DNA of 64,000 nucleotides from a virus, in IMG/VR virus record IMGVR_UViG_3300021091_000014, positions 32,001-96,000 of that record. One strand, written 5' to 3'. Positions within the stretch are counted from its first letter, which is position 1. Each line of letters opens with the position of its first letter. The notes below the pieces were generated by a model, which made no database searches, was not told the origin of the DNA, and saw nothing but the letters and a program-made list of their open reading frames with translations. Position numbers and translations under genes: made by a program. Shown in pieces: positions 1-64,000 of the stretch.

Positions 1-2
1 CA

Positions 3-1150
3 GGTCAAAAAGGTGATACTGGCACCGGCACTAAAGGCGATAAAGGCGAAATAGGTCCTGTTAATTATTTTGACGTATCAACAGACATATTTACTGGCAA
101 TGGATCAGCAAACTCATTTACACTTGCGGTTACTCCTGTAAATGAAGACCACACTGTAGTAGTTATTGATGGTGTTGCTCAACTAAGAACGTCTTATGAT
201 ATTTCCGGCAATACAATAACGTTTGGATCTGCTCCTTCAAATAATGCAGCCATTGAAGTAACTACTTTTACCGGTGGTGCTAAAGGACAAAAAGGGGATA
301 CTGGTTCAAAAGGCGATAAAGGTGAGATAGGCACAAAAGGTGATACCGGTCCTTACAATACATTTGATGTTACATTAGATACATTTACCGGTAATGGATC
401 GGCTACCTCATATACACTAACATCATCACCAATAGATGAAAATCATACGGTAGTAATTATCGAGGGTGTTGCTCAGTTAAAGACTGCTTACTCAGTATCA
501 GGTAATACTTTAACATTTAGTTCAGCGCCGGCCAACGGATATAATATTGAAGTATCTACTTTTGCCGGCGGCGCCAAAGGACAAAAAGGAGATACCGGTA
601 CAGCAGGATCGAAGGGTGATAAAGGCGAGATAGGTACTACCGGTGACAAAGGCGATAAGGGCGATGCTGGGGCGGCAGGGTCAAAAGGTGATACTGGTAC
701 AGCTGGATCAAAAGGCGATAAAGGCGATAAAGGTGAGATAGGTACAAAGGGTGATACCGGCCCATACAATACATTTGATGTTACATTAGACACGTTTACC
801 GGTAATGGATCGGCTACCGCTTACACATTATCAGTAACACCAATTGATGAAGATCATACAATTGTCATTATTGACGGTGTTGCCCAGCTTAAGTCTGCAT
901 ACTCTGTCTCTGGAAACACAATTACATTTTCTGCTGCACCCTCTAACAATGCTGCAATTGATGTAACTGTTATTGCAGGTGGTGCTAAAGGTGATACCGG
1001 CTCGTCAGGATCAAAAGGTGATAAGGGTGAAGTAGGATCTAAAGGTGATAAGGGTGTAGATGGAACTATCGGTGTAAACGGAGACAAAGGCGATAAGGGC
1101 GATGCTGGTGCGGCAGGATCAAAAGGTGATAAGGGTGAAACAGGGCCTAC
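3..1150 (+). repeat. Collagen Gly-X-Y blocks alternating with three copies of a ~70-aa module (FDVxxDxFTGNGS...APxNxxxIxV...GG)
   Basis: Copies at about 64-285, 355-575 and 766-985. DNA at about 310-408 is near-identical to 720-820. Confidence 0.9.
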
Positions 1151-1736
1151 CGGAGGATCAAATACTCAGGTTTTATTTAATGATAGTGGATCAGCTAACA
1201 GTTCGGCAGCACTAACCTTTAATAAAACTTCCAACACTCTTACAGTTGGAGGTAGTATTGTTCCTAATGCCAATATTAGCTACGATCTTGGAACCTCTAA
1301 TATGAGATTTAAAGATCTGTATCTTTCTGGTAATACAATTACTATTGGTGATGTTACTCTAACAGTTGCAAATAACACACTGCAGACAACAGCCAATGGA
1401 GTGTCTACTTCAATAAGTGCCCCACGCTTTATTACAGTGCAGCAAACTGGAGAGGTTGCTGCAACTTATACAGGAACAGCAAGATGGTACCCACCATTTT
1501 CTATAAATATTAGTAAGATTTACGCAAGCATTGGTGTTGCAGCCTCTGGGTCTGTAACATTTGTTTTAAAGAAAAACGGTACTACAGCAGCTACAAGCTC
1601 CATAACTAATGGTAACTATAAAATAACACCGGCGACAGCCAATATATCACTTACGACTAGTGACTATCTGTCGCTTGATATAACCAATGGAACAGCTACT
1701 GACTTAACTGTTTCTCTTCAGTATACGGCTACATAA
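3..1736 (+). CDS. Collagen-repeat tail fibre protein, 5'-truncated (the track ORF 1302..1736 is only its C-terminus)
   Basis: Frame starting at base 3 reads GQKGDTGTGTKGDKGEIGP... and is in frame with 1302. Gly-X-Y blocks alternate with three beta-rich modules, followed by the fibre motif YDLGTSNMRFKDLYLSG. Confidence 0.85.
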   Translation, partial: GQKGDTGTGTKGDKGEIGPVNYFDVSTDIFTGNGSANSFTLAVTPVNEDHTVVVIDGVAQLRTSYDISGNTITFGSAPSNNAAIEVTTFTGGAKGQKGDTGSKGDKGEIGTKGDTGPYNTFDVTLDTFTGNGSATSYTLTSSPIDENHTVVIIEGVAQLKTAYSVSGNTLTFSSAPANGYNIEVSTFAGGAKGQKGDTGTAGSKGDKGEIGTTGDKGDKGDAGAAGSKGDTGTAGSKGDKGDKGEIGTKGDTGPYNTFDVTLDTFTGNGSATAYTLSVTPIDEDHTIVIIDGVAQLKSAYSVSGNTITFSAAPSNNAAIDVTVIAGGAKGDTGSSGSKGDKGEVGSKGDKGVDGTIGVNGDKGDKGDAGAAGSKGDKGETGPTGGSNTQVLFNDSGSANSSAALTFNKTSNTLTVGGSIVPNANISYDLGTSNMRFKDLYLSGNTITIGDVTLTVANNTLQTTANGVSTSISAPRFITVQQTGEVAATYTGTARWYPPFSINISKIYASIGVAASGSVTFVLKKNGTTAATSSITNGNYKITPATANISLTTSDYLSLDITNGTATDLTVSLQYTAT

Positions 1737-1768
1737 GTAATAATACATTTATTAAAGGAATAAAAAAA

Positions 1769-2050
1769 ATGCTAAAAGCAAACGCTGAAAAGTTCTTTTT
1801 CCAGGATATGGGATGGGGACACAATCCTCCTACTCAAGCTTACGTTTATTCGTATACTGGCAACGTGCCCGCAAACACCTCATCTATTGCAGTTGCAACG
1901 GAAGAGCTTTTAATGGTGGTAAATGGTGACTTTAACAAGTCCCATTGTGTTATTATTGATAGTGAATCAAATAATACAGTACTTTTTTTAAAAGAAGAAA
2001 TTTCCTCGAATAATTTTTCGTTTTTATACGAAATTAATTCTGCAGAATAA
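1769..2050 (+). CDS. Hypothetical protein (fibre-associated)
   Basis: 93-aa ORF with AAGGA upstream, co-oriented in the fibre cluster. Confidence 0.6.
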   Translation: MLKANAEKFFFQDMGWGHNPPTQAYVYSYTGNVPANTSSIAVATEELLMVVNGDFNKSHCVIIDSESNNTVLFLKEEISSNNFSFLYEINSAE

Positions 2051-2063
2051 CCGGAGACCTTAA

Positions 2064-2954
2064 ATGTTTGTAAAATACGTTTCCCATCCTAACGCAACAC
2101 TAACTACTATAAAGAGCGATATTGTTTCTATATTGTCTGGAAGTATTGCAACAGCAAATGACTTCGGGGTCAATTGTAATAAAACCTCTACTCTGGTATA
2201 CGGTTCCTTCCCTTCTAATACATATGCCGTGGTTAACTCTTCAGCGATGGCGTTCTCTAAAAACCATAATGACTACACCGGCAAGACCTATTATTTTAGA
2301 ATAAATTTTTCCGGTAATAATTGGACGTCAATTACAGCGTCAGGAAATTATACTGCAGCGAACGATACATTTGCTAATACTGACCATACGAGGTCGTTTC
2401 CAAATACTGGTACTTCTTCCTCGCCAATGGCACCTCAATCCGCAACAGCAGGGATAACGTTTTACATTATAGCAGGCGCCGAAACATTCCATATGGATAC
2501 ACCTACCTATTCGGGCAACGCTGCAAAATCAGTAACGCTGTGTGATATTAGTCACACCGGGCTTACAAGAGAATTCACAGACTCAGTTCTAATGGCTGGC
2601 TTTGATCAAATCTCTAACGTGTTTAGTAATGCTAATTCTGCTTTTGGAGTAGCGCTACCAGCAGCAAACGGAGCTTACTTTACCCAATCATCAAACGGTG
2701 CTAATTTAACATTAATTAGTACGGCTTTACCATCCACACCTATGGTAGCAGCAAACGGGTCTCAAATTACTATTGAAAATCCTGTGTTTGTATATCACGA
2801 ACTTGGTGGAAATACTAATCATTACGTATATGGTGTAAGTAGAACTTCTACGCGCACAATAGAAGCTTATAGAACATATACAGATAAAGATAGTAAAATA
2901 AAAGTAATATTACCAGCAAATAACTCATTCAGTTTAGCTTTAAACGCAGATTAA
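2064..2954 (+). CDS. Putative virion/fibre-associated protein
   Basis: 296 aa, S/T/N/A-rich beta-type composition, GGAG RBS. Confidence 0.55.
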   Translation: MFVKYVSHPNATLTTIKSDIVSILSGSIATANDFGVNCNKTSTLVYGSFPSNTYAVVNSSAMAFSKNHNDYTGKTYYFRINFSGNNWTSITASGNYTAANDTFANTDHTRSFPNTGTSSSPMAPQSATAGITFYIIAGAETFHMDTPTYSGNAAKSVTLCDISHTGLTREFTDSVLMAGFDQISNVFSNANSAFGVALPAANGAYFTQSSNGANLTLISTALPSTPMVAANGSQITIENPVFVYHELGGNTNHYVYGVSRTSTRTIEAYRTYTDKDSKIKVILPANNSFSLALNAD

Positions 2955-2969
2955 CGGAGAAATATAAAC

Positions 2970-4391
2970 ATGTTTGCAACCATCGACGCAGGACTTGGCT
3001 CAAATACGGACTACCGTAACTATGCTATTAATTTTATGCGAGCAGTTAGAACAATTGCTACTGCTAATGCCGGAACAACCCCAACATGTAACGTTATATC
3101 TGGTCCTTCCGGAACAATGGAATCCAATCAGATGATTACTGTGATTTCAAATACATCAGCCGGAGGCTGGACTGTTGATGAATCCAACACCTCATATAAT
3201 CTGATTGGAAACACTTACAATTCTTCCGGGGCTTCCGGTAGCTACCCCTACTCTTTAAATTTATACACTGATACTGGAAAAAATCAATATCCGTATCATA
3301 TGTTTACAATTAGAACTAACCCCTCTTATTCTTTTGGTTCATCGTTTAACTCCTACCCTCACCTGGCTTTTTACACCGGTGTAAGTAATACTGCGGTATG
3401 GGGGTCTGGATCTTACGGTGGTAACTATAGTTCAGGCATAGGTACAACAAGCAGCTTATTAACTGATGTTAATAATTCTTGGTCTAATCCTTCTTATCAA
3501 AGCAATCCTGCTTATCATACTTGTTTTAATGTGTCTCATATGACATGGGGTGGCAGCTATACAAACTCAATTGGTGAGAACGCTAATTTATTTTATGTTG
3601 CAGCGACAAGCGATTATATTATTATTTTAAACCGTGGATGCGGTATGGTGTATTCCGGAAAAAGAACTACTCAAGGATGGGAAGATAGTTATGATGATAA
3701 TCCTCCTGTAGTTGGATTTCAATTCAATCGCTGGATGTACCCTCAAAGTATTTTTGGCTGGCAAAGAGTAATGACCGTAAACGGTGGAACACCTTCAGCA
3801 GCTAACATATCTTTTCATAAGTACGTTGGATGGGACAGCGTACACGCTACTAGCTGGTCCAACAACTCATATAACGCAGTGGACCCTATCTCTGGCAGCC
3901 CAATTTATTATGGATATGCAAATCAAATTGCTCCAATGTATACTTCACCTACTGCAGTAAGAATTAAATATCCTAATATTACGGCACCTGCTGGTTCAGG
4001 ATTATATAATTCTCCAAACATGCTGTTTCATTCTATTAATCATAGTGTTGGATACTATAGTTATAATATATACGGCTCTTATCCAAGCACGTACCGCGCG
4101 GTACATTATGCTCCAGCGGTAGATACATCTTCAGGCGCCTTAACACCACCTGCAGTACCTATTGTATATTCTATTTACGGGATGAGCTTTAACCCTGGAG
4201 GACGACTTAAAGGTATTTACAAGTCCTTATCTGGTCCCACATCGTATTGTTCTTCAGTAGCAACAAATAGACAGCAGGTAACAGTAAACGAAAGTGGAAC
4301 TAATACCACATATATGAATATTAATATGTTTATAGGTGTTAGTCAGTACGGTAACACCTACACTGATAGTTTCTTAATTAAGGTTGCGTAA
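2970..4391 (+). CDS. Putative virion/fibre-tip protein
   Basis: 473 aa, rich in S/N/Y/G/T with few charged residues, GGAG RBS. Confidence 0.55.
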   Translation: MFATIDAGLGSNTDYRNYAINFMRAVRTIATANAGTTPTCNVISGPSGTMESNQMITVISNTSAGGWTVDESNTSYNLIGNTYNSSGASGSYPYSLNLYTDTGKNQYPYHMFTIRTNPSYSFGSSFNSYPHLAFYTGVSNTAVWGSGSYGGNYSSGIGTTSSLLTDVNNSWSNPSYQSNPAYHTCFNVSHMTWGGSYTNSIGENANLFYVAATSDYIIILNRGCGMVYSGKRTTQGWEDSYDDNPPVVGFQFNRWMYPQSIFGWQRVMTVNGGTPSAANISFHKYVGWDSVHATSWSNNSYNAVDPISGSPIYYGYANQIAPMYTSPTAVRIKYPNITAPAGSGLYNSPNMLFHSINHSVGYYSYNIYGSYPSTYRAVHYAPAVDTSSGALTPPAVPIVYSIYGMSFNPGGRLKGIYKSLSGPTSYCSSVATNRQQVTVNESGTNTTYMNINMFIGVSQYGNTYTDSFLIKVA

Positions 4392-4888
4392 TGCCCATAA
4401 ATGTAGGGGATTTTGACGGTGCTGACCCACACTTAGATAGTTTTCAGGTCTATGCTGTTGGTGGGGGAGGTATTGCCTTGTCTGGTAATACCTTCAAGCT
4501 AAGTCTAGATCCGGACTTTACCTACGCTGCCTTAATAGCCGCCGGTGGTGGTGGCGCACTTGAGTTATCTGATCAAGATGCACCGGAAAATGCCTCCTAC
4601 TTAACTTACGTACCAGGCGGAGGACAGATAGGGTTATCAGCCAATACATTTAGACCGTCTCTTGACCCTGATCATACATATGCAAGTGTTATTGTTGCTG
4701 GCGGGGGCGGGGCCCTAACACTATCAGATCAAGACGCCCCAGAAAATGCCTCTTATATTACGTATGTGGCAGCCGGAGGACTAATAGGGTTAACGCATGC
4801 ACCGTTCCATGCATTATTAGATAGTGAGTTTCCATCTACTGGAGGGGGCGGAAATACTGGCACCTCACAAATATGGTCTTTAGGTTAG
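4391..4888 (+). CDS. Gly-rich protein with an internal 52-aa tandem duplication
   Basis: SLDPDxTYA...GGGGALxLSDQDAPENASY occurs twice, 156 nt apart; TAATG coupling to the upstream gene. Confidence 0.7.
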   Translation: MPINVGDFDGADPHLDSFQVYAVGGGGIALSGNTFKLSLDPDFTYAALIAAGGGGALELSDQDAPENASYLTYVPGGGQIGLSANTFRPSLDPDHTYASVIVAGGGGALTLSDQDAPENASYITYVAAGGLIGLTHAPFHALLDSEFPSTGGGGNTGTSQIWSLG

Positions 4889-4889
4889 T

Positions 4890-5309
4890 ATGAAAAAACT
4901 TTTATTGATTCCAGTTGTTTTATTACTAACCGGGTGTGCTCCATTACTAACTAAGTTATATGAGTCTTATTTTCTCGCACCATATGATAATGTTGAGTAT
5001 GCATTAGTAAATAAAATTAGAACAATGGCATATTTGGCCGAACCAAATTGCACCAACAAAAAACAAATACAATCTGATTTAGAAGGAATGTATTTTATAT
5101 CGGTTGAAGCTAAAAACTTTAGCCAACATTTACCTGATAATAAAGATTCAACAAAGCTTACTGCAGACCTGAGCACACTTGTAAAAGGTGCATTTGATCA
5201 TTATGAAAAGAATGAAAAGGTTGGTGAGGCTTACTGTAAAGCTAAAATGAAACAAATATATTCAAATGCTGAAACAATACAAAAAGTAATAGGGGCTAAA
5301 CCAAGATGA
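4890..5309 (+). CDS. Putative lipoprotein
   Basis: MKK + hydrophobic stretch + lipobox LTGC. Confidence 0.7.
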   Translation: MKKLLLIPVVLLLTGCAPLLTKLYESYFLAPYDNVEYALVNKIRTMAYLAEPNCTNKKQIQSDLEGMYFISVEAKNFSQHLPDNKDSTKLTADLSTLVKGAFDHYEKNEKVGEAYCKAKMKQIYSNAETIQKVIGAKPR

Positions 5310-5509
5310 CATTAAATGAAATTAAAGCCTACTTAACAGAGTATGCTAAAGATTATGACGAGGGTAGACTGTCGTCGGAAGAGTATAAAGAACTTCTGGC
5401 CGGTCTTGATCTATCTACTGCAATTACAATGAACGCAGAAGAGCTTCAAGAAAAAGAGCAATTAAATACCTATATTAATGCTACCATAAACGTTCTATCG
5501 GCGGTCTAA
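5306..5509 (+). CDS. Hypothetical acidic helical protein
   Basis: ATGA overlap with the lipoprotein gene. Confidence 0.6.
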   Translation: MTLNEIKAYLTEYAKDYDEGRLSSEEYKELLAGLDLSTAITMNAEELQEKEQLNTYINATINVLSAV

Positions 5510-7036
5510 ATGGCATTAACTACTATCCCTATTTCAGGTCTAGAATCAAACGTTGTCCAGCAAATTCAGTCTGGTGGCGGGATACCTAGAATTATTTCTA
5601 TTTCTTATCCAGGGGATGATACAGCGGCCTTGCCAGCCGGTGGTCAAACTATTACCATAAATGGGTCTAATTTTTTATTGACAAGTGCTGTGTATGTTGA
5701 TGGTGCCCAGGTTGGAGTAGTATCATATGTTAATGCTAATACTCTGACATTTGTTACACCAGCTAAAGTAGCATCTAATTATTCGTTATACGTTGTAAAC
5801 CCTGACGGCGCTACAGCCATTGCTGTTCCGGGAGTTTCTTTTTCTAATGCGCCTGTCTGGTCAACATCATCAGGTTCTATTGGTACTCCATATGAAACTA
5901 CAGCTTTCAGTATAAACCTTTCTGCTACAGGTGACGGTTCTGTTTCTTATGCAATGGCAGCTGGAAATACTTTACCGACCGGACTAACGCTTGCAGCAAA
6001 TGGATTGTTAAGCGGCACTATACCTGCAACAGACCCTTCTACAACATATACATTTTACGTTGATGCTGTTGACGATCAAAATCAAGAAACATCAAGATCG
6101 TTTAGTGTCACATATACAAAAGATGAGGTGATATGGTCGTCCCCAGCAAACGGTGCTGCTTATGCCTGGGATATGTCAGTGGCTAATAACTTCACACTCA
6201 CAGCTAACAGCGCTGCTGGTAAATCTATAACTTATACAGTACAATCTGGATCTCTTCCAGCAAACGTTTCTATCTCGAACAACAGCGTTACAGGCACACC
6301 AAATTCTGTTCAGGCCAACACTTCGGTCGTAATAAGAGCTACAGCTAACGGAACTAATCGCTTTGCGGATAGAACTCTTTATTTTGCAATCATCGATCCA
6401 GCACCTTCTACTATAGGTCAATTTTATCAAGGTGGTTACTATGCCGGGCAAATTTATTATGAAGATACGGGTGTTCAGTATTACCTATTAGTAGCACCAA
6501 AAGCATCTGGTGAATCACAGCAAGTTTTAGGTCCGATGAATAATACAGTCCCTATCGGACAATCTCGAGTAGCTGGCCCATTATATTACGATGGGTATAA
6601 CGCTACTCATAATAATAACAACAGCACGTGGCCGGCTTTTCAGTGGGCTAGAAGTCTCAATATAAACGGATATACTGATTGGTATATACCATCTATTATG
6701 GAATTTGATATTATTGCCTACCATCTTAGCCCTGGGAGATCGTCGTCCTACGGAGATTGGTTTGTGCCGTCTTATGCAGGATACGGGGTATCTAATCGAA
6801 ACCCCTATGCAAGAGTTCCATCTGCAGCAACGTTAAATAGTAGTAGTTATTACGATACAACTTCTGTAGCAGCATTTCAAACTTCCGGGGCTCAAAAATT
6901 TGAGAGTAGTCAGTACTGGTCAACTACAAAGGAAGATTCGGTAGCATATGCCATTAGCTTTCCGCTTGGCAGATTAAATGGGGTTTTTGCTAATAACTCC
7001 CTCTACACACGCGCCATAAGAAGGGTGGCTGTTTAA
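5510..7036 (+). CDS. IPT/TIG + Ig-like repeat protein with a C-terminal DUF1566/Lcl-like domain (putative adhesin/RBP)
   Basis: GGQTITINGSNF (IPT), LPTGLTL..GLLSGT (Ig-like), then DWYIPSIMEF, YWSTT and terminal TRAIRRV. Confidence 0.7.
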   Translation: MALTTIPISGLESNVVQQIQSGGGIPRIISISYPGDDTAALPAGGQTITINGSNFLLTSAVYVDGAQVGVVSYVNANTLTFVTPAKVASNYSLYVVNPDGATAIAVPGVSFSNAPVWSTSSGSIGTPYETTAFSINLSATGDGSVSYAMAAGNTLPTGLTLAANGLLSGTIPATDPSTTYTFYVDAVDDQNQETSRSFSVTYTKDEVIWSSPANGAAYAWDMSVANNFTLTANSAAGKSITYTVQSGSLPANVSISNNSVTGTPNSVQANTSVVIRATANGTNRFADRTLYFAIIDPAPSTIGQFYQGGYYAGQIYYEDTGVQYYLLVAPKASGESQQVLGPMNNTVPIGQSRVAGPLYYDGYNATHNNNNSTWPAFQWARSLNINGYTDWYIPSIMEFDIIAYHLSPGRSSSYGDWFVPSYAGYGVSNRNPYARVPSAATLNSSSYYDTTSVAAFQTSGAQKFESSQYWSTTKEDSVAYAISFPLGRLNGVFANNSLYTRAIRRVAV

Positions 7037-7045
7037 AAAAATTAT

Positions 7046-7297
7046 ATGCACGATATTGAAATGTTCGATAAAACTTCTTCGAGGATAGCCGTGTTAGAAA
7101 ACGAGGTTAAGAATATTGCTTCTGACGTTAAAGAAATGCGCCAGGAGCAAAAAGAGCAGCATGAAATATTACTAAAAAAATTCTCCACAATGGATAATAG
7201 ACTGTCTATTGTTGAAAAATGGAGGTGGATGCTTTTAGGAGCCGCAGCCGTGGCTGGATATATAATTGCACACATTAGAATAGAAAGGCTGTTTTAA
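7046..7297 (+). CDS. Coiled-coil protein with a C-terminal transmembrane helix (XhlA-like/holin-like)
   Basis: RIAVLENEV...RLSIVEKWRWMLLGAAAVAGYII. Confidence 0.55.
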   Translation: MHDIEMFDKTSSRIAVLENEVKNIASDVKEMRQEQKEQHEILLKKFSTMDNRLSIVEKWRWMLLGAAAVAGYIIAHIRIERLF

Positions 7298-9495
7298 TGC
7301 CATCACCATTAACCACTATTCCAGCTACCGGGCTTGAGGCTAATCTTGTAAGTACAATTACCCAGGGTGTTGGTCCAAAGATTACAACCATAACATATGC
7401 CGGTGATGATACAGCTGCACTACCGGCTGGTGGTCAAACTATAACTATAAACGGTTCAGGATTTAAAAATACAAGTACTGTTTATATTGATGGTGCTGTT
7501 GTTGGAGTAGTTTCTTTTATTGATGCAAACACATTAACGTTTGTAGCACCAGCGAAAGCAGCATCTAATTATTCACTGTATGTTGTTAATGTCGATGGTG
7601 CAACAGCAATCTCTGTCCCCGGCATCACTTATTCTAATGCTCCTGTCTGGTCTACTTCTTCTGGTTCTGTTGGATCCCCGTACGAAGCAAATACATTTAA
7701 CGTAAGCCTTTCGGCTACTGGTGATGGCTCTGTTACGTATGCGATGGCCGCTGGTAACTCGCTGCCCTCCGGGCTTACCCTTGCATCTAATGGATATATT
7801 TCAGGTACAGTGCCTGCTACAGATCCTACTACTACGTATACATTTTATGTAGATGCGATAGATTCACAAAATCAAGAGACTACAAGATCATTTAGTATCA
7901 CTTATAATAAGGACGCAGTTACTTGGTCATCACCAGCAAACGGTACTGCTTATTCTCTTTTTACTGGCACAGCTAATACAATCTCTCTTTCTGCAACCAG
8001 TGCATCAGGTAGAGGAATAACCTACTCAGTTCAATCAGGCTCTCTTCCAGCTAACTTAAGCATTTCGGGCAGTTCTATTACGGGAACGCCTAATACTGCT
8101 CAGGTTAATACTTCCGTTACGATTAGAGCTACAGTGGCTGCCGCTAGCAGGGTGGCCGATCTCGTACTTTATTTTCTTACACAAGCTGATCCACAGCGTT
8201 TCTCTAATTTTAATATTAGTGATAGTAATGCTCAGATTCAAGCCGGTGAGTTTGAAGTAGACTCAGGAGTTAATTTCTGCTATGGTGCTCTGCGTTACGG
8301 TTCAAACCGCTCATTAGCTATTTTTAAATATAATTTAGATACACAATCAGTGGTTTGGGCAAAAGATATAAATGTATCTGGATTGCTTTCTTATTATACT
8401 GGGAGTATGAGTATAGGTAATGGAAAGTTGTTTATTCCAATAGGTGTTGATTCCCCTGAATATAACATTATAATGTTAGCTCTTTTGACAAGTGATGGTA
8501 ATATAGTGTGGAAAAAATTGTATGATTCAGAGGATTATAGTGTCTCAGGATCCACAGATGCTCCTTCATCCTATCAAAAATCTGTTATTTTTAATTCAAA
8601 TTCTAATACAGTTTGGTTTGCTCAAAATGGCGGTAATGATGCAGGCTGGTTGGTTTTAAACGAGTCAACGGGTAGTCTGGCGTCCCCACAATATGCCTTT
8701 TACAGTACTTTTTCAGGAGGAACAAATGCTGATATTTATGGGGGATTTATATCCGGAAACACTATAACAAGCTACCATAACCCTAACGCCGGTGATCCTG
8801 CTTACGTAATAGCAAACACCAGTTGGGCGACGTCTCCAACAGCAAGAAGATTAACATATAGTGGATCACTTTATCACGAATCTGCATTTCTTAATAATAA
8901 TGGCGATTTTGTCGGAGTAGTTATAAAATATTCAAACGGTCCTATATTAAATTCTGCTAGTCAAAAAGAGTACTGTATTACCACTCCTACAGGTAGTAAT
9001 ACATTCTGGTTTACCCCTGCAGTTGCTAATGGTAAAAGTTATAGCTTTGTACGGCGAGTAGTGGATTATGATGGTAGTTATTATGTATTTGGATCCCATG
9101 ATTTTGGAGGATCGGCCGAATACAAAAATTCACCTTTTTTAATAAAATTTACTAATAAAACCGTAAGTTGGGCTGTAAGATTCAGACAGGATAATAATAT
9201 TCCAGAAATATATCCTACAGTAGCAGCTGCTACTGTATCAGGTAACAAATGCTATTTTTCTTTCTATCAAAATATCTTTACCTACCCCACAGCAGGGGGC
9301 ATAACCGGTACTTTAACTGCAGGAGGAATAACTTATACAATAGAAAATATAACAATCAGTACATCTAATGCTGAAGTTACATCTAGCTCTATTGGTGCCG
9401 GGCTCTATACAGATTCAGGTGGTAAGACTTTTAGTGATGCGTCTGGGCTTTCCATATCCAATAAAAACATAACACTTACTTCTAACACATATTAG
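7297..9495 (+). CDS. IPT/Ig-like repeat protein with a C-terminal beta-propeller-like region (putative adhesin/RBP), paralogue of 5510..7036
   Basis: First ~295 aa align with the 5510 protein; C-terminus has repeated G/SxxVW(A/K)K-type blades. Confidence 0.65.
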   Translation: MPSPLTTIPATGLEANLVSTITQGVGPKITTITYAGDDTAALPAGGQTITINGSGFKNTSTVYIDGAVVGVVSFIDANTLTFVAPAKAASNYSLYVVNVDGATAISVPGITYSNAPVWSTSSGSVGSPYEANTFNVSLSATGDGSVTYAMAAGNSLPSGLTLASNGYISGTVPATDPTTTYTFYVDAIDSQNQETTRSFSITYNKDAVTWSSPANGTAYSLFTGTANTISLSATSASGRGITYSVQSGSLPANLSISGSSITGTPNTAQVNTSVTIRATVAAASRVADLVLYFLTQADPQRFSNFNISDSNAQIQAGEFEVDSGVNFCYGALRYGSNRSLAIFKYNLDTQSVVWAKDINVSGLLSYYTGSMSIGNGKLFIPIGVDSPEYNIIMLALLTSDGNIVWKKLYDSEDYSVSGSTDAPSSYQKSVIFNSNSNTVWFAQNGGNDAGWLVLNESTGSLASPQYAFYSTFSGGTNADIYGGFISGNTITSYHNPNAGDPAYVIANTSWATSPTARRLTYSGSLYHESAFLNNNGDFVGVVIKYSNGPILNSASQKEYCITTPTGSNTFWFTPAVANGKSYSFVRRVVDYDGSYYVFGSHDFGGSAEYKNSPFLIKFTNKTVSWAVRFRQDNNIPEIYPTVAAATVSGNKCYFSFYQNIFTYPTAGGITGTLTAGGITYTIENITISTSNAEVTSSSIGAGLYTDSGGKTFSDASGLSISNKNITLTSNTY

Positions 9496-9524
9496 TTGCC
9501 TTTAGCTGTACTTTTTTATATAAT
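9496..9524 (+). promoter_or_regulatory. Sigma70-type promoter for the primase operon
   Basis: TTGCCT (9496-9501), 17 nt, TATAAT (9519-9524). Confidence 0.65.
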
Positions 9525-9564
9525 CACTCTGTGGTACGGTTAAACTAGATCATTACTATACATA

Positions 9565-10554
9565 ATGTTATTCATTGAACACAAATATATTTCTTTGCTG
9601 TCAAACCGTTTACAGCGGTTTACCAAGCTGAACGAAAAGTCCTATAACTTCCGGTGTCCTATATGTGGTGATTCTCAAAAGAACACATATAAAGCCCGGG
9701 GGTATCTCTATCAGAAGAAAGACAAGTTTTTATTCTTCTGTCACAATTGCGGTGCATCGATGTTGTTTGGAAACTTTCTAAAACAGATCGATCCTAATCT
9801 TCATAACGAATACGTTCAAGAACAGTTTCTTAACAAGGAACGACCAGCTAATACCGAACCAGATATTACTAAGATACATCATCCTAAGTTTCGTATTGAT
9901 TCTCCTCTTAAGTTTCTTAAGAAGGTTAGTCAGTTAACACCGGACCACCCGGTTAAACAGTACGTAATGAAGCGGAGAATTCCTCCGATCTACCATCATA
10001 AACTATGCTATGCACCGAAGTTCAAACAGTGGATTAATAGTGTTCTGCCTGGAAAATTCAATGGAGACGCTGTTGACGAACCACGTCTGGTGATACCATT
10101 CATTGACAAAGAGAGTAACTGTTTTGGCATTCAGGGTCGGGCGTTTAACCCTAATTCTATTCGCTATATCACCATAATGTTTGATGAAGATAAACCTAAA
10201 GTGTTCGGATTAGATACGGTTGATTTTAGTCAGGAAGTATTTGTGCTAGAAGGACCGATCGACTCAATGTTTATACCTAACGCCATTGCTATGGCCGGCG
10301 CCGATCTTACATTACAAACTAATTCTAAACTGACATTTATTTTTGATAACGAACCTCGTAATAAACAAATTGTGTCTCGAATGGAGAAAGCAATTAATAA
10401 AGGCTATAATATTGTCATATGGCCAGATGATGTAATGGCTAAAGACATAAATGATATGGTTCTGATTGGACTTGATCCAATGAAAATAATTAATAAAAAT
10501 ATTTTTTCTGGATTGGGTGCTAGAGCCCGTCTCTCACAGTGGAGTAAAGCATAG
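9565..10554 (+). CDS. gp61: DNA primase (T4 gp61-like)
   Basis: Zn finger NFRCPICGDS...CHNC; TOPRIM motifs EGPIDS, FDNEPRN, KDIND. Confidence 0.95.
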   Translation: MLFIEHKYISLLSNRLQRFTKLNEKSYNFRCPICGDSQKNTYKARGYLYQKKDKFLFFCHNCGASMLFGNFLKQIDPNLHNEYVQEQFLNKERPANTEPDITKIHHPKFRIDSPLKFLKKVSQLTPDHPVKQYVMKRRIPPIYHHKLCYAPKFKQWINSVLPGKFNGDAVDEPRLVIPFIDKESNCFGIQGRAFNPNSIRYITIMFDEDKPKVFGLDTVDFSQEVFVLEGPIDSMFIPNAIAMAGADLTLQTNSKLTFIFDNEPRNKQIVSRMEKAINKGYNIVIWPDDVMAKDINDMVLIGLDPMKIINKNIFSGLGARARLSQWSKA

Positions 10555-10561
10555 ATATATT

Positions 10562-11251
10562 ATGAACGTGAAAATTGTTAGTTATTCTAAACCCGAAAGG
10601 TGGCTTGCTGATGAAGGTCTATACGACGCACAAGACCTGGTCGCGTTCTGCGCCAGAGTTTCCAATCCAACCAATCAGTTCAATACCGAGACTTCTGAAA
10701 AGCTCATCCGATACCTTGTCAGAAACAGACATTGGTCACCCCTTGAAATGGTTTCACTCTGCTTGGAAATTGAAACCACAAGAGACATTGCAAGACAACT
10801 CCTACGTCATAGATCATTTTCCTTTCAAGAGTTCTCCCAACGATATAGTGACCCAGTTAAAGAACTCAATTTCGTTCTTAGAGAGTGTCGGTTACAAGAC
10901 CCAACTAATAGACAAAACTCCGTTGAGTTAAAATACGGAGACGATGATCATAGGAGGCTGGCCTATCAATGGGAACTAATACAGAAAAAAGTAATTGATG
11001 AGGCTAAAAATGCCTACCTTTGGGCCATAGAAAAAGGTATTGCCAAAGAGCAAGCCCGGAGTGTATTACCAGAAGGAAATACTGTTTCAAAGCTGTATTG
11101 CAACGGTTCTCTGAGATCTTGGGTGCACTATATACAACTACGATCCTCCAACGGAACGCAAAAAGAACATATCGAAGTGGCTAAAGCATGCGCCAAAGTG
11201 ATCAGTGATGTGTTCCCACTCATTCAAGACTTTGTAGAAAAAAATAACTAG
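10562..11251 (+). CDS. thyX: FAD-dependent thymidylate synthase
   Basis: RHRSFSFQEFSQRY motif, HWSPLE, TQKEH; likely start is ATG 10562. Confidence 0.95.
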   Translation: MNVKIVSYSKPERWLADEGLYDAQDLVAFCARVSNPTNQFNTETSEKLIRYLVRNRHWSPLEMVSLCLEIETTRDIARQLLRHRSFSFQEFSQRYSDPVKELNFVLRECRLQDPTNRQNSVELKYGDDDHRRLAYQWELIQKKVIDEAKNAYLWAIEKGIAKEQARSVLPEGNTVSKLYCNGSLRSWVHYIQLRSSNGTQKEHIEVAKACAKVISDVFPLIQDFVEKNN

Positions 11252-11260
11252 AGGCAGTGT

Positions 11261-13057
11261 ATGTCTGATTTGATTCACGGCATTAAGGTAGACTATTCTC
11301 GAGACTCTCTTTTTGACGAGTTAGGTATTAAGAGACTTAGAGAAAGCTACATGAAGGAAGAAGAACAATCACCACAAGAGAGGTTTGCTTATGTATCTAA
11401 AGCTTTTAGCTCGAACGAAGCACATGCGCAAAGGTTATATGAGTATTCTTCTAGACATTGGCTTTCTTATAGTACTCCCATTTTATCTTTTGGTAGGAGT
11501 AAGCGTGGTCTTCCTATATCATGCTTTCTCCCTTACTTGGACGACTCTGCGGAAGGGCTTGTCGATTGTTTATCGGAAGTTAATTGGTTATCGATGCTAG
11601 GAGGAGGTGTAGGAATTGGGATTGGAATTCGTTCAGCTGATGACAAGTCTGTCGGCGTTATGCCTCACCTTCGTACTTACGATGCTTCTAGTTTGGCTTA
11701 CAGGCAAGGCCGCACCAGACGTGGCAGTTATGCTGCTTATCTTGACATTAGTCACCCTGACATTCTCATATTTTTGGAAATGAGAAAACCAACAGGTGAT
11801 CCTAATATGAGGACACTTAACTTACATCACGGTATTAATGTTACTGATGACTTTATGGAGTTGATTGAGAAGTGTATGCAAGACCCTCACATTGATGATA
11901 CCTGGGAATTAAAAGACCCACACAATGGAGATGTAAGAGACAAGGTATCGGCTAGAGAGTTATGGCAAAGAATTTTAGAAATAAGAATGCAGACCGGTGA
12001 GCCGTACTTACACTTCATTGATACATCAAATAGAAATATGCCAGAGTTTCAAAAGAAACTTGGACTTAAAATAAGACAATCAAATTTATGTTCAGAAATT
12101 ATTTTACCTACAGATAAAGAGAGAACAGCTGTGTGCTGTCTATCTTCTCTTAACCTTGAATACTATGATGAGTGGAGAAAAGATGATAAGTTTCTTAAAG
12201 ACGTGGCTGAAATGCTCGACAATGTTCTTCAATATTTTATTGATAATGCTCCTGATGCTATTAGTAGGGCTCGCTACTCAGCTACCCGTGAGCGTTCTAT
12301 TGGTGTTGGTGCTCTTGGCTGGCATGCTTTATTGCAGCGTAGCAGTATACCCTGGGAGTCTGCACTGGCTACAAGCCTTAATCACAAAGTTTTCAAGCAC
12401 GTTAAAAAGGGACTAGATGCGGCTAATAAAGAACTTGGCACTGAGCGTGGAGAGGCTCCTGACGCTAAAGGTACCGGTCTACGCTTCAGTCATATGTTGG
12501 CTATTGCTCCTAATGCTTCTTCATCCATCATCATGGGTAATACTTCTCCTTCTATTGAGCCTTTTCGGGCTAATGCTTATAGACAGGACACCCTAAGTGG
12601 ATCATCCTTGAATAAGAATCGATATTTGGATAAAATTATAAAAGAAGAGTCTAAAAATCATAAGGAGGGCTGGTATGAAGAAGTATGGTCCAGTATTATT
12701 GCTAACGACGGATCAGTTCAACACCTGGAATTCCTCGATGATTGGCAAAAAGACATTTTTAAAACGAGTATGGAGATTGACCAACGATGGGTTGTGGAGC
12801 ACGCAGCTGACAGACAAAATTACATTGACCAAGCGCAATCCGTTAACCTCTTTTTTAGACCGGATGTAAATATTAAATATCTACATGCTGTACATTTTCA
12901 AGCCTGGAAACAAGGACTTAAAACATTATATTATTGTAGAAGTGAAAAGTTAGCTAAAGCTGATAAAGTAGCCAAGAAGATAGAACGAGAAGTAATTAAA
13001 GAAATTGATCTCAAAGCACTCACAGAAGGTGATGCATGTCTTGCTTGTGAGGGATAA
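11261..13057 (+). CDS. nrdA: Ribonucleotide reductase class I alpha subunit (short, no ATP cone)
   Basis: ISCF, SNLCSEI, AIAPNASSS, KTLYY, C-terminal CLACEG. Confidence 0.95.
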   Translation: MSDLIHGIKVDYSRDSLFDELGIKRLRESYMKEEEQSPQERFAYVSKAFSSNEAHAQRLYEYSSRHWLSYSTPILSFGRSKRGLPISCFLPYLDDSAEGLVDCLSEVNWLSMLGGGVGIGIGIRSADDKSVGVMPHLRTYDASSLAYRQGRTRRGSYAAYLDISHPDILIFLEMRKPTGDPNMRTLNLHHGINVTDDFMELIEKCMQDPHIDDTWELKDPHNGDVRDKVSARELWQRILEIRMQTGEPYLHFIDTSNRNMPEFQKKLGLKIRQSNLCSEIILPTDKERTAVCCLSSLNLEYYDEWRKDDKFLKDVAEMLDNVLQYFIDNAPDAISRARYSATRERSIGVGALGWHALLQRSSIPWESALATSLNHKVFKHVKKGLDAANKELGTERGEAPDAKGTGLRFSHMLAIAPNASSSIIMGNTSPSIEPFRANAYRQDTLSGSSLNKNRYLDKIIKEESKNHKEGWYEEVWSSIIANDGSVQHLEFLDDWQKDIFKTSMEIDQRWVVEHAADRQNYIDQAQSVNLFFRPDVNIKYLHAVHFQAWKQGLKTLYYCRSEKLAKADKVAKKIEREVIKEIDLKALTEGDACLACEG

Positions 13058-13058
13058 A

Positions 13059-13556
13059 ATGATTATACCTGATACATGGAATAATTTAGATGCATTTGTT
13101 GACTGGTACATTAATAATGGATTTCCAAGAAAATCACCCACCCCGTCCGAAGTTTATTTTACTGATGTAGGCACTAGCGTTATTATTTTCAGACACGACC
13201 ACTATCAAGCAGAATTTTATATCGGTAGTCCTTACTTTAATACTTCAAAGCATTACCACCCTTTTGAGCAAACAATTATTGTTGTAGGTGGTAATGGAAA
13301 AGGAAGGCGTGGAGATAGCTTAGAAGAAGAACCCGTCTGGAGTAATATTGATCACAATCAACATAATGTACGTACCGAAGTTCTTCGTTATGATCAATGG
13401 CATCAATTATCATCTTATAATAAAGGTATGTACTTTTTTAATTTACAGCGCTGGCCAGATAAAACAAAAATGTCAAGTGCAATTATAGGATATGAAGGGG
13501 ATAGTTTAGGACCTGTACATGATGAGCTGATGAAAGATTTTAATAAAAAACAATAA
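13059..13556 (+). CDS. Hypothetical protein, possible cupin fold
   Basis: HYHPFEQ...WHQ metal-ligand pattern; start ATG 13059 just after the nrdA stop. Confidence 0.5.
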   Translation: MIIPDTWNNLDAFVDWYINNGFPRKSPTPSEVYFTDVGTSVIIFRHDHYQAEFYIGSPYFNTSKHYHPFEQTIIVVGGNGKGRRGDSLEEEPVWSNIDHNQHNVRTEVLRYDQWHQLSSYNKGMYFFNLQRWPDKTKMSSAIIGYEGDSLGPVHDELMKDFNKKQ

Positions 13557-13568
13557 CAAATTAAGGGA

Positions 13569-14564
13569 ATGCAGATGAAAAAAATAGATTTAAATCTTTC
13601 AGAAAACAGAGATCATTTTAAACCATTTTATTACCCATGGGCGTATGAGGCATGGCTAAAGCACGAACAATCACACTGGCTTCATACTGAAGTGCCGATG
13701 CTCGAAGATGTAAAAGACTGGAATAAAAAATTAACACAGTCAGAAAAAACTTTTCTTACTAATATTTTTAGATTTTTTACACAGGGTGATATTGATGTTG
13801 CTGGAGGGTACGTTAAGAATTATTTACCTTATTTTCCTCAACCAGAAGTAAGAATGATGCTTTTAGGTTTTGCCGCAAGAGAGGCACTACACGTTGCAGC
13901 ATACTCCCATCTTATTGAGACTCTTGGATTACCAGAAACAATGTATAATGAATTTTTAGAGTATCAAGAAATGAGAGAAAAACATGAATATGTAATGGAT
14001 ATATCGGCTAAGAATTCGACTAAAGAAAATACTGCAACACATATTGCAGTATTCTCAGCCTTTACGGAAGGCATGCAACTTTTCTCTTCATTTATTATGC
14101 TACTTAATTTTCCAAGGCACGGCAAAATGAAAGGTATGGGTCAAATAATTACTTGGTCTATTGTTGATGAGACAATGCATACAGAGAATATGCTCAAGTT
14201 ATTTAAAACTTTTATTAATGAAAATCCAGAAGTATGGAATGATAGTCTTAAGTCTAAAATTTACACCATTGCAGAGAAAATGGTTGAGCTGGAAGATAAG
14301 TTTATTGATCTTGCATTTAAGTTAGGACCAATGGAAAATTTAACACCTGAGCAAGTTAAACAATATATTAGATATATTGCGGATAGAAGACTTATTTCGA
14401 TGGGTATGAAAGGTATTTTTAAAGTAAAACGTAACCCACTATTGTGGGTTGAAGAAATGATTAACGCCCCTATACATGGAAACTTTTTTGAAAATCGAGT
14501 TACTGATTATGCAAAAGGAGCTTTATCCGGTAGATGGGACGATGTATGGGGGAAGGCAGCATAA
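13569..14564 (+). CDS. nrdB: Ribonucleotide reductase class I beta subunit
   Basis: REALHVAAY, EGMQLFSSF, DETMH di-iron motifs, NFFE. Confidence 0.95.
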   Translation: MQMKKIDLNLSENRDHFKPFYYPWAYEAWLKHEQSHWLHTEVPMLEDVKDWNKKLTQSEKTFLTNIFRFFTQGDIDVAGGYVKNYLPYFPQPEVRMMLLGFAAREALHVAAYSHLIETLGLPETMYNEFLEYQEMREKHEYVMDISAKNSTKENTATHIAVFSAFTEGMQLFSSFIMLLNFPRHGKMKGMGQIITWSIVDETMHTENMLKLFKTFINENPEVWNDSLKSKIYTIAEKMVELEDKFIDLAFKLGPMENLTPEQVKQYIRYIADRRLISMGMKGIFKVKRNPLLWVEEMINAPIHGNFFENRVTDYAKGALSGRWDDVWGKAA

Positions 14565-14626
14565 TGTACGAAAAATTAGCACAAGAAATACAAAAAGCAT
14601 GGGCAGAAGAAGGTCAGTTTCATTAA
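14564..14626 (+). CDS. 20-aa mini-ORF MYEKLAQEIQKAWAEEGQFH
   Basis: TAATG overlaps at both ends (nrdB stop and dCMP deaminase start). Confidence 0.5.
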   Translation: MYEKLAQEIQKAWAEEGQFH

Positions 14627-15126
14627 TGAAAGAAAAGTTTGTTAAGTTTTTTATGAGGGTAGCAGAAGAAACAGCTACCCTTTCTTATGCAACCAGACTT
14701 AAAGTAGGCGCAGTAATAGTAAAAGATAAAAATATTATTTCTTTTGGATACAATGGTACACCAGAAGGAATGGATAACAGTTGTGAAAGTATTGACTTTA
14801 TTGCAGATAATACCGAGCTGGTTTATGATGAAATGGTCAGTCAAGGTTATACTTTTGGAGCATATAAAGACACAGCAGGGTGGGTAAAGTCAAAAACTAA
14901 ACCAGAAGTAATTCATGCTGAAGCTAATGCAATTACTAAACTAGCAAGGCAAGGAGGCTCAGGAGAAGGTTCTACTCTTTTTCTTACTCATGCTCCTTGT
15001 ATTGAGTGTTCTAAAATGATTATACAAGCAGGAATAAAAACTGTTTACTGGAAAATACCTTATAGAGAGTCCTCCGGGTTAGATTTGCTACATAAGGCAG
15101 GTGTAACTATTTTTAAGACGGAGTAA
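14626..15126 (+). CDS. cd: dCMP deaminase
   Basis: KVGAVIV, GYNG, HAEANAI, PCIEC; likely start ATG 14626. Confidence 0.92.
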   Translation: MKEKFVKFFMRVAEETATLSYATRLKVGAVIVKDKNIISFGYNGTPEGMDNSCESIDFIADNTELVYDEMVSQGYTFGAYKDTAGWVKSKTKPEVIHAEANAITKLARQGGSGEGSTLFLTHAPCIECSKMIIQAGIKTVYWKIPYRESSGLDLLHKAGVTIFKTE

Positions 15127-15128
15127 AT

Positions 15129-15308
15129 ATGTCAGATAAAGATAATTTAAATTGTTACGAATGCGGAGCTGAATTTCTAGTTCAGCCGGCATTTGATATT
15201 GAAGAACCAATTTCGTTTTGTCCTTATTGCGGTAGTGAGATAGAGCACGAAGAAGTTGATGATGACCTCGACGGCGATATGGATGACGATGAAGATTATA
15301 GGTATTGA
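15129..15308 (+). CDS. Small zinc-ribbon protein with acidic tail (59 aa, not in track)
   Basis: Hand translation gives CYECG...FCPYCG followed by a D/E-rich tail. Confidence 0.75.
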   Translation: MSDKDNLNCYECGAEFLVQPAFDIEEPISFCPYCGSEIEHEEVDDDLDGDMDDDEDYRY

Positions 15309-15837
15309 TTTATCCCTTACAAGCCCAGCTTGTTGTTTCTTTGAGGGTGATGAACTTAATGTAAATGGATGTAAATTTTTTTACCTTACTAATAATAAAA
15401 AATTAGAAGGTAATATCACACCATTTAACGGCACCATGATACAAGAGTATAATAATGATATCGAAAGATATTATAATATTACTAAATGGATAGTTCACAT
15501 CATATACGAAGAAAGCCCTGAGCATATTTTTATTGAGGACTACTCTTTTTCATCAACTGGTAGAGTTTTTAATATAGCTGAGAACTGCGGTATACTAAAA
15601 TTTACGTTATGGAAATCAGGCATAACTTATACTACCATACCTCCTACTGTGGTTAAAAAACAAGCTACTGGAAAAGGTAACTCTAATAAGGCTGCAATGG
15701 AAATTGCATTCCGTAACGAAACTGGATATGATATTAGAAAAATGTTAAAATTATCTAATTCCGCATCTAACCCCGTATCAGATATTATCGATAGTTATTA
15801 TGTTTGTAAAGCAGGCTTACACTATGAGAAAACCTAA
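15289..15837 (+). CDS. RuvC-like Holliday junction resolvase
   Basis: MKIIGIDLSLTS, IFIEDY, PPTVVKKQATGKGN, DIIDS. Confidence 0.85.
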   Translation: MKIIGIDLSLTSPACCFFEGDELNVNGCKFFYLTNNKKLEGNITPFNGTMIQEYNNDIERYYNITKWIVHIIYEESPEHIFIEDYSFSSTGRVFNIAENCGILKFTLWKSGITYTTIPPTVVKKQATGKGNSNKAAMEIAFRNETGYDIRKMLKLSNSASNPVSDIIDSYYVCKAGLHYEKT

Positions 15838-16015
15838 ACGACCGCAGTTCCTAATTAAGAGAGGTTTAAAATTTAAAAACCGTCTTAATGGGGAGCTTAT
15901 CTTAGGTGACCTTATCAATGAAGAAGATATTGATGGTAAATCCTATTTCGTTATACGCAACGAAAAAGGTAATGTGATTAAATTAACTAAGGAGGCGTAC
16001 TCGCTACAAAAATGA
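15824..16015 (+). CDS. Hypothetical protein
   Basis: Small basic ORF overlapping the end of the RuvC-like gene. Confidence 0.55.
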   Translation: MRKPKRPQFLIKRGLKFKNRLNGELILGDLINEEDIDGKSYFVIRNEKGNVIKLTKEAYSLQK

Positions 16016-16191
16016 AATCAACTAGTACCTTTAAAATGAACAAAACTACAAAAAGAATGCTTTCGCTTTTTCCTTTTCCTGATCAAAAAAGCTTAATGCA
16101 CTTTCGTAAACACATGATCATGTCTCAACTTATTTCCGAACAAGCCCAGCGCACAGTACAGAAAAATTCTAAAGACACTGACCAGGCTTGA
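16012..16191 (+). CDS. Hypothetical 59-aa protein (not in track)
   Basis: ATGA overlap; MKSTSTFKMNKTTKRMLS... Confidence 0.6.
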   Translation: MKSTSTFKMNKTTKRMLSLFPFPDQKSLMHFRKHMIMSQLISEQAQRTVQKNSKDTDQA

Positions 16192-16216
16192 TTTTTTTTG
16201 AAGTAAATATTATATT
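16188..16216 (+). promoter_or_regulatory. Sigma70-type promoter
   Basis: TTGATT (16188-16193), 17 nt, TATATT (16211-16216). Confidence 0.6.
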
Positions 16217-16260
16217 GTATAGGCCAGTTAGGCATTTAATTTAACATGAAAGGAAATAAT

Positions 16261-16518
16261 ATGTTTACTCAGAAGCAAAAACTCCGTAAAGCTTTTTTCG
16301 AAGGCCGTGAAATGTCCTCCAAGCAAATTACCGCTCAATTTGGCATTGCGTCTCCCTCGAAAGTAGTTTCTACTCTTCGTATGGAAGATGGTCTTCCCAT
16401 TTACAATAACCGTCATGTAGATACTAAAGGCCGTGTTGTTAACAAGTACCGCCTTGGTACACCTTCACGTAAAGTGATTGCAGCCGGTTATCGTGCCCTT
16501 GCTGCTGGTTTGGTTTAA
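16261..16518 (+). CDS. Small basic winged-helix/HTH-like DNA-binding protein
   Basis: MSSKQITAQFGIASPSKVVSTLR..G.PI followed by a beta-wing; AAGGA RBS favours start 16261. Confidence 0.6.
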   Translation: MFTQKQKLRKAFFEGREMSSKQITAQFGIASPSKVVSTLRMEDGLPIYNNRHVDTKGRVVNKYRLGTPSRKVIAAGYRALAAGLV

Positions 16519-16537
16519 TTTGTAAAGGTGTAACAGA

Positions 16538-16565
16538 AGAGGGGCAAACGCCCCTCTCTTTGTTT
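16538..16565 (+). terminator. Rho-independent terminator
   Basis: AGAGGGGC-aaac-GCCCCTCT followed by CTTTGTTT. Confidence 0.8.
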
Positions 16566-16577
16566 ATGGAGAATTAA

Positions 16578-16847
16578 ATGGTAAGTAAAGTAGATAATAT
16601 CGAGGGTCGAAAGTGGCTTGTGGACATGCTTAAAGCTGGCCCTGCAAGAGTAATATTTACAAAAAAAGACGGTACTGAACGTATTATGAACTGTACTCTT
16701 AATTCAGGCCTTACTGAAGATTTTGAAAAAAAGACTGATCGAGTCAAAGAACCAAATCCTGAGGTATGCCCGGTATATGATTTAGATGCTAAAGGTTGGA
16801 GATCATTTCGATTTGATAGTGTTAAAGCAGTAGAGTTTGATTTATGA
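16578..16847 (+). CDS. SH3/WYL_2-like (DUF2693) phage protein
   Basis: VIFTKKDGTERIMNCTL...VYDLDAKGWRSFR. Confidence 0.75.
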   Translation: MVSKVDNIEGRKWLVDMLKAGPARVIFTKKDGTERIMNCTLNSGLTEDFEKKTDRVKEPNPEVCPVYDLDAKGWRSFRFDSVKAVEFDL

Positions 16848-17260
16848 AAGTAGGAATAACATTTGGTGCGTTTGACTTGTGTCATGCCGGACACAATCTT
16901 ATGTTTGGAGAATGTAAACAGAATTGTGACTATTTAATTGTAGGCCTTCAAGCTGATCCTTCAATTGAAAGAAAAGAAAAGAATAAACCTGTACAGAGCC
17001 TGTTTGAACGCTACGTGCAACTTAATTCATGCAGATACATAAGCGAGGTTATACCTTATGTGTACGAAGCAGAGATCGAAGAAATACTAAGGTCGATTAA
17101 ACCTAATGTTAGGTTTGTAGGTGCTGATTATATTGGTCGTGATTTTACCGCTAAACAATACTGCCTAGATAATAATATAGAATTATACTTTAATAATCGT
17201 GATCACGGATTTAGTACGACTGAGTTGAGGAAACGAATTGAGACTGCTTATAACCGGTAG
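16844..17260 (+). CDS. Cytidylyltransferase-like nucleotidyltransferase (TagD/RfaE-II superfamily)
   Basis: TFGAFDLCHAGH, GADY, RDHGFSTT. Confidence 0.88.
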   Translation: MKVGITFGAFDLCHAGHNLMFGECKQNCDYLIVGLQADPSIERKEKNKPVQSLFERYVQLNSCRYISEVIPYVYEAEIEEILRSIKPNVRFVGADYIGRDFTAKQYCLDNNIELYFNNRDHGFSTTELRKRIETAYNR

Positions 17261-18203
17261 CGCCGGATACATTGGTTCAGTGCTTTGTAAAGTTGCACAA
17301 GAAAAAGGTCATTTTGTACTAGGAACAGACGTTAATATTCCTGCTCATGACTATTACGATGAGTTTGTTCATGATAGCATAGTAAAAAATTCCGTTGCAT
17401 ATGAAGCAAGCAACTTAAAAGTAGACGCAGTATTTCATCTAGCAGCCTCGGCTGACGTTTCTCATAGCACTCGTAGGCCTTCCCTTTACTACAATAATAA
17501 CATCGGAGCCACATCTAAGTTATTAGATAACCTAATAATGATGGGATGGAAGGGACCTGTCATCTTTTCTTCTACCGCTGCTGTATACGGTACAAGAGCT
17601 ACACCCTGCACTGAAGATCTTACACCTACACCTTTTACGGCATATGGTAGAAGCAAACTTATGTGTGAGCATCTTCTAAAAGATGTTTGGAATTGCAATC
17701 AAATACCTTCAGTGTCGTTTAGATATTTTAATGTAGCCGGAGCATATACTGACGTTGGTGATCACTTAGAATCAGGTCACGTAATACAAAAACTATGCAA
17801 TAGCGCATCTACAAAAGAGCAATTTAATATATTTGGTAATAGATATCAAACAATTGACGGTACATGCGTTAGAGATTATATTCACGTATTAGATGTATGT
17901 GAAGCACAATTCACTGCCTTAAATTATTTAAACAGTAACCCCGGTGCGCATATATTTAATTTAGGAACAAAAAGTGGTATATCTGTTAAGCAACTATATG
18001 AAAAATTCTGTAATATTACTGGTGAAAAAATAAAAGCAGTTTATGATATTGCAAGAGAAGGGGACCCAGATTTTTTAGTAGCAGATCCCACGAAGTTTAT
18101 TAACGCAACTGACTTTAATTATAGTCATAGTAATATAGAAAAAATAATTGATAGTGCTTGGAAATGGTACAGTAATCACAGGAGAAATAATAATGCCGTT
18201 TGA
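17238..18203 (+). CDS. galE: UDP-glucose 4-epimerase-like NAD-dependent epimerase
   Basis: TGSAGYIG, FSSTAAVYG, YGRSK, RYFNVAG, DGTCVRDYIHV. Confidence 0.88.
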   Translation: MRLLITGSAGYIGSVLCKVAQEKGHFVLGTDVNIPAHDYYDEFVHDSIVKNSVAYEASNLKVDAVFHLAASADVSHSTRRPSLYYNNNIGATSKLLDNLIMMGWKGPVIFSSTAAVYGTRATPCTEDLTPTPFTAYGRSKLMCEHLLKDVWNCNQIPSVSFRYFNVAGAYTDVGDHLESGHVIQKLCNSASTKEQFNIFGNRYQTIDGTCVRDYIHVLDVCEAQFTALNYLNSNPGAHIFNLGTKSGISVKQLYEKFCNITGEKIKAVYDIAREGDPDFLVADPTKFINATDFNYSHSNIEKIIDSAWKWYSNHRRNNNAV

Positions 18204-19194
18204 AGAAAATGAAATAAGCAAAAACAGTCAAGGTGGTACGGAAAGCGTTAAAAGAGAGCTAGCTAAAAGATTACCAGAAGGACTCGCTGACAATTTTCAA
18301 ATTATTTGCTCAAGAGTAAGAGAGCTTGAAGAAGATAAAATTAGAGTTTATTGGTTACATGACCTACCAGAAGACCCTGAAACTAATCATCTTAAAGATG
18401 AAACTAGTAGAGATAAATTTCACAAAATAGTGTTTTGTGGTAACTGGCAATATAACAGATATAAAGATTACCTAGGTATTCCTCCGTCTAGAAAACATAT
18501 AGTTATTGATACCCCTATTGAACCATTTGACGGAGATGTATTCTCTAAAAAGGATCCTGAAACAATAAATTTAATTTATACATCCACCCCACAAAGAGGG
18601 CTCGAACTACTAGTCCCTATTTTTGAAGAACTAGCAAAGACCCACAAAGATATTCATTTACATGTTTTTTCCAGCTTTAAAATTTATGGGTGGGAAGAAG
18701 CAGATAATAAATTTGAACCATTGTACGAAAAAATAAGAAAACATCCGCAAATGACATACCACGGATTTCAACCGAACGCAGTAGTTAGAGAATATGTTGA
18801 AAAGGCAGATATATTTGCATACCCTTCCATATGGATGGAATGTAATAGTAGGAGCTTGATTGAAGCAATGTCAGCCGGGGCATTATGCGTACATCCTAAC
18901 CTAGGTGGACTAACAGATACATCCGGTAATTTAACTTTTATGTACCAAACAGATGCCGACATTAACACTCATGTTGCCATCTTTATGCAAACCTTAGATA
19001 CTGCAATTAAAATTATTAGAGATAATAAAGACATACATTCCTATTTAAGGTTTGTAAAGGCTTATGCAGATACAAGATATAATTGGAACAAAATTACTTC
19101 ACAATGGATAGATGTTTTAGATAAGCTTAATAATGAGTATAAAGACATGGGTAGTAGAAAAATCCCAGCAGAGAAATTTGTTTATAAGCCATGA
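18193..19194 (+). CDS. Glycosyltransferase, GT-B fold (GT4-like)
   Basis: GGTE, YTSTPQRGL, YPSIWMEC...IEAMSAG; likely start ATG 18193. Confidence 0.85.
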   Translation: MPFEENEISKNSQGGTESVKRELAKRLPEGLADNFQIICSRVRELEEDKIRVYWLHDLPEDPETNHLKDETSRDKFHKIVFCGNWQYNRYKDYLGIPPSRKHIVIDTPIEPFDGDVFSKKDPETINLIYTSTPQRGLELLVPIFEELAKTHKDIHLHVFSSFKIYGWEEADNKFEPLYEKIRKHPQMTYHGFQPNAVVREYVEKADIFAYPSIWMECNSRSLIEAMSAGALCVHPNLGGLTDTSGNLTFMYQTDADINTHVAIFMQTLDTAIKIIRDNKDIHSYLRFVKAYADTRYNWNKITSQWIDVLDKLNNEYKDMGSRKIPAEKFVYKP

Positions 19195-20174
19195 TTGTAA
19201 CTAAAACACCACTTAGGGTAAGTTTTTTTGGCGGAGGCACTGACCTCCCAGAGTTTTACGATCACTTACCCGGAGCAGTTCTTTCTGCTGCTATTGATAT
19301 TAATATGTTTATTGCTATCAATGAATCACCTAAGCAGAGAGTTAAAGCGTGCTATGACGAGATTGAAATAGTAGATACTGCTGCTTACCTTAATCACAAT
19401 AGAATAAGAGAAACTTTATTATACTATAACGTACATAACAACATTGAGATATCTTCTTTCTGTCACATACCAACTAAAGGTACCGGGCTAGGATCATCAT
19501 CAACGTATACTGTTGGACTGTGTAAGGCTATTTCAGAATATATTAAGCAACCGGCTACCAAGCATGAATTAGCCGATTCTGCTTACTTTATTGAAAGACA
19601 AAGATGTAATGAAAAACTCGGTAAGCAGGATCAATATGCAGCTGCATTTGGAGGTATTAACCTAATTCAATTTTATTCTAACGAAACGGTAGTTAATCCT
19701 GTTAATATTACTTACGATAGAATAAAAAAACTAGAAGACAATCTAATGTTTTTCTACACCAACATTACAAGAAAATCTAACGATATATTAGAAAAACAAG
19801 CACAAAGTTCCCTTGAGGATAATAAGGTAAAATATAACCTTAAAAAAATGGCTGACTGCGCCCTTGACGGAACAAAGATATTAACAAAGTCAAGTAGGTT
19901 ATCTGACTTAGGTAGCATGCTAGACTACTCCTGGGCTCTTAAGCGACAAGTGACTAAAGGCATCTCAAATGATATTATTGATTCATATTATTCAGATGCA
20001 CTTAGCGCCGGCGCATTAGGTGGTAAGCTTCTTGGTGCCGGGGGCGGAGGCTTCCTAATGTTTTACGTACCAGAAAAAAATCAATCCAAAGTTAGACAAA
20101 AGCTCTCTTCATTACAAGAATATAAATTTAAATTTTCATTTAACGGCTCTGAGGTTGTATTAAATGCTAATTAA
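19191..20174 (+). CDS. hddA: GHMP kinase, D-glycero-D-manno-heptose-7-phosphate kinase (HddA-like)
   Basis: PLRVSFFGGGTD, GTGLGSSS, GKQDQYAAAFGG, GGKLLGAGGGG. Confidence 0.88.
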   Translation: MIVTKTPLRVSFFGGGTDLPEFYDHLPGAVLSAAIDINMFIAINESPKQRVKACYDEIEIVDTAAYLNHNRIRETLLYYNVHNNIEISSFCHIPTKGTGLGSSSTYTVGLCKAISEYIKQPATKHELADSAYFIERQRCNEKLGKQDQYAAAFGGINLIQFYSNETVVNPVNITYDRIKKLEDNLMFFYTNITRKSNDILEKQAQSSLEDNKVKYNLKKMADCALDGTKILTKSSRLSDLGSMLDYSWALKRQVTKGISNDIIDSYYSDALSAGALGGKLLGAGGGGFLMFYVPEKNQSKVRQKLSSLQEYKFKFSFNGSEVVLNAN

Positions 20175-20772
20175 CGCTCTTGCTCTTACCGATTTTAAAC
20201 AGGATTACTTAAATCAACTTAGTAGTGGACTTGATAGTATTGATCTAAACGCTCTTGACTTGTTCTATAATGAAATTGTTAATACAGTTAAAAATGACAA
20301 AACAATATTTGTCTGTGGTAACGGAGGTTCTGCTGCTATTGCCGAACACCTCTCCTGTGATCATTCGAAAGGGGTAGCCTCTAACACTCGTCTAATACCG
20401 AGAGTTATTTCGTTAAATAGTAATATGTCTTTACTTACCGCTACCGCTAACGATTACGGATACGATAAAGTTTTTTCCACTCAACTAGTACTACAAGGTA
20501 GAAGTGGTGATTTATTAATAGCTATTTCCAGTAGCGGCAACTCTCGAAATATTATAGAAGCAATATCTACTGCGAAAGCTTTAGGAATAAAAACTTCTTC
20601 CCTCACCGGATTTTACGGCGGGGAGACGAAAAATAAAAGTGATATTAATATTCACGTACCAATTCATAATTACGGAATTGTAGAGGATTGTCATCAGATT
20701 ATCATGCATATCGTAGCTCAGTACATACGCACGATACATACTGAGGTAGATATAAAAAGCGTAAAGCTATAA
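20164..20772 (+). CDS. gmhA: Phosphoheptose (sedoheptulose-7-P) isomerase
   Basis: CGNGGSAA.AEH, TATANDYGY, ISSSGNS.NI, EDCH. Confidence 0.9.
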   Translation: MLINALALTDFKQDYLNQLSSGLDSIDLNALDLFYNEIVNTVKNDKTIFVCGNGGSAAIAEHLSCDHSKGVASNTRLIPRVISLNSNMSLLTATANDYGYDKVFSTQLVLQGRSGDLLIAISSSGNSRNIIEAISTAKALGIKTSSLTGFYGGETKNKSDINIHVPIHNYGIVEDCHQIIMHIVAQYIRTIHTEVDIKSVKL

Positions 20773-20781
20773 TATATTAAA

Positions 20782-21639
20782 ATGATTTTACTTGATCTAA
20801 ATCAGGTTATGATTGCTAATTTTATGTCTCAAATTGGTAATCATACTGATACTAAAATAGAAGAAGGCCTATTCAGACATATGGTCTTAAACTCTATTCG
20901 CCTATTAAAACAGAAATTTTCTGATTATGGTGAATTAGTTATTGCTTGTGATGATAAGAAATTGTGGCGACGTGAAGTCTTTTACTACTATAAAGCTAAT
21001 AGAAAAAAATCTCGGGACGAATCAGAGCTTGATTGGGCTAGCATCTTTAGTACTCTTAATAAAATAAAACTCGAGCTTAAAGAGTACTTTCCCTACAGAG
21101 TAATTCAAGTTGAAGGGGCCGAGGCCGATGATGTTATTGCTACTTTAGTACATACTTACGGCACATTTCTTAATACTAATAGAATTATTATTTTATCCGG
21201 AGATAAAGACTTTAGACAGCTTCACTGCTATACTAATGTTTCTCAGTTTGACCCTATTAACAAAAAGTTTATTAATGTTGACGAACCGGAAAAATATTTA
21301 AAAGAACTTATAATTAAAGGCGATAGAGGGGATGGTATTCCTAACATCTTATCACCCGATGATTGCATTATTTCCGGCGCAAGGCAAAAACCAATAAGTT
21401 CTAAAAAACTTGAATACTATTTAAAACTAAATGAAAATGAAATATTAAATGATACTACAGTTAGTAAAAACTGGCAAAGAAATAAAATATTAATTGATTT
21501 AGATAGTATACCGGAAAATATTAAAAATCTAATTATGGACGAGTATCACGACCAGGATAATAAACCTAGAGACAAAATATTTAATTACATGATAAATAAT
21601 AAAATGAAAGTATTGATTGAACATATAAATGAGTTCTAA
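20782..21639 (+). CDS. rnh: T4-like RNase H (5'-3' exonuclease)
   Basis: LLDLNQ, YKANRK, EADDVIA, SGDKDF.QL, GDRGDGIPN. Confidence 0.93.
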   Translation: MILLDLNQVMIANFMSQIGNHTDTKIEEGLFRHMVLNSIRLLKQKFSDYGELVIACDDKKLWRREVFYYYKANRKKSRDESELDWASIFSTLNKIKLELKEYFPYRVIQVEGAEADDVIATLVHTYGTFLNTNRIIILSGDKDFRQLHCYTNVSQFDPINKKFINVDEPEKYLKELIIKGDRGDGIPNILSPDDCIISGARQKPISSKKLEYYLKLNENEILNDTTVSKNWQRNKILIDLDSIPENIKNLIMDEYHDQDNKPRDKIFNYMINNKMKVLIEHINEF

Positions 21640-22049
21640 TGAAAAAATCTATCTATAACATACTCAAAGAATGCGCTGAACCTAAATCAGTTAATGATAG
21701 GGTTGAGCTGCTTCAGAAAAACGGCATTCCTGTAGTCAAGCAAATATTAAAATACGCTTTTGACCCTAATATTATTTTTGATTTACCGGAAGGTGCACCT
21801 CCTTACAAGCCATGCGAATATCTAGATCAAGAAGGCAGGCTTTATGCTGAGGCAAGAAAGCTCTATCTTTTTACTAAAGATGGAAACCCAGCGCTTACTA
21901 AGTTTAAAAGAGAGATGATTTTTATTCAATTCATAGAAGGTATAGATAAGAAGGACGCTACTTTAATTATAGCGGTCAAAGATAAAACTCTACCCTTTAA
22001 GGGATTAAATAAAGATGTTGTTAAGAAAGCATTTCCAGACCTGTTTTAA
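21639..22049 (+). CDS. Conserved T4-like hypothetical protein
   Basis: LPEGAPPY, KRE.IFIQ..E pattern; translationally coupled to rnh. Confidence 0.7.
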   Translation: MKKSIYNILKECAEPKSVNDRVELLQKNGIPVVKQILKYAFDPNIIFDLPEGAPPYKPCEYLDQEGRLYAEARKLYLFTKDGNPALTKFKREMIFIQFIEGIDKKDATLIIAVKDKTLPFKGLNKDVVKKAFPDLF

Positions 22050-22051
22050 TT

Positions 22052-22219
22052 ATGAGTAAAACGCTTAAAAAATTTCGTAAATTATACGAGCCTGAGGAAG
22101 GCGCACATCAGGTTAAAAGACGCAAATCAAATTTTAATAATAAAAAATTAAGATCTTTAGATAACATTCTTAAAACAAAAGATGTAAAAAAGATCTTAAA
22201 TTATGAGGAAAAAATTTAG
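22052..22219 (+). CDS. Small basic protein (55 aa, not in track)
   Basis: Hand translation MSKTLKKFRK...YEEKI; fills the gap on the coding strand. Confidence 0.55.
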   Translation: MSKTLKKFRKLYEPEEGAHQVKRRKSNFNNKKLRSLDNILKTKDVKKILNYEEKI

Positions 22220-22228
22220 GAGAAGACA

Positions 22229-22372
22229 ATGGGATGGTTTTGGAATAACCCTATAATGAATAAAATAGAAGCCGGGCTTATCACGCTTACAAATAAACTT
22301 TGGCGTAAAAGACGAGAGCACGAAAAAAAACTAGTAGAGAAAATTAAAGAGCAGAATAAAGTAAAAAGATAG
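22229..22372 (+). CDS. Small protein (47 aa, not in track)
   Basis: AGGAG RBS; MGWFWNNP... Confidence 0.55.
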   Translation: MGWFWNNPIMNKIEAGLITLTNKLWRKRREHEKKLVEKIKEQNKVKR

Positions 22373-22374
22373 TA

Positions 22375-22611
22375 ATGCCAACATACACATTTAAAGATGT
22401 TAATACTGGTGAAGTTACAGAACATGTAATGAGAATTTCTCAACTAGATGAATTTAAAAAATCTAATCCTCATTTAGAGGCTTACATTTCAGGTTCTCCC
22501 GGACTTAGTGATCCAGCAAGACTAGGTTTAGTTAAACCAGCATCTGGGTTTCGTGATCTGTTAAAAAATATGAAGAAAAAGCACAGGAGAAGTACGATTA
22601 ATGATTTTTAA
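22375..22611 (+). CDS. Conserved phage hypothetical protein (MPTY-type, FmdB-like N-terminus lacking Cys)
   Basis: MPTYTFKD..TGE...NPHL...GFRDLL; position upstream of phoH. Confidence 0.7.
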   Translation: MPTYTFKDVNTGEVTEHVMRISQLDEFKKSNPHLEAYISGSPGLSDPARLGLVKPASGFRDLLKNMKKKHRRSTINDF

Positions 22612-22613
22612 AG

Positions 22614-23375
22614 GTGCCCATGGCAAAACGATCGAGTAATAATCAAACCTCCACTTCCAATACAGATAATTTTGACAGAATTAGTACTCAAACTACTCTT
22701 AAAATTAAATTAGATAATCTAAAAACTTTTACTCCTCTAACTAATAATCAAAAACTTTTTTTTGAAGCTTATAAGCGCGGCGACTATTTCGTTGCTCTAC
22801 ATGGAGTAGCCGGCACAGGAAAAACTTTTATTGCACTCTATAAAGCACTAGAGGAAGTGCTTGATAAATCAAATCCATTTAATAAAATAATTATTGTTAG
22901 ATCAGCAGTACAGTCTCGAGAAATAGGACATCTTCCAGGTGATGTTGGTGAAAAGATGGAAATCTTCCAACAGCCCTATAGACAGATTTGCGAGATTTTG
23001 TTTGAAAGAAGAGATGCATGGGATAGGTTGGAAGAGCAGCATCATGTAGAGTTTATTTCAACTTCATTTATTAGAGGTATGTCGTTTGACGATGCAATTA
23101 TTATTGTAGACGAAATGCAAAATATGACATTTGAAGAAATAGATACGGTAATGACTCGAGTGGGGTATAGGTCTAAAATAATTTGGTGTGGTGATTATAG
23201 ACAAACCGATTTGAATAAAAAGAAAAACGATATGAGTGGTATTTTAAAGTTCTTTAACATAGCTCATCATATATCAGCCTTCACAAGAATAGAATTTACG
23301 CCAGACGATATAGTAAGAAGTTCTCTGGTTAAGGATTACATTTTAGCTAAGATGCAGTACGAAGATGGCAATTAA
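22614..23375 (+). CDS. phoH: PhoH-family ATPase
   Basis: GVAGTGKT, IGHLPG, RGMSFD, DEMQN, GDYRQTD, DIVRS. Confidence 0.95.
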   Translation: MPMAKRSSNNQTSTSNTDNFDRISTQTTLKIKLDNLKTFTPLTNNQKLFFEAYKRGDYFVALHGVAGTGKTFIALYKALEEVLDKSNPFNKIIIVRSAVQSREIGHLPGDVGEKMEIFQQPYRQICEILFERRDAWDRLEEQHHVEFISTSFIRGMSFDDAIIIVDEMQNMTFEEIDTVMTRVGYRSKIIWCGDYRQTDLNKKKNDMSGILKFFNIAHHISAFTRIEFTPDDIVRSSLVKDYILAKMQYEDGN

Positions 23376-23399
23376 ACTCATTTTTTTAAAGGAGCAATA

Positions 23400-24071
23400 A
23401 TGAATACTACTTTATCGGCAGTTCAAACTCTTAATACAGCTGTAGCAGGGGTATTAAGCCGTATGACGGTGGGTATTTTTCTTACAATGGTCGCAGCCGG
23501 GCTATTGGCAGCAACGGGTCTTGTGCCTATTCTTTTTTCGGGCGTGGTGGGTTGGATAATTGTTTTTTTACCTCTAGTAATGAGTTTGGGTTTAATGTGG
23601 AAGGGAGAAAATCTTACTACAGGTGGAATTAAACTTTGGTTTTTTGCCTTCTCTGCAGCAATGGGCCTAAGTCTTAGTTTATTGTTCCACGTTTATACTT
23701 CAGCCTCCATTGTTATGGCATTGGTAGGGACAACGGTAAGCTTTGGAGCGTTAGCAGGGTGGGGATACTTTACCAAGCGAGATATTTCTTCCTGGGGATC
23801 ATTTTTGTTTGCAGGAGTCATCGGACTAATCGTTGTTAGTCTTTTTAATATTTGGTTTGCTTCATCAGCATTACAAATGACTCTAAACGTTTTGACCATT
23901 GTAATCTTTCTTGGGCTCACTGCATACGACATGAACCGTATTCGTGATATGTTCTGGAATGTTACAGAGGGAGAAGTTAACCGCTTACAATGGTTTAGTG
24001 CTCTTTCTCTTTACATTAATTTCATAAATATATTTGTCTCTATCTTACAATTGTTTGGCAACAGGGAATAA
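23400..24071 (+). CDS. Bax inhibitor-1/YccA family membrane protein
   Basis: About 7 hydrophobic segments; GYFTKRD, GLTAYD, ALSLYINFINIF. Confidence 0.9.
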   Translation: MNTTLSAVQTLNTAVAGVLSRMTVGIFLTMVAAGLLAATGLVPILFSGVVGWIIVFLPLVMSLGLMWKGENLTTGGIKLWFFAFSAAMGLSLSLLFHVYTSASIVMALVGTTVSFGALAGWGYFTKRDISSWGSFLFAGVIGLIVVSLFNIWFASSALQMTLNVLTIVIFLGLTAYDMNRIRDMFWNVTEGEVNRLQWFSALSLYINFINIFVSILQLFGNRE

Positions 24072-24481
24072 TGGCATACTCAAATAAAGTAATCGATCAT
24101 TATGAAAACCCTCGCAATGTTGGTTCTTTTGCAAAAGATGACAATGATGTAGGAACTGGTATGGTTGGAGCTCCTGCGTGCGGTGACGTTATGAAGCTTC
24201 AGATTAAGGTAGACGAAGATGGAATTATTACTGATGCACGTTTTAAGACATATGGTTGTGGATCGGCAATTGCGAGCAGTTCACTAGTCACAGAGTGGGT
24301 CAAAGGCAAAACTCTTGACCAAGCGATGGAAATTAAAAATACACTGATTGCTGAAGAGCTCGCGCTTCCACCCGTCAAGATACACTGCTCCATATTAGCA
24401 GAGGATGCGATCAAAGCTGCTATTGCAAACTACAAGGACAAATATGCTAACCGTAACTCCGAATGCGCATGCACAAATTAA
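24071..24481 (+). CDS. iscU: Fe-S cluster scaffold
   Basis: [36 protein letters not shown]. Confidence 0.97.
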
Positions 24482-24752
24482 TTTAATACTCTCTGGTGAA
24501 GATTCAAAATATGTTCGCGCTTTTATTCAAGGGGGAGGGTGTAGTGGGTTCCAGTACGGCTTTACGATGGAAGATGATAAGAATGAAGACGATTTTGTAA
24601 TTGAAAATTTACTTGTAGATGCTATGAGCATGCAATATTTTGATGGTGCTACTATTGATTATAAAACAGATAAGCTTCAAGGCTCTTCTTTTGTAATTTC
24701 TAATCCAAACGCAAAAACTACTTGTGGTTGTGGTTCTTCTTTTGCTACCTAG
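24444..24752 (+). CDS. erpA: A-type Fe-S carrier (ErpA/IscA)
   Basis: [23 protein letters not shown]; likely start ATG 24444. Confidence 0.9.
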
Positions 24753-24765
24753 ATTCAAGATACAA

Positions 24766-25437
24766 ATGAATAAAAAATTTAAATATGAATTTTTACCTCA
24801 AATTGAATTAAAGGAAGAATATATTGATAGTAAGAGACATTATGTGACACCGGAAGGAAAAAAATATCCATCTGTTACCACGGTTATTGGCGACAGCATG
24901 GATAAAAGTGGACTTTATGAATGGAGACAAAAAGTAGGTAAAGAAGAAGCTGATAAGATTACTAAGTCAGCTGCGTCCAGGGGCACTAAAGTTCATAAAA
25001 TTTGTGAGGACTATGTATTAGGTAAGGAAAATTATTTAAAAGATAAAATGCCATCTAGCATTTCTCTTTTTAAACAAATACAACCCTACCTCGACGAAAA
25101 CATGACTAAAGTTTATGGAGTAGAAATTCCTCTGTATTCAGATTTTTTACAAACAGCCGGCAGATGTGATTTAGTATGTCACATGCATGATTGTTATACT
25201 ATAGTCGATTACAAAACTTCATCTAAGCCTAAAAAAGAAAATTGGATAGAAAATTACTTTCTACAGCTGACCACTTATGCAATGATGGTTGAGGAGCTTT
25301 ATAAAGTTCCCATTTCCTACATCATTATTTTAATAGCGGTAGAAGACGACAACCTGCAGTTTTTTGTAAAAAATCCTAAATCCTATAAAGATAAGGTAAC
25401 GGAAATATTCCGTAATTATAGTAAAAAGTTGATGTAA
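24766..25437 (+). CDS. PD-(D/E)XK exonuclease (Cas4-like phage exonuclease)
   Basis: YPSVTT, RGTKVH, AGRCD, VDYKTS, YFLQ..Y. Confidence 0.88.
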   Translation: MNKKFKYEFLPQIELKEEYIDSKRHYVTPEGKKYPSVTTVIGDSMDKSGLYEWRQKVGKEEADKITKSAASRGTKVHKICEDYVLGKENYLKDKMPSSISLFKQIQPYLDENMTKVYGVEIPLYSDFLQTAGRCDLVCHMHDCYTIVDYKTSSKPKKENWIENYFLQLTTYAMMVEELYKVPISYIIILIAVEDDNLQFFVKNPKSYKDKVTEIFRNYSKKLM

Positions 25438-25457
25438 TTACTCTCATACACTATAAT
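25429..25457 (+). promoter_or_regulatory. Sigma70-type promoter
   Basis: TTGATG (25429-25434), 17 nt, TATAAT (25452-25457); GAGGTG RBS follows. Confidence 0.7.
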
Positions 25458-25477
25458 ATAAATGTGTACTTAGAGAG

Positions 25478-25978
25478 GTGTATATGAGCGTAAATAATGA
25501 AATACTTTCCAAGCTTAATATTAAGCGAGGAACTATCGATACTATTGCTATTCAGGCAGTTAGAGAGTACCTGGATAAGCAATCTAGCCCCCTTAAAGCA
25601 GCAAACGCAATTATTGCTAAAGTAGGTATTAGTCCGGTTAGTAATAGAAAAAAAGCCTACGTGTTTGCTATGACCACTGTTGAACAAGCCCTTTATAATA
25701 TGACACCTGACATTGAATCTATCATTAAAAAATCTAACGAACGTATTCAAAAAATTACTGATATGTTAGGCCCATCCGCCTTTAAGATTAGTGATGAGAA
25801 AGAGCAGGAGCTTCTTAAAAAAGGTCCAAGCAAAAGATCTATTGCAAGAGACATATATCTAGAAAATAAAGATAAAGGCGAAAAAGCTATTATTGATTTA
25901 GTAGTAAAAGCTTTAGATGTTTCTAAACAAAACGCATACACTTACATCTACCTGGTAAAGAAAGATCTTAGTCTATAG
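25478..25978 (+). CDS. Hypothetical protein, possible C-terminal HTH
   Basis: IIDLVVKALDVSKQNAYTY; the real start may be ATG 25484. Confidence 0.55.
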   Translation: MYMSVNNEILSKLNIKRGTIDTIAIQAVREYLDKQSSPLKAANAIIAKVGISPVSNRKKAYVFAMTTVEQALYNMTPDIESIIKKSNERIQKITDMLGPSAFKISDEKEQELLKKGPSKRSIARDIYLENKDKGEKAIIDLVVKALDVSKQNAYTYIYLVKKDLSL

Positions 25979-26050
25979 TGGATGCTAAAGAGATAGTAAG
26001 ATTTTTAAAAGTTCTTAGGTACTACGTATCGCCATATTGGAGAACACGAA

Positions 26051-26800
26051 TTGAAGAAGTCATTACGAAAATTGGCGGTAGCTTGTAGTACTCTACTTCC
26101 GGTCTGTGCCTTAGCAGGGCTAGAGTCAGGCGCTGGAGAAAATTTAATTAGCGATAGATATACCTCCACCACGGCTTGTATGCTAGCCGAGCAAAAGGCA
26201 ATTAAACAAGCACTTGACAGATACAGCGGCAAACAATTTACAGTAGAAAAGAAAAACTTTTGTTACGATACTAAGGATTATAGTTACTGTAATTATTATA
26301 AAGAGTTAGACTATACTGTAGCAGGCACAATTCGTAAAATAGTAAATAGATCTGAAAAAATAGAAAATAGTATCTGCAAGGTTGCGGTAGTAATTGATAT
26401 AGAAGAACAACCCAAACCCATTAACGTTAATGTAAGCGGAAGAAATATTTACTTTGTTAATGAGCCTCTAAACTTTAAAATAAACGTAAATGAACCTGTT
26501 TTCTTTTATGCGTTTAACGTGCACCGTAAGGGTGTTGAGTTTTTATTTCCTTCAAAGTATTATGAAGAAAATAAATTTGAAGATGATTTTGACTTTCCTG
26601 GTTTTGGATTGAGATACGTAACAACACTTGACAAAGGAGTGAGTAGAGATGAAGAGCAAATCGTCTTTTTGTTCACAAAGCATCAAATAGATTTTGATAG
26701 AGTTGCGCTGGATCATAACATGTTGCATGAGATAATTAACTCGATACCAGTGCATTCACGAAGAACTTTTACCTATAAAATTTTTATTAAACGGAAATGA
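26051..26800 (+). CDS. Exported protein with a DUF4384-like C-terminal region
   Basis: N-terminal signal-like segment; F.INVNEP.FFY.FN....VEFLFP pattern. Confidence 0.5.
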   Translation: MKKSLRKLAVACSTLLPVCALAGLESGAGENLISDRYTSTTACMLAEQKAIKQALDRYSGKQFTVEKKNFCYDTKDYSYCNYYKELDYTVAGTIRKIVNRSEKIENSICKVAVVIDIEEQPKPINVNVSGRNIYFVNEPLNFKINVNEPVFFYAFNVHRKGVEFLFPSKYYEENKFEDDFDFPGFGLRYVTTLDKGVSRDEEQIVFLFTKHQIDFDRVALDHNMLHEIINSIPVHSRRTFTYKIFIKRK

Positions 26801-27489
26801 AAATGAAAATGATTATGACTTTCGTAGCAGCTTGTGCCCTTGGCCTTTTTACTACAGGGTGCTCTACTATCGGGCTAGGCGGCGATAAAGATAACAAGAT
26901 GGTTGAGATTCCAAAAAGTAAAATGGATCAAATACCTAAATGGTTTTTACAAAAGCCAGTTGACGGAGCTATAACAGTGACTGCAACTGATGTAAGTAAA
27001 GATATGCAATTTGCTATTGATAAAGCTACCCTTAATGCTAAAGTTCAACTGGCAGAAAGACTAGGAACAAAAGTTGACAGTCTAACAAGGGAAACTGCTC
27101 TAGAGTCCGGTCACGGTGTCAAGGAGGTTCAGCGAGAAATTGACCGAGTCTCTAAGGTTCGTATCAATCAAGAGCTTAATTTCTTTACTCGTGAGCATAT
27201 CGCAGTTGTACGTGAGGGGGATCATTTTAGAGCTTACGTAATGCTTAAAATTAGTAACAACGATGCTCGTCGACTCACTCAGAAAGATAACTCTAAATCT
27301 CGAGAAGAGAGGCTTAAAGAATTAGATAAGTCATCTTCAGTAGATGATCAGATTACAATTAGACCAGCATCTCAAGTTGATAGGTCTAAGATGATATCAA
27401 ACTCAATTAGTGATCAATCTGTAAAGGATCGTATCGCTAAGACTCTTGAAGATCCTAACGCAGTCGTCATAAACGCCACTATTCGTTAA
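26797..27489 (+). CDS. Lipoprotein (LPP20-like)
   Basis: Signal peptide ending TTGC; IPKWF, AIDKATLNAK.QLA. Confidence 0.65.
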   Translation: MKMKMIMTFVAACALGLFTTGCSTIGLGGDKDNKMVEIPKSKMDQIPKWFLQKPVDGAITVTATDVSKDMQFAIDKATLNAKVQLAERLGTKVDSLTRETALESGHGVKEVQREIDRVSKVRINQELNFFTREHIAVVREGDHFRAYVMLKISNNDARRLTQKDNSKSREERLKELDKSSSVDDQITIRPASQVDRSKMISNSISDQSVKDRIAKTLEDPNAVVINATIR

Positions 27490-27520
27490 TCTTTAAAATT
27501 CCGGCAACCTAAATATTCTT

Positions 27521-28144
27521 ATGTTTAGGTTGCTTAACCCTTTTCATACTGAATACGCATACTGCTCCAGGCCCTTACAAGCTAATTTAATTACTAATGA
27601 TAGTGTTCAGTATTACGATAAAGACGGATTCGAGCTTACAAAATTAGAGCAGGAATACTATTTTGTAAACGGGTTTGAGCCGTTTTTAAATACTTGCCTT
27701 AATCATAGATGCTGGCAGGAACCGTGGTTTGAAGTAGATAGTGAAAACTTTTTACTTGATCATAGTTTAATACTACATAGATGTTCTTTTATTGATGAGG
27801 CAAGAGAGCAGCTGATCAGCAATCAGAAAAAATGCTCTAAGTTAGTGTATTTACTACACGCCACTTCGAAGTGGGGGCTTGATTTTAATTTAGACTTCGT
27901 AGATAATAGTGGTAAATTAACCGAGGTTTTACATATTGAAATTGATACCAAAACTTATCATGAATTCTTACAACACAAAAAGGAGTTGGAATACTTCATC
28001 CTTAGCACCGATTGGGAAAACGTATATAAGTTTCTCGATCGTCATCGCAACGAATGGGAATGTCTAGCAGGCTTTGAACAAAATGACTGGAAAGCTAGAC
28101 AACTTGGATTTAAAAAAGCCGAAGTAACTCACAAGGCTATCTAA
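27521..28144 (+). CDS. Hypothetical protein
   Basis: 207-aa ORF, no recognised motif. Confidence 0.6.
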   Translation: MFRLLNPFHTEYAYCSRPLQANLITNDSVQYYDKDGFELTKLEQEYYFVNGFEPFLNTCLNHRCWQEPWFEVDSENFLLDHSLILHRCSFIDEAREQLISNQKKCSKLVYLLHATSKWGLDFNLDFVDNSGKLTEVLHIEIDTKTYHEFLQHKKELEYFILSTDWENVYKFLDRHRNEWECLAGFEQNDWKARQLGFKKAEVTHKAI

Positions 28145-28169
28145 GTTTCCTAAACAAACTGGAGGTTAT

Positions 28170-28730
28170 ATGCTAAAGTCAGTAGACACTTTAGACGATA
28201 AAACTACACTGGTGCTGAAATCGTTCATTTACGCTATATGCACCCTGTTAGTATTTACCTTGGTAACTACTACATTTAAGCAAAAAATTAATTCGTTTAG
28301 TTTAAACGGAATTCCAGCAACTTATACCGCAGAGCAAAGAGTTAAACAGTTAGATTGTTTAGCACTAAACATTTATAAAGAAGCTGGATACGAACCATTT
28401 GAAGGAAAGGTAGCAGTTGCCCAAGTAACTATTAACAGAGCAAATGATCCTAGATTTCCAAAAGACATTTGCCAGGTAGTTTATCAGAAAAATTTTTTTT
28501 ACAAAAAAACAGTCTGTCAATTTTCCTGGTATTGTGATATTATTCATAAAAACAGGCCTGTCAATCCAGCTGCATTTAATGAAAGTTACGAAGTCGCTAA
28601 AAAGGTATTGCTAGAAAATTTTCGTCTTAATGGACTTAAAGACGCTCTTTACTATCATGCAGATTATGTTAACCCTAAATGGAATAAAGAAAAGGTAGGT
28701 AAAATTGGACGCCACATCTTCTACAAATAA
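28170..28730 (+). CDS. Cell wall hydrolase, SleB/Hydrolase_2 family, N-terminal TM anchor
   Basis: CLALNIYKEA, AVAQVTINR, CQFSW, YYHADYVNPKW, IGRHIFY. Confidence 0.9.
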   Translation: MLKSVDTLDDKTTLVLKSFIYAICTLLVFTLVTTTFKQKINSFSLNGIPATYTAEQRVKQLDCLALNIYKEAGYEPFEGKVAVAQVTINRANDPRFPKDICQVVYQKNFFYKKTVCQFSWYCDIIHKNRPVNPAAFNESYEVAKKVLLENFRLNGLKDALYYHADYVNPKWNKEKVGKIGRHIFYK

Positions 28731-29055
28731 AAAAGTATTAAATTTAGATAGAATAAATTCTCTAGCATTAAAAGCTAGAGACTATCTAGCTGAAAAAGCC
28801 TCTCATTTATCAGCTGAAGGAGTAGGCTGGCTAGGCACAATGCTTATTCATTGTGCTACTATTCCTTCATTACTAGCATTAATTATTGGAGTATCAGATA
28901 CTTTACCTGCATTGGATGTAGTTTTATTTGTATGGGGTGGTCTATTGTTATTTTTTGTTAAAGCTCTCATAAAGAGAGACATGCTTAATATTATTACTAT
29001 CGGCGTAGGGTTTTTTGTTCAAGCAGTTTTGCTTGGTATGGTAGTATTTAAATAA
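28705..29055 (+). CDS. Small multi-TM membrane protein
   Basis: Three hydrophobic segments; start uncertain. Confidence 0.6.
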   Translation: MDATSSTNKKVLNLDRINSLALKARDYLAEKASHLSAEGVGWLGTMLIHCATIPSLLALIIGVSDTLPALDVVLFVWGGLLLFFVKALIKRDMLNIITIGVGFFVQAVLLGMVVFK

Positions 29056-29336
29056 TGAGCGAACAAGAAGATAAAAAATCGTATCTATTGCAACTTGATG
29101 ATGTAGAGATTAAATCTATTAAATCTCCTACTCAGTTTATGCATGAAATAGATAAATTAGTAGAAGAAAAAAAGATGGAGTATATTGAAGCTGTAATGTA
29201 TTATTGTAATGCAAATGATATTGAAATAGAGACTGCTGCCTCTTTAATTAAAGGCAGCGCAAAAATGAAAGCTAAGATTCAATTTGAAGCTGAAAATTTA
29301 AACTATTTACCTAAAAGTGGAAAGTTACCTATATGA
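29055..29336 (+). CDS. gp33: Late transcription co-activator (T4 gp33-like)
   Basis: EIDKLV...YIEAV..YC...IEIE...KI..EAENLNYLPK; upstream of gp59 and gp32. Confidence 0.85.
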   Translation: MSEQEDKKSYLLQLDDVEIKSIKSPTQFMHEIDKLVEEKKMEYIEAVMYYCNANDIEIETAASLIKGSAKMKAKIQFEAENLNYLPKSGKLPI

Positions 29337-29944
29337 GCGAACCCCTTGTAGAATATAATTTTAACATCCCTCCAACATATCAACATCCAGAAGGATTACC
29401 TTCTCACCTAGGCGGACACGAAGGGGAGACTCATGTTGACGACGGTGCATTAAGTTATTTAATTAATAAACTCAATATCAAAACTATGTTAGATGTTGGG
29501 TGTGGCCCCGGAGGAATGATTAAGATTGCGAAAGAAAAGAACCTTGTTGTAACCGGTATTGACGGCGACGACAAGGTTGAAAGAGAGCAAGATGTTATGA
29601 GTAATATTATTATTCATGACTACTGTGCCGGTCCTTATATTCCAGATACTGTTTTTGATCTAGCTTGGTCCGTTGAGTTTGTAGAGCATGTAGAAAAAAA
29701 GTACATGCAAAATTTTCTTGAAACATTTAAGCACTGCAAATACGTTGCAATGACCCATGCGCTACCAAATCAACCCGGGCATCATCACGTTAATTGCATG
29801 CCTATTGAGTATTGGTGTGGTGCAATGGAAGCAATAGGATTTATGGCTATGGTTGATGAGACTAATGAGATGCGTAAAGCATCTACAATGCGTGAAAGAT
29901 ATATTAGACAGCAAGGCTATGTATTTAAAAATGGACGCTTTTAA
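29333..29944 (+). CDS. Class I SAM-dependent methyltransferase
   Basis: LDVGCGPG, FDLAWSVEFVEH, GHHHVNC...YW. Confidence 0.85.
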   Translation: MSEPLVEYNFNIPPTYQHPEGLPSHLGGHEGETHVDDGALSYLINKLNIKTMLDVGCGPGGMIKIAKEKNLVVTGIDGDDKVEREQDVMSNIIIHDYCAGPYIPDTVFDLAWSVEFVEHVEKKYMQNFLETFKHCKYVAMTHALPNQPGHHHVNCMPIEYWCGAMEAIGFMAMVDETNEMRKASTMRERYIRQQGYVFKNGRF

Positions 29945-30512
29945 CGCGTATAAAACTTATATTGCACTAAAAAATCATTTTGGCTCTAAAACGTACGACT
30001 ACTTTAAATATAATGGCAGAACTAGAGCTAGTGCCAAATCCTTTGAGAAGAGAAGTGATAGGTACTTCTTCCATAAATTATCAAAGCACAACGACTGTAT
30101 TAACTACCTAGCTTCTAATTTTTTAGAGGGAGATTGTTGGGTTGGAGATCTCGTCAACGAACAAGTTGCAGAAAAAACATACATGGCGTGGCGGAAGCGA
30201 ATGGAAAGTCTTTCTTATATCTTCCGCAATGACTTGGATAAGCTTGATACTGATTTTAATAATAACTTTTTGGTTGTAGACGGCCAGCATCCAAAGCTAT
30301 TAAAGTTATACCTACGCAAACAAATTTGCCCAGAGACAATTCTTATTCTTGAAGACCTTTTGAGCTTTTTTAGAGCATGGAATAGAAAAATAGATGATAA
30401 GTTAGTCTGGCCAAATGAATATCAAAAGCTTAAGAAATACAGACCATTCTTTACAATAGATTTAGAAAAATATAGATCTCTTGTTCTTGATAAATTCAGT
30501 GAAAGCAGTTAA
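29931..30512 (+). CDS. gp59: Helicase loader (T4 gp59-like)
   Basis: Y..YIALKNHF...YDYFKY.G, F.KR.D.YFF.KL, ETILIL; likely start ATG 29931. Confidence 0.9.
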   Translation: MDAFNAYKTYIALKNHFGSKTYDYFKYNGRTRASAKSFEKRSDRYFFHKLSKHNDCINYLASNFLEGDCWVGDLVNEQVAEKTYMAWRKRMESLSYIFRNDLDKLDTDFNNNFLVVDGQHPKLLKLYLRKQICPETILILEDLLSFFRAWNRKIDDKLVWPNEYQKLKKYRPFFTIDLEKYRSLVLDKFSESS

Positions 30513-30520
30513 TATAAATA
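30513..30520 (+). promoter_or_regulatory. T4-type late promoter TATAAATA upstream of gene 32, overlapping a possible sigma70 promoter (TTGATA 30487 / TAATAT 30510)
   Basis: Exact match to the T4 late consensus in an intergenic region. Confidence 0.65.
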
Positions 30521-30587
30521 CTCTTATCATTATGTACAAAGTGGATAAGAAGTATACATCGCATACAACGTTAATAAGGAGAAGTAA

Positions 30588-31490
30588 ATGGACTTTAGTT
30601 CACTAAAAAAGAACCGTCAAACGGTTTTTGCAAGTCTCAGCAACGAGTTTAGTAAGCTCAATCAAACAACAAGTTCCCAAGACGACGATAGATTCTGGAA
30701 GCCCGAGGTAGATAAGGCAGGTAACGGATATGCTGTTATTCGTTTTCTTCCGGCACCTACCGGGGAAGATGTTCCTTTTGTTAGAGTATGGGATCACGGG
30801 TTTCAAGGCCCGGGAGGCTGGTATATTGAAAAGTCTCTGACCACACTTGGACAAAAAGATCCTGTATCAGAGCACAACACCCAGCTTTGGAATTCAGGCA
30901 TTGAAGCAAACAAGGAATTAGTTCGTAAACAGAAACGAAGACTTTCTTACTATAGTAACATTTATGTAGTAAAGGATACAGCACATCCTGAAAATGAAGG
31001 TAAAGTATTTTTATTTAAGTATGGTAAGAAGATTTTTGAAAAGCTTAAAGATGCAATGGAACCAAAGTACGAAGATGAAAAGCCAGTTAATCCTTTCGAT
31101 CTTTGGGAAGGTGCAAACTTTAAGCTTAAAATTAGGAACGTAGAAGGGTATCGTAACTACGATAAGTCAGAATTCGATAGTCCAAGCCCGCTCCTAGATA
31201 GTGATGAAGATTTAGAAAGAGTATGGAAGCAAGAACACTCCTTAGTTGAGTTTACGGATCCTAAAAACTTTAAATCTTATGATGAGCTTAAGAGTAAATT
31301 AGATCGTGTCCTTGGTTTAATCAACGGGTCTCCTAAGCCACAGACTACAGCTGATAGTGAGCCATGGGATGTGGATGAACCTGTTAAAACAGCGGCTCCA
31401 ATGAAAACCGCTAAAGCAAAAGCACCAGTCTCCACAGCAGACGATGATGATGAGGATATGGACTTCTTTAAAAAGTTAGCGGAAGATTAA
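30588..31490 (+). CDS. gp32: Single-stranded DNA-binding protein (T4 gp32)
   Basis: DDRFWK, GYAVIRFLP, KYGKKIF, GANFKLK, NYDKSEF, acidic tail. Confidence 0.96.
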   Translation: MDFSSLKKNRQTVFASLSNEFSKLNQTTSSQDDDRFWKPEVDKAGNGYAVIRFLPAPTGEDVPFVRVWDHGFQGPGGWYIEKSLTTLGQKDPVSEHNTQLWNSGIEANKELVRKQKRRLSYYSNIYVVKDTAHPENEGKVFLFKYGKKIFEKLKDAMEPKYEDEKPVNPFDLWEGANFKLKIRNVEGYRNYDKSEFDSPSPLLDSDEDLERVWKQEHSLVEFTDPKNFKSYDELKSKLDRVLGLINGSPKPQTTADSEPWDVDEPVKTAAPMKTAKAKAPVSTADDDDEDMDFFKKLAED

Positions 31491-33382
31491 GTATAAGATG
31501 TTGAATGCCGGGTACCAATACCTAGCGTTCCTCTAACTGCAATCGGTGAAGGGATCGGAAGCGGAGCATCCGGTCCCTTTTTACTTGATAGTTGCTTGTT
31601 GTTGCTTATTGCATTATTAATAACACTGCCTTGACCACTTGCCATCTGAGAATCATTTCTTTCTGTGGCTGCAGCTACTTTCATTCCACTTGACGCTTGC
31701 GGTGACTCCAGTGAGGCAGCCTGAGGTGCGGCCATTACTGGTGAAGCTGCTGGTCCTTGACTAGACGTTCCGTTACCACCATCTCCCCCACCACCTTGTC
31801 TAATTAAAGATACAATAGTAGGAGCTCTTCTTCCTACTTGAGTGTACCACTTACTATCTTCTAAACTTTTTGCAGCACCTTCCGTATCACCTTCCTTTAA
31901 ATTACGAGTAAAGTTAGGCCACTTTTTAAACCAGGTCGGTCCCATATTAAAAGTAAGGTCTACTAAAGCTGCTTGCCCCTTATCGTTTAAGTTATCATAG
32001 CCAGGAATCTTTTCAGCTGCTTGTTTATGATGAACAAAGTCCTTCTCAAACATCTCCATAACTTCTTCATTACTAAACTCTCTATTATACTCTGGGGGTA
32101 GAGACTTACCATCCCCAATTAAATGTCCTACACCAACTGTCCATAACCCTAAAGAATCTTTATATGGCTTGTGCCTGATACCTTCATGATGTATAATCAT
32201 TTTTTTAGTATCAGCATCACTACCGGAAGGTAATTGAAGCCCCATCTTTGATTTTGGTTTAAGCCCGGTACCTAAAGCACCGCTTGATTCTTTAAGCCCG
32301 GGGTCCTTACCTCCAGGACTAGATTTAGGCAGTTCAGAGCTTTTCTTTTCTACTTTTTGTGCAGGAGCACTTCCTGCTGGTCCAGGTTTTTCAGCAGCTG
32401 CTGCTTCCGGAGCTCCTTCTGGTTTACCTTCTTGTTTTTTAGCTTGCGCTTCCTCTTCTTCTTTAGTTCTTGCTAACGCTACTCCAGCAGCTACCGTTCC
32501 ACCAGCAATTGCAATACCAGCGGCAATTTTACCAGCTTTACCCATCTTACCAAACGCAGTTTTTGCTTTTGTAATTAAAGATATAGTTGTAGTAATTCCT
32601 TCAGCTACAGATTTTAGTACTCCAGCACCAAGGTAAGTTGCCAGTCCAGCCGCTGCCGCAAGCAACGCAGTTTTAAAAGTATCCAACTCACCACTCGCTT
32701 CTCCTAAACCTTTTGAGAACCCAGTGAAAAAACCTGAAATTTTTTCTTTAATATCTTTTGGTAAGAAAAGGTAAACAAGACCAGAAAATGCCGCAATGAT
32801 AGCTGGATTTTTAAAAAAGTCACCCAATAAATCTCCAAATGATTTTTCACTACCTGTAGCACCCGTCTGAGTTGGTCTTTCTTTTTTTACAGGTACGGCT
32901 TCAGCCTGCTGCTCTTCTAACTTATATTCTTCAACGCTCTTCTTATCAATAGCCTCTTGTAAGGCAGCAGTTACTCTTTCAAAGGACTTCACCACATCTT
33001 TAAGATTGAGAGCAATAGCACTTAAACTTTCTTTAACGTTCTTACCTTCATCTTTCTTACTATCAACAGCATTGCTAGTTGCTTTATTTTTAGCTTCTTT
33101 AACAGGTCTATCAAAAAGCATTTTAGCAACAGTACCGCTGCTAACCAAAGCTTCTAAAGCATCGTACTTTGCTTTTTCAACCTCGTCAGTACCAAGAATT
33201 TTATTAGTAGAAGCTACGGACATTGCTCGAGCATCTCTTTCAGACACAGCAGGCCCAATTATAGCTTCCTTTTCCTTACGAATCGCTGCTTCTTCTCTTG
33301 CAAGCTTGGCTTTTAATTCCTCCGGAGACATTATAAAATCAGGTTCAGGCTTGCTTACTGATGGTTTATTTTTTCTTGCCAT
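31487..33382 (-). CDS. Tape-measure/hub-like protein carrying a T4-lysozyme (GH24) domain
   Basis: Helical A/G-rich N-terminal half; HEGIRHKPYKDSLGLWTVGVGH (E-8x-D-5x-T), LTFNMG, SKWYTQVGRRA. Confidence 0.8.
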   Translation of the reverse strand: MARKNKPSVSKPEPDFIMSPEELKAKLAREEAAIRKEKEAIIGPAVSERDARAMSVASTNKILGTDEVEKAKYDALEALVSSGTVAKMLFDRPVKEAKNKATSNAVDSKKDEGKNVKESLSAIALNLKDVVKSFERVTAALQEAIDKKSVEEYKLEEQQAEAVPVKKERPTQTGATGSEKSFGDLLGDFFKNPAIIAAFSGLVYLFLPKDIKEKISGFFTGFSKGLGEASGELDTFKTALLAAAAGLATYLGAGVLKSVAEGITTTISLITKAKTAFGKMGKAGKIAAGIAIAGGTVAAGVALARTKEEEEAQAKKQEGKPEGAPEAAAAEKPGPAGSAPAQKVEKKSSELPKSSPGGKDPGLKESSGALGTGLKPKSKMGLQLPSGSDADTKKMIIHHEGIRHKPYKDSLGLWTVGVGHLIGDGKSLPPEYNREFSNEEVMEMFEKDFVHHKQAAEKIPGYDNLNDKGQAALVDLTFNMGPTWFKKWPNFTRNLKEGDTEGAAKSLEDSKWYTQVGRRAPTIVSLIRQGGGGDGGNGTSSQGPAASPVMAAPQAASLESPQASSGMKVAAATERNDSQMASGQGSVINNAISNNKQLSSKKGPDAPLPIPSPIAVRGTLGIGTRHSTSYT

Positions 33383-34737
33383 TATACGCCTACTGTTGTG
33401 GAATATGAGTAACTACTATCACTACGGGCTGAAGCATGCTCAGTTTTTGTTATAGTAGTACTATTATCTATATTATTAACTATAATTGGAGCTACCGCAT
33501 CTTTCTTTTCTATAATAATTTCTTCTGATGATTCTGCAATGTTTAAAGTTTTAGGCATAGTAAAGACTGGCAACTCCAGCGTCCCATCAGCCGTTTCAGT
33601 TATCTCACTTTCTCCATCCGAAGTAGCATCTTCTGATAATATTTCCATTGCTGGAGCCGGGACTGCTGTGGATTGGGGAGCAGAAGAAGTAGATGCTGTT
33701 TGAGTTTCTTGCTGAGGCGTTACTGCTTGATTAACAGCCGACTTATTTGATTCTTTAACTAAAGGAGGAACAGCCGACGCAATAGGAGCTTTCTCTATCG
33801 ACTGGGCCTGCACCCCTTCTGTAACTGATTCTTTTTCATCATCATCCTCTTCTTTAACTGCATCTATCTTAGGGGAAGCTCGTTCCTCTTCATCAAAAAA
33901 GCTCACTGCTTCATCATATATTTCATATAGTAAAAGCCCTATTGCTGCAAAAGTTCCTACAAATGGAATAGCAGTGAGTAGTTTTTTTCCAACGTTAGGA
34001 GCAATACGAGACGCAAATGCAAAAAGTTTTGATAGCTTACCTTTACCTTTTAATGCTTGCTTTTCTTTTTTAAGATCATCACGCGCGCTTTTAGCATTGC
34101 GCTTTTTCTCATCTATTACCTTTTCTTCTTTAGCTTTCTTTTTCTTTTCTTTCTCTACTTCTTTTTTATCTTTATCTAACTTTCCTTTTTCATCAACTAA
34201 ATCATCATTAGCAGCATCAGTTATACCAAATAAAATAGAAGTAACTCTAGAAAGCTCTTTCACTGCTTCAAGAGTTGTTCCAATTTGCTTAAAGAGTTTG
34301 TAAGCAAATACTCCAGTAAGCACAGCAGTAATACCTATTAGGGTATTTTTAATTACACCGAGAGTTTCTTGTCCTATAAGCCCGGAAATAAAACTTGCAA
34401 GATATTCTCTTGATTCTTTATTAATAAGAAAAGGAAGTATTAAGCCTAATTTTGCTAAATCAAAAGCTTGTTTCTTAGCTTTCGCAGCAATTTCTGGCAT
34501 ACGACTTTCTGGAATAGCATCAGGGGGAGGAGGAGGCTCCTCTTCACTTAAGTAATTAAGAAGAAGATCACTTAGCTCACTAGCTGATTGTTTAAGCTCA
34601 AGAGATCCTTCTTCTATATTATTTACTTCTGATTTAATATTAAGGAAAAAACCAACGCTTCCAAACATAGCAGATGATGCTTCATTTATAGCATCCTGCT
34701 TTTGTTTATCTCTTGCTTTTTTTCTTACTGATACCAT
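33382..34737 (-). CDS. Tape-measure-like (gp29-like) helical protein
   Basis: Hydrophobic helices, K-rich coiled coil, AIPFVG, C-terminal IIVNNIDNS; downstream of gp26/gp51. Confidence 0.5.
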   Translation of the reverse strand: MVSVRKKARDKQKQDAINEASSAMFGSVGFFLNIKSEVNNIEEGSLELKQSASELSDLLLNYLSEEEPPPPPDAIPESRMPEIAAKAKKQAFDLAKLGLILPFLINKESREYLASFISGLIGQETLGVIKNTLIGITAVLTGVFAYKLFKQIGTTLEAVKELSRVTSILFGITDAANDDLVDEKGKLDKDKKEVEKEKKKKAKEEKVIDEKKRNAKSARDDLKKEKQALKGKGKLSKLFAFASRIAPNVGKKLLTAIPFVGTFAAIGLLLYEIYDEAVSFFDEEERASPKIDAVKEEDDDEKESVTEGVQAQSIEKAPIASAVPPLVKESNKSAVNQAVTPQQETQTASTSSAPQSTAVPAPAMEILSEDATSDGESEITETADGTLELPVFTMPKTLNIAESSEEIIIEKKDAVAPIIVNNIDNSTTITKTEHASARSDSSYSYSTTVGV

Positions 34738-34931
34738 TATCGTTGTTTTCTTGCCTTAATGCGTTCTTGTTCTCTTTCCAAGTAATCACGAAGAAGTTCA
34801 ACGTAGAGATCTCTCTCAAAGGGTATCATGTTTTCAATTTCTGTAACTGACCATTTATGGTGCTGAGCCAAACTAAAAATTAAAGTATAATAATTGCTTA
34901 GGTTATTATGACTCAGCCCAACATAAAAAAA
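34737..34931 (-). CDS. gp51: gp51-like baseplate hub assembly ORF (64 codons, no canonical start; not in track)
   Basis: Hand translation FFYVGLSHNNLSNYYTLIFSLAQHHKWSVTEIENMIPFERDLYVELL... resembles small T4-like gp51; its stop is TAATG-coupled to the next gene. Confidence 0.8.
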   Translation of the reverse strand, partial: FFYVGLSHNNLSNYYTLIFSLAQHHKWSVTEIENMIPFERDLYVELLRDYLEREQERIKARKQR

Positions 34932-35623
34932 TCATTTAACGAGGAAAGCTTAATTGTTCTTTCATTACCAAGACTGTTTGTATATTTAATTTCGTGATAT
35001 AATCTAGGCATTGTCTGAAAGAAATCTTGAATCTTTTTAAAAGATTTAACATCTAAATTTTGTAGAAAATCTTCTAGCTCTTCGCTAGAAGAATCACTTG
35101 CCATATAAACATTATCTCCATCATAAATTTTATCAATACAATTTTTAAGAATATCAAAAAATAAATCTGCTTCACTGTCTGTATTACTAATTTTTTCTGA
35201 CATCCCGGCATGCGGGTAAGCAAGATAAAAGCCAAGCTTATCTGTTACTTCTATTTTGTTAGTATGTGCAGGATCAAATCTTACTTCCACATCATCTAAA
35301 TTTACTTCTACGTCATACTTTAATTCATCTTCTAAATCTTTATAAGTCAACTTAATAACATTGTTAACCGATCTAGCTCTTATTTTTAAAAACAAATACT
35401 CTAAGTCAAAAGTAGCAAGCTTATCAATATCTACATTATTAGTAATAATACAATTATTAATTACTTGCTTAATAGAATTAATAATCTCATCTGAATCATT
35501 ACCCTGCATTGCCATTAATAATATTTTTTCTTCTTTTACTAAAAACGGTCTTACTACTAATTTTTCTTTGCTTGATGGTAATGTCACTTCAAAAGTCGGA
35601 TGACTAATTTTAGGTAAAGCCAT
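34913..35623 (-). CDS. gp26: Baseplate hub assembly protein (T4 gp26-like)
   Basis: MALPKI..P, RPFLVKEEKILL, FDLEYLFL.IRARSV, FFQTMP, C-terminal LNDFF. Confidence 0.9.
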   Translation of the reverse strand: MALPKISHPTFEVTLPSSKEKLVVRPFLVKEEKILLMAMQGNDSDEIINSIKQVINNCIITNNVDIDKLATFDLEYLFLKIRARSVNNVIKLTYKDLEDELKYDVEVNLDDVEVRFDPAHTNKIEVTDKLGFYLAYPHAGMSEKISNTDSEADLFFDILKNCIDKIYDGDNVYMASDSSSEELEDFLQNLDVKSFKKIQDFFQTMPRLYHEIKYTNSLGNERTIKLSSLNDFFMLG

Positions 35624-35638
35624 TTTATATCTCCTTAA

Positions 35639-36556
35639 TTAAATAAGTCCTCCAAGAGCAATCTTAGAGTTATTTACAACGTTAATAATATCAGCAACGT
35701 TGTTTGGTTTTCTAAGTGTAGCTAACGTTTGAATAGCTGTGCCAACTTTAATTAAACTTTGAATTGCGCTCGGTGATCTTTTTTCAAGTACTTGATTAAT
35801 GTTAATTCGTTCTATTTTCCAATTAAAAAATGTAAATGTGATTGGTAGTCTACTTACAGAGTCAGTATCGCCCCACCCAAGATTAACGTCACCCATAAAG
35901 ACGGGATATGCCTCTCTAAATCTAACATTAAGTATATCGTTATTAGATTCGTCTACTGTGGTTACTAATATATCAGTAGAATATTGATCCTTAAAGTTAA
36001 CTTCAAAAGGAGCTATAGAATAATCATGAGCATCTCCAACCGGACCGTAAACAACCTCATCAAATTTAATAATACTATTCATCCATTCGTAGAAAAATTT
36101 CTGCACCATACCTGAAGCATCAGTTAAGAATGTCATTGTTGTATCTATAAAAATAGGAGCATATGGTTTATTTTCTACTGGACCATAACCGTATCTTCTT
36201 ATGGGCGAGGTTGCAAAAGATACACCTGGAAGATTAGCTGACTCACAAAGAAATGCTAATGATCTAGCATTATCACTTTGATGTCTCATTGTGTGCGGAG
36301 GTCTTATCTCAATATAAAAATGAGCAGGTCTTGCAAAACCTTTTAACTTAGAAGCAGTGCCAAGAAAATTATTTAAATCTCTTCTATTTTGACCCGGGGG
36401 CAACCCTCTACCTGTACCAAATAAAGAGCCTATTGCATTTCTAAGCCCTTCAGGAACCCCAGGCAAATTGCTCACAGCATCTCCAATAGCTGCTGCCGAC
36501 CCTACAGCGTCTCGAGATTTTGATATTGCGCTATTAATCGCATTAATGGCTGTCAT
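35639..36556 (-). CDS. Tail-tube initiator / tube-fold protein (gp54-like)
   Basis: ARPAHF, LCESANLPG, F.EWMN.I, EAYP, ITFTF. Confidence 0.7.
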   Translation of the reverse strand: MTAINAINSAISKSRDAVGSAAAIGDAVSNLPGVPEGLRNAIGSLFGTGRGLPPGQNRRDLNNFLGTASKLKGFARPAHFYIEIRPPHTMRHQSDNARSLAFLCESANLPGVSFATSPIRRYGYGPVENKPYAPIFIDTTMTFLTDASGMVQKFFYEWMNSIIKFDEVVYGPVGDAHDYSIAPFEVNFKDQYSTDILVTTVDESNNDILNVRFREAYPVFMGDVNLGWGDTDSVSRLPITFTFFNWKIERININQVLEKRSPSAIQSLIKVGTAIQTLATLRKPNNVADIINVVNNSKIALGGLI

Positions 36557-37158
36557 CTAACATTTCCTTTTAGTTTAGCCTGTCTAATCTGTCTTACACT
36601 ATCTCTATGAACTTCTGATTCCGTTGCTTTTTTGAATCTTCTCAAAGGCAGAAAAAGAGCTTTCTCCCACTCCTCAGGAGAAATATGTAAGAATCTAGAC
36701 TTAACATGATTATTTAGATAGTGTTTTAAACAAGGTTTATAATACCTTAGTTTAGAAGTATTAGATAAAACGTTATAAGTTATTTTTAATCTCTGCATGT
36801 CCTCTTCGCCGACAACATAATCATAAAGCATGTCCATTAATTTTGCTCGAAATGCATATGGAAGATAATGCATATTAAGACCAACAAATCCCCCTCTAAT
36901 TATTTTTACAATAAAAATAACAGGAAATGTATCATAATACGGAAGCTCTATTTTAAGTTTCGGGTCATATCTAAAGAGATATAAGTGCCCCAGTCTTACT
37001 CTATTCTCAGCAACAATAGTATTTTTTCTTATAATTTGCTGAGGGTCTACCTTTCTAGGCTCAACATCATAAGCTTTTTCCCTAAGCCAGTTTGTAGCGT
37101 TAACTACTTTACTGCTATCAATATCGTCTTTTATAAAACTGGAAAATAAATTAGCCAT
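36553..37158 (-). CDS. gp2: DNA end protector (T4 gp2-like)
   Basis: YDPKLK..LPYYDTFP, GLNMHYLP...R, PCLKHYL. Confidence 0.9.
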   Translation of the reverse strand: MANLFSSFIKDDIDSSKVVNATNWLREKAYDVEPRKVDPQQIIRKNTIVAENRVRLGHLYLFRYDPKLKIELPYYDTFPVIFIVKIIRGGFVGLNMHYLPYAFRAKLMDMLYDYVVGEEDMQRLKITYNVLSNTSKLRYYKPCLKHYLNNHVKSRFLHISPEEWEKALFLPLRRFKKATESEVHRDSVRQIRQAKLKGNVR

Positions 37159-37591
37159 TAATACCAAGTTCTTTCTCAGTCATTATAATAAATTTCCATT
37201 TTTTAAGTTCACAGAACTCCTTTGCAGCTTTCCATTTTGCAGTATTAACACCGTAAGTTTTAACTTCATTTAAATATCTTCTTGTTGGTTTTGTAAGCAC
37301 TTTAGGAGCTTGTACTTGTTTTAAAGGTTTTACCTCTATTACTAAGGATTCAATAATACCCTGAGGGTTCTTTTTTCTCACAAAAAAATCTGGAAAATAT
37401 CGATGGACTTTACCATCTATAGGAGATCTATAAGGAATGCAGAATTCTTCACTAGACCATTGAATTACATCAGGATGTGAGTCTAAATGAATCATAAGCT
37501 TAAGCTCCCAACCGCTACGATAAATAACGTTACTAGGATCACCTTTGTATTTGGCCGGGTTTTTCGGCTTAAAAAATCCCTTATAACTCAT
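37151..37591 (-). CDS. gp4: Head completion nuclease (T4 gp4-like)
   Basis: KNPAKYKGD, YRSGWE, WSSEE, HRYFPDF, IEVKP, KWKAA. Confidence 0.92.
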   Translation of the reverse strand: MSYKGFFKPKNPAKYKGDPSNVIYRSGWELKLMIHLDSHPDVIQWSSEEFCIPYRSPIDGKVHRYFPDFFVRKKNPQGIIESLVIEVKPLKQVQAPKVLTKPTRRYLNEVKTYGVNTAKWKAAKEFCELKKWKFIIMTEKELGING

Positions 37592-37602
37592 AGAAAATAT
37601 TT

Positions 37603-38706
37603 ATGCCAATACGTACAGAGCAAGACAATTTTAAAAATAATACTTCTCTTTCTGAGCAGTTTAGTAAAACATTCAGTAGCTCTGTACAAGAAGTTAATAG
37701 TGCAACTGACGGATTTTTAAAGTCATCTCCTACAAGCGTTGGACAGGCTCTTAATAATGTAAGCGCTATAGCCGGCGCGTTTGGTAGATTAGGTATGTCA
37801 GCTGTAGGGTCTGTATCCTCTGCTTTAGGTCAACTTGGTAGTCTTGGAACATATACTAAATTTAAAGATAATTTTGTCCCTCCATCTAAACTCAAAGATA
37901 GAACTCCTGAAGATGCTGTCAGGAGAAATAGGGATAGATTTAACGGCCAACTTAGCTTTCCAAATAACATCGGCGAATATTGGATATCTTTTGTATTTGA
38001 AGCTTATGAAAGAAAGGTACCTTTATCCTCAGCGAAAAGTTTACCTACACAGACAATAAATCTCCCCATTCCATCTAATTTGCAAGAGCAATTTGCAATG
38101 CAATATGCTGATAAGCAATTAGGAATTGCAGGCTTCTTAGAACAAAATATACCAACAGGTATTAATTTTTCTGATGCTAAGTCTGTTGGAGAGGCCGTAG
38201 GTAAAGCTACCTCTGAAACTTTTAAACAAGCTGGCAATATTCAAGGAGCTTTTTACCTTGGTAGATCTGTTGCTGGATTAAGTGATAGTGTGGGTAGTGC
38301 TGTTGATAAAGCAACAGGCACAATTTTGAATCCATTTCAATCCTTGGTATTTCAAGGCATAAATTTAAGAACTCATTCTTTTACATATAAATTTTCTCCT
38401 AACAATGAAACAGAAACAAAAACCCTTAAAGAAATTTTATATGAATTTAAAAGAAGAATGCACCCTCAAAAAGATAATTTACTTTTTACTTTTCCAGATA
38501 CAGTTAAAATATTTTTTGGTAAAGTAAACAGTGAGCCATACTTTTTTAAAAAATGTTTTTTAGAATCTATGTCTATTAATTATGCACCATCCGGAGTACC
38601 TGCCTTTTTTACACAAACATCTTCTCCTGTTGAAGTAGAATTTTCTTTATCGTTTAAAGAAATTGAACCAATGACGAGAGATGATATAGAGAAGAACGGA
38701 AAATAA
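37603..38706 (+). CDS. gp48: Baseplate tail-tube cap (T4 gp48-like)
   Basis: INLPIP, NPF...FQG...R.HSF.YKFSP, C.LE....NY.P, LSFKE. Confidence 0.8.
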   Translation: MPIRTEQDNFKNNTSLSEQFSKTFSSSVQEVNSATDGFLKSSPTSVGQALNNVSAIAGAFGRLGMSAVGSVSSALGQLGSLGTYTKFKDNFVPPSKLKDRTPEDAVRRNRDRFNGQLSFPNNIGEYWISFVFEAYERKVPLSSAKSLPTQTINLPIPSNLQEQFAMQYADKQLGIAGFLEQNIPTGINFSDAKSVGEAVGKATSETFKQAGNIQGAFYLGRSVAGLSDSVGSAVDKATGTILNPFQSLVFQGINLRTHSFTYKFSPNNETETKTLKEILYEFKRRMHPQKDNLLFTFPDTVKIFFGKVNSEPYFFKKCFLESMSINYAPSGVPAFFTQTSSPVEVEFSLSFKEIEPMTRDDIEKNGK

Positions 38707-38707
38707 A

Positions 38708-39577
38708 ATGGCACTGTACAATTATTTTAGCAAACTTGGAACCACGACCTATAATGGTGAGCTAGTTGTTGATATTATTAAAAACGTAAGGTTTAAAGAG
38801 TTTGTTAAGAAGAATGTTGTAACCTATTACCCTTATACAGTCAAAGAAGGGGAAAGAGCGGAAACAATAGCTTACAATTACTATGAAGATGAACGCTACG
38901 CCTGGGTAGTTTACTTAAGTAATAATATTATAGATCCATATCACCAATGGCCTCTTTCTGTAAAAGACTTTAGTAAGTTTATTATTGCAAAGTATGGATC
39001 TATTGAAACCGCTCAGCAAAAAATATCGTTTTATAGAAACAATTGGTATAATGATGATTCAATTTTAACCACAAGCGCTTACAGTGCACTTACTGGCAAC
39101 TTAAAAAAATACTGGAATCCTATTATTGGATATAGCGGAGAGATAGGTTCTTACGAGCGTAAAAAAGATGACAGCATTGTAGAAACAAATTTAGTATTAG
39201 ATATTAATGTAAATAGCTCGGATGATTTTATCGTTGGAGAAAGAGTAACTCAAAAAACATCCGGTGCAGTTACTGGTGCAGGATGGATAAAAGCAATTAA
39301 AGAAGGTGCTATTACTATTAATAATATCTCCGGGCAATTTAGCAACACTTCCGGATCAGTAGGTTCTATAGTAGGATCAACTTCAGAAATAAGCAGAACT
39401 GTTACTGAGGTTATAGAAACATATAGAGCTATTTTATTAATAGAGCAAGCATATTGGTCTCCAATTTCTTTTTATGATTATGAAGATGAATTAAATGAAT
39501 CTAAAAAACATATTAAACTTATTGATCGACAGTATATCCCAGTAATTGAAGATCAGATGACAGAATTGCTTTCATGA
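38708..39577 (+). CDS. gp53: Baseplate wedge subunit (T4 gp53-like)
   Basis: YF, GER.E.IA..YY, W...L.N.I.DP...WP, YEDELNE.K..I. Confidence 0.88.
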   Translation: MALYNYFSKLGTTTYNGELVVDIIKNVRFKEFVKKNVVTYYPYTVKEGERAETIAYNYYEDERYAWVVYLSNNIIDPYHQWPLSVKDFSKFIIAKYGSIETAQQKISFYRNNWYNDDSILTTSAYSALTGNLKKYWNPIIGYSGEIGSYERKKDDSIVETNLVLDINVNSSDDFIVGERVTQKTSGAVTGAGWIKAIKEGAITINNISGQFSNTSGSVGSIVGSTSEISRTVTEVIETYRAILLIEQAYWSPISFYDYEDELNESKKHIKLIDRQYIPVIEDQMTELLS

Positions 39578-40848
39578 CAAATAAAACGTACGAACCTGGT
39601 GATGTTAATATATTAAAGGTTACATTAAGAAAAAATGGCTCTGGCTCTCAAATTCCAGTAGACATTAGATCACAGATGCTTTCAATGTCTGTTTATGAAG
39701 ACATTGAAGAGCCGTCCATGCTTTTAGAACTAACAATGGTTGACTCTATCAACTTAGTTCAAGATTATCCTATTGTTGGAGAAGAAATTATATCAGTAAG
39801 CTTTTTTACTCCTGGTAGAGACAATCCTACCAAGCTAGACTTTTATGTTTATAATGTAGAGAGTACCGGTACAAGTCCTACTGCTAAAGGATCTATTTAC
39901 ATTCTTAAAGCTGTTTCGCCATGTCATTATTATAATGCAAGTGAGCTTATAGAGAAATCTTATAAAGATACTATTGATGAAATGGTTAAAGATATTTTGA
40001 AGACGACTCTTAGTAATAGCAGTGCAGGATCAAACAAATATACGGTTGAAAAAACTAAAGGTATACTTCCATTAACTGTTCCAAGATTAAAGCCATTTGA
40101 AGCAATTGATTTCTTAAGACAGAAAGCTATAAGTGCGGAGTTTGCTTCTGGAGGATCATTTGTATTTTTTGAGAATCAATTTGGACATCAATTTAAAAGC
40201 GTAGAAGCTCTTCTTAAAGAAGGTAAACAAGACATACAATCAAAAGTATTTACTTACGCTCCAGATACCATAAGTGATAAAGAGAGACAGCAATATGCAT
40301 TTAGAAATATTATTAGGTACACACACTTAGGTAAATTTGATTCAATTGAAAAAATTAATAGTGGGGTAGTTGTTAATACAGTTCAAGCTTTTGATATACT
40401 TACTAAACAAGTAGCAACAACAAAATTTAATTTATCTGAAAAAGCAAAGAGTTTTGTATCTACTGATAATAAAGGTCGATTACCTAACTCAACAGAATTT
40501 GTAGAAAAATACTCTAAATCAGCTTCTAAAAAATTCTTTATGGCTAAAGACAGCTCTAGAGGAGATGATTATATTGATACTAATTTAGGATCTAAATCAG
40601 CTTACGCCTCTTTATTAAATCAAAATGCCGTGCGTATTTTAATTTACGGAGACAGTTACTTAACAGCTGGTGACCTTATACAACTTGATCTACCCGAACT
40701 TTCTGGTACTACAGAAAAAAAAGTTAGTGATAGAAATAATTCTGGAAATTATTTAATTACTAAACTTAGACATATTTTAACAATGGAAGAAGGTGGTAAA
40801 CCAAAACATCAAATTTCTCTTGACTGCGTTAGAATGGGATACAAATGA
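39574..40848 (+). CDS. Baseplate hub protein (gp27-like)
   Basis: VYEDI, PIVGEE, FVFFEN, SGNYLITKLRH; between gp53 and gp5. Confidence 0.7.
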   Translation: MTNKTYEPGDVNILKVTLRKNGSGSQIPVDIRSQMLSMSVYEDIEEPSMLLELTMVDSINLVQDYPIVGEEIISVSFFTPGRDNPTKLDFYVYNVESTGTSPTAKGSIYILKAVSPCHYYNASELIEKSYKDTIDEMVKDILKTTLSNSSAGSNKYTVEKTKGILPLTVPRLKPFEAIDFLRQKAISAEFASGGSFVFFENQFGHQFKSVEALLKEGKQDIQSKVFTYAPDTISDKERQQYAFRNIIRYTHLGKFDSIEKINSGVVVNTVQAFDILTKQVATTKFNLSEKAKSFVSTDNKGRLPNSTEFVEKYSKSASKKFFMAKDSSRGDDYIDTNLGSKSAYASLLNQNAVRILIYGDSYLTAGDLIQLDLPELSGTTEKKVSDRNNSGNYLITKLRHILTMEEGGKPKHQISLDCVRMGYK

Positions 40849-41651
40849 CGACTAAAAATTTAGGTCAAGAAGGTATTGTTTGGTTTGTAGGCAAAGTTGA
40901 GGACAGACAAGATCCTTTAATGCTTGGAAGGGTAAAAGTCCGCGCTTACCATTTTCACACTGATAATAAATCGCTGATGCCTACTGACGAATTGCCTTGG
41001 GCATTAATTATGATGCCTCCTAATAATCCAAGTCACGATAAAGTTGGACTATCACCAAACGGGCTAACCGTAGGATCTACGGTTATAGGATTTTTTATGG
41101 ATGGGCATGATGCCAATCAGCCTGTAGTAATGGGTACCATTCATGGTATTCCAGATAATGATAAGTCAAAGCATGATGTGGCTGAACCTGCTCGTGAGAA
41201 TAACAATATAAGTAAAGAATACGATAGTAAAGAACCTAAGTCTGCCTATAAGGCGAAATACCCATATAATAAAGTTTTGAGAACTGAAGGCGGGCATGTA
41301 GTAGAAATAGATGACACACCAGGAGAAGAACGGCTACACATCTATCATAAATCTGGAACCTATACTGAAATTGATAAAGATGGTCGTAAAGTAGAAAAGG
41401 TAGTAGATAACGGCTTTGAAATAATCCTTAAAAATCAAACAGTACATATTAAAGGCAACTATGACGTGTTTGTAGATGGTGTTACAACGTTTACTTGCGA
41501 ACAGGTAAATATGACAGGTAATTTAAGAGTAGATAAAGATGTAAGTGTTGGCAAGGACGTCTTTACTGACGTTGGTGTTAGCCTTAACAAGCATACCCAT
41601 ACAGATACTCCTGGACTTGGTGCCGGAGTCACAACTCCTCCTAACAGATAA
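40845..41651 (+). CDS. gp5: Baseplate central spike (short gp5: OB fold + beta-helix, no lysozyme)
   Basis: WFVG.VEDR.DP..LGRVKVR, LPWA, GFFMDG, YPYN, GH..E.DDTPG.ER; C-terminal KHTH. Confidence 0.88.
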   Translation: MTTKNLGQEGIVWFVGKVEDRQDPLMLGRVKVRAYHFHTDNKSLMPTDELPWALIMMPPNNPSHDKVGLSPNGLTVGSTVIGFFMDGHDANQPVVMGTIHGIPDNDKSKHDVAEPARENNNISKEYDSKEPKSAYKAKYPYNKVLRTEGGHVVEIDDTPGEERLHIYHKSGTYTEIDKDGRKVEKVVDNGFEIILKNQTVHIKGNYDVFVDGVTTFTCEQVNMTGNLRVDKDVSVGKDVFTDVGVSLNKHTHTDTPGLGAGVTTPPNR

Positions 41652-42598
41652 TGGCAAATTATATAAACGAAAGTGGATTTGAGCTAGGCATTAATGGGCT
41701 TAGAATTGTTGATGACTCCGGAACAGTTAAATATAAACTGCCGATTAATGATGGAACTAACGGTCAAATTATAAAGACTGACGGGTCCGGTCAGCTTTCT
41801 TTTATTACACCTCAATCCCTAGTTGGATCAAAAGGTGAAAAAGGTGATAATGGTGTAAAGGGTGATCAAGGTACTGCAGCTTCCAAAGGGGATAAAGGTG
41901 ATAAAGGAGATAAAGGTGAAAAGGGAGCAGACGGCATTGGTACTAATGGGGCGCAAGGTGCCCAAGGCGCGCAAGGACCTCAAGGCGCAAAAGGAGAAAG
42001 AGTAAGCAGTGCATCCTATTCTGACAGCACTAATGTTATTACATTTACTAATTCTGACTCTTCTGTATTTACAGTATCAGGAGTAAAAGGACAGAAAGGT
42101 GATACTGGATCAAAAGGAGATAAAGGTGACAGTGGTTCAAAAGGAGATACAGGCCCACAAGGATCTCAAGGCGCTTTCTCAACTAATTCGGACGGACAAA
42201 TAAACTCTCTCGGTGTAGGAACAGCAGCATCTACCGTAACTGGTCAAATTAGAGCTACTAATAGCATTACAGCTTTTTATTCTGACGTTAGATTAAAAGA
42301 AAATATTCAGGAAATAGAAAACGCACTAGACAAAATTGAACAACTAAGAGGGGTTTTTTATAATCAAAATGTATTAGCTGAGAAGTTTGGTTACAATGAT
42401 TATAAAAGGCAAGTAGGTGTAATCGCACAGGATGTACAGAAAATATTGCCCGAGGCTGTAACAGGAGCTCCTTTTGATATTGATAAAGACGGCAATAGTA
42501 TTTCAGGTGAAAATTATTTAACCGTGTACTATGAAAAAATAATCCCACTTCTTATTCAGTGCATAAAAGAACTTAAACAATTAATAGACAATAGGTAA
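41651..42598 (+). CDS. Collagen-repeat fibre with a C-terminal peptidase S74 intramolecular chaperone
   Basis: G-X-Y blocks; SDVRLKENI, GVIAQDV...PEAV, LLIQ.IKEL. Confidence 0.85.
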   Translation: MANYINESGFELGINGLRIVDDSGTVKYKLPINDGTNGQIIKTDGSGQLSFITPQSLVGSKGEKGDNGVKGDQGTAASKGDKGDKGDKGEKGADGIGTNGAQGAQGAQGPQGAKGERVSSASYSDSTNVITFTNSDSSVFTVSGVKGQKGDTGSKGDKGDSGSKGDTGPQGSQGAFSTNSDGQINSLGVGTAASTVTGQIRATNSITAFYSDVRLKENIQEIENALDKIEQLRGVFYNQNVLAEKFGYNDYKRQVGVIAQDVQKILPEAVTGAPFDIDKDGNSISGENYLTVYYEKIIPLLIQCIKELKQLIDNR

Positions 42599-42601
42599 TA
42601 T

Positions 42602-43030
42602 ATGGCTACAGTAAAAAGAGCTGATAGATACACACCTTTAGAAGGCTCGTATACAATATATCAAGATTTATTTACTAAGATATTGTTTGAAAGAGATACA
42701 AAAGATGCTTCGTTAATTGAAAACGAGGACGCAGTTAAACAAGCTATAATCAATATTATTCTTACTAATGTAGGAGAAAGATTATATAATCCTACTTTCG
42801 GAAGTGAAATTAATAAAATGCTTTTTGAGAACGTTACTCCTCAAACTACATCTACGCTGATAAATTTAATTCGCAGCGCAATAGAAAACTATGAGCCAAG
42901 AGCTAATCTAATTGATGTGATTGCTTCTCCTCTACCGGATAATAACGCATATACTGTATCTATTGTTTTTAGCGTAATAAATAAAACTGAACCAGTGTAT
43001 CTAGAATTTTTACTTAACAGGGTAAGATAG
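42602..43030 (+). CDS. gp25: Baseplate wedge subunit (T4 gp25-like)
   Basis: AVKQAI.NI..T..GER...P.FGS, IENYEPR. Confidence 0.92.
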   Translation: MATVKRADRYTPLEGSYTIYQDLFTKILFERDTKDASLIENEDAVKQAIINIILTNVGERLYNPTFGSEINKMLFENVTPQTTSTLINLIRSAIENYEPRANLIDVIASPLPDNNAYTVSIVFSVINKTEPVYLEFLLNRVR

Positions 43031-44835
43031 TGGCAAATACTAATCTCAAACTTACAGGGTTAGATTTCAATGAGTTAAAAAATAACTTTAAAGAATTTTT
43101 AAAGCGATCTGACTCACCTTTTAAAGACGTTGATTACGAAGGCTCAAACATTAATCAGCTTCTTGACATATTTTCCTATAACACCTACTTGAATGCTTAC
43201 TATCTTAATATGTTAGCAAGCGAGATGTTTTTAGATACAGCCACACTAAAAGATAGTATTATTTCTCACGTTAAAGAATTAAATTATGTACCTAGATCAT
43301 ATAGATCAGCAGAAGCAAAAATTTCTTTTAGCATAACCCCTGCATCAGCTCTTGATAACTTATTAGTTCCTAAAGGTACCTCTTTTACTACTAAAATTGG
43401 ATCTAATAATTTTACCTTTACTACTGCAGACAATTTAGTTTTAGCTGCTAATTCAAGCGGTGCTTTTAACGCGTCAGAGATTACAGTTTACGAAGGTAAT
43501 TATGTAACTGACTCTTTTGTTTACTCTGCAGCCAACACATCACAAAGATTTGTAATTTCCAATCCTAACATTGATATTAGAAGCCTTTCCGTTTATGTTA
43601 TTGAGAACGAAGGTGCTAATACAATTACATATTCTAAAGCATCTTCGCTTTTAGACGGAACAGCCAATTCAAATATTTTCTTTCTACAGGCAGCTGAAAA
43701 TTCTCAATATGAAATAATTTTTGGAGACGGAGTCATAGGAAGAGTTCCTCAGAACGGCGCTACAATTATTTCTGAGTATAGAGTAAGCAATGGCGAGCTT
43801 CCTAACGGAGCTTCAAATTTTACTATTGACGGTACAATTCAAGGACAATCAAATATTTCTTCTATATCGACCTCACAAGCAGCAAAAGGAGGAGGAGTTA
43901 GCGAAAGTATAGACTCGATTAAATTTAACGCACCAAGAGCGTATCAGAATCAAGAGAGAGCAGTTACCGCTTTAGATTATGAAAATATTTTATTAGCAAA
44001 CTTTCCTGAAATAGAATCTGTTGCTGTGTTTGGTGGTGAGGAAGCTACCCCTCCACAATATGGAAGGGTTCTTATTTCTATTGATCTTAATACAGGGGAA
44101 GGCATACCTGATATTGATAAGAGAAGATTTTTGGATTTTATTAAATTAAGAGCTCCTATTGGATTAGAGCCTGTTATTGTTAGCCCAGAATTTCTTTATC
44201 TTGAAATTGACGTTACAGCCAGGTATAATACAAATGTTACCAAGCTAACCACTCAAGCAATAGAAGTTTTGATTAGAAGTTTGGTGAGTGAATATAACAT
44301 TGACAAGCTTAACGGGTTTAAAAAGACAATAAGAACAAGTAAACTTATAGAAAACATTAACAACTGCCATTCAAGTATTGTTGGAGTAGACACCCTAGTA
44401 GTTCCATTCTCCAGGTTATCAGTTATACCAACAGTTGCTTTTAACAAGACTATAAATTTAGGATTTTCTCTTAATAGATATTATAATCTTTCTACAGGTG
44501 TAGGAGAATACATTAGATCTAACGTTAAAGCTGTATATAGTTCAAAATTTACATTTAATGGCATACCATGCACCATACAAGATAACGGTAGTGGTGTGTT
44601 AGGAATTTACAGCTATAGTGATACAGCTGCTCATTCATTTGTTAAATCTATTGGAACAGTAGATTATGATACTGGCTCTATTGTTATTGATGGTTTAGTA
44701 GTAACAGCAATAGAAGGTAATTATTTAAATCTTCACTACAATCCTGTCTCAAAAGATATTGCTTCCACTAAAAATACAATTCTTCTTATTAAAGATTCTG
44801 ACGTCGAAGTTACAGCGGTACAAATTAAAGAATGA
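43030..44835 (+). CDS. gp6: Baseplate wedge subunit (T4 gp6-like)
   Basis: LDF..LK, DYEGS, EMFLDTA, Y.PRS, FGDGV.G, QERAVT..DY. Confidence 0.92.
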   Translation: MANTNLKLTGLDFNELKNNFKEFLKRSDSPFKDVDYEGSNINQLLDIFSYNTYLNAYYLNMLASEMFLDTATLKDSIISHVKELNYVPRSYRSAEAKISFSITPASALDNLLVPKGTSFTTKIGSNNFTFTTADNLVLAANSSGAFNASEITVYEGNYVTDSFVYSAANTSQRFVISNPNIDIRSLSVYVIENEGANTITYSKASSLLDGTANSNIFFLQAAENSQYEIIFGDGVIGRVPQNGATIISEYRVSNGELPNGASNFTIDGTIQGQSNISSISTSQAAKGGGVSESIDSIKFNAPRAYQNQERAVTALDYENILLANFPEIESVAVFGGEEATPPQYGRVLISIDLNTGEGIPDIDKRRFLDFIKLRAPIGLEPVIVSPEFLYLEIDVTARYNTNVTKLTTQAIEVLIRSLVSEYNIDKLNGFKKTIRTSKLIENINNCHSSIVGVDTLVVPFSRLSVIPTVAFNKTINLGFSLNRYYNLSTGVGEYIRSNVKAVYSSKFTFNGIPCTIQDNGSGVLGIYSYSDTAAHSFVKSIGTVDYDTGSIVIDGLVVTAIEGNYLNLHYNPVSKDIASTKNTILLIKDSDVEVTAVQIKE

Positions 44836-47800
44836 GTATAATAGAAAAAAATATCTCCTCACTAATTGAGTCACAGTTCCCAGAATTTTATAAGGAACAG
44901 GGACCTCTTTTTATTTTATTCGTTGAGGAATACTATAAATGGTTAGAGAGCAATGATCCTGATTATGCCACGTATTCAGATACAACCTTTGTTGGAAATC
45001 CTTTATATCATTCTAGAAGATTACAAGAGTATAGAAATATCGATCAAACGGTTGATGAATTTTACGTATACTTTAAAGAAAAATTTTTAAAAAACGTAGA
45101 AATTACCGCTCAGGTTTCTGAAGATAGACTAGTAAAGGCATCGAATGATCTTTACAAATCTAAAGGATCTGAAAGATCTTTAGATTTATTTTTTAAACTT
45201 CTCTACGGAACTAAAATAGAAATATACAATCCGGGAGAAGATATTTTAAAGCCATCAGACGGCACCTGGGTTATACCTCAATACCTAGAATTAACAGTAT
45301 CATCAAGAACAAAAAACTATGTTGGTAAACAAGTTACCGGTAGTATTTCTGGTGCAACAGCTTTCGTAGAATATATTATTACAAGAAATATTAATGGTAA
45401 AATAATTGACTATGCCTTCTTAAGCAATAAAAGCGGTACTTTTATTGCTAATGAATTATTATTAGATGAACCGTCTGTAGTTAATGCTCCTAAAATTTTA
45501 GGTTCTCTAACGAGTTTAGATACAACTCTAGGAGGGGAAGGCTTTGCCGTTGGTGAAACGGTAAAAATTATTTCATCTAATGGTGTCGAAGGCATAGCTC
45601 GTGTTACATCAATTGAATCAGTAACAGGGCTTGTTCAGTTTACATTAGTTGACGGAGGGTGGGGGTATTCAAATACTACTGCTGAGACTGTCATTAGCTC
45701 GGATGTGTTAAGAATTACTAACGTAACAAATGCTAATACTGAAATAACAACTTTTTTTAGAAATGAAATAGTAACCCAAGAACTATATGAATTTAGATTA
45801 AATAATGTTACTGGTAATTTTACCAAGAACAAAGAAATTTATAACGGCAACATCGCCGCGCCATCGGTATCAATAATTGCTGATGTTAGTCAAAATACCA
45901 CCACTGTTATAGGCAGTAGCAACACCGCAAACTTAATTATAAATTTGGTTGAAAATGATATTTTTTCAAACAACGTTTTGTATTTACCAGATCAGCAAAT
46001 AATTTTTGCCACCCTAGATTACTTTGCAATTGGAGACGAGGTTGTTCAATCTAACGGCACAGGTAATAACGTTACAGGTACTGTTAGTGCAATAGTTAGT
46101 TCAACAGCTATTTCTCCAAATACATCTACTATTGGTGCTAATGGTATTCATGTTGGAACTTATGTCATACAACCAGGTACCGGCGCAACCGGATATGTAA
46201 CTGCTATTCCAAGTCAAAATTATTTTACATATACAAACGTTAATGTGTTTACAGTAAGAGGAGGATCCGGCACATTTAATAATCTTTCCTCTATTTCTAA
46301 CTATACAGATTCAACCCAGACTACTCTGATTGGAACTTTTGATCCAAATATTATTTTGTTTGGATATGAATATACTATTTCTGATACATCAACTACAGGC
46401 ACTGATAAGTGGTCATATGCTAATACGATTGTTAAAGTAGGATCTCAAAGTGTTAATGCAGTCATTCATCTGGCATCAGATATTGGAGGTATAGTTCAAG
46501 CGTATACAAATGTATCAGCTAGTGCCAATCTTTTTGCATCTAATTCTACAGCAATTGGTATTACAAGTGTTACTGGAGATTTTTATGGCTCCGGTAACAC
46601 AATAATTATTGGACAGACCTCTAACACTCGAGCAAAAACTACATTACTTTTTACCGGGTTTGGAGCTGATTTTAATTTAGGTATTATTTCGGACGCCGAG
46701 ACAGTAAGACTATCTCCTGACTTAATTAGTAGTAATAATGATGGTCCAGGAGCTAATTCTGTTAAATTTACAGAAATGCTTATATCTGGCGCAAACTCAA
46801 CGTATAATAATTTAAACTCTGTTTATATTATGACCGGGGGATCTGGTTACGACAATACCAATATAGTTACTTTTTCTGGTGGTAATTCTGGTGCTGGTTC
46901 ATTTACAGCTGGCAACGCTTCTATCATAACAGATACTAGTGGAGTAATTGTAGCAGTAGGACTATCAGCTAACGTAGGTAATAAAATAGTATCTACTCCT
47001 TCTACATCAGTAGTCAATTCAACCGGCGGATCCACAGGAGTTGGTACCGGGGCTGAACTTATACCTGTATCTTCCCTTGGCTTTATAAAACAACCCGGTG
47101 GAGATATTACATATACAATTTTAGATCTTCTACGGTTTAATACTTTAACTATCGGGACAATATCATCACTTACTAATATTAACCCTGGAGAAAATTATAA
47201 CGTTAATCCTTTTGTATCTGTTTATGAGCCATACGTTGCTTCTTACGGTAGGAGAGATATAGTAATTGAGGTGGCTGATCTTACAGGACCTGGATTTGCT
47301 GTTGGTGAGTACGTTGAACAGACTATTAGTACCCCAGGAGTAGAGATTAAGTCTAACACCTTCTCAGGTAATTCAAGCAACGTTTATGAGGTTCAAGAGC
47401 AGGTTTACTCAACAGACGGAATAAATAACACCGCTACTGGATTTATTTACAGCGCATCTAAAGATAATACCACAGGCATTTATACAACTGTATTAGTGAG
47501 TAATACTGGTACGTGGCAAAATTCAGTTAACGTTAGTATTTTAACCGTGCTTTCTAATACTAATTTTGAACCAGGTAACGAAATTTTTCAAAGCACAACA
47601 GCCAATGGAATTTTAGTTGCATCTAACTCAACTACCCTTGTAGTAAGAAGTGTCGAAGGGACGTTTACATCAGGAGCTATTACTAGTAATGCAAGCCCCA
47701 CACCTGGTTCAACAACAGTAACAGCTGAAGCTAATACTAAAATTTTTAAACTTATTGGTGCTACTTCAAACGGTGCATCAGTGATAACAAATACATCACC

Positions 47801-48389
47801 CTATATAGCATCAGCTACTGCAAAAGCTACAGTAAAAATAAACGACAGTGATAAATTTTTAACCCTTAAAAGAGTAAGTTTATTCACAGAGTTTGTAGTT
47901 AGTAATACTGTCGTTGGAAAAACTACCGGTTCTACAGCTAATGTTGTATCAGTGTCTGCTGATCCTTCCTCTAACGTTATCGGTGATAATGCAATTGTGG
48001 TAGCTAACGTTGTTGCCACTCAAGGAACTATTTCTGGATTAGAAGTAACTGACTCAGGAACTGGTTACATTAACAACGAAGGAGTAAACGTTAGCTCGCT
48101 TGATGGTAGCAGATTTGCATCTGCTAAAGCAAACGTATCTACAAGTGGTATTGGAACAGGGTATTATTCCTCTACACGAAGCTTTTTAGACGACACTAAA
48201 TACATACAAGATGGTGAATATTATCAGAACTTCTCTTACGAAATACAGACATCAATACCAGTAGAAAAATATTTTGATACTCTTAAGCAAGTTCTACACG
48301 TTGCTGGCAAAAAAATGTATGGTAGAGTTCTTTTAGATATTGATGGCAATTTTAATATTATTTCCAATTCAAACATCACTATTACATAA
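44832..48389 (+). CDS. gp7: Baseplate wedge initiator (gp7-like)
   Basis: QFPEF, F...YYKWLE, Y.SKG...S...FFKLLY, LKPSDG; C-terminal IQDG.YYQ.FSY, LH.AG. Confidence 0.8.
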   Translation: MSIIEKNISSLIESQFPEFYKEQGPLFILFVEEYYKWLESNDPDYATYSDTTFVGNPLYHSRRLQEYRNIDQTVDEFYVYFKEKFLKNVEITAQVSEDRLVKASNDLYKSKGSERSLDLFFKLLYGTKIEIYNPGEDILKPSDGTWVIPQYLELTVSSRTKNYVGKQVTGSISGATAFVEYIITRNINGKIIDYAFLSNKSGTFIANELLLDEPSVVNAPKILGSLTSLDTTLGGEGFAVGETVKIISSNGVEGIARVTSIESVTGLVQFTLVDGGWGYSNTTAETVISSDVLRITNVTNANTEITTFFRNEIVTQELYEFRLNNVTGNFTKNKEIYNGNIAAPSVSIIADVSQNTTTVIGSSNTANLIINLVENDIFSNNVLYLPDQQIIFATLDYFAIGDEVVQSNGTGNNVTGTVSAIVSSTAISPNTSTIGANGIHVGTYVIQPGTGATGYVTAIPSQNYFTYTNVNVFTVRGGSGTFNNLSSISNYTDSTQTTLIGTFDPNIILFGYEYTISDTSTTGTDKWSYANTIVKVGSQSVNAVIHLASDIGGIVQAYTNVSASANLFASNSTAIGITSVTGDFYGSGNTIIIGQTSNTRAKTTLLFTGFGADFNLGIISDAETVRLSPDLISSNNDGPGANSVKFTEMLISGANSTYNNLNSVYIMTGGSGYDNTNIVTFSGGNSGAGSFTAGNASIITDTSGVIVAVGLSANVGNKIVSTPSTSVVNSTGGSTGVGTGAELIPVSSLGFIKQPGGDITYTILDLLRFNTLTIGTISSLTNINPGENYNVNPFVSVYEPYVASYGRRDIVIEVADLTGPGFAVGEYVEQTISTPGVEIKSNTFSGNSSNVYEVQEQVYSTDGINNTATGFIYSASKDNTTGIYTTVLVSNTGTWQNSVNVSILTVLSNTNFEPGNEIFQSTTANGILVASNSTTLVVRSVEGTFTSGAITSNASPTPGSTTVTAEANTKIFKLIGATSNGASVITNTSPYIASATAKATVKINDSDKFLTLKRVSLFTEFVVSNTVVGKTTGSTANVVSVSADPSSNVIGDNAIVVANVVATQGTISGLEVTDSGTGYINNEGVNVSSLDGSRFASAKANVSTSGIGTGYYSSTRSFLDDTKYIQDGEYYQNFSYEIQTSIPVEKYFDTLKQVLHVAGKKMYGRVLLDIDGNFNIISNSNITIT

Positions 48390-48400
48390 TAAATAATTGT

Positions 48401-50416
48401 ATGACCACTTTAATTACCAAAAAATTTAAAAAACATATTGGCGAGCAGTTAATAGAGTCTATTACAGAACCAGCTAATAATGTTTATTATCTATTAGCTG
48501 CTAGACATTTTCCATTTGCCAATAATGACGCAACTATTCCAGTTCCTGATAATACTTTCAAAGAGCTTGAGACTGTTGTATATGAGGAAGCTATCTTTGG
48601 TAAAAAAATTAATTCATCTGATGTAAATCTAGTTATTCCAAAATATATTTGGACTTCTAATACAGTATACTCTCCATACGATGATACAGATACAGGATTA
48701 CTTGATAAGAAATTTTATGTAGCGGTTGACGGAGGAGCAACCTATTACATCTACAAGTGCTTAGATAATAATGGGGGAGTAGCTTCTAACGTTCAGCCTA
48801 CAAATACAAGTGAAAGTGCATGCAACTTTGTAACAACTGCTGACGGGTATGTTTGGAAGCTAATGTATAAACTTCCGGAAGCTACGTTTGAGAAGTTTCA
48901 AACGGCCGATTATATGCCAGTAACTACAAATGCTAATGTAGCGGGCAATACTGTCTCTGGTGCAATTGACGTTATTAAAATTACTACACCAGGTTCAAAT
49001 TATGTTGCCACTCTTAACGGACAATTTACCGCTAGTGATTTAAGAGAGTCTATTCCTGGAGTTACCGGTAATACTACAACTTACAGACTAAACGAGTCTG
49101 CTTCCGCCAATGCTGATTTTTATGTTGGTAGTGCACTTTATATTTCTACAGGAACTGGCGCTGGACAGCTAAAAAGAATTACTGACTATAATGCAGTATC
49201 AAGAGTTGCTACAATTAATTCTATATTTACGGTTCCTCCATCAACAGATTCTACCTACGTTGTTGCCCCAAATATTATAATTGGAGGAGATGGATCTGAC
49301 GCAACTGCCTATGCCACCGTAAGTTCTAATAATTCCGTCAACAATTATATTAGTAAGGTTAATATTATTAATAGAGGAACTAATTATACTTACACGTCTA
49401 TTACTGTTACAGGTAATACGGGTGGCGTAAGTAACGCAGCCTCATTAAGAGCAATTATTCCTCCAGTAGGAGGACACGGAAAAAATCCTGCATCAGAATT
49501 AGGAGCAAAAGCAGTCGCTATATCGCTTTCATTCAATACAACTGAGAGTGGCTACATTACTGCAGAAAATGATTATAGAAAATTAGCACTTATTAGAGAC
49601 CCTCTTTTTAGAAACGTTACACTTACACTCGGTAGTGAGATAGGAACGTTCACTGCCGGGGAAAATGTACATCAGATTGAATATAAAACACTTTTAGGTA
49701 CTGTGGCTGGTAATACAAGTACTAATGCTATTACGGGTACGGGCACGAGTTTTAATATTTCTTTAAAAGCAAATGATAGAATTTTAATTTATGATACTAT
49801 TACAGGACTGTATAGCTTGAGAACCGTTACCACGGTTACAAATGCTACCTCTATTATTGTAAATGATGAGCTTCCTTTTATTTCTTCTATTGCAAGATAT
49901 TCTTTTGTAAGTATATTAGCTAGCGGAGTTAAAACAGGCAATTCATCTCCTTATCTTACTATGAGTAACGTGGAACCAAAATTTACAACAGGTAAAATTA
50001 TAGTCGGTGAAACATCAGGCGCTATCGCTAATGTAACTAATATTGATGTAAATGAAAAAAATTATAATAACTGGAACACATTAGACAATAGAACAAGAAT
50101 ATCATACACAACTAAATCTGGCTCGATGCCAGAAGATGCAGTAGTGCTACAAACAGACATCTCATTAAGTAATGCATATTTTCATTCTTCTAATAGCACT
50201 TACATTTTTCTTACAGCTGAAAGGGGACCAATTAACGCAGATCCTGCCGAGCTGATAAGAGAAAACCAAGGTGCAGCTACCTTTACGCTTGGTAGTGTTA
50301 AGTACCTACCTGACATAATAAAAGGTTCTGGAGAGGTTATATACATAGAGAATACTACTGCAATTTCAAGAGCAAATAATCAATCAGAAACTTTAAGATT
50401 AATTATAAATTTTTAA
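48401..50416 (+). CDS. gp8: Baseplate wedge subunit (gp8-like, extended)
   Basis: W...TVY..YD, FYV, YKCLDN, DGYVWK.MY, PPVGGHG, SGEVIYIEN. Confidence 0.82.
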   Translation: MTTLITKKFKKHIGEQLIESITEPANNVYYLLAARHFPFANNDATIPVPDNTFKELETVVYEEAIFGKKINSSDVNLVIPKYIWTSNTVYSPYDDTDTGLLDKKFYVAVDGGATYYIYKCLDNNGGVASNVQPTNTSESACNFVTTADGYVWKLMYKLPEATFEKFQTADYMPVTTNANVAGNTVSGAIDVIKITTPGSNYVATLNGQFTASDLRESIPGVTGNTTTYRLNESASANADFYVGSALYISTGTGAGQLKRITDYNAVSRVATINSIFTVPPSTDSTYVVAPNIIIGGDGSDATAYATVSSNNSVNNYISKVNIINRGTNYTYTSITVTGNTGGVSNAASLRAIIPPVGGHGKNPASELGAKAVAISLSFNTTESGYITAENDYRKLALIRDPLFRNVTLTLGSEIGTFTAGENVHQIEYKTLLGTVAGNTSTNAITGTGTSFNISLKANDRILIYDTITGLYSLRTVTTVTNATSIIVNDELPFISSIARYSFVSILASGVKTGNSSPYLTMSNVEPKFTTGKIIVGETSGAIANVTNIDVNEKNYNNWNTLDNRTRISYTTKSGSMPEDAVVLQTDISLSNAYFHSSNSTYIFLTAERGPINADPAELIRENQGAATFTLGSVKYLPDIIKGSGEVIYIENTTAISRANNQSETLRLIINF

Positions 50417-50425
50417 GAGGAAGCA

Positions 50426-53400
50426 ATGCCTTTAGATTCTAATTTAAATGTATCACCATACTTTGATGATTTCGATGAGCAGAAAAACTTTCATCGAGTA
50501 TTGTTTAGACCAGGCGTTGCAGTTCAGGCTCGCGAGCTAACTCAACTTCAAACAATTCTTCAAAATCAAATTGAGAGATTTGGCGATAACATTTATCGCA
50601 CAGGTACGATTATTAAAGGGTGCGCTCTCAACCCAGATTACAGATATAACTATATAAAAATTCTTGATAATCAGGCCGACGGTCAGCCTGTATCAATGGC
50701 TCTTTATTCTAACTCTTTAATTATTCAAGAGTCTTCTAACTTACGGGCTTTTGCCGTTAACTACAAAACCGGTCTTGAATCTCAAGATCCCGATCTTAAT
50801 ACTCTTTATATTAAGTATCAAAATACTGGTACCGGTGGAGAAAAAACTTTTTCAGCGAGTCAAGTAGTAAAAGTATTTAACAGAAATAGAACAATCGAAG
50901 ACATAAATGTTGTTCTTGGCGGCACATTATATTCTAATAATGATACTGTAGTATTTTCTGGAGGTAGCGGAGCCGGCGCATCAGCAGTTCTCACTACCGA
51001 TGCAGGAGGTAAAATTGTAGATGTATCCGTACAATCAAAAGGATCGGGCTATACTACTACACCAAATGTATCGATAACTACCTCTACAGGGTCAGGCGCT
51101 AACATAGCTGCATTAAACTATATTGCTGAGTTAACTGTAGCTGCGGTAACTAATGCTGTGGGTATTGGTGCAGCTGTTAAGACATCAGAAGGTATTATAT
51201 ACCAAAAAGGTAACTTCATAAGAGTAGATGAGGAAGAGATCGTTATTGAAAAATATAGCAATCTTCCAAACAATAAAGTTGTTGGTTTTAGAAGTGCTGA
51301 AACGTTTGTAAATAGCGCTATTGATACATCACTTTTAGATGTTGCTACTGGTACACCTAATTATGCAGCACCAGGTGCTAACAGATTAAAGCTTACACCT
51401 CAGCTTGTTGTAATGAGTAGATCTGAAGCAAAATCTAATAATGAGTTTTTAGCCCTGTTAGAATTTGAAAATGGACGAGTTATTAAAGATAGAACCTACA
51501 CTCAATTTAATTCTTTAAATAGAGAAATTTCAAGAAGAACTTTTGAAGAGAGTGGTAATTACGTTATTAATCCAATGCCTTTGGATACTGAAGATATTAC
51601 ACCTGCTAACACAACCCACTTTAATTTAGTTACCGGAGGTGGTACCTCTTATGTAAACGGTGAGCGCATTCAAATTCTTAATTATGTTAAGACACCTATT
51701 AGAAAAGCTGACGATTCAGCTAACGTAGCTAATCAAACAATTAATACACAATACGGAAGCTATATCTTAGTTAAGCAGCTTTTAGGTTATTTTGAAATTA
51801 AAGAAGGCACTACTTTAAATTTAAGAGAAACAGCTGCCACTGATGTATCAGACAACGCTGGTAGCACACCCACAGCACCAGGTAATCTTGTTGGAACAGC
51901 TAGAGCAAGAGCATTAGAATATCATAGTGGAACAATTGGAACGCCTGACTGTGTATATAGATTATACATTTTTGATATTAGAATGGCTACAGGATTTCCA
52001 TTTAATCGTATTAGGTCCGTTTCAGTTGGATCAACTGCAGTTGCAGATTTAGTTTTAGAAAACAGCCAGGCAATTCTTAAAGATGTAGAGAATGATATTT
52101 TAGTATTTAAAACAGGTACGTTTGCTGTTAAAGAGCTTAATTCTGAAGAATTTATTTTTAGAACTTCTACAAATAGCACCTTTACACTTTCTGGAGATCA
52201 AACCATAACGTTCTCCGGAGGAAATACAGTACCATATGGAACTGGTTCCCTTACCGATATTCAAATAAATGATTTTATAGTTGTACCAAGCGCCACCTTC
52301 AGATACAGCGCTAACAATACCGGTACAGTTGATATGACAAACGGAGAGGCAAACGTATTAGGGACCTCCACAACTTTTACATCAACGTATAAAGTTGGTG
52401 ATTTTATTCAAATAGGTCAATCCGGTAAGCTAGACAGAATTGTAACAATTTTTAGTGATGTAAAATTAGCAGTAGCTAATACTACCGCAGCTTCTTACAC
52501 CGCAAACGCACACTACACAGCTTTTCCTAGAGGGGTACCTATCGACTTTAATAGGGACAGTAGAGATATTTCTATTCCATCTACAACAAGTATTACTGTT
52601 GATATTGGTACAAGTATTAACGTTGCTGCGTCTTTTGTAATGTACCATGATTTAGAAAATTTTGAACCAGCTGTTAGAACCAAAACTGTAAGTAATCCGG
52701 TTTATGTGAAAGTATCATCATCGAGAGTTACTGCAACACCTAATGGACCGTGGTGCCTAGGTCTTCCGGACGTAATAAGTCTTGAGGGAGTTCACGTTGG
52801 CACTTCTTCTACTTATTCCGATACAACAACTAATTATGCTGAACAGTTTGAATTAATTACTGGACAAAAAGATAATTTTTATGGTCTAGCATACCTTCGT
52901 AAGAAGCCGGGATCAACTCTCTCACTTTCAGGTAGTAATAATTTAACTGTTAAACTAAAAGTATTTACCCACTCATCTGGAAAATACTTTTCTACTGAAT
53001 CATACCCTGTTGATGATTCAACTGATCCTTTACCATCTAATAAAATTAGAACAGAATCAATTCCTGTTTTTGTATCTCCAACATCCGGTGAACAATTTCC
53101 TTTAAGAGATAGTGTTGATTTCAGGCCAATTGCTTCTAATACTGCTGTATATTCTAGCACTGTAGGATCAGCCTCTATAGACCCGGATGCTACTGAAACA
53201 ATACCTGCTGGTGAAAAATTCTTTCCATCTCCATCAAGAAGCTTTGAATGTAATATTGAAGCATATATGTCTAGAGTAGATAGAATTGTCTTAGGTAGCG
53301 ATGGTAATATAAGAATTATAGAAGGTCTACCCGCATTCAACCCAGTGGCACCCCCTAAAGAAAATACATCTATGGATTTAGGGCTTATTAGAATTATGCC

Positions 53401-56400
53401 CTACCCTAGCCTCACATCTAGGGCAGCAATGCTTAATAAGAGACCAGATCTTAAGAGTATGATCACCCCACTTCAGACAAGAAGATATACAATGGGGGAT
53501 ATAAGAGACTTAGAAAATAGACTTCAAAGACTAGAGTATTATACATTACTTAATACACTTGAGACTGACGCAGCTACTTTAGCAATTCCAAGCTCAGCTT
53601 GTAATACAGTAGAAGTATTTAAAAACGGGTTTTTTGTTGATTCATTCGATAACTACGTTATTTCTAATATTAATGATGGCGAGTATAAAGCTTTAGTAGA
53701 CACGACGAGATCACGTTTAGTACCACAAGAAGAAATTTTCTCTATTGATTTAAAATTTGATGCTGTTAATAGCGTAAACGCTACGAGAAATGGCGACCTA
53801 GTAACATTAAATTACACCCAAAAAGAACTGCTTAGTCAACCTCTTGCTAATAAAGAAAGAACGCTTGTTGAAGGATTTTGGTCATTTAGAGGCAAGATGA
53901 CTGTTATACCTAGAGTAGATAACTTCTTTGATAGGGAAGTTACCGCTACATCTTCAGTAGAAATAAACATTGCCGATCCTATTAACGCTTTAGTTAATGC
54001 GCAAAATGAAATAAATTCTAGAGTGGCAACGGCTACTTCATTAATTAATACTGTAAATCAAACTTCATCTGCTCAAAGAATGGAAGGTAATTTTTTAAGA
54101 ACAGATTTTTCTGAGAATATTACTGAAACATTTGAAGATGAGTTCACTACAATAACAGTACCTCCCGTACAAACTTCTATAACGCAGATTAATAACCTAC
54201 TTACAAGCGTTCATATTAATCCATATATGCGCGGTCAAAAAATTGGTCTTTATGTTGTTGGTTTAAGACCGGGCGCCCAGCACTATCTATTTTTTGACGG
54301 TGTTGATTTAACGAATGAAGCTGTATCGGCTACTTTAAATACGTTTAGTAACGCCACAATTAATGATTTTGTTCCAAGATACAATAAGGGCTCTTCACCT
54401 GGACTTTTTGCCGATGATAAAGGTAACTTAGGTATTGTTGTATGGATGCCCGCTGATACATTTACCACAGGCGAAAAAGAATTTTTAGTTGTAGACGTCA
54501 GTACTTTAGATTCTGAACAATCAGCAACTTCTAAAGCTACAGGTAAGTTTGCTTCTTTTACAATGTCAGGAGAAGCTACCAATATTACTATTGGAACAAA
54601 ATCATTTGATCTTTCAGAATCTTCTTTTGATACCGATACATTTACACAAACAAGATCTGTTACAACTAATAGGGAATGGACAGAGTTTGAATTTATACCT
54701 CCCAGGGACCCTCTCGCTCAGACATTTTTAGTACAAAAGCAAGCAGGTAGATCTCAATTTGTTATGATTTCTTCTATAGATGTATTTTTCAAGCAAAAAG
54801 ATTCTACAAAAGGAGTCACTTTAGAAATTAGAGAGGTTGATGAAGGAGGATATCCAACTAATCAGGTTTTACCTTTCTCAAGTGTATATAAAACTTCTGC
54901 TGAGGTAAGTACTAGCGCCACTGCTTCCTCTGCTACAACATTTACTTTTCCAGCGCTTGTTACTTTAAAGACTGGCAGAGAATATGCAATTACACTTACA
55001 CCAGATAGCAACTCACCAGAGTATAGAGTGTGGACTGCAATTGCTGGTGTTCCCGATGTTACTAATACTAACCTCATTACTAATTTAACCTGGGGACTTG
55101 GAACACTGTTCTTCTCAACAAGCGGAAGAGCATTTACCGCAGTTCAAAATGAAGACTTAAAATTTACAGTAAGATATGCTGAATTTAATCCAACCACAGG
55201 TACCGTTGAATTAACTAACGGGGATATGGAATTTTTAACAATAAGTGATGTAAGCGGATCTTTTGTTGACGGTGAAGATGTAGCCCAGCTCGGCACATCC
55301 TACCTTAATGTTAACCTTACTACAAATACAACTAGCTACGTTATAAACACTTCTACAAGTCTTACATCTACCCTGGCAGCTAATGATTATGTTTTAGTTG
55401 TATATGGCACTAACAAGCAAGTAGGAACTGCTAACGTTAAAGCTGTTAGCACTACAGTAAGTAATGCCGGCTCAACATCAACCGGATTTACAACAAAGTA
55501 CGCTGTTGGTGATTATATTAATATTGGTACAGAAATAAGATTGGTAACTGCAGTTGCTAGTGATACAAGCCTAACCGTTGACTCAGCATTTAATGCAACT
55601 ATTACAGATAGCAACCATTATTCTGTAGATGAAAAATTTGATATTTTTAGAATAATAAGTGCTAACTCAACTTCTATTACAGTTAATAGACCGCCCGCAT
55701 ATGTTGCAAACACAACAGCTGGAGCAAGTATTCAAAAAGCCGTACACGGTGTTGTCAATTATTATAGTCCAAGCAAAAATACAATTTATTTATCCGACAG
55801 CAATTCAACTAATAGTACATTTAAAGTTGCTCCTAATACCGCTACGTATTTTGCTTATTTGATCGGCGACAGATCTGATGCAGTTGCTAAAGTAACAAGT
55901 ATTAATAATCTTACCGCTACAGGATATACACCTTTAATAAACATATTACAGCTACCAAGCACAACGGTTAGTTTAAGTGCAGAATTAGCAAAAACAGCTG
56001 GAGGTACAGACTCTGCATCTTATGTCTTTGGCGGTAAAAACACATTAAGATTTAACGATACAGCTCTTATTAAAAGTAAGAGTAATGAAATTTCTGGAGT
56101 TGGTATTACTAAGTCATTTAAAGCTACTATTAATTTTGATACTGATAAAGCAGATATTTCTCCAGTACTTGACGTTAATCCTATTAGTATAGCTATTCAA
56201 AAATATAATATTAATAATGATTCTACAAATGAAAACACTCGCTACGGAAGCGCAAGCTCAAAGTATATTTCTAAGAGACTTGAATTAGCAGAAGATCAAG
56301 ACGCAGAAGATATCAAAGTATTTTTAAAAGCTTACAGACCTAGCGGAACTGATATTGAGGTTTATGCTAAGATATTAAACTCCGGAGATAGTGAGTCATT

Positions 56401-56929
56401 TGATGATAAAGACTGGTCAATGTTGCAGATGATAACTTCTTCTACTCTTTACAGCTCTTCTGTAAATGAAAATGATTTAAGAGAGTATGAGTTTACATTT
56501 AGAAGAACCCCAACAACAACAGGTATAAGCGGTAAAGTTACTACTGCGGCTTCAACAACGCTTGAAGGATTTGGTACTACGTTTACTACAGACTTTACCA
56601 CGAGCGATTTAATAAAAATTGTTTACTCTAACACTGAAACAGATTTTGAAATTATTCCTATCGCATCAATCACGGATAATGATACATTGGTTCTCGCTTT
56701 TGCACCATCTGCTTCTAAAATTGGTCCCGGCTACTCTATAGAAAAAGTAACTAAACCAAAAGAAGCTTATAAAAATAATCAAAATGGAAATGTTGTAAGA
56801 TATTTTGATAGCAGCAGAGCCGCACACGACACCTATAAGTTTATGGCAATTAAAATTGTTCTTAAAGCGACAGGCAACTATTTGGTTCCATCCGTTGATG
56901 ATGTAAGAGCTATAGCGATTTCAGTATGA
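50426..56929 (+). CDS. Large virion structural protein (DUF4815/VrlC-like)
   Basis: NVSPYFDDF...FHRVLFRPG.AVQARELTQLQ, APGA.RLK, RRTFEESGNY, YTM.DI..LE.R...LEYY, FKNGFFVD.F, DPLAQTF. Confidence 0.85.
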   Translation: MPLDSNLNVSPYFDDFDEQKNFHRVLFRPGVAVQARELTQLQTILQNQIERFGDNIYRTGTIIKGCALNPDYRYNYIKILDNQADGQPVSMALYSNSLIIQESSNLRAFAVNYKTGLESQDPDLNTLYIKYQNTGTGGEKTFSASQVVKVFNRNRTIEDINVVLGGTLYSNNDTVVFSGGSGAGASAVLTTDAGGKIVDVSVQSKGSGYTTTPNVSITTSTGSGANIAALNYIAELTVAAVTNAVGIGAAVKTSEGIIYQKGNFIRVDEEEIVIEKYSNLPNNKVVGFRSAETFVNSAIDTSLLDVATGTPNYAAPGANRLKLTPQLVVMSRSEAKSNNEFLALLEFENGRVIKDRTYTQFNSLNREISRRTFEESGNYVINPMPLDTEDITPANTTHFNLVTGGGTSYVNGERIQILNYVKTPIRKADDSANVANQTINTQYGSYILVKQLLGYFEIKEGTTLNLRETAATDVSDNAGSTPTAPGNLVGTARARALEYHSGTIGTPDCVYRLYIFDIRMATGFPFNRIRSVSVGSTAVADLVLENSQAILKDVENDILVFKTGTFAVKELNSEEFIFRTSTNSTFTLSGDQTITFSGGNTVPYGTGSLTDIQINDFIVVPSATFRYSANNTGTVDMTNGEANVLGTSTTFTSTYKVGDFIQIGQSGKLDRIVTIFSDVKLAVANTTAASYTANAHYTAFPRGVPIDFNRDSRDISIPSTTSITVDIGTSINVAASFVMYHDLENFEPAVRTKTVSNPVYVKVSSSRVTATPNGPWCLGLPDVISLEGVHVGTSSTYSDTTTNYAEQFELITGQKDNFYGLAYLRKKPGSTLSLSGSNNLTVKLKVFTHSSGKYFSTESYPVDDSTDPLPSNKIRTESIPVFVSPTSGEQFPLRDSVDFRPIASNTAVYSSTVGSASIDPDATETIPAGEKFFPSPSRSFECNIEAYMSRVDRIVLGSDGNIRIIEGLPAFNPVAPPKENTSMDLGLIRIMPYPSLTSRAAMLNKRPDLKSMITPLQTRRYTMGDIRDLENRLQRLEYYTLLNTLETDAATLAIPSSACNTVEVFKNGFFVDSFDNYVISNINDGEYKALVDTTRSRLVPQEEIFSIDLKFDAVNSVNATRNGDLVTLNYTQKELLSQPLANKERTLVEGFWSFRGKMTVIPRVDNFFDREVTATSSVEINIADPINALVNAQNEINSRVATATSLINTVNQTSSAQRMEGNFLRTDFSENITETFEDEFTTITVPPVQTSITQINNLLTSVHINPYMRGQKIGLYVVGLRPGAQHYLFFDGVDLTNEAVSATLNTFSNATINDFVPRYNKGSSPGLFADDKGNLGIVVWMPADTFTTGEKEFLVVDVSTLDSEQSATSKATGKFASFTMSGEATNITIGTKSFDLSESSFDTDTFTQTRSVTTNREWTEFEFIPPRDPLAQTFLVQKQAGRSQFVMISSIDVFFKQKDSTKGVTLEIREVDEGGYPTNQVLPFSSVYKTSAEVSTSATASSATTFTFPALVTLKTGREYAITLTPDSNSPEYRVWTAIAGVPDVTNTNLITNLTWGLGTLFFSTSGRAFTAVQNEDLKFTVRYAEFNPTTGTVELTNGDMEFLTISDVSGSFVDGEDVAQLGTSYLNVNLTTNTTSYVINTSTSLTSTLAANDYVLVVYGTNKQVGTANVKAVSTTVSNAGSTSTGFTTKYAVGDYINIGTEIRLVTAVASDTSLTVDSAFNATITDSNHYSVDEKFDIFRIISANSTSITVNRPPAYVANTTAGASIQKAVHGVVNYYSPSKNTIYLSDSNSTNSTFKVAPNTATYFAYLIGDRSDAVAKVTSINNLTATGYTPLINILQLPSTTVSLSAELAKTAGGTDSASYVFGGKNTLRFNDTALIKSKSNEISGVGITKSFKATINFDTDKADISPVLDVNPISIAIQKYNINNDSTNENTRYGSASSKYISKRLELAEDQDAEDIKVFLKAYRPSGTDIEVYAKILNSGDSESFDDKDWSMLQMITSSTLYSSSVNENDLREYEFTFRRTPTTTGISGKVTTAASTTLEGFGTTFTTDFTTSDLIKIVYSNTETDFEIIPIASITDNDTLVLAFAPSASKIGPGYSIEKVTKPKEAYKNNQNGNVVRYFDSSRAAHDTYKFMAIKIVLKATGNYLVPSVDDVRAIAISV

Positions 56930-57141
56930 AATTAATAAAGACTCAAAACCCTGACTTTAGTAGAGATCAAAGTAATTTTGCTCTAATAAATACTAACGTA
57001 AATGCTTACAAACAATATAAGCTTCAGAGAAATAATAGAAATCAAATTGCCAAGCAAGAAGAAGAAATAAAAAAACTTACTTCTGATATTGAGCAATTAA
57101 AGGAACTTGTTAAACTTTTAGTAAAAGATAAAAATGGCTAA
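56926..57141 (+). CDS. Small coiled-coil virion-associated protein
   Basis: RD..N.ALINTN...Y; coupled to both neighbours. Confidence 0.7.
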   Translation: MKLIKTQNPDFSRDQSNFALINTNVNAYKQYKLQRNNRNQIAKQEEEIKKLTSDIEQLKELVKLLVKDKNG

Positions 57142-57958
57142 AACAGTTGCTAATGTTGCTATTGCAACAGACACATTTGCTGGATGGGTTGGTAAAACAA
57201 ATGTACTTCTCGATGCTTTAACATACGAGATTGTTACTTGTGACGACACTTCAGGAGGAGCTAACACTTCTGGAAATGGTAACGTTATTGGAATTCTTAC
57301 AGCAAATGTTTTTAGCACCCCATTACTAAGAGGGGGAACAGCCGGTAACACAGCTAACATATCCACTCTTACTATCGGTATATCAAATTCGTCAATTTCA
57401 TCAAATGTTATTGTATCAGGGTATACAGCTAATATTATAGCTAATACTCTTAATATAACATCCAATACTAATATTGGATCTGGCACTCAAGACTTGATTG
57501 TTAATGTGTCTGATATAGTAGTAAATGCTGCTTCACTTGATATTACTCTTTCAAGTGATCTAGTAGTTAATTCAAATCTCACAGTAAGCGGCAACGCCAT
57601 AGTAAATAGCTCTCTTACGTTTGTATCGAAGTCTCAAATTTTAGCTAAGACGATTACCTTGGCGTTTCCAGATACAGTAACACAAAATCTTGTTGATAGC
57701 TTTGCTATTGCTGACTTTGTCGGTGCAAAGTACACCGTTAGTGTAACAGATCAAAATAATTCTAATAATAAAGCAATGACAGAGCTGTCAGTAGTATATG
57801 GGTTCTCTAACGCACACATGACAGAATACGGTACAATTTATTCGAATACTCAGTTTGCAACATTTTCTATAAATGCGACCGCAACTCACGTTAGATTGTA
57901 TGCTAACTCTGCCACTTCAAGCGCACAGTTTAAGATTCATAGAGTGTCTTTTGTATAA
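57134..57958 (+). CDS. Putative fibre/virion structural protein
   Basis: DTF..W..KTN N-terminus; AKY.V...E......TEYG C-terminal domain. Confidence 0.65.
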   Translation: MAKTVANVAIATDTFAGWVGKTNVLLDALTYEIVTCDDTSGGANTSGNGNVIGILTANVFSTPLLRGGTAGNTANISTLTIGISNSSISSNVIVSGYTANIIANTLNITSNTNIGSGTQDLIVNVSDIVVNAASLDITLSSDLVVNSNLTVSGNAIVNSSLTFVSKSQILAKTITLAFPDTVTQNLVDSFAIADFVGAKYTVSVTDQNNSNNKAMTELSVVYGFSNAHMTEYGTIYSNTQFATFSINATATHVRLYANSATSSAQFKIHRVSFV

Positions 57959-57970
57959 TAAAGGTTAACA

Positions 57971-59596
57971 ATGCCAGCTAATACCCAATATTTCAGAGTA
58001 GAGTACGGATTAGATGTTAATCTAGATGCCGTTATAGGAAAAGAACTATCTGTAACTAATACAGCTTCTTTTGGTAATAATGTAACTATTCAAGGCGATC
58101 TAGTAGTTAATGGTCAAACAACCTTTAACGACTCCCAATTAGTTGAACTTGGTACCGGACAGGTAGTTTTTGTTTCAGGTGCTCAGGGAGCTCCATCTAC
58201 AGATGCAAGATTAACTGTCAACAGAGGTGCAAGCGCTAATGTAGAAATAAGATGGAATGAGACTCTTGACACATGGCAATTTACAAATAATGGAACTAAT
58301 TACTACCCATTAAAATCTTACTCTGATTTAACTTATCAGTTTAGCACCCTTAACTCAACCAATGTTGATCCAGGATCCGGACTATTAAGATTTAATAACG
58401 GCACCCCCTCTCTAGTTACTCAAATTTCTATTGATAATACTGAGCTTGGAGGAACTGATGTTTCTGCATATATTGATTCTTTAGATGACAGCAACAATAC
58501 AGTAAAAGGATTTTTACTTTTTAGAAGCTCTGTTAATCAAGATCGATTTATTGTATATGAACTTAATTCAATAACTACCCAGACAGGGTATCGTCAGTTT
58601 TCAGTAACACATGTTTCTGGTAGCACATTGTTTACTAATGATGATGTTTTATTTTTAAGCTTTCTTCGTTCAGGAGATAAAGGTGATAAAGGTGAAAAGG
58701 GTGAAAAAGGTCAGAAAGGTGAAAGGGTAAGCTCGGGTAATTTTGATAGCGGCACCAACTCTTTACTATTTACTAATTCTGACGGATCTACTTTTACAGT
58801 GGCAGGTATAAAAGGTGATAAGGGTTCTTCAGGAGAAAAAGGTAATAAAGGCGATACAGGTGCTCAAGGCATTGGGGGTCCAGGAGCACAAGGCGATTTA
58901 GGTCCCGGAGGGCCTCAAGGTAATAAAGGCGATACAGGTGCTAAAGGTGAACCAGGAGGTCCAGGTGGTCCAGGTGTTGCAGGGCCTCAAGGGAATTTGG
59001 GCGCTCAAGGTCTTAAGGGAGATGTCGGCCCTCAAGGTTCTAAGGGAGATAAGGGAGATAAAGGTGCACAAGGCGGACCAGGTCCTGCAGGTCCTCAGGG
59101 ATCTGGCGGTGATAAAGGTAATAACGGTGCTCAAGGGCAACCCGGCCCGGCCGGTACTGTAATTGACTCATCTAGTGATTTAAATATTAGATCTTTAAGA
59201 GTTAATACAGGTGCAGTTTCAATCAATGCAGGAGAAATATTAGCAGCTGGTGATATTACAGCATTCTATTCAGACTTAAGACTTAAAAAGAATATTGAAG
59301 AAATAAAAGATGCCACAAAAAAATTATTAATGCTAACCGGAGTTTATTACTCCCAGAACGAATTAGCAGAAAAGTTTGGTTATAACGACTACAGAAGACA
59401 ACTTGGACTAATAGCTCAAGAAGTACAAAAAATATGCCCTGAAGCTGTTAGACTAGCACCATTTGATTTAGATGAAAACGGAATAAGCAAATCCGGAGAA
59501 AACTATCTTACTATTAAATACGAGAGATTGATTCCTCTTCTCATTCAGTCTATAAAAGAAATTGATAAAAGGGTTAGTGATTTAGAAAATAAGTGA
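57971..59596 (+). CDS. Collagen-repeat tail fibre with a C-terminal S74 chaperone
   Basis: VNRG....I.WNE..D.W; long G-X-Y region at about 58670-59155; SDLRLKKNI, GLIAQEV. Confidence 0.88.
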   Translation: MPANTQYFRVEYGLDVNLDAVIGKELSVTNTASFGNNVTIQGDLVVNGQTTFNDSQLVELGTGQVVFVSGAQGAPSTDARLTVNRGASANVEIRWNETLDTWQFTNNGTNYYPLKSYSDLTYQFSTLNSTNVDPGSGLLRFNNGTPSLVTQISIDNTELGGTDVSAYIDSLDDSNNTVKGFLLFRSSVNQDRFIVYELNSITTQTGYRQFSVTHVSGSTLFTNDDVLFLSFLRSGDKGDKGEKGEKGQKGERVSSGNFDSGTNSLLFTNSDGSTFTVAGIKGDKGSSGEKGNKGDTGAQGIGGPGAQGDLGPGGPQGNKGDTGAKGEPGGPGGPGVAGPQGNLGAQGLKGDVGPQGSKGDKGDKGAQGGPGPAGPQGSGGDKGNNGAQGQPGPAGTVIDSSSDLNIRSLRVNTGAVSINAGEILAAGDITAFYSDLRLKKNIEEIKDATKKLLMLTGVYYSQNELAEKFGYNDYRRQLGLIAQEVQKICPEAVRLAPFDLDENGISKSGENYLTIKYERLIPLLIQSIKEIDKRVSDLENK

Positions 59597-59605
59597 AAGG
59601 TTATT

Positions 59606-60175
59606 ATGAGAAGTTTTTGGGCAGTATGGACCGGTGTTGTTAGTGAGTTGGCTTGTAATAGAATTATAGAAAGAGGACTGGCGTTAAACCATCAAAAAGC
59701 TATTGTTGGATATGATGATAATGCTAGAACTTCTGATAACAGGTCAACTACTATAGGATGGTTTGATCGTAAAATAGATAAAGACATTGCTGATCTTATT
59801 ACTATGTACGCAACTGAAGCAAACAGAGAATTTTTTGATTTTGATATCTCTCATGGCGTTTTTGAAATGCAGTTTAGCATCTATAAAACTGAAGAAAAAG
59901 GCCGATTTGGATGGCATAGTGATACTCAGTATAAGACAAATATAATGACAGATAGAAAACTGTCTTTTGTTTTACAGTTGTCCGAGCCATCAGATTACGA
60001 AGGTGGTGAATTTGAATTTAAAGTGCCCGATGGTTCAACTTTAGACAGAAACAATTTTTTACCTAAAGGTTCAGTGCTAGTTTTTCCATCTATATTTGAA
60101 CATAGAGTAACAGAAATAACTAAAGGTACAAGATATTCTTTAGTGTCCTGGATTGAAGGGCCTAAGTGGAGATAG
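59606..60175 (+). CDS. 2OG-Fe(II) oxygenase (prolyl-4-hydroxylase/PKHD-like)
   Basis: WHSD (HxD), RKLS, YEGGE, FPS...HRV..ITKGTRYSLV.W. Confidence 0.9.
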   Translation: MRSFWAVWTGVVSELACNRIIERGLALNHQKAIVGYDDNARTSDNRSTTIGWFDRKIDKDIADLITMYATEANREFFDFDISHGVFEMQFSIYKTEEKGRFGWHSDTQYKTNIMTDRKLSFVLQLSEPSDYEGGEFEFKVPDGSTLDRNNFLPKGSVLVFPSIFEHRVTEITKGTRYSLVSWIEGPKWR

Positions 60176-60188
60176 TTTTTTTTAATAT

Positions 60189-60196
60189 TATAAATA
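60189..60196 (+). promoter_or_regulatory. T4-type late promoter TATAAATA
   Basis: Exact consensus in an AT-rich intergenic region before structural genes. Confidence 0.7.
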
Positions 60197-60219
60197 CTAA
60201 TAATAATATTTAAGCGGCT

Positions 60220-60543
60220 ATGGCTACTAAAGTAAACTTTTTAATAGATCAAGGTACCACGTTTGAAACGTCGATTAACCTAAATGATGATGACGGTAAC
60301 CCTATTGATTTAACCGGGTTCACTGTTGCCGGTCAGTTGAGAAAGCATTATACATCATCTAATTATATTCAGTTTAATGCTAATTTAGCGCTCGGTGAAT
60401 TAAACCTAGCATTATCCGCTAATACAACTGATGCGTTAACTCCTGGTAGATATGTTTATGATGTAGAATTAACAGATACTAATGGATTAATAACAAGGTT
60501 GTTAGAAGGTATTATTACTGTAACTCCGCAGGTAACGAGATAG
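60220..60543 (+). CDS. Small Ig-like virion protein (BppU N-terminal-like adaptor)
   Basis: IDQG.TF, DLTG, L.L.A..T..L..GRYVYDV, R.LEG...V.P. Confidence 0.7.
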   Translation: MATKVNFLIDQGTTFETSINLNDDDGNPIDLTGFTVAGQLRKHYTSSNYIQFNANLALGELNLALSANTTDALTPGRYVYDVELTDTNGLITRLLEGIITVTPQVTR

Positions 60544-60547
60544 AACA

Positions 60548-60811
60548 ATGCCAATTAATCAGTCAGCTCTTTCGTTAAACGTAAGGTTAAATCTTGCTAA
60601 CACAAAAATTACTACTACCCCTGCGCAGCCAGTAACGTTAAAATCGCAATTTAAAACAATAAGTACACTTAATGAATTGACAGACGTTGTGGAAACGGCG
60701 CCAGAATCTGGCCAGACGTTAGTTTACGATGCTACAGTTGATAAATATATAGTAAAGAAACTTACAACAGCAGACTTAGACTTAACGTCCTTGGACGGGG
60801 GAACCTTTTAA
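60548..60811 (+). CDS. Small fibre-associated protein ending LDGGTF
   Basis: LNELTDV...GQTLVYD fibre motif. Confidence 0.65.
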   Translation: MPINQSALSLNVRLNLANTKITTTPAQPVTLKSQFKTISTLNELTDVVETAPESGQTLVYDATVDKYIVKKLTTADLDLTSLDGGTF

Positions 60812-62824
60812 ATGTCAGAGACCATACTCCAAATTAAACGCAGTACCACAACATCAGTACCTGCAAATCTACAACCCGGAGAATTAGCATATACCAGTAA
60901 CGGACAAGTTCTATTTGTTGGAAGTCCGGAAGGGTCTAATACTGCTAACGTTATAGCTATTGCCGGGGAAAGATTTCCCGGAGTCTTAACTGCTAATCAA
61001 GCGTTAGTCTCTAATACCTCAGCCTGGATTGACAATATTCAAACAGCCAAGTTAATACTTGGACCTGTAGGAACATCAACAAACGTAACCTCTATTGTAA
61101 CGGATAGCTCTCTAGCAAGCGTTTCAAATAATACATTAGCAACTGCCTGGGCTGTTAAAACCTATATTGATACACAGGCCGGCTCTTCTACACTCGGCGG
61201 TCTTTCTGATGTAACAATAACCTCTGCTGGCAATAATCAAATATTAGTATACGATGCAATTAGTGGCCAGTGGGAAAATCATTCAATTTCTGGAACTGCA
61301 AATGAAGTAGAAGTTACATTTGATGGACAAGACATAACAGTTGGACTGCCTGATGCTGTAACAGTAACATCATCTATTACTGTTGGTACCGTTGGAATAA
61401 ATGGATCATCTTTCCATGTTGGTAACAGCACTGTTAACACATTTATCAATTCTACAGCGGTAGCAATTGACGGGGTATTCTCAGCTGGCAATACAACAAT
61501 TAATGGATCAGCAACCATTACTGGTGAGTTGATTTTAGGTTCTAACCTCAGCGTTAATACTACTCATATCTCTGTCGGTAACAGCACGGTTAATACAACC
61601 ATTAACGCTGTTAGTATTGATACAGATGGTATTTTAAATGTAGAAGGCACTGCAAGACTCGGTAACACAACGATTGTAGGCTGGGCTAATGTTTCAGATA
61701 CAATAGCTGTAGGTGCAAACGTTGTTGTTAATACAGCAGGAATTTCAATTGGAAATTCTACAGTTAACGCACAAATTTATTCTGCTAACGTTAATTTAAA
61801 CGGTACGCGTTTACACGTTGGTGATGCAACAAACAATACTGTAATTACTGGGGTAGGAATAACTGCCACCGGCAACGTTAATATCACCGGATCAGCTAAC
61901 GTCGGATCTCATATTCACGTTGGTTCGAACCTACAGATTAATACGTCGACAATTACTTTAGGCAACTCTTCAGTTAACACGACGATTACATCCTCGTTTA
62001 TAACTGTCAACACAGTATCTACTTCTAACGTATATGTTACCGGTAATGCTCAAATAACTGGCGATTTAAGAGCAGATAATGATGTAAGACTAGGTTCAAA
62101 CCATACAGATGCAATTTCAATTCTTGGAGCTGTTAATACTAGTGTTGTTCCATTCAGTAATACCACATACGACTTAGGTAGTGCAACTCAGCAATGGGCT
62201 AATGTATACGGTAATAATATTATCGGGATGTATGGCACGTTCCATAACGATGTAAGCATTAGTGGAAACCTTACAGTCACTGGTTCTTTAGTAACAATTA
62301 ACGTTTCAACATTATCAATCGTTGACCCGTTAATTCAACTTGCATCTAATAATACTGTAAGTGATGCTATCGACATTGGTTTCTTTGGCTCGTTTAACGT
62401 AGGTGGTGGCAATCACGAACACGCCGGTTTATTCCGTGATGCTACTGACGGCAAATTTAAATTATTTACTAATTTAGAGCCATCGCCAACTACCACAGTT
62501 GACACATCAAATAACACCTACACTGTTGCTACGTTAAATGCATTCTTAGAGTCAGGTGCATTTATATCTAATAGCTCAGGTGTTACAATTACTGCAAACT
62601 CTTCCTCTGCAGTTAATATAACAGCTAACTCATTAAGTTTAAGCACCGCGCTAACAGTTCCAAATGGCGGTACAGGTCAAGCAACATTTACTAACAATGC
62701 TGTTCTATTAGGCAATACAGCCGGAGCATTGAAATCTGTTTCAAGCTCAACACAAGGGCACGTATTACAGATTAATGGCTCAGGCGTTCCTACATTCGCA
62801 ATGCTTGACGGAGGCACGTTCTGA
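60812..62824 (+). CDS. Tail fibre protein
   Basis: N-terminal IKRS...P..L..GELAY; LSDV...NQILVYD; repeated VGNSTVN; C-terminal LDGGTF. Confidence 0.75.
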   Translation: MSETILQIKRSTTTSVPANLQPGELAYTSNGQVLFVGSPEGSNTANVIAIAGERFPGVLTANQALVSNTSAWIDNIQTAKLILGPVGTSTNVTSIVTDSSLASVSNNTLATAWAVKTYIDTQAGSSTLGGLSDVTITSAGNNQILVYDAISGQWENHSISGTANEVEVTFDGQDITVGLPDAVTVTSSITVGTVGINGSSFHVGNSTVNTFINSTAVAIDGVFSAGNTTINGSATITGELILGSNLSVNTTHISVGNSTVNTTINAVSIDTDGILNVEGTARLGNTTIVGWANVSDTIAVGANVVVNTAGISIGNSTVNAQIYSANVNLNGTRLHVGDATNNTVITGVGITATGNVNITGSANVGSHIHVGSNLQINTSTITLGNSSVNTTITSSFITVNTVSTSNVYVTGNAQITGDLRADNDVRLGSNHTDAISILGAVNTSVVPFSNTTYDLGSATQQWANVYGNNIIGMYGTFHNDVSISGNLTVTGSLVTINVSTLSIVDPLIQLASNNTVSDAIDIGFFGSFNVGGGNHEHAGLFRDATDGKFKLFTNLEPSPTTTVDTSNNTYTVATLNAFLESGAFISNSSGVTITANSSSAVNITANSLSLSTALTVPNGGTGQATFTNNAVLLGNTAGALKSVSSSTQGHVLQINGSGVPTFAMLDGGTF

Positions 62825-62851
62825 TATTATAATTGAGTTTTAAGGATTGTA

Positions 62852-63052
62852 ATGGAAACTGAATTTATTAATGCTTTTATTGATAAGCAAAGAAAACTAA
62901 TAGAAGAGTTAGTTTCAAAAAATCTACTAGCAGAGGCAAAGATCACTATCTTAGAAAAAAAGGTAGCTGATCTTTCCTCCCAGGTAGAATCTCTATCATC
63001 AAAATCCAATAAAAAAGAGAATGTGAAGCATGACGAAAATACTGGTGATTAA
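62852..63052 (+). CDS. Small coiled-coil protein (possible fibre chaperone)
   Basis: AAGGA RBS, heptad pattern. Confidence 0.6.
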   Translation: METEFINAFIDKQRKLIEELVSKNLLAEAKITILEKKVADLSSQVESLSSKSNKKENVKHDENTGD

Positions 63053-64000
63053 TTTATCATCCAGACCTGATAGGCTTTCTTTTATGAATCAACAGCTTTC
63101 AGGTTTAGAGTGGGAGAGAATTGATGCTCTTAATGGATATAATCTAGGACTTAATGATTTTAAATCTCTCGGGTTTACACCCTATAGCCAATGGACTGAC
63201 CCACTTTTAGGTCGCAACCATACTAACACAGATATTGCTGCAATGATCTCCCATTACCGGGCATGGGAAAAATGTATCGAATATGACTGCCCGGTTTTAA
63301 TTTTAGAAGATGATGCTGAAAAAATTAATAAATTAGATTTAAATGAAATAGAAAATTTGCTTCAGACATATGATGTAGTGTATCTTGATCATAGAGAAAT
63401 GGTAGAAGAAAAAACTCAGTATATTGATAAAAACTTTTTTAAGCCATACTACCCTTACTGGAATAGCGCATATGCTATTTCACCAGCAACAGCTAGAAAA
63501 ATAGTAGAACTATCTAACTATAAAAATAATTTAATACCTGTAGATGAATTTTTTCCTAGCTTGTTTCTTGTTGATTATAATGAATACTGCCTATCAAAAA
63601 ATAAAAATGTAATTAATAATTTTAATAGTTTACAACGCATTTTTACCGAGCATTTTAGCTTATCACCAATAGCTTATAAGAATAAAGTATTTAAACAAAA
63701 ACCACGCAGTGAGCTTGGTTCTGATATTGAAAGAGGTATTTTAATGAACACAATTGAAAACTTGCACCTACTTACTGTTGCAACTGATATTACAAAACTA
63801 GGATACCTAAACAAGTCTGTTAATGAAATTGGAAATCAATTTGTTAATTTAGGACAAAATAAAATGTGGACCGGTGGTGACATGAGTAAGCCCGGCGGAG
63901 GAATGAAATTAAACCTGGTAAAAAATTATATTAAATTCCTGTCTGATAACGATATAATTTTATTTGTTGATGGATATGATGTCTTTATTAATGATGATAG
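63030..64000 (+). CDS. GT25 (COLGALT-like) glycosyltransferase fused to a PLOD/lysyl-hydroxylase-type GT domain, 3'-truncated (not in track)
   Basis: Open from ATG 63030 to the window end. First domain: VINLSSRPDR, DALNG, WTDPLLGR, SHYRAW, LILEDD, YPYWNSAYAIS, IPVDEFFP. Second domain: LLTVATD, NLG...WTGGDM..PGGGMK, IILFVDGYDV. Confidence 0.85.
   Translation, partial: MTKILVINLSSRPDRLSFMNQQLSGLEWERIDALNGYNLGLNDFKSLGFTPYSQWTDPLLGRNHTNTDIAAMISHYRAWEKCIEYDCPVLILEDDAEKINKLDLNEIENLLQTYDVVYLDHREMVEEKTQYIDKNFFKPYYPYWNSAYAISPATARKIVELSNYKNNLIPVDEFFPSLFLVDYNEYCLSKNKNVINNFNSLQRIFTEHFSLSPIAYKNKVFKQKPRSELGSDIERGILMNTIENLHLLTVATDITKLGYLNKSVNEIGNQFVNLGQNKMWTGGDMSKPGGGMKLNLVKNYIKFLSDNDIILFVDGYDVFINDD

Follow-up and report, generated by a model that had tools for sequence, protein, structure and literature searches.

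A known system close to the locus presented here is the gpG/gpGT pair of phage lambda, an instance of the -1 frameshift that is conserved among tail assembly genes (Levin 1993; Xu 2004, 2013, 2014; summarised in PMC5009743) and in which the order tube gene, chaperone gene, -1 extension and tape-measure gene is canonical (PMC5009743). Among myophages, a chaperone frameshift is known for E/E+E' of P2 (Christie 2002, cited in PMC12859696), and the Pakpunavirus Adele carries an invariant GTTTTT slip site (PMC12846349). For T4-like phages, the chaperone genes were identified by Vladimirov, Gautam and Davidson (Virology 2022, doi 10.1016/j.virol.2021.11.003, cited in PMC10885494 and PMC12846349), and it is to the same work that poly-T signals for -1 frameshifting in their short-form (TAC-N) genes are credited (PMC12846349). 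As conveyed by these citing articles, Vladimirov et al. 2022 seems to describe a pair of the kind studied here, with the same PF12322 and gp51 C-terminal module and the same short and long forms, and the supposition of the first-pass annotation that the feature was undescribed for T4-like phages does not hold. A literature search on gp26/gp51 with frameshift, cyanophage and baseplate hub returned nothing relevant, and the 2022 article surfaced through the references of PRFect. The idea itself is not new (Virology 2022), and the value of the present instance is confirmatory.

The DNA analysed is a stretch of 64,000 nucleotides from an uncultured T4-like phage, called the window hereafter. The locus occupies its minus strand and consists of the following features:

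35639..36556, minus strand: upstream neighbour, a tail-tube-like protein (gp54-type tube initiator) of 305 aa (PF23849 Phage_TTP_2, E 7e-11; phrog_45 tail tube, E 1.3e-30)
34913..35623, minus strand: gp26 homologue, putative short tail assembly chaperone form (TAC-N) of 236 aa (PF12322, phrog_150 and predicted fold)
34925..34931, minus strand: slippery heptamer T_TTT_TTT in the register X_XXY_YYZ (sequence)
34915-34913, minus strand: zero-frame stop TGA of the gp26 homologue (sequence)
34737..34925, minus strand: -1 frame extension of 62 codons (YVGLSHNNLSNYY...KARKQR) plus TAA, a gp51-type C-terminal module (phrog_634)
33382..34737, minus strand: downstream neighbour 1, a tape-measure-like protein of 451 aa (judged solely from its position and from a composition with hydrophobic segments and charged helices)
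31487..33382, minus strand: downstream neighbour 2, a tape-measure-like protein of 631 aa with a lysozyme domain (PF00959 Phage_lysozyme, E 6.5e-17, residues 398-522)

The 236-aa gp26 homologue matches PF12322 (T4_baseplate) with an E-value of 1.3e-57 and 195.4 bits, for a curated cut-off of 24.5, and phrog_150 with an E-value of 4.5e-64. Its gene lies directly downstream of the tail-tube-like gene, the position by which a chaperone of the lambda G/GT type is recognized, and the -1 module and the tape-measure-like genes follow, the latter as the first-pass annotation had pointed out; in this it would resemble its lambda counterpart, which sits between the tube and the tape-measure genes. The 451-aa gene starts with an ATG that shares bases with the TAA ending the -1 frame (TAATG). 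The tape-measure-like look of the 451-aa and 631-aa proteins comes from their position, hydrophobic segments and lysozyme domain; in a profile search neither matched a tape-measure family, neither is similar to the tape measure of Cr30, and the 451-aa protein has no similarity to T4 gp29.

No sequence similarity is detectable between lambda-type chaperones and the gp26 homologue, a phmmer search against PDB sequences found no relative, and Foldseek against the PDB with the model of the gp26 homologue gave nothing significant. The AlphaFold model (pLDDT 87) was also compared exhaustively using VIA-align. With residues 1-95 as query, the three solved tail assembly chaperones took ranks 1-3 of 48,161 chains, namely 3FGX (Z 8.1 over 86 aligned residues), 2OB9 (Z 7.2 over 85) and 3KLU (Z 7.1 over 86), the next Z scores being 5.1 and 4.1. 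In the model, the N-terminal domain adopts the fold of tail assembly chaperones (HK97 gp13-like), and through the predicted resemblance to HK97 gp13 (2OB9) the protein would share its N-terminal fold with the lambda gpG/gpGT type. Unlike the siphophage chaperones of 100-140 aa, the short form here reaches 236 aa and carries an extra domain (residues 88-230). The gp26 homologue very probably serves a T4-like myophage as its tail assembly chaperone and is decoded in two ways.

The minus-strand ORF ends in AAT GAT TTT TTT ATG TTG GGC TGA, exactly as the first-pass annotation had quoted it, and the seven-T run to which it drew attention at 34931-34925 is indeed an in-register heptamer, formed by the third base of Asp231 together with Phe232 and Phe233 (codons 231-233, GA[T TTT TTT]). 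As in lambda, only a few codons separate the heptamer from the stop, and the -1 extension is without a start of its own; unlike in lambda, where the heptamer is G_GGA_AAG, it is U_UUU_UUU. Taken by itself this heptamer is not beyond chance in a window of 36% GC, whose ORFs with a length of 150 aa or more (54.6 kb) contain 19 in-register T_TTT_TTY or A_AAA_AAR heptamers. Chance does not account for its place, 4 codons before the stop of the gp26 homologue and heading a conserved -1 frame, combined with its conservation.

Relatives were fetched with peptide patterns that did not cover the slip site. NNT TTT TTY is kept in 83/83 related loci (77 distinct genes, 27-50% GC), and wherever the gp51 module was matched (81/81 loci) it is in the -1 frame; the remaining 2 loci break off just a few codons away from the slip site. 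The alignment of gp26/gp51 junctions that the first-pass annotation had proposed upheld its expectation, in-register T_TTT_TTY and the -1 module being found in all 80 metagenomic relatives (42-64% identical) and in 10/10 cultured T4-like phages of non-T4 type. The third-position entropies at the slip-site codons are 0.00, 0.00 and 0.42 bits, for an upstream mean of 1.63 bits, and the neighbouring synonymous sites are saturated. The Asp codon of the slip site is never GAC, which makes up 24% of the Asp codons elsewhere in the same genes, and its first Phe is never TTC, which makes up 34% of the Phe codons elsewhere; when Ser takes the place of Asp, its codon is still AGT or TCT. Phe-Phe pairs elsewhere in these genes are mostly TTC TTT, and the slip site of the GC-rich Variovorax phage V45v66 reads GAC GAT TTT TTC. 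The naive probability of such a codon choice is ~1e-28, a figure that overstates independence since the relatives share phylogeny. Codon choice at the slip site indicates that the constraint acts on nucleotides, and not only on amino acids.

The locus has in common with P2 and Adele that it comes from a contractile-tail phage and that its short-form (TAC-N) gene carries a T-rich -1 slip site near the 3' end, and differs from them by its protein family and by a full X_XXY_YYZ heptamer instead of GTTTTT. Another common trait is the routine annotation of the downstream ORF, by mistake, as a hypothetical gene of its own. In GenBank entries, the stretch appears as a free-standing 44-60-aa 'gp51' starting from an arbitrary ATG, or is left unannotated (Aeromonas phage AS-sw).

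Downstream of the heptamer, the first-pass annotation had proposed an RNA stem, whose outer part folds and covaries in relatives:

34910..34917, minus strand: 5' arm of the downstream stem (GCTGAGTC), containing the zero-frame stop (fold and covariation)
34862..34869, minus strand: 3' arm of the same stem (GGCTCAGC), with a loop of ~40 nt between the arms (fold and covariation)

This stem of 8 bp starts 7 nt 3' of the heptamer, and the 75-nt fold has a free energy of -20.4 kcal/mol (z -2.95). RNAalifold found no consensus structure in a 120-nt alignment of 50 sequences, after which the pairs of the named outer stem were counted directly. In these 50 relatives, 87.8% of the cells are paired, as compared with 16-35% when the partner is slid, and the covariation score was reached by 0/500 shuffles; pair 20-65, for instance, is GC in 28 sequences, AU in 9 and GU in 9. 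The enclosed ATAATAA/TTATTAT stem, also put forward by the first-pass annotation, is present in the sequence but not conserved (61.1% of cells paired, versus 61.2% in shuffles). Hairpins or long-range stems of unrelated sequence occur 5-7 nt downstream of the slip site in P-HM1, Cr30 and Milchi, while no significant downstream fold was found in the distant clades of AS-sw, Syn9, Ci1 and Variovorax. Some relatives (Cr30 and the loci L077 and L080) have a GGAGGG 8-10 nt upstream of the slip site. The -1 frameshift of E. coli dnaX uses A_AAA_AAG, flanked by an SD-like element upstream and a hairpin downstream. Like dnaX, the locus combines a tandem-slippage heptamer and a downstream stem at a short spacer; unlike dnaX, it has no upstream SD-like element at the slip site in the window, and the shift would extend the protein here whereas it truncates that of dnaX.

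Judging from these signals, ribosomal -1 frameshifting on the T run probably yields both a 236-aa and a 295-aa protein. Transcriptional slippage, in which RNA polymerase adds an extra U on the T7 run and normal translation follows, would give the same 295-aa fusion and is an unlikely alternative for which several arguments can nevertheless be made: the conserved element is a homopolymer, rU:dA is the weakest hybrid, and because a one-U insertion gives an identical product the two mechanisms are not fully separable from sequence. Efficient slippage of bacterial RNA polymerase, however, needs ~8-9 or more bases, and the run is 7 T's long in the window and shrinks to 6 (TTTTTTC) in 7/80 relatives and 9/10 cultured T4-like phages, which argues against this route while being compatible with a low level of slippage. 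The window holds 42 other A/T runs of 7-8 bases, so that a run of this length is evidently tolerated in genes. A downstream stem is a classical ribosomal stimulator, and neither the covarying stem at 7 nt nor the hairpins of distant clades at 5-7 nt would serve any purpose in transcriptional slippage. Finally, the poly-T of T4-like phages is called a '-1 frameshift signal (slippery sequence)' in PMC12846349.

The frame that ribosomal frameshifting would enter ends with a TAA at 34739-34737, and a TGA (34934-34932) lies directly 5' of the T run. The claim of the first-pass annotation that the -1 frame opens exactly at this run is therefore right for the window and not as a conserved trait, since only about half of the relatives have it. 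The predicted fusion has 233 + 62 = 295 aa and reads ...LNDFFYVGLSH..., with the junction ...LNDFFYVGLSHNN...; its predicted tryptic junction peptide is LSSLNDFFYVGLSHNNLSNYYTLIFSLAQHHK. The -1 peptide matches phrog_634 (baseplate hub assembly catalyst) with an E-value of 8.6e-25 over profile positions 60-117 of 121, and a profile of 43 -1 peptides aligns on residues 209-244 of T4 gp51 with an E-value of 5.5e-4 (hhalign). In agreement with the description of a gp51-like peptide without an early ATG or SD, the first ATG in this frame of the window is codon 33 after the slip, a TTG stands at codon 19 (34871), and a purine-rich SD is absent before both. No start of gp51 is conserved across the junctions either, as had been anticipated: the first ATG, GTG or TTG among relatives varies in position between codons 1 and 43, an ATG is missing from four loci, and one locus (L079) has no start codon at all in the -1 frame. 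The conserved Y-x-G-L-S-H-N-x-L-x-N-Y-Y of the relatives starts right at the slip site, before any start codon, as does the -1-frame codon periodicity in their alignment, and the frame is conserved as a protein across >90 loci.

These data bear on a second alternative, which we consider quite improbable, according to which the 62-codon frame is a separate gp51 gene translated independently, with a non-canonical or internal start at CTG 34916 or TTG 34871, or with ribosomes reinitiating once gp26 has ended. Database entries for P-HM1, Cr30, Syn9, Mosig, Milchi and ValKK3 list gp51 as a gene of its own, 44-60 aa long and starting at an ATG, and that ATG is preceded by an SD-like GAGGG in P-HM1. 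In many cultured relatives (Cr30, ValKK3, BUCT608), an ATG 2-3 codons past the slip site overlaps the gp26 stop, which makes coupled reinitiation conceivable there, but not in the window, where 32 codons pass without an ATG and no SD is found. The distant phages Klebsiella K751 and Vibrio K469 have the module in the -1 frame without the heptamer, and in K469 the module has its own ATG, so that it may work unfused in some lineages. Against independent translation stand the variable or missing starts of relatives in which conservation and periodicity begin at the slip site, and the codon at the position of the TTG, which is TTA, CTG or ATA in many relatives. Independent translation would moreover leave the invariant synonymous T's and the universal -1 relation unexplained, and in T4 the homologous module exists only as a fusion with a gp26-like domain.

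The comparison with T4 bears directly on the predicted fusion. Residues 1-201 of T4 gp51 match PF12322 with an E-value of 3.9e-52, and T4 gp51 is a gp26-like domain followed by the C-terminal module, collinear with the predicted fusion: DVF, 22 residues and NYSL in T4 gp51 correspond to DFF, 23 residues and KWSV in the fusion. BLASTP of T4 gp51 against the gp26 of the window gave no match, and the relation is visible only with profiles. T4 has 2 PF12322 genes, divergently transcribed, while Cr30, P-HM1 and ValKK3 (complete genomes) and AS-sw (230-kb partial) have 1 each, so that in these four phages the long form can be made only by joining both frames. The phage studied here has one such gene and a -1 module: in its own 74.5-kb record, which is 44% complete and could thus lack a second copy, there is 1 PF12322 match and not the organisation of T4 with two full-length genes. 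T4 gp26 keeps ...KEFF, with Phe-Phe written as GAG TTC TTT, and with its broken T run it is a natural control, in which no shift is needed. A T run that merely reflects the conservation of Asp-Phe-Phe at the C-terminus and the AT-richness of the genome, with a -1 frame never joined to gp26, is very improbable, in spite of the frequency of in-register slippery heptamers in the window and of the Phe-Phe kept even in T4 gp26, since the synonymous T's do not vary even where genomes reach 50% GC or where cultured phages are GC-rich, T4 breaks the run and the -1 frame is conserved as a protein.

The frameshift joining gp26 to gp51 as an equivalent of lambda G/GT, which the first-pass annotation had proposed, is thus supported by slip-site conservation, frame, covarying stem, synteny, fold and the architecture of T4 gp51. 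Most ribosomes would read gp26 to its TGA and produce the 236-aa short form, while a minority would slip back by one base with two Phe-tRNAs on U_UUU_UUU (34931-34925) and read the 62 codons of the -1 frame, producing the 295-aa gp26-gp51 fusion. The 8-bp stem 7 nt downstream, within which the zero-frame stop lies, probably makes ribosomes pause and slip more often. If the parallel with lambda gpG/gpGT holds, the putative tape-measure protein from the gene immediately downstream would be coated by the short and the long form alike, and tube subunits would be recruited through the C-terminal module that only the long form has. We infer in this way the shift on the ribosome, its efficiency and the binding partners. 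T4 would reach the same end with gene 26 for the short form and gene 51 for the long form.

If the published work goes no further than the identification of the gp26/gp51 chaperones, the two-gene solution of T4 and the poly-T remark, which it may, then three details would be new: the nucleotide-level selection on U_UUU_UUY, the broken run of T4 as a natural control, and the covarying, stop-containing long-range stem 7 nt downstream, which recurs in the same place with unrelated sequence in a distant Pseudomonas phage. We put forward tentatively, along with the novelty of these details, that recoding is ancestral in the T4 superfamily, T4 and its close relatives having exchanged it for gene duplication. 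For annotation pipelines, the consequence is that the gp26 and gp51 frames should be joined. For the T4 family, the analysis supports the view that gp51, the long puzzling 'catalyst' of the hub, and gp26 are the long and short tail assembly chaperones, and that within one virus lineage one function is obtained through recoding or through gene duplication.

The DNA comes from a T4-like myophage, as the family matches and the neighbouring genes indicate, and belongs to a viral contig of 74.5 kb with an estimated completeness of 44%. Genes for gp4, gp2 and a tail-tube-like protein lie upstream of the gp26 homologue on the same strand, two tape-measure-like proteins are encoded downstream, the second with a lysozyme domain, and gp48 is on the opposite strand. 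In place of T4's lone gene 29 there are thus two consecutive tape-measure-like genes (31487-34737, minus strand; TAATG overlaps); the lysozyme domain is of the phage type (PF00959, E 6.5e-17), and both proteins are unlike T4 gp29 and the Cr30 tape measure in sequence. Besides phrog_218 (E 8e-58), the gp4 head-completion homologue (37151-37591, minus strand) hits PF08722, the N-terminal domain of Tn7 TnsA-like endonucleases (E 1.8e-23). The gp26 junction comprises:

35623-34913, minus strand: gp26 homologue, 236 aa (PF12322, E 1.3e-57; phrog_150, E 4.5e-64)
34931-34925, minus strand: in-register heptamer T_TTT_TTT, seven T's in sequence
ending at TAA 34739-34737, minus strand: gp51-type module, 62 residues (phrog_634 'baseplate hub assembly catalyst' (gp51), E 8.6e-25)

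Profile matches place the 236-aa product clearly in the T4 gp26/gp51 family. Its gene ends AAT GAT TTT TTT ATG TTG GGC TGA and, as the first-pass annotation had noticed, a TGA lies in the -1 frame directly 5' of the T run. After it come 62 open codons, up to a TAA that overlaps the next gene's ATG. The encoded peptide matches the last half only of the phrog_634 profile (positions 60-117 of 121). The lack of a gp51 start of its own was likewise confirmed: counted from the slip, this frame reaches its first ATG at codon 33 and has a TTG at codon 19, neither with a Shine-Dalgarno (SD) sequence.

In the long ORFs of the window (54.6 kb; the window is 36% GC), T_TTT_TTY or A_AAA_AAR occurs in register 19 times, so the heptamer by itself is not beyond chance, and the weight rests on comparative evidence. 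Three of the 19 (34723-34717, 34651-34645 and 33988-33982) belong to the gene for the 451-aa tape-measure-like protein, and A or T runs of 7-8 bases number 42 over the whole window. For comparison, 80 IMG/VR loci with gp26 42-64% identical were fetched by peptide patterns avoiding the C-terminus. NNT TTT TTY stood at the homologous place in 80/80 of them, in Cr30 and in P-HM1, and the gp51-like peptide, where found, was in the -1 frame (81/81 loci). Third-position entropy was 0.00, 0.00 and 0.42 bits inside the heptamer versus a mean of 1.63 bits just upstream, and synonymous sites around it are saturated among relatives. Its Asp codon is always GAT and its first Phe always TTT, whereas GAC makes up 24% of the other Asp codons and TTC 34% of the other Phe codons of the same genes; Ser replacing Asp is still coded AGT or TCT, and Phe-Phe pairs elsewhere in these genes are mostly TTC TTT. 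The probability under independence, ~1e-28, is overstated, the sequences being related. Judging from this codon usage, the constraint at the slip site acts on the nucleotides.

T_TTT_TTY and the module in the -1 frame are also kept in ten cultured phages of other clades (Cr30, P-HM1, Vibrio ValKK3, Aeromonas AS-sw, Stenotrophomonas BUCT608, Pelagibacter Mosig, Syn9, Pseudomonas Milchi, Citrobacter Ci1 and Variovorax V45v66), the GC-rich Variovorax site reading GAC GAT TTT TTC. The AS-sw record leaves unannotated a 167-nt gap after its gp26 homologue (L085:3215-3381). Following AGT TTT TTC, this gap encodes in the -1 frame the entire gp51-type module, with the first start codon deep inside. Some clades, namely Cr30 (L001:3088-3111) and the relatives L077 and L080, carry an SD-like GGAGGG 8-10 nt upstream of the heptamer, within codons of a conserved Leu-Glu-Gly-Leu; E. 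coli dnaX likewise has an upstream SD-like element, unlike the window's heptamer (preceded by TCC TCG TTA AAT).

Folding of the 75 nt 3' of the heptamer gives -20.4 kcal/mol (z -2.95). The outer stem proposed from the sequence (34917-34910 pairing with 34869-34862, at a 7-nt spacing from the heptamer) held up when pairing was counted on 50 relatives: 87.8% of cells were paired, versus 16-35% with the 3' partner slid by 1-3 columns, two-sided changes occurred in 18 cells, and the covariation score was reached by 0/500 shuffles (pair 20-65, for instance, is GC in 28, AU in 9 and GU in 9). Relatives do not conserve the inner AT stem, and RNAalifold on the full alignment returned no consensus structure. 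Distant clades are mixed as to structure 3' of the heptamer, with no significant fold in AS-sw, Syn9, Ci1 and Variovorax and the following in others:

P-HM1: 6-bp GC hairpin, 5 nt downstream of the heptamer (z -3.7)
Cr30: 9-bp hairpin, 6 nt downstream
Milchi: 9-bp long-range stem of unrelated sequence, 7 nt downstream (z -3.9)

The best explanation of these patterns is that two Phe-tRNAs would slip in tandem by -1 on U_UUU_UUU, with the downstream stem probably promoting the slip, to yield gp26 (236 aa) and a predicted gp26-gp51 fusion (295 aa). Transcriptional slippage at the T run would give the same protein; we rated it lower because the conserved run is in many cases no longer than T6C, 7-8-base A or T runs are common in the window, and polymerase slippage has no role for a downstream stem. 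Independent initiation of the module is unlikely here, since in relatives the first ATG, GTG or TTG of the -1 frame falls anywhere between codons 1 and 43 or is missing (four loci lack ATG and one, L079, all three codons), and the conserved block Y-x-G-L-S-H-N-x-L-x-N-Y-Y starts directly at the heptamer's 3' end, ahead of the gp26 stop. It may operate in Klebsiella K751 (L086:3260-3500) and Vibrio K469 (L093:2190-2405), where distant gp26 homologues (~24-25% identical) are followed in the -1 frame by a gp51-like module (...MPWHL...) with no X_XXY_YYZ heptamer (GAG ATT TTC ATT TAA and ACG CTT TTT GCG TAA, respectively). K469 has ATG ATG overlapping the stop, K751 leaves ~500 nt unannotated, and the two may represent a third expression route for the module.

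Transcription of genes 26 and 51 is divergent in T4, whose gp51 (249 aa) has an entire gp26-like domain (PF12322, residues 1-201, E 3.9e-52) ahead of a tail matching phrog_634. A profile from 43 of the -1 peptides aligns with T4 gp51 residues 209-244, and the spacing is collinear (DVF-22 residues-NYSL in T4 gp51, DFF-23 residues-KWSV in the predicted fusion). T4 carries PF12322 in two genes, compared with a single one in each of Cr30, P-HM1, ValKK3 and AS-sw. T4 gp26, which needs no shift, provides a natural control: it keeps ...GLKEFF coded GAG TTC TTT, which breaks the T run and shows that the protein does not require it.

The 236-aa protein was modelled with AlphaFold (52-sequence alignment; pLDDT 87, pTM 0.81), and the model was searched exhaustively against 48,161 PDB representatives. 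The best three matches, 3FGX (Z 8.1), HK97 gp13 2OB9 (Z 7.2) and YqbN 3KLU (Z 7.1), all cover residues 1-95, and PMC9603447 lists these three as the solved tail assembly chaperones; the next matches fall to Z 5.1 and 4.1, and Foldseek alone gave no significant match. Residues 88-230, the C-terminal two-thirds of gp26 (35623-34913), are missing from small siphophage chaperones and found no convincing structural match, the best being DnaJ/Hsp40 C-terminal domains (Z 3.2-3.9, ~48 residues). The window has the same order of tube-like gene, chaperone, -1 module and tape-measure-like genes as lambda G/GT (PMC5009743). The predicted fold and the gene order thus match the lambda arrangement, in line with the chaperone identity first proposed.

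The feature is strongly supported as real, and its interpretation as a -1 frameshift is supported. It is not the first description in T4-like phages, as had been thought: going by the papers that cite it, Vladimirov, Gautam and Davidson (Virology 2022) already published the central idea of gp26 and gp51 as the T4-like G/GT equivalent. PMC12846349 cites them for 'polyT-containing ... -1 frameshift signals' in short-form (TAC-N) genes, and the PRFect paper (PMC10885494) for some T4-like phages having a short gene and a longer fusion gene, not frameshifting. The finding is of modest interest, chiefly for its annotation value and as a clean comparative case.

Follow-up and report, generated by a model that had tools for sequence, protein, structure and literature searches.

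The end of a 64,000-nucleotide stretch of DNA (the window) from a T4-like lake-water phage raises the question of whether a tailed phage could process the lysines of its own collagen-like fibers as animals do. As the original prediction described, an open reading frame (ORF) begins at 63030 and continues beyond the end of the window, within which 323 amino acids are visible. Homologs align from residue 1–3, which supports the start codon at 63030, and extension of the contig places the stop codon about 1 kb past the window. The resulting single protein of 670 residues contains three types of collagen-lysine catalytic domain in the order GT25-GT-LH. The gene and its domains are arranged as follows.

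63030..64000, plus strand: 5ʹ part of the fusion gene (323 codons), with an ATG start at 63030, still open at the last window position
Through extrapolated window position 65042 (contig 65492-67504; L002:5493-7505), plus strand: full fusion gene, 670 aa, from the contig extension
63030..63734, plus strand: domain 1, residues 1-235, COLGALT1 catalytic (GT2)-type GT25 with an E93-D94-D95 Mn site (PF01755, phmmer, family profile, Foldseek match 9evj)
63756..64000 and on to extrapolated 64451 (L002:6219-6914), plus strand: domain 2, residues 243-474, PLOD/LH3-type GT-A (PF25342, 6wfv, R699)
L002:6978-7505, wholly beyond the window, plus strand: domain 3, residues ~496-670, lysyl-hydroxylase-type 2OG/Fe(II) oxygenase (alignments to LH3 and the L230 LH domain)

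Domain architecture and closest relatives

Both glycosyltransferase domains that had been proposed from the visible part are recognized by Pfam in that part alone: Glyco_transf_25 at residues 1-174 (E 1.3e-17, 64.8 bits against a cutoff of 24), within the predicted GT25 domain at residues 1-235, and directly behind it GT_PLOD at residues 243-322 (E 4e-14). The C-terminal 2OG/Fe(II) domain, which was expected beyond the window, is present in the extended contig, with its HHD...HEG residues aligned to the iron ligands of LH3. The replacement of a GEIGC motif by TDIAA is also borne out (the protein reads NTDIAAMISH), and since the family consensus at this point is xxEIAC, the phage protein departs mildly from its own family. 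In the predicted fold (model pLDDT 90.5), the first GT-A strand begins at residue 3, which argues against a signal peptide and thus for a cytoplasmic enzyme rather than one of the endoplasmic reticulum (ER).

By sequence, profile, and fold, the top matches of the fusion protein are exclusively animal and mimivirus collagen-lysine enzymes; COLGALT1, LH3, and L230, which the original prediction singled out for comparison, are joined by R699 as the best sequence and structure matches. Single-sequence searches of the PDB returned LH3 (2e-38), R699 (1e-27), COLGALT1 (6e-15), and the L230 LH domain (2e-7), and the family profile returned LH3 (2e-71), R699 (5e-51), COLGALT1 (3e-38), L230 (2e-16), and R655 (6e-13), with no prolyl hydroxylase among its matches at E<=1e-3. 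In Foldseek comparisons, domain 2 matched the LH3 GT domain 6wfv (TM 0.87, rmsd 2.2 Å, 31% identity) as well as mimivirus R699, and domain 3 matched the L230 LH domain (TM 0.75, rmsd 2.2 Å). Bacterial LPS-type GT25 enzymes are ruled out as the closest kin: with the same family profile, bacterial GT25 proteins reach 8e-12 versus 3e-38 for COLGALT1, and in Foldseek a bacterial beta-1,4-GalT reaches 1e-6 versus 7e-15 for COLGALT1 (9evj).

Conservation of catalytic residues

All catalytic residues that were checked are invariant across 37 family members, and because these members are only 41–78% identical to the window protein, this conservation points to selection on catalysis. In domain 1, the sequence LILEDD aligns to LVFEDD of COLGALT1 (phmmer 2e-15), in which EDD435-437 is the Mn motif (PMC12003778), and E93, D94, and D95 are invariant in the 37 members. 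The phmmer alignment to COLGALT1 stops at residue 180. Past the GT25 core, D232-I233 in the sequence GSDIE is nearly invariant; none of the tools used aligned GSDIE to the COLGALT1 loop carrying the catalytic Asp570. The phage GT25, which begins at residue 1-3, finds its counterpart only in the C-terminal half of COLGALT1 (chain residues ~302-509), so the GT1 domain of that enzyme is absent.

Domain 2 is assigned to PF25342 with 1.4e-57. Its residues E343, W347, N367, D391, D392, and Q393 align to E141, W145, N165, D190, D191, and Q192 of LH3, all of which are essential to glucosyltransferase (Glc-T) activity (PMC10342707), and its FVDxYD and HGNG sequences align to the LH3 metal site. Invariant in the family are these six residues together with D314, D317, H454, and N456. 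LH3 Val80, which is needed for Glc-T activity, is Met285 in the phage protein.

In domain 3, H595, D597, and H644 align to the iron ligands in HHD and HEG of LH3 and are invariant in the 37 members. PF13640 reaches 27.8 bits when the domain is excised and 25.1 bits on the whole protein, slightly short of the gathering cutoff of 27. Ten residues past the distal His, LH3 has Arg729, which binds the C5 carboxylate of 2OG; the phage protein has Lys654 in the place of this Arg, and Lys654 is invariant in the family. A Lys is the 2OG binder in P4H-type enzymes, so binding by Lys654 is plausible, although it is unlike PLODs. The accessory (AC) domain, which comprises ~250 aa in LH3, is absent: the GT ends at 474, the LH domain begins at ~496, and the only ~20 residues between them include a linker (476-482) modeled with low confidence.

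Collagen-like fibers and neighboring genes

The phage encodes several collagen-like fiber proteins, some of them next to the fusion gene, along with other candidate participants.

1..1736, plus strand: 3ʹ part of an 887-aa collagen-like protein, the ORF of which begins 927 nt before the window
17238..18203, plus strand: GalE-type UDP-glucose 4-epimerase (NCBIfam equivalog TIGR01179, 270 bits against a cutoff of 262.3)
41651..42598, plus strand: 315-aa collagen and S74-chaperone fiber adjoining a gp5-like baseplate hub (Collagen, Peptidase_S74)
57971..59596, plus strand: 541-aa collagen-like fiber with a C-terminal S74 intramolecular chaperone (Pfam Collagen, Peptidase_S74)
59606..60175, plus strand: 189-aa small 2OG/Fe(II) oxygenase of the P4H/PKHD protein-hydroxylase clade (2OG-FeII_Oxy_3, E 1.7e-14)
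60220..62824, plus strand: fiber-module genes between oxygenase and fusion, for a 107-aa protein resembling a tail-fiber assembly protein, an 87-aa protein, and a 670-aa repeat fiber protein
L002:7532-10936 (extrapolated 65069-68473): 1134-aa collagen-like fiber protein; of its 186 Gly-X-Y triplets, 86 have Lys at Y and none has it at X (Collagen 1.4e-78, tail-fiber PHROGs)
L002:10951-14091 (extrapolated 68488-71628): 1046-aa fiber protein with two collagen segments and Ig-like domains (tail-fiber PHROGs)

The 1134-aa gene lies only 27 nt downstream of the fusion gene. Of the three collagen genes proposed within the window, those at 57971-59596 and 41651-42598 stand as described, and the one given as 3..1736 is only the 3ʹ part of the 887-aa ORF. 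Their reported richness in Lys-containing triplets was upheld, with Lys at Y in 36–47% of Gly-X-Y triplets and never at X: 53 of 112 triplets in the 887-aa protein (0 at X), 13 of 29 in the 315-aa fiber, and 16 of 45 in the 541-aa fiber, which also has 5 Pro at Y.

Directly behind the 541-aa fiber gene lies the 189-aa oxygenase, as had been noted, and the motif TATAAATA occurs at 60189. Homologs of this oxygenase are found just upstream of the fusion gene in 35 of 80 loci (-3 to -9 bp or one gene away). Its best sequence matches are PKHD/PiuC-type (1e-6), and its NCBIfam matches fall below cutoff. The fold and the HxD...H...R motifs are shared with PBCV-1 vCPH (5c5t), PiuC (9qn4), and Sbal_3634 (3dkq), and no single match prevails (Foldseek E 1e-8 to 1e-6, TM ~0.5–0.68); PiuC-type enzymes, the PBCV-1 collagen P4H, PHDs, and the LH3 LH domain all fall within this E-value range. 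The assignment goes no further than the P4H/PKHD clade and does not extend to the label of prolyl hydroxylase.

The original prediction also named GalE as the source of UDP-Gal. The gene passes the GalE cutoff, but it is located 45 kb from the fusion gene within a heptose-nucleotide cluster; a supply of UDP-Gal to the fusion protein is possible, as a permissive and inferred link.

Linkage to collagen genes and the position of lysine

Hundreds of aquatic phages bear the fusion, unrecognized in annotation. Relatives are found on 477 viral contigs in IMG/VR and, among cultured phages, in CRP-6 of Roseobacter and in phages of Synechococcus. Of the fusion loci, 48 of 55 with at least 8 kb of flank and 23 of 23 with at least 15 kb include a collagen-like ORF, which mostly shares the strand and lies within 2.5 kb, in agreement with the predicted co-occurrence. 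The linkage is repeated in cultured S-CAM9 and CRP-6 and on MAG contigs, and it spans unrelated phage types (T4-like and CRP-6). Elsewhere the base rate is low: such an ORF accompanies 6 of 72 Acidimicrobiia loci that have an LH-like domain alone (weak runs) and no more than 1 of 18 distant baseplate-anchor loci. The converse expectation, that Gly-X-Lys collagens mark enzyme-bearing phages, failed: Gly-Asp-Lys collagens often occur in phages that lack the enzyme nearby, and a partial relative occurs at only 1 of 80 phage GDKGDKGDT loci.

Acidic-X/Lys-Y pairs stabilize triple helices without hydroxyproline, so a Lys-rich collagen alone is no evidence of modification. Collagens at fusion loci have 1883 Lys at the hydroxylatable Y position and none at X, with Arg at both (60 X, 64 Y), whereas control phage collagens have 62 Lys at X and 711 at Y (Fisher p = 8e-30 with duplicates removed, although the loci are from related phages). 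Any Lys at X occurs in 0 of 58 fusion loci versus 19 of 51 control loci. The absence of Lys from X is kept in every clade of fusion loci, one of which has Gln-dominated collagens with few Lys. Since the 80 loci belong to related phages, they are less independent than the co-occurrence counts and the p-value suggest.

Comparison with animal and viral enzymes

All three catalytic domain types of the fusion are those of the human LH3/PLOD3-COLGALT1 (GLT25D1) complex (8zgc, 6fxk, 9evj; PMC11897130, PMC12003778, PMC10342707): a GT25 with the unusual EDD Mn motif, a GT-A with a DxxD/His metal site, gating Trp, Glu141, and poly-Asp/Gln, and a 2OG/Fe(II) LH domain with an HxD...H triad. The substrate motif, Lys at Y of Gly-X-Y, is likewise predicted to be shared. 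However, the human activities require two proteins (738 + 622 aa) in complex in the ER, whereas the phage has one 670-aa chain, predicted to be cytoplasmic, that lacks the LH3 accessory domain and the non-catalytic COLGALT1 GT1 domain, which binds Ca/UDP-Gal and mediates dimerization and LH3 binding. Identity is only ~23–31%, the 2OG-binding Arg and Val80 of LH3 are exchanged for Lys and Met, and the substrates would be phage fibers.

Acanthamoeba polyphaga mimivirus encodes the same three domain families in L230 (LH and Hyl glucosyltransferase), R699 (Gal-Hyl glucosyltransferase), and R655 (GT25-like) (6ax6, 9dyt, 9crz; PMC9546862, PMC12279948). These virus-encoded enzymes act on the virus's own collagen-like proteins, as is proposed for the phage fusion. 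In this giant virus of eukaryotes the functions are spread over three proteins, whereas tailed phages have one fusion linked to tail-fiber genes. L230 is active in the E. coli cytoplasm, where it hydroxylates the co-expressed mimivirus collagen L71 (PMC9546862), indicating that such chemistry can work in a bacterial cytoplasm. No earlier description of such an enzyme in phages was found in the literature. Iyer, Abhiman, de Souza, and Aravind (2010; PMC2938197) described many phage and bacterial 2OG dioxygenases, some predicted to modify collagen-like proteins, and read cyanophage 2OG-Fe(II) arrays as secondary-metabolite genes; their survey covers other dioxygenase families (beta-hydroxylase, phytanoyl-CoA hydroxylase, JmjC) and describes neither a PLOD/COLGALT-type fusion nor hydroxylysine glycosylation.

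Proposed function

The phage probably uses the fusion as a cytoplasmic, single-chain enzyme with three activities to mature its own collagen-like fibers of the tail or baseplate. From homology, linkage, and the restriction of Lys to Y, we infer the enzyme's activities, substrate, order of steps, and sugars. The C-terminal 2OG/Fe(II) domain would hydroxylate the Y-position Lys of Gly-X-Lys (X-Lys-Gly sites) in unfolded chains to hydroxylysine, after which the N-terminal COLGALT1-type GT25 would add a first hexose and the central LH3-type GT a second from UDP-sugars, presumably Gal and then Glc by analogy with animals. The modified fibers would then trimerize and become part of the virion. Further hydroxylation of the same fibers is probably the task of the small P4H/PKHD-type oxygenase, the gene for which often lies directly upstream.

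It is conceivable, though unlikely, that the fusion acts on these fibers by chemistry unlike the animal pathway, placing Glc directly on Hyl, using other sugars (the phage also has a heptose-nucleotide pathway) or only one, or modifying another residue such as the abundant Y-position Thr. L230 places Glc rather than Gal on Hyl (PMC9546862, citing Luther 2011). The Val80-to-Met exchange fits this reading too, as does Thr at Y in linked collagens, which matches Lys in frequency (1882 vs 1883), and besides GalE the phage has genes for GmhA, an HddA-like kinase, an RfaE-II-like transferase, and a GT4 enzyme. However, the phage GT25 is far nearer to COLGALT1 than to other GT25 proteins, the LH3 residues listed above as essential for Glc-T are all kept, and in mimivirus the related R699 does act as a Gal-Hyl glucosyltransferase (PMC9546862).

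The fusion might instead be an auxiliary or host-takeover gene directed at non-collagen targets (host LPS or surface glycans, or proteins of the host or other proteins of the phage), its position next to collagen genes reflecting a variable fiber region. LPS and surface glycans are the classic targets of GT25 enzymes, relatives carry the JGI name 'GR25 family glycosyltransferase involved in LPS biosynthesis', and PHROGs places the fusion under auxiliary metabolic gene/host takeover. A two-domain relative in Kaistia terrae lies among surface-polysaccharide genes, and LH-like domains of ~40% identity stand alone in Acidimicrobiia without collagen neighbors, which shows that a hydroxylase of this type can occur apart from collagen. 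This reading is nevertheless quite improbable: the best matches of all three domains are collagen-lysine enzymes, the linkage holds at every well-flanked locus and across T4-like phages and CRP-6 alike, Lys is wholly missing from the non-hydroxylatable X only in linked collagens, and the Kaistia locus itself has a collagen-like ORF ~7 kb upstream. That at least one domain is a catalytically silent scaffold (like COLGALT1 GT1 or LH3 AC), leaving a partial pathway or mainly a fiber-folding chaperone, is scarcely credible, as the residues for metal, donor, and acceptor show no variation in any of the three domains across so divergent a family, even though degenerate GT-like domains occur in animal relatives (PMC12003778), single substitutions leave the LH1/LH2 GT domains weakly active (PMC10342707), and Val80 is replaced by Met.

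Implications

Beyond the proposed maturation of this phage's fibers, it is a tentative possibility that the tail fibers of many aquatic phages, cultured cyanophages and a roseophage included, bear glycosylated hydroxylysine of the animal type, the product of a minimal single-chain LH, GalT, and GlcT. If so, the animal LH3-COLGALT1 complex would have its 'Rosetta stone' in the fusion, which would also point to an ancient exchange of a collagen lysine-glycosylation module between the phage and bacterial world and eukaryotes with their giant viruses. The exclusion of Lys from X would then mean that fibers have been selected so that each helical Lys is modifiable.

A three-domain protein in the fibre block of a T4-like phage

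The fusion gene starts at 63030 and remains open through the end of the window, which covers positions 2463-66462 of an IMG/VR viral contig of 74.5 kb (CheckV completeness ~44%). On the extended contig, the reading frame reaches a stop at an extrapolated position of 65042 and encodes a protein of 670 aa. In the part within the window, Pfam recognizes GT25 at residues 1-174 (E 1e-17) and the beginning of GT_PLOD; in the complete protein, it recognizes GT25 (1e-16), GT_PLOD at 243-474 (1.4e-57), and 2OG-FeII_Oxy_3 at 583-661, the last with 25.1 bits, or 27.8 bits when the domain is excised (cutoff 27). Past the window end there is therefore indeed a hydroxylase domain, as the original prediction expected. 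No NCBIfam model for the fusion was found. Some family members are longer, including one of 875 aa with an extra Methyltransf_24 domain and forms of ~950 aa (P0095, P0097, P0098), so that some phages may carry out additional modification steps. On the contig of the closest relative (P0035/L204, IMGVR_UViG_3300008116_000125; baseplate protein 81% identical), there is only a 377-aa product covering the GT_PLOD/LH part (84% identical), and this gene may be split, frameshifted, or mis-called.

The phage is T4-like, with baseplate genes of the gp5, gp25, gp6, gp7, gp8, gp26, and gp48 types and a ribonucleotide reductase. The gene order given here runs from a DUF4815 gene, through the fibre genes and the fusion, to a neck gene.

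Gene order at the fusion locus (window coordinates)
50426-56929: DUF4815 baseplate/fibre protein, 2167 aa, after gp8
Between the DUF4815 gene and 57971: two small ORFs
57971-59596: collagen fibre with S74 chaperone domain
59606-60175: 189-aa 2OG oxygenase
Starts at 60220: gene resembling a fibre-assembly gene
60548-60811: 87-aa ORF
60812-62824: 670-aa repeat fibre
Between the repeat fibre and the fusion: 66-aa ORF
63030-65042 (end extrapolated): fusion
27 nt beyond the fusion: 1134-aa collagen fibre
Next: 1046-aa collagen/Ig fibre
Next: gp13-like neck gene, after the fibre block

Close relatives of the 2167-aa DUF4815 protein are all found on contigs that also bear the fusion gene. A common C-terminal end (...LDGGTF) links the 87-aa ORF to the 670-aa repeat fibre, which also shares an N-terminal 'KRS...GELA' segment with the 1134-aa collagen protein; either segment may be a shared attachment or assembly signal. 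Two collagen-like fibres (41651-42598 and 57971-59596) end in a Peptidase_S74 intramolecular chaperone domain, which implies that they are self-cleaving and trimerising.

The gene at 60220, the first of the co-directional block that includes the fusion, is preceded at 24 nt by a late-promoter motif, TATAAATA; none lies directly before the fusion itself. Four of the six + strand motifs are located 22-68 nt upstream of gene starts.

Plus-strand TATAAATA motifs upstream of genes
Contig 1493 (window -969): before the 887-aa collagen gene
Contig 32975 (window 30513): before g45
Contig 62651 (window 60189): before the fibre-assembly-like gene
Contig 74102 (window 71640): before the gp13-like gene

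The placement of these four is as would be expected of T4-type late promoters, but overall the motif shows no enrichment (6 found, ~8 expected).

Resemblance to collagen-modifying enzymes

When the single fusion sequence was compared with the PDB, the matches were human LH3 (2e-38, with both the GT and LH domains aligned), mimivirus R699 (1e-27), the C-terminal catalytic half of COLGALT1 (6e-15), and the LH domain of mimivirus L230 (2e-7). A profile of 37 family members strengthened these values to 2e-71, 5e-51, 3e-38, and 2e-16, respectively, and added mimivirus R655 (6e-13) and bacterial GT25 (8e-12); beyond these six, the profile had no PDB match at E<=1e-3. An AlphaFold model made from the family alignment has a pLDDT of 90.5 and a pTM of 0.48, so each domain is well defined, whereas their mutual arrangement is not. 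In Foldseek searches, the model matched the LH3 GT domain (6wfv; TM 0.87, rmsd 2.2 Å, 31% identity), R699 (8e-18), COLGALT1 (7e-15), and the L230 LH domain (TM 0.75), with a bacterial beta-1,4-galactosyltransferase at just 1e-6 and prolyl hydroxylases at ~1e-7. The outcome that would have refuted the original prediction, best matches to GT25 enzymes of the LPS type and no resemblance to PLOD, thus did not arise.

Residues important for catalysis were traced in the 37-member alignment, in which members are 41-78% identical to the window protein. The catalytic GT2 domain of COLGALT1 binds Mn via an unusual Glu435-Asp436-Asp437 motif (PMC12003778); alignment of 'LILEDD' in the fusion to 'LVFEDD' in COLGALT1 places E93, D94, and D95 on this motif, and all three are invariant. 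In LH3, mutagenesis showed that E141, W145, N165, D190, D191, and Q192 are essential to glucosyltransferase activity (PMC10342707, Table 1). Their counterparts in the fusion (E343, W347, N367, D391, D392, and Q393) are likewise invariant, and the family retains FVDxYD and HGNG at the metal site. In the oxygenase domain, the invariant H595, D597, and H644 align to the HHD and HEG of LH3. Unlike LH3, the fusion has an invariant lysine (Lys654) in place of the 2OG-binding arginine, and Met285 in place of Val80.

Further differences concern whole domains. The fusion lacks the AC (accessory) domain of LH3, which comprises ~250 aa, as the GT-LH junction in the predicted model is only a short low-confidence linker (476-482); it also lacks the non-catalytic GT1 domain of COLGALT1. 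Without the AC domain and with lysine for arginine, it falls outside strict PLOD membership, and without GT1, it falls outside strict COLGALT membership. In the model, the first beta-strand starts at residue 3, leaving no room for a signal peptide. The homology and architecture of the fusion are secure, and the most fitting description is a new, fused form of the known system for collagen-lysine modification.

Linkage to collagen genes and placement of lysine

Collagen-like ORFs, defined by at least 6 consecutive Gly-X-Y triplets, were found in 60 of 80 fetched viral fusion loci, and most loci without one are short of upstream flank. The proportion rose to 48/55 where at least 8 kb of flank was available and to 23/23 with at least 15 kb, which bears out the expected co-occurrence of fusion homologues with collagen genes. 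The linked ORFs almost always share the strand of the fusion and lie at a distance of 14-2500 bp. Just upstream of the fusion homologue, the tail fibre of S-CAM9 has 59 triplets with 22 lysines at Y, and a CRP-6 tail fibre has 99 triplets with 26. Base rates are low: 6/72 Acidimicrobiia loci had collagen-like ORFs (weak runs of 6-9 triplets only), as did at most 1 of 18 DUF4815-anchored phage loci; this last rate is drawn from distant loci only because in close relatives the 10-kb flank stops just short of the fusion site. The reverse association fails: at least 118 viral contigs contain collagen DNA of the GDKGDKGDT type, and among 80 such loci a single one had a relative of the fusion, and that only a partial one, which rules out that Gly-X-Lys collagen implies the enzyme.

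Lysyl hydroxylases modify the Y position only (PMC13382579). Across the contig's five collagen-like proteins there are 399 Gly-X-Y triplets, with 176 lysines at Y and 0 at X. Pooled over the fusion loci, lysine occurs 0 times at X and 1883 times at Y, whereas arginine is evenly placed (X 60, Y 64). In control collagen loci without the enzyme, lysine counts are 62 at X and 711 at Y, a conservative contrast because these loci were picked by a pattern that places lysine at Y. With duplicate segments removed, the X/Y counts are 0/1450 for fusion loci and 61/694 for controls (Fisher p = 8e-30, a value that overstates independence because the loci are related). Any lysine at X was seen in 0/58 fusion loci and 19/51 control loci. 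Every clade shows this restriction to Y, as do the MAG contigs, CRP-6, and Kaistia. The fusion most likely hydroxylates Y-position lysines in the phage's collagen-like fibres and then glycosylates the hydroxylysines.

A candidate partner is the 189-aa oxygenase. Its homologues were found upstream of the fusion in 35/80 loci, either immediately next to it at -3 to -9 bp or separated from it by a single similar gene, and S-CAM9 has two genes of this type there. The model of the 189-aa protein (pLDDT 90) falls within the P4H/PKHD clade, where no single match stands out, so that its assignment as a prolyl hydroxylase is not established. A nucleotide-sugar cluster at 16844-20772 comprises a phage-encoded heptose-nucleotide pathway plus an epimerase: it includes a GmhA phosphoheptose isomerase, an HddA-like heptose-7-phosphate kinase, an RfaE-domain-II-like adenylyltransferase, GalE, and a glycosyltransferase of the GT4 family. 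GalE had been proposed to supply UDP-Gal to the fusion; the gene at 17238 meets the NCBIfam GalE cutoff (TIGR01179) and is a possible UDP-Gal source.

Distribution of the family

Matches to the fusion comprise 435 protein clusters, almost all of which measure 620-690 aa and share its domain set; their most informative name is 'GR25 family glycosyltransferase involved in LPS biosynthesis'. An alignment-based query found relatives on 477 IMG/VR contigs. Among deposited phages, eleven records match (Synechococcus phages S-PRM1, S-CAM9, and S-8S53/55/56; Roseobacter phage CRP-6; one marine single-virus genome), where the protein is annotated as 'hypothetical' or '2OG-Fe(II) oxygenase'; PHROGs places it in phrog_61, '2OG-Fe(II) oxygenase', within the auxiliary-gene category. 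The window phage turns up repeatedly in metagenomes from lake water, so the family is aquatic and not confined to the sea.

Among prokaryote genome records, complete three-domain copies lie on MAG contigs resembling phage DNA. The cultured alphaproteobacterium Kaistia terrae DSM 21341 (NZ_JAPKNH010000001.1; L236:7935-9269) has a chromosomal 444-aa protein with GT_PLOD and 2OG oxygenase domains but no GT25; its identity to the phage protein is 46%. The gene's neighbors are autotransporter, LtrA, RgpF, methyltransferase, and multi-GT genes, and ~7 kb upstream there is a collagen-like ORF; the protein may offer an experimentally accessible counterpart in a bacterium. The nearest prokaryotic relatives found for the phage LH-like domain (~40% identical) are stand-alone proteins of ~200 aa in many Acidimicrobiia/Ilumatobacteraceae genomes (L239-L312, e.g. 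L250:7917-8519), which are without collagen-like neighbors.

Significance

Glycosylation of hydroxylysine in collagen is seen as a feature of animals, and mimivirus is the sole viral exception known. A literature search of incomplete coverage found neither phage PLOD/COLGALT nor hydroxylysine in phage fibres. In mimivirus, L230, R699, and R655 are three separate proteins (PMC9546862, PMC12279948), whereas the phage has one chain. The human LH3/COLGALT1 complex has been described (PMC11897130), and the fusion lends independent support to functional coupling within it. Other dioxygenase families were predicted by Iyer et al. (2010) to hydroxylate bacterial collagen-like proteins, and cyanophage oxygenase arrays were taken there as secondary-metabolism genes (PMC2938197). 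The fusion is the smallest known package of the three predicted activities and is suited to the bacterial cytoplasm; production of glycosylated recombinant collagen in E. coli is an unmet need (PMC9546862). The cultured carriers S-CAM9, S-PRM1, S-8S53/55/56, and CRP-6 make the idea directly testable. If it is true, some members of the large '2OG-Fe(II) oxygenase' pool of phages, at present classed as auxiliary metabolic genes, would become virion-maturation enzymes, and collagen hydroxylysine glycosylation, in a widespread phage version, would extend to bacterial viruses and virion fibres.
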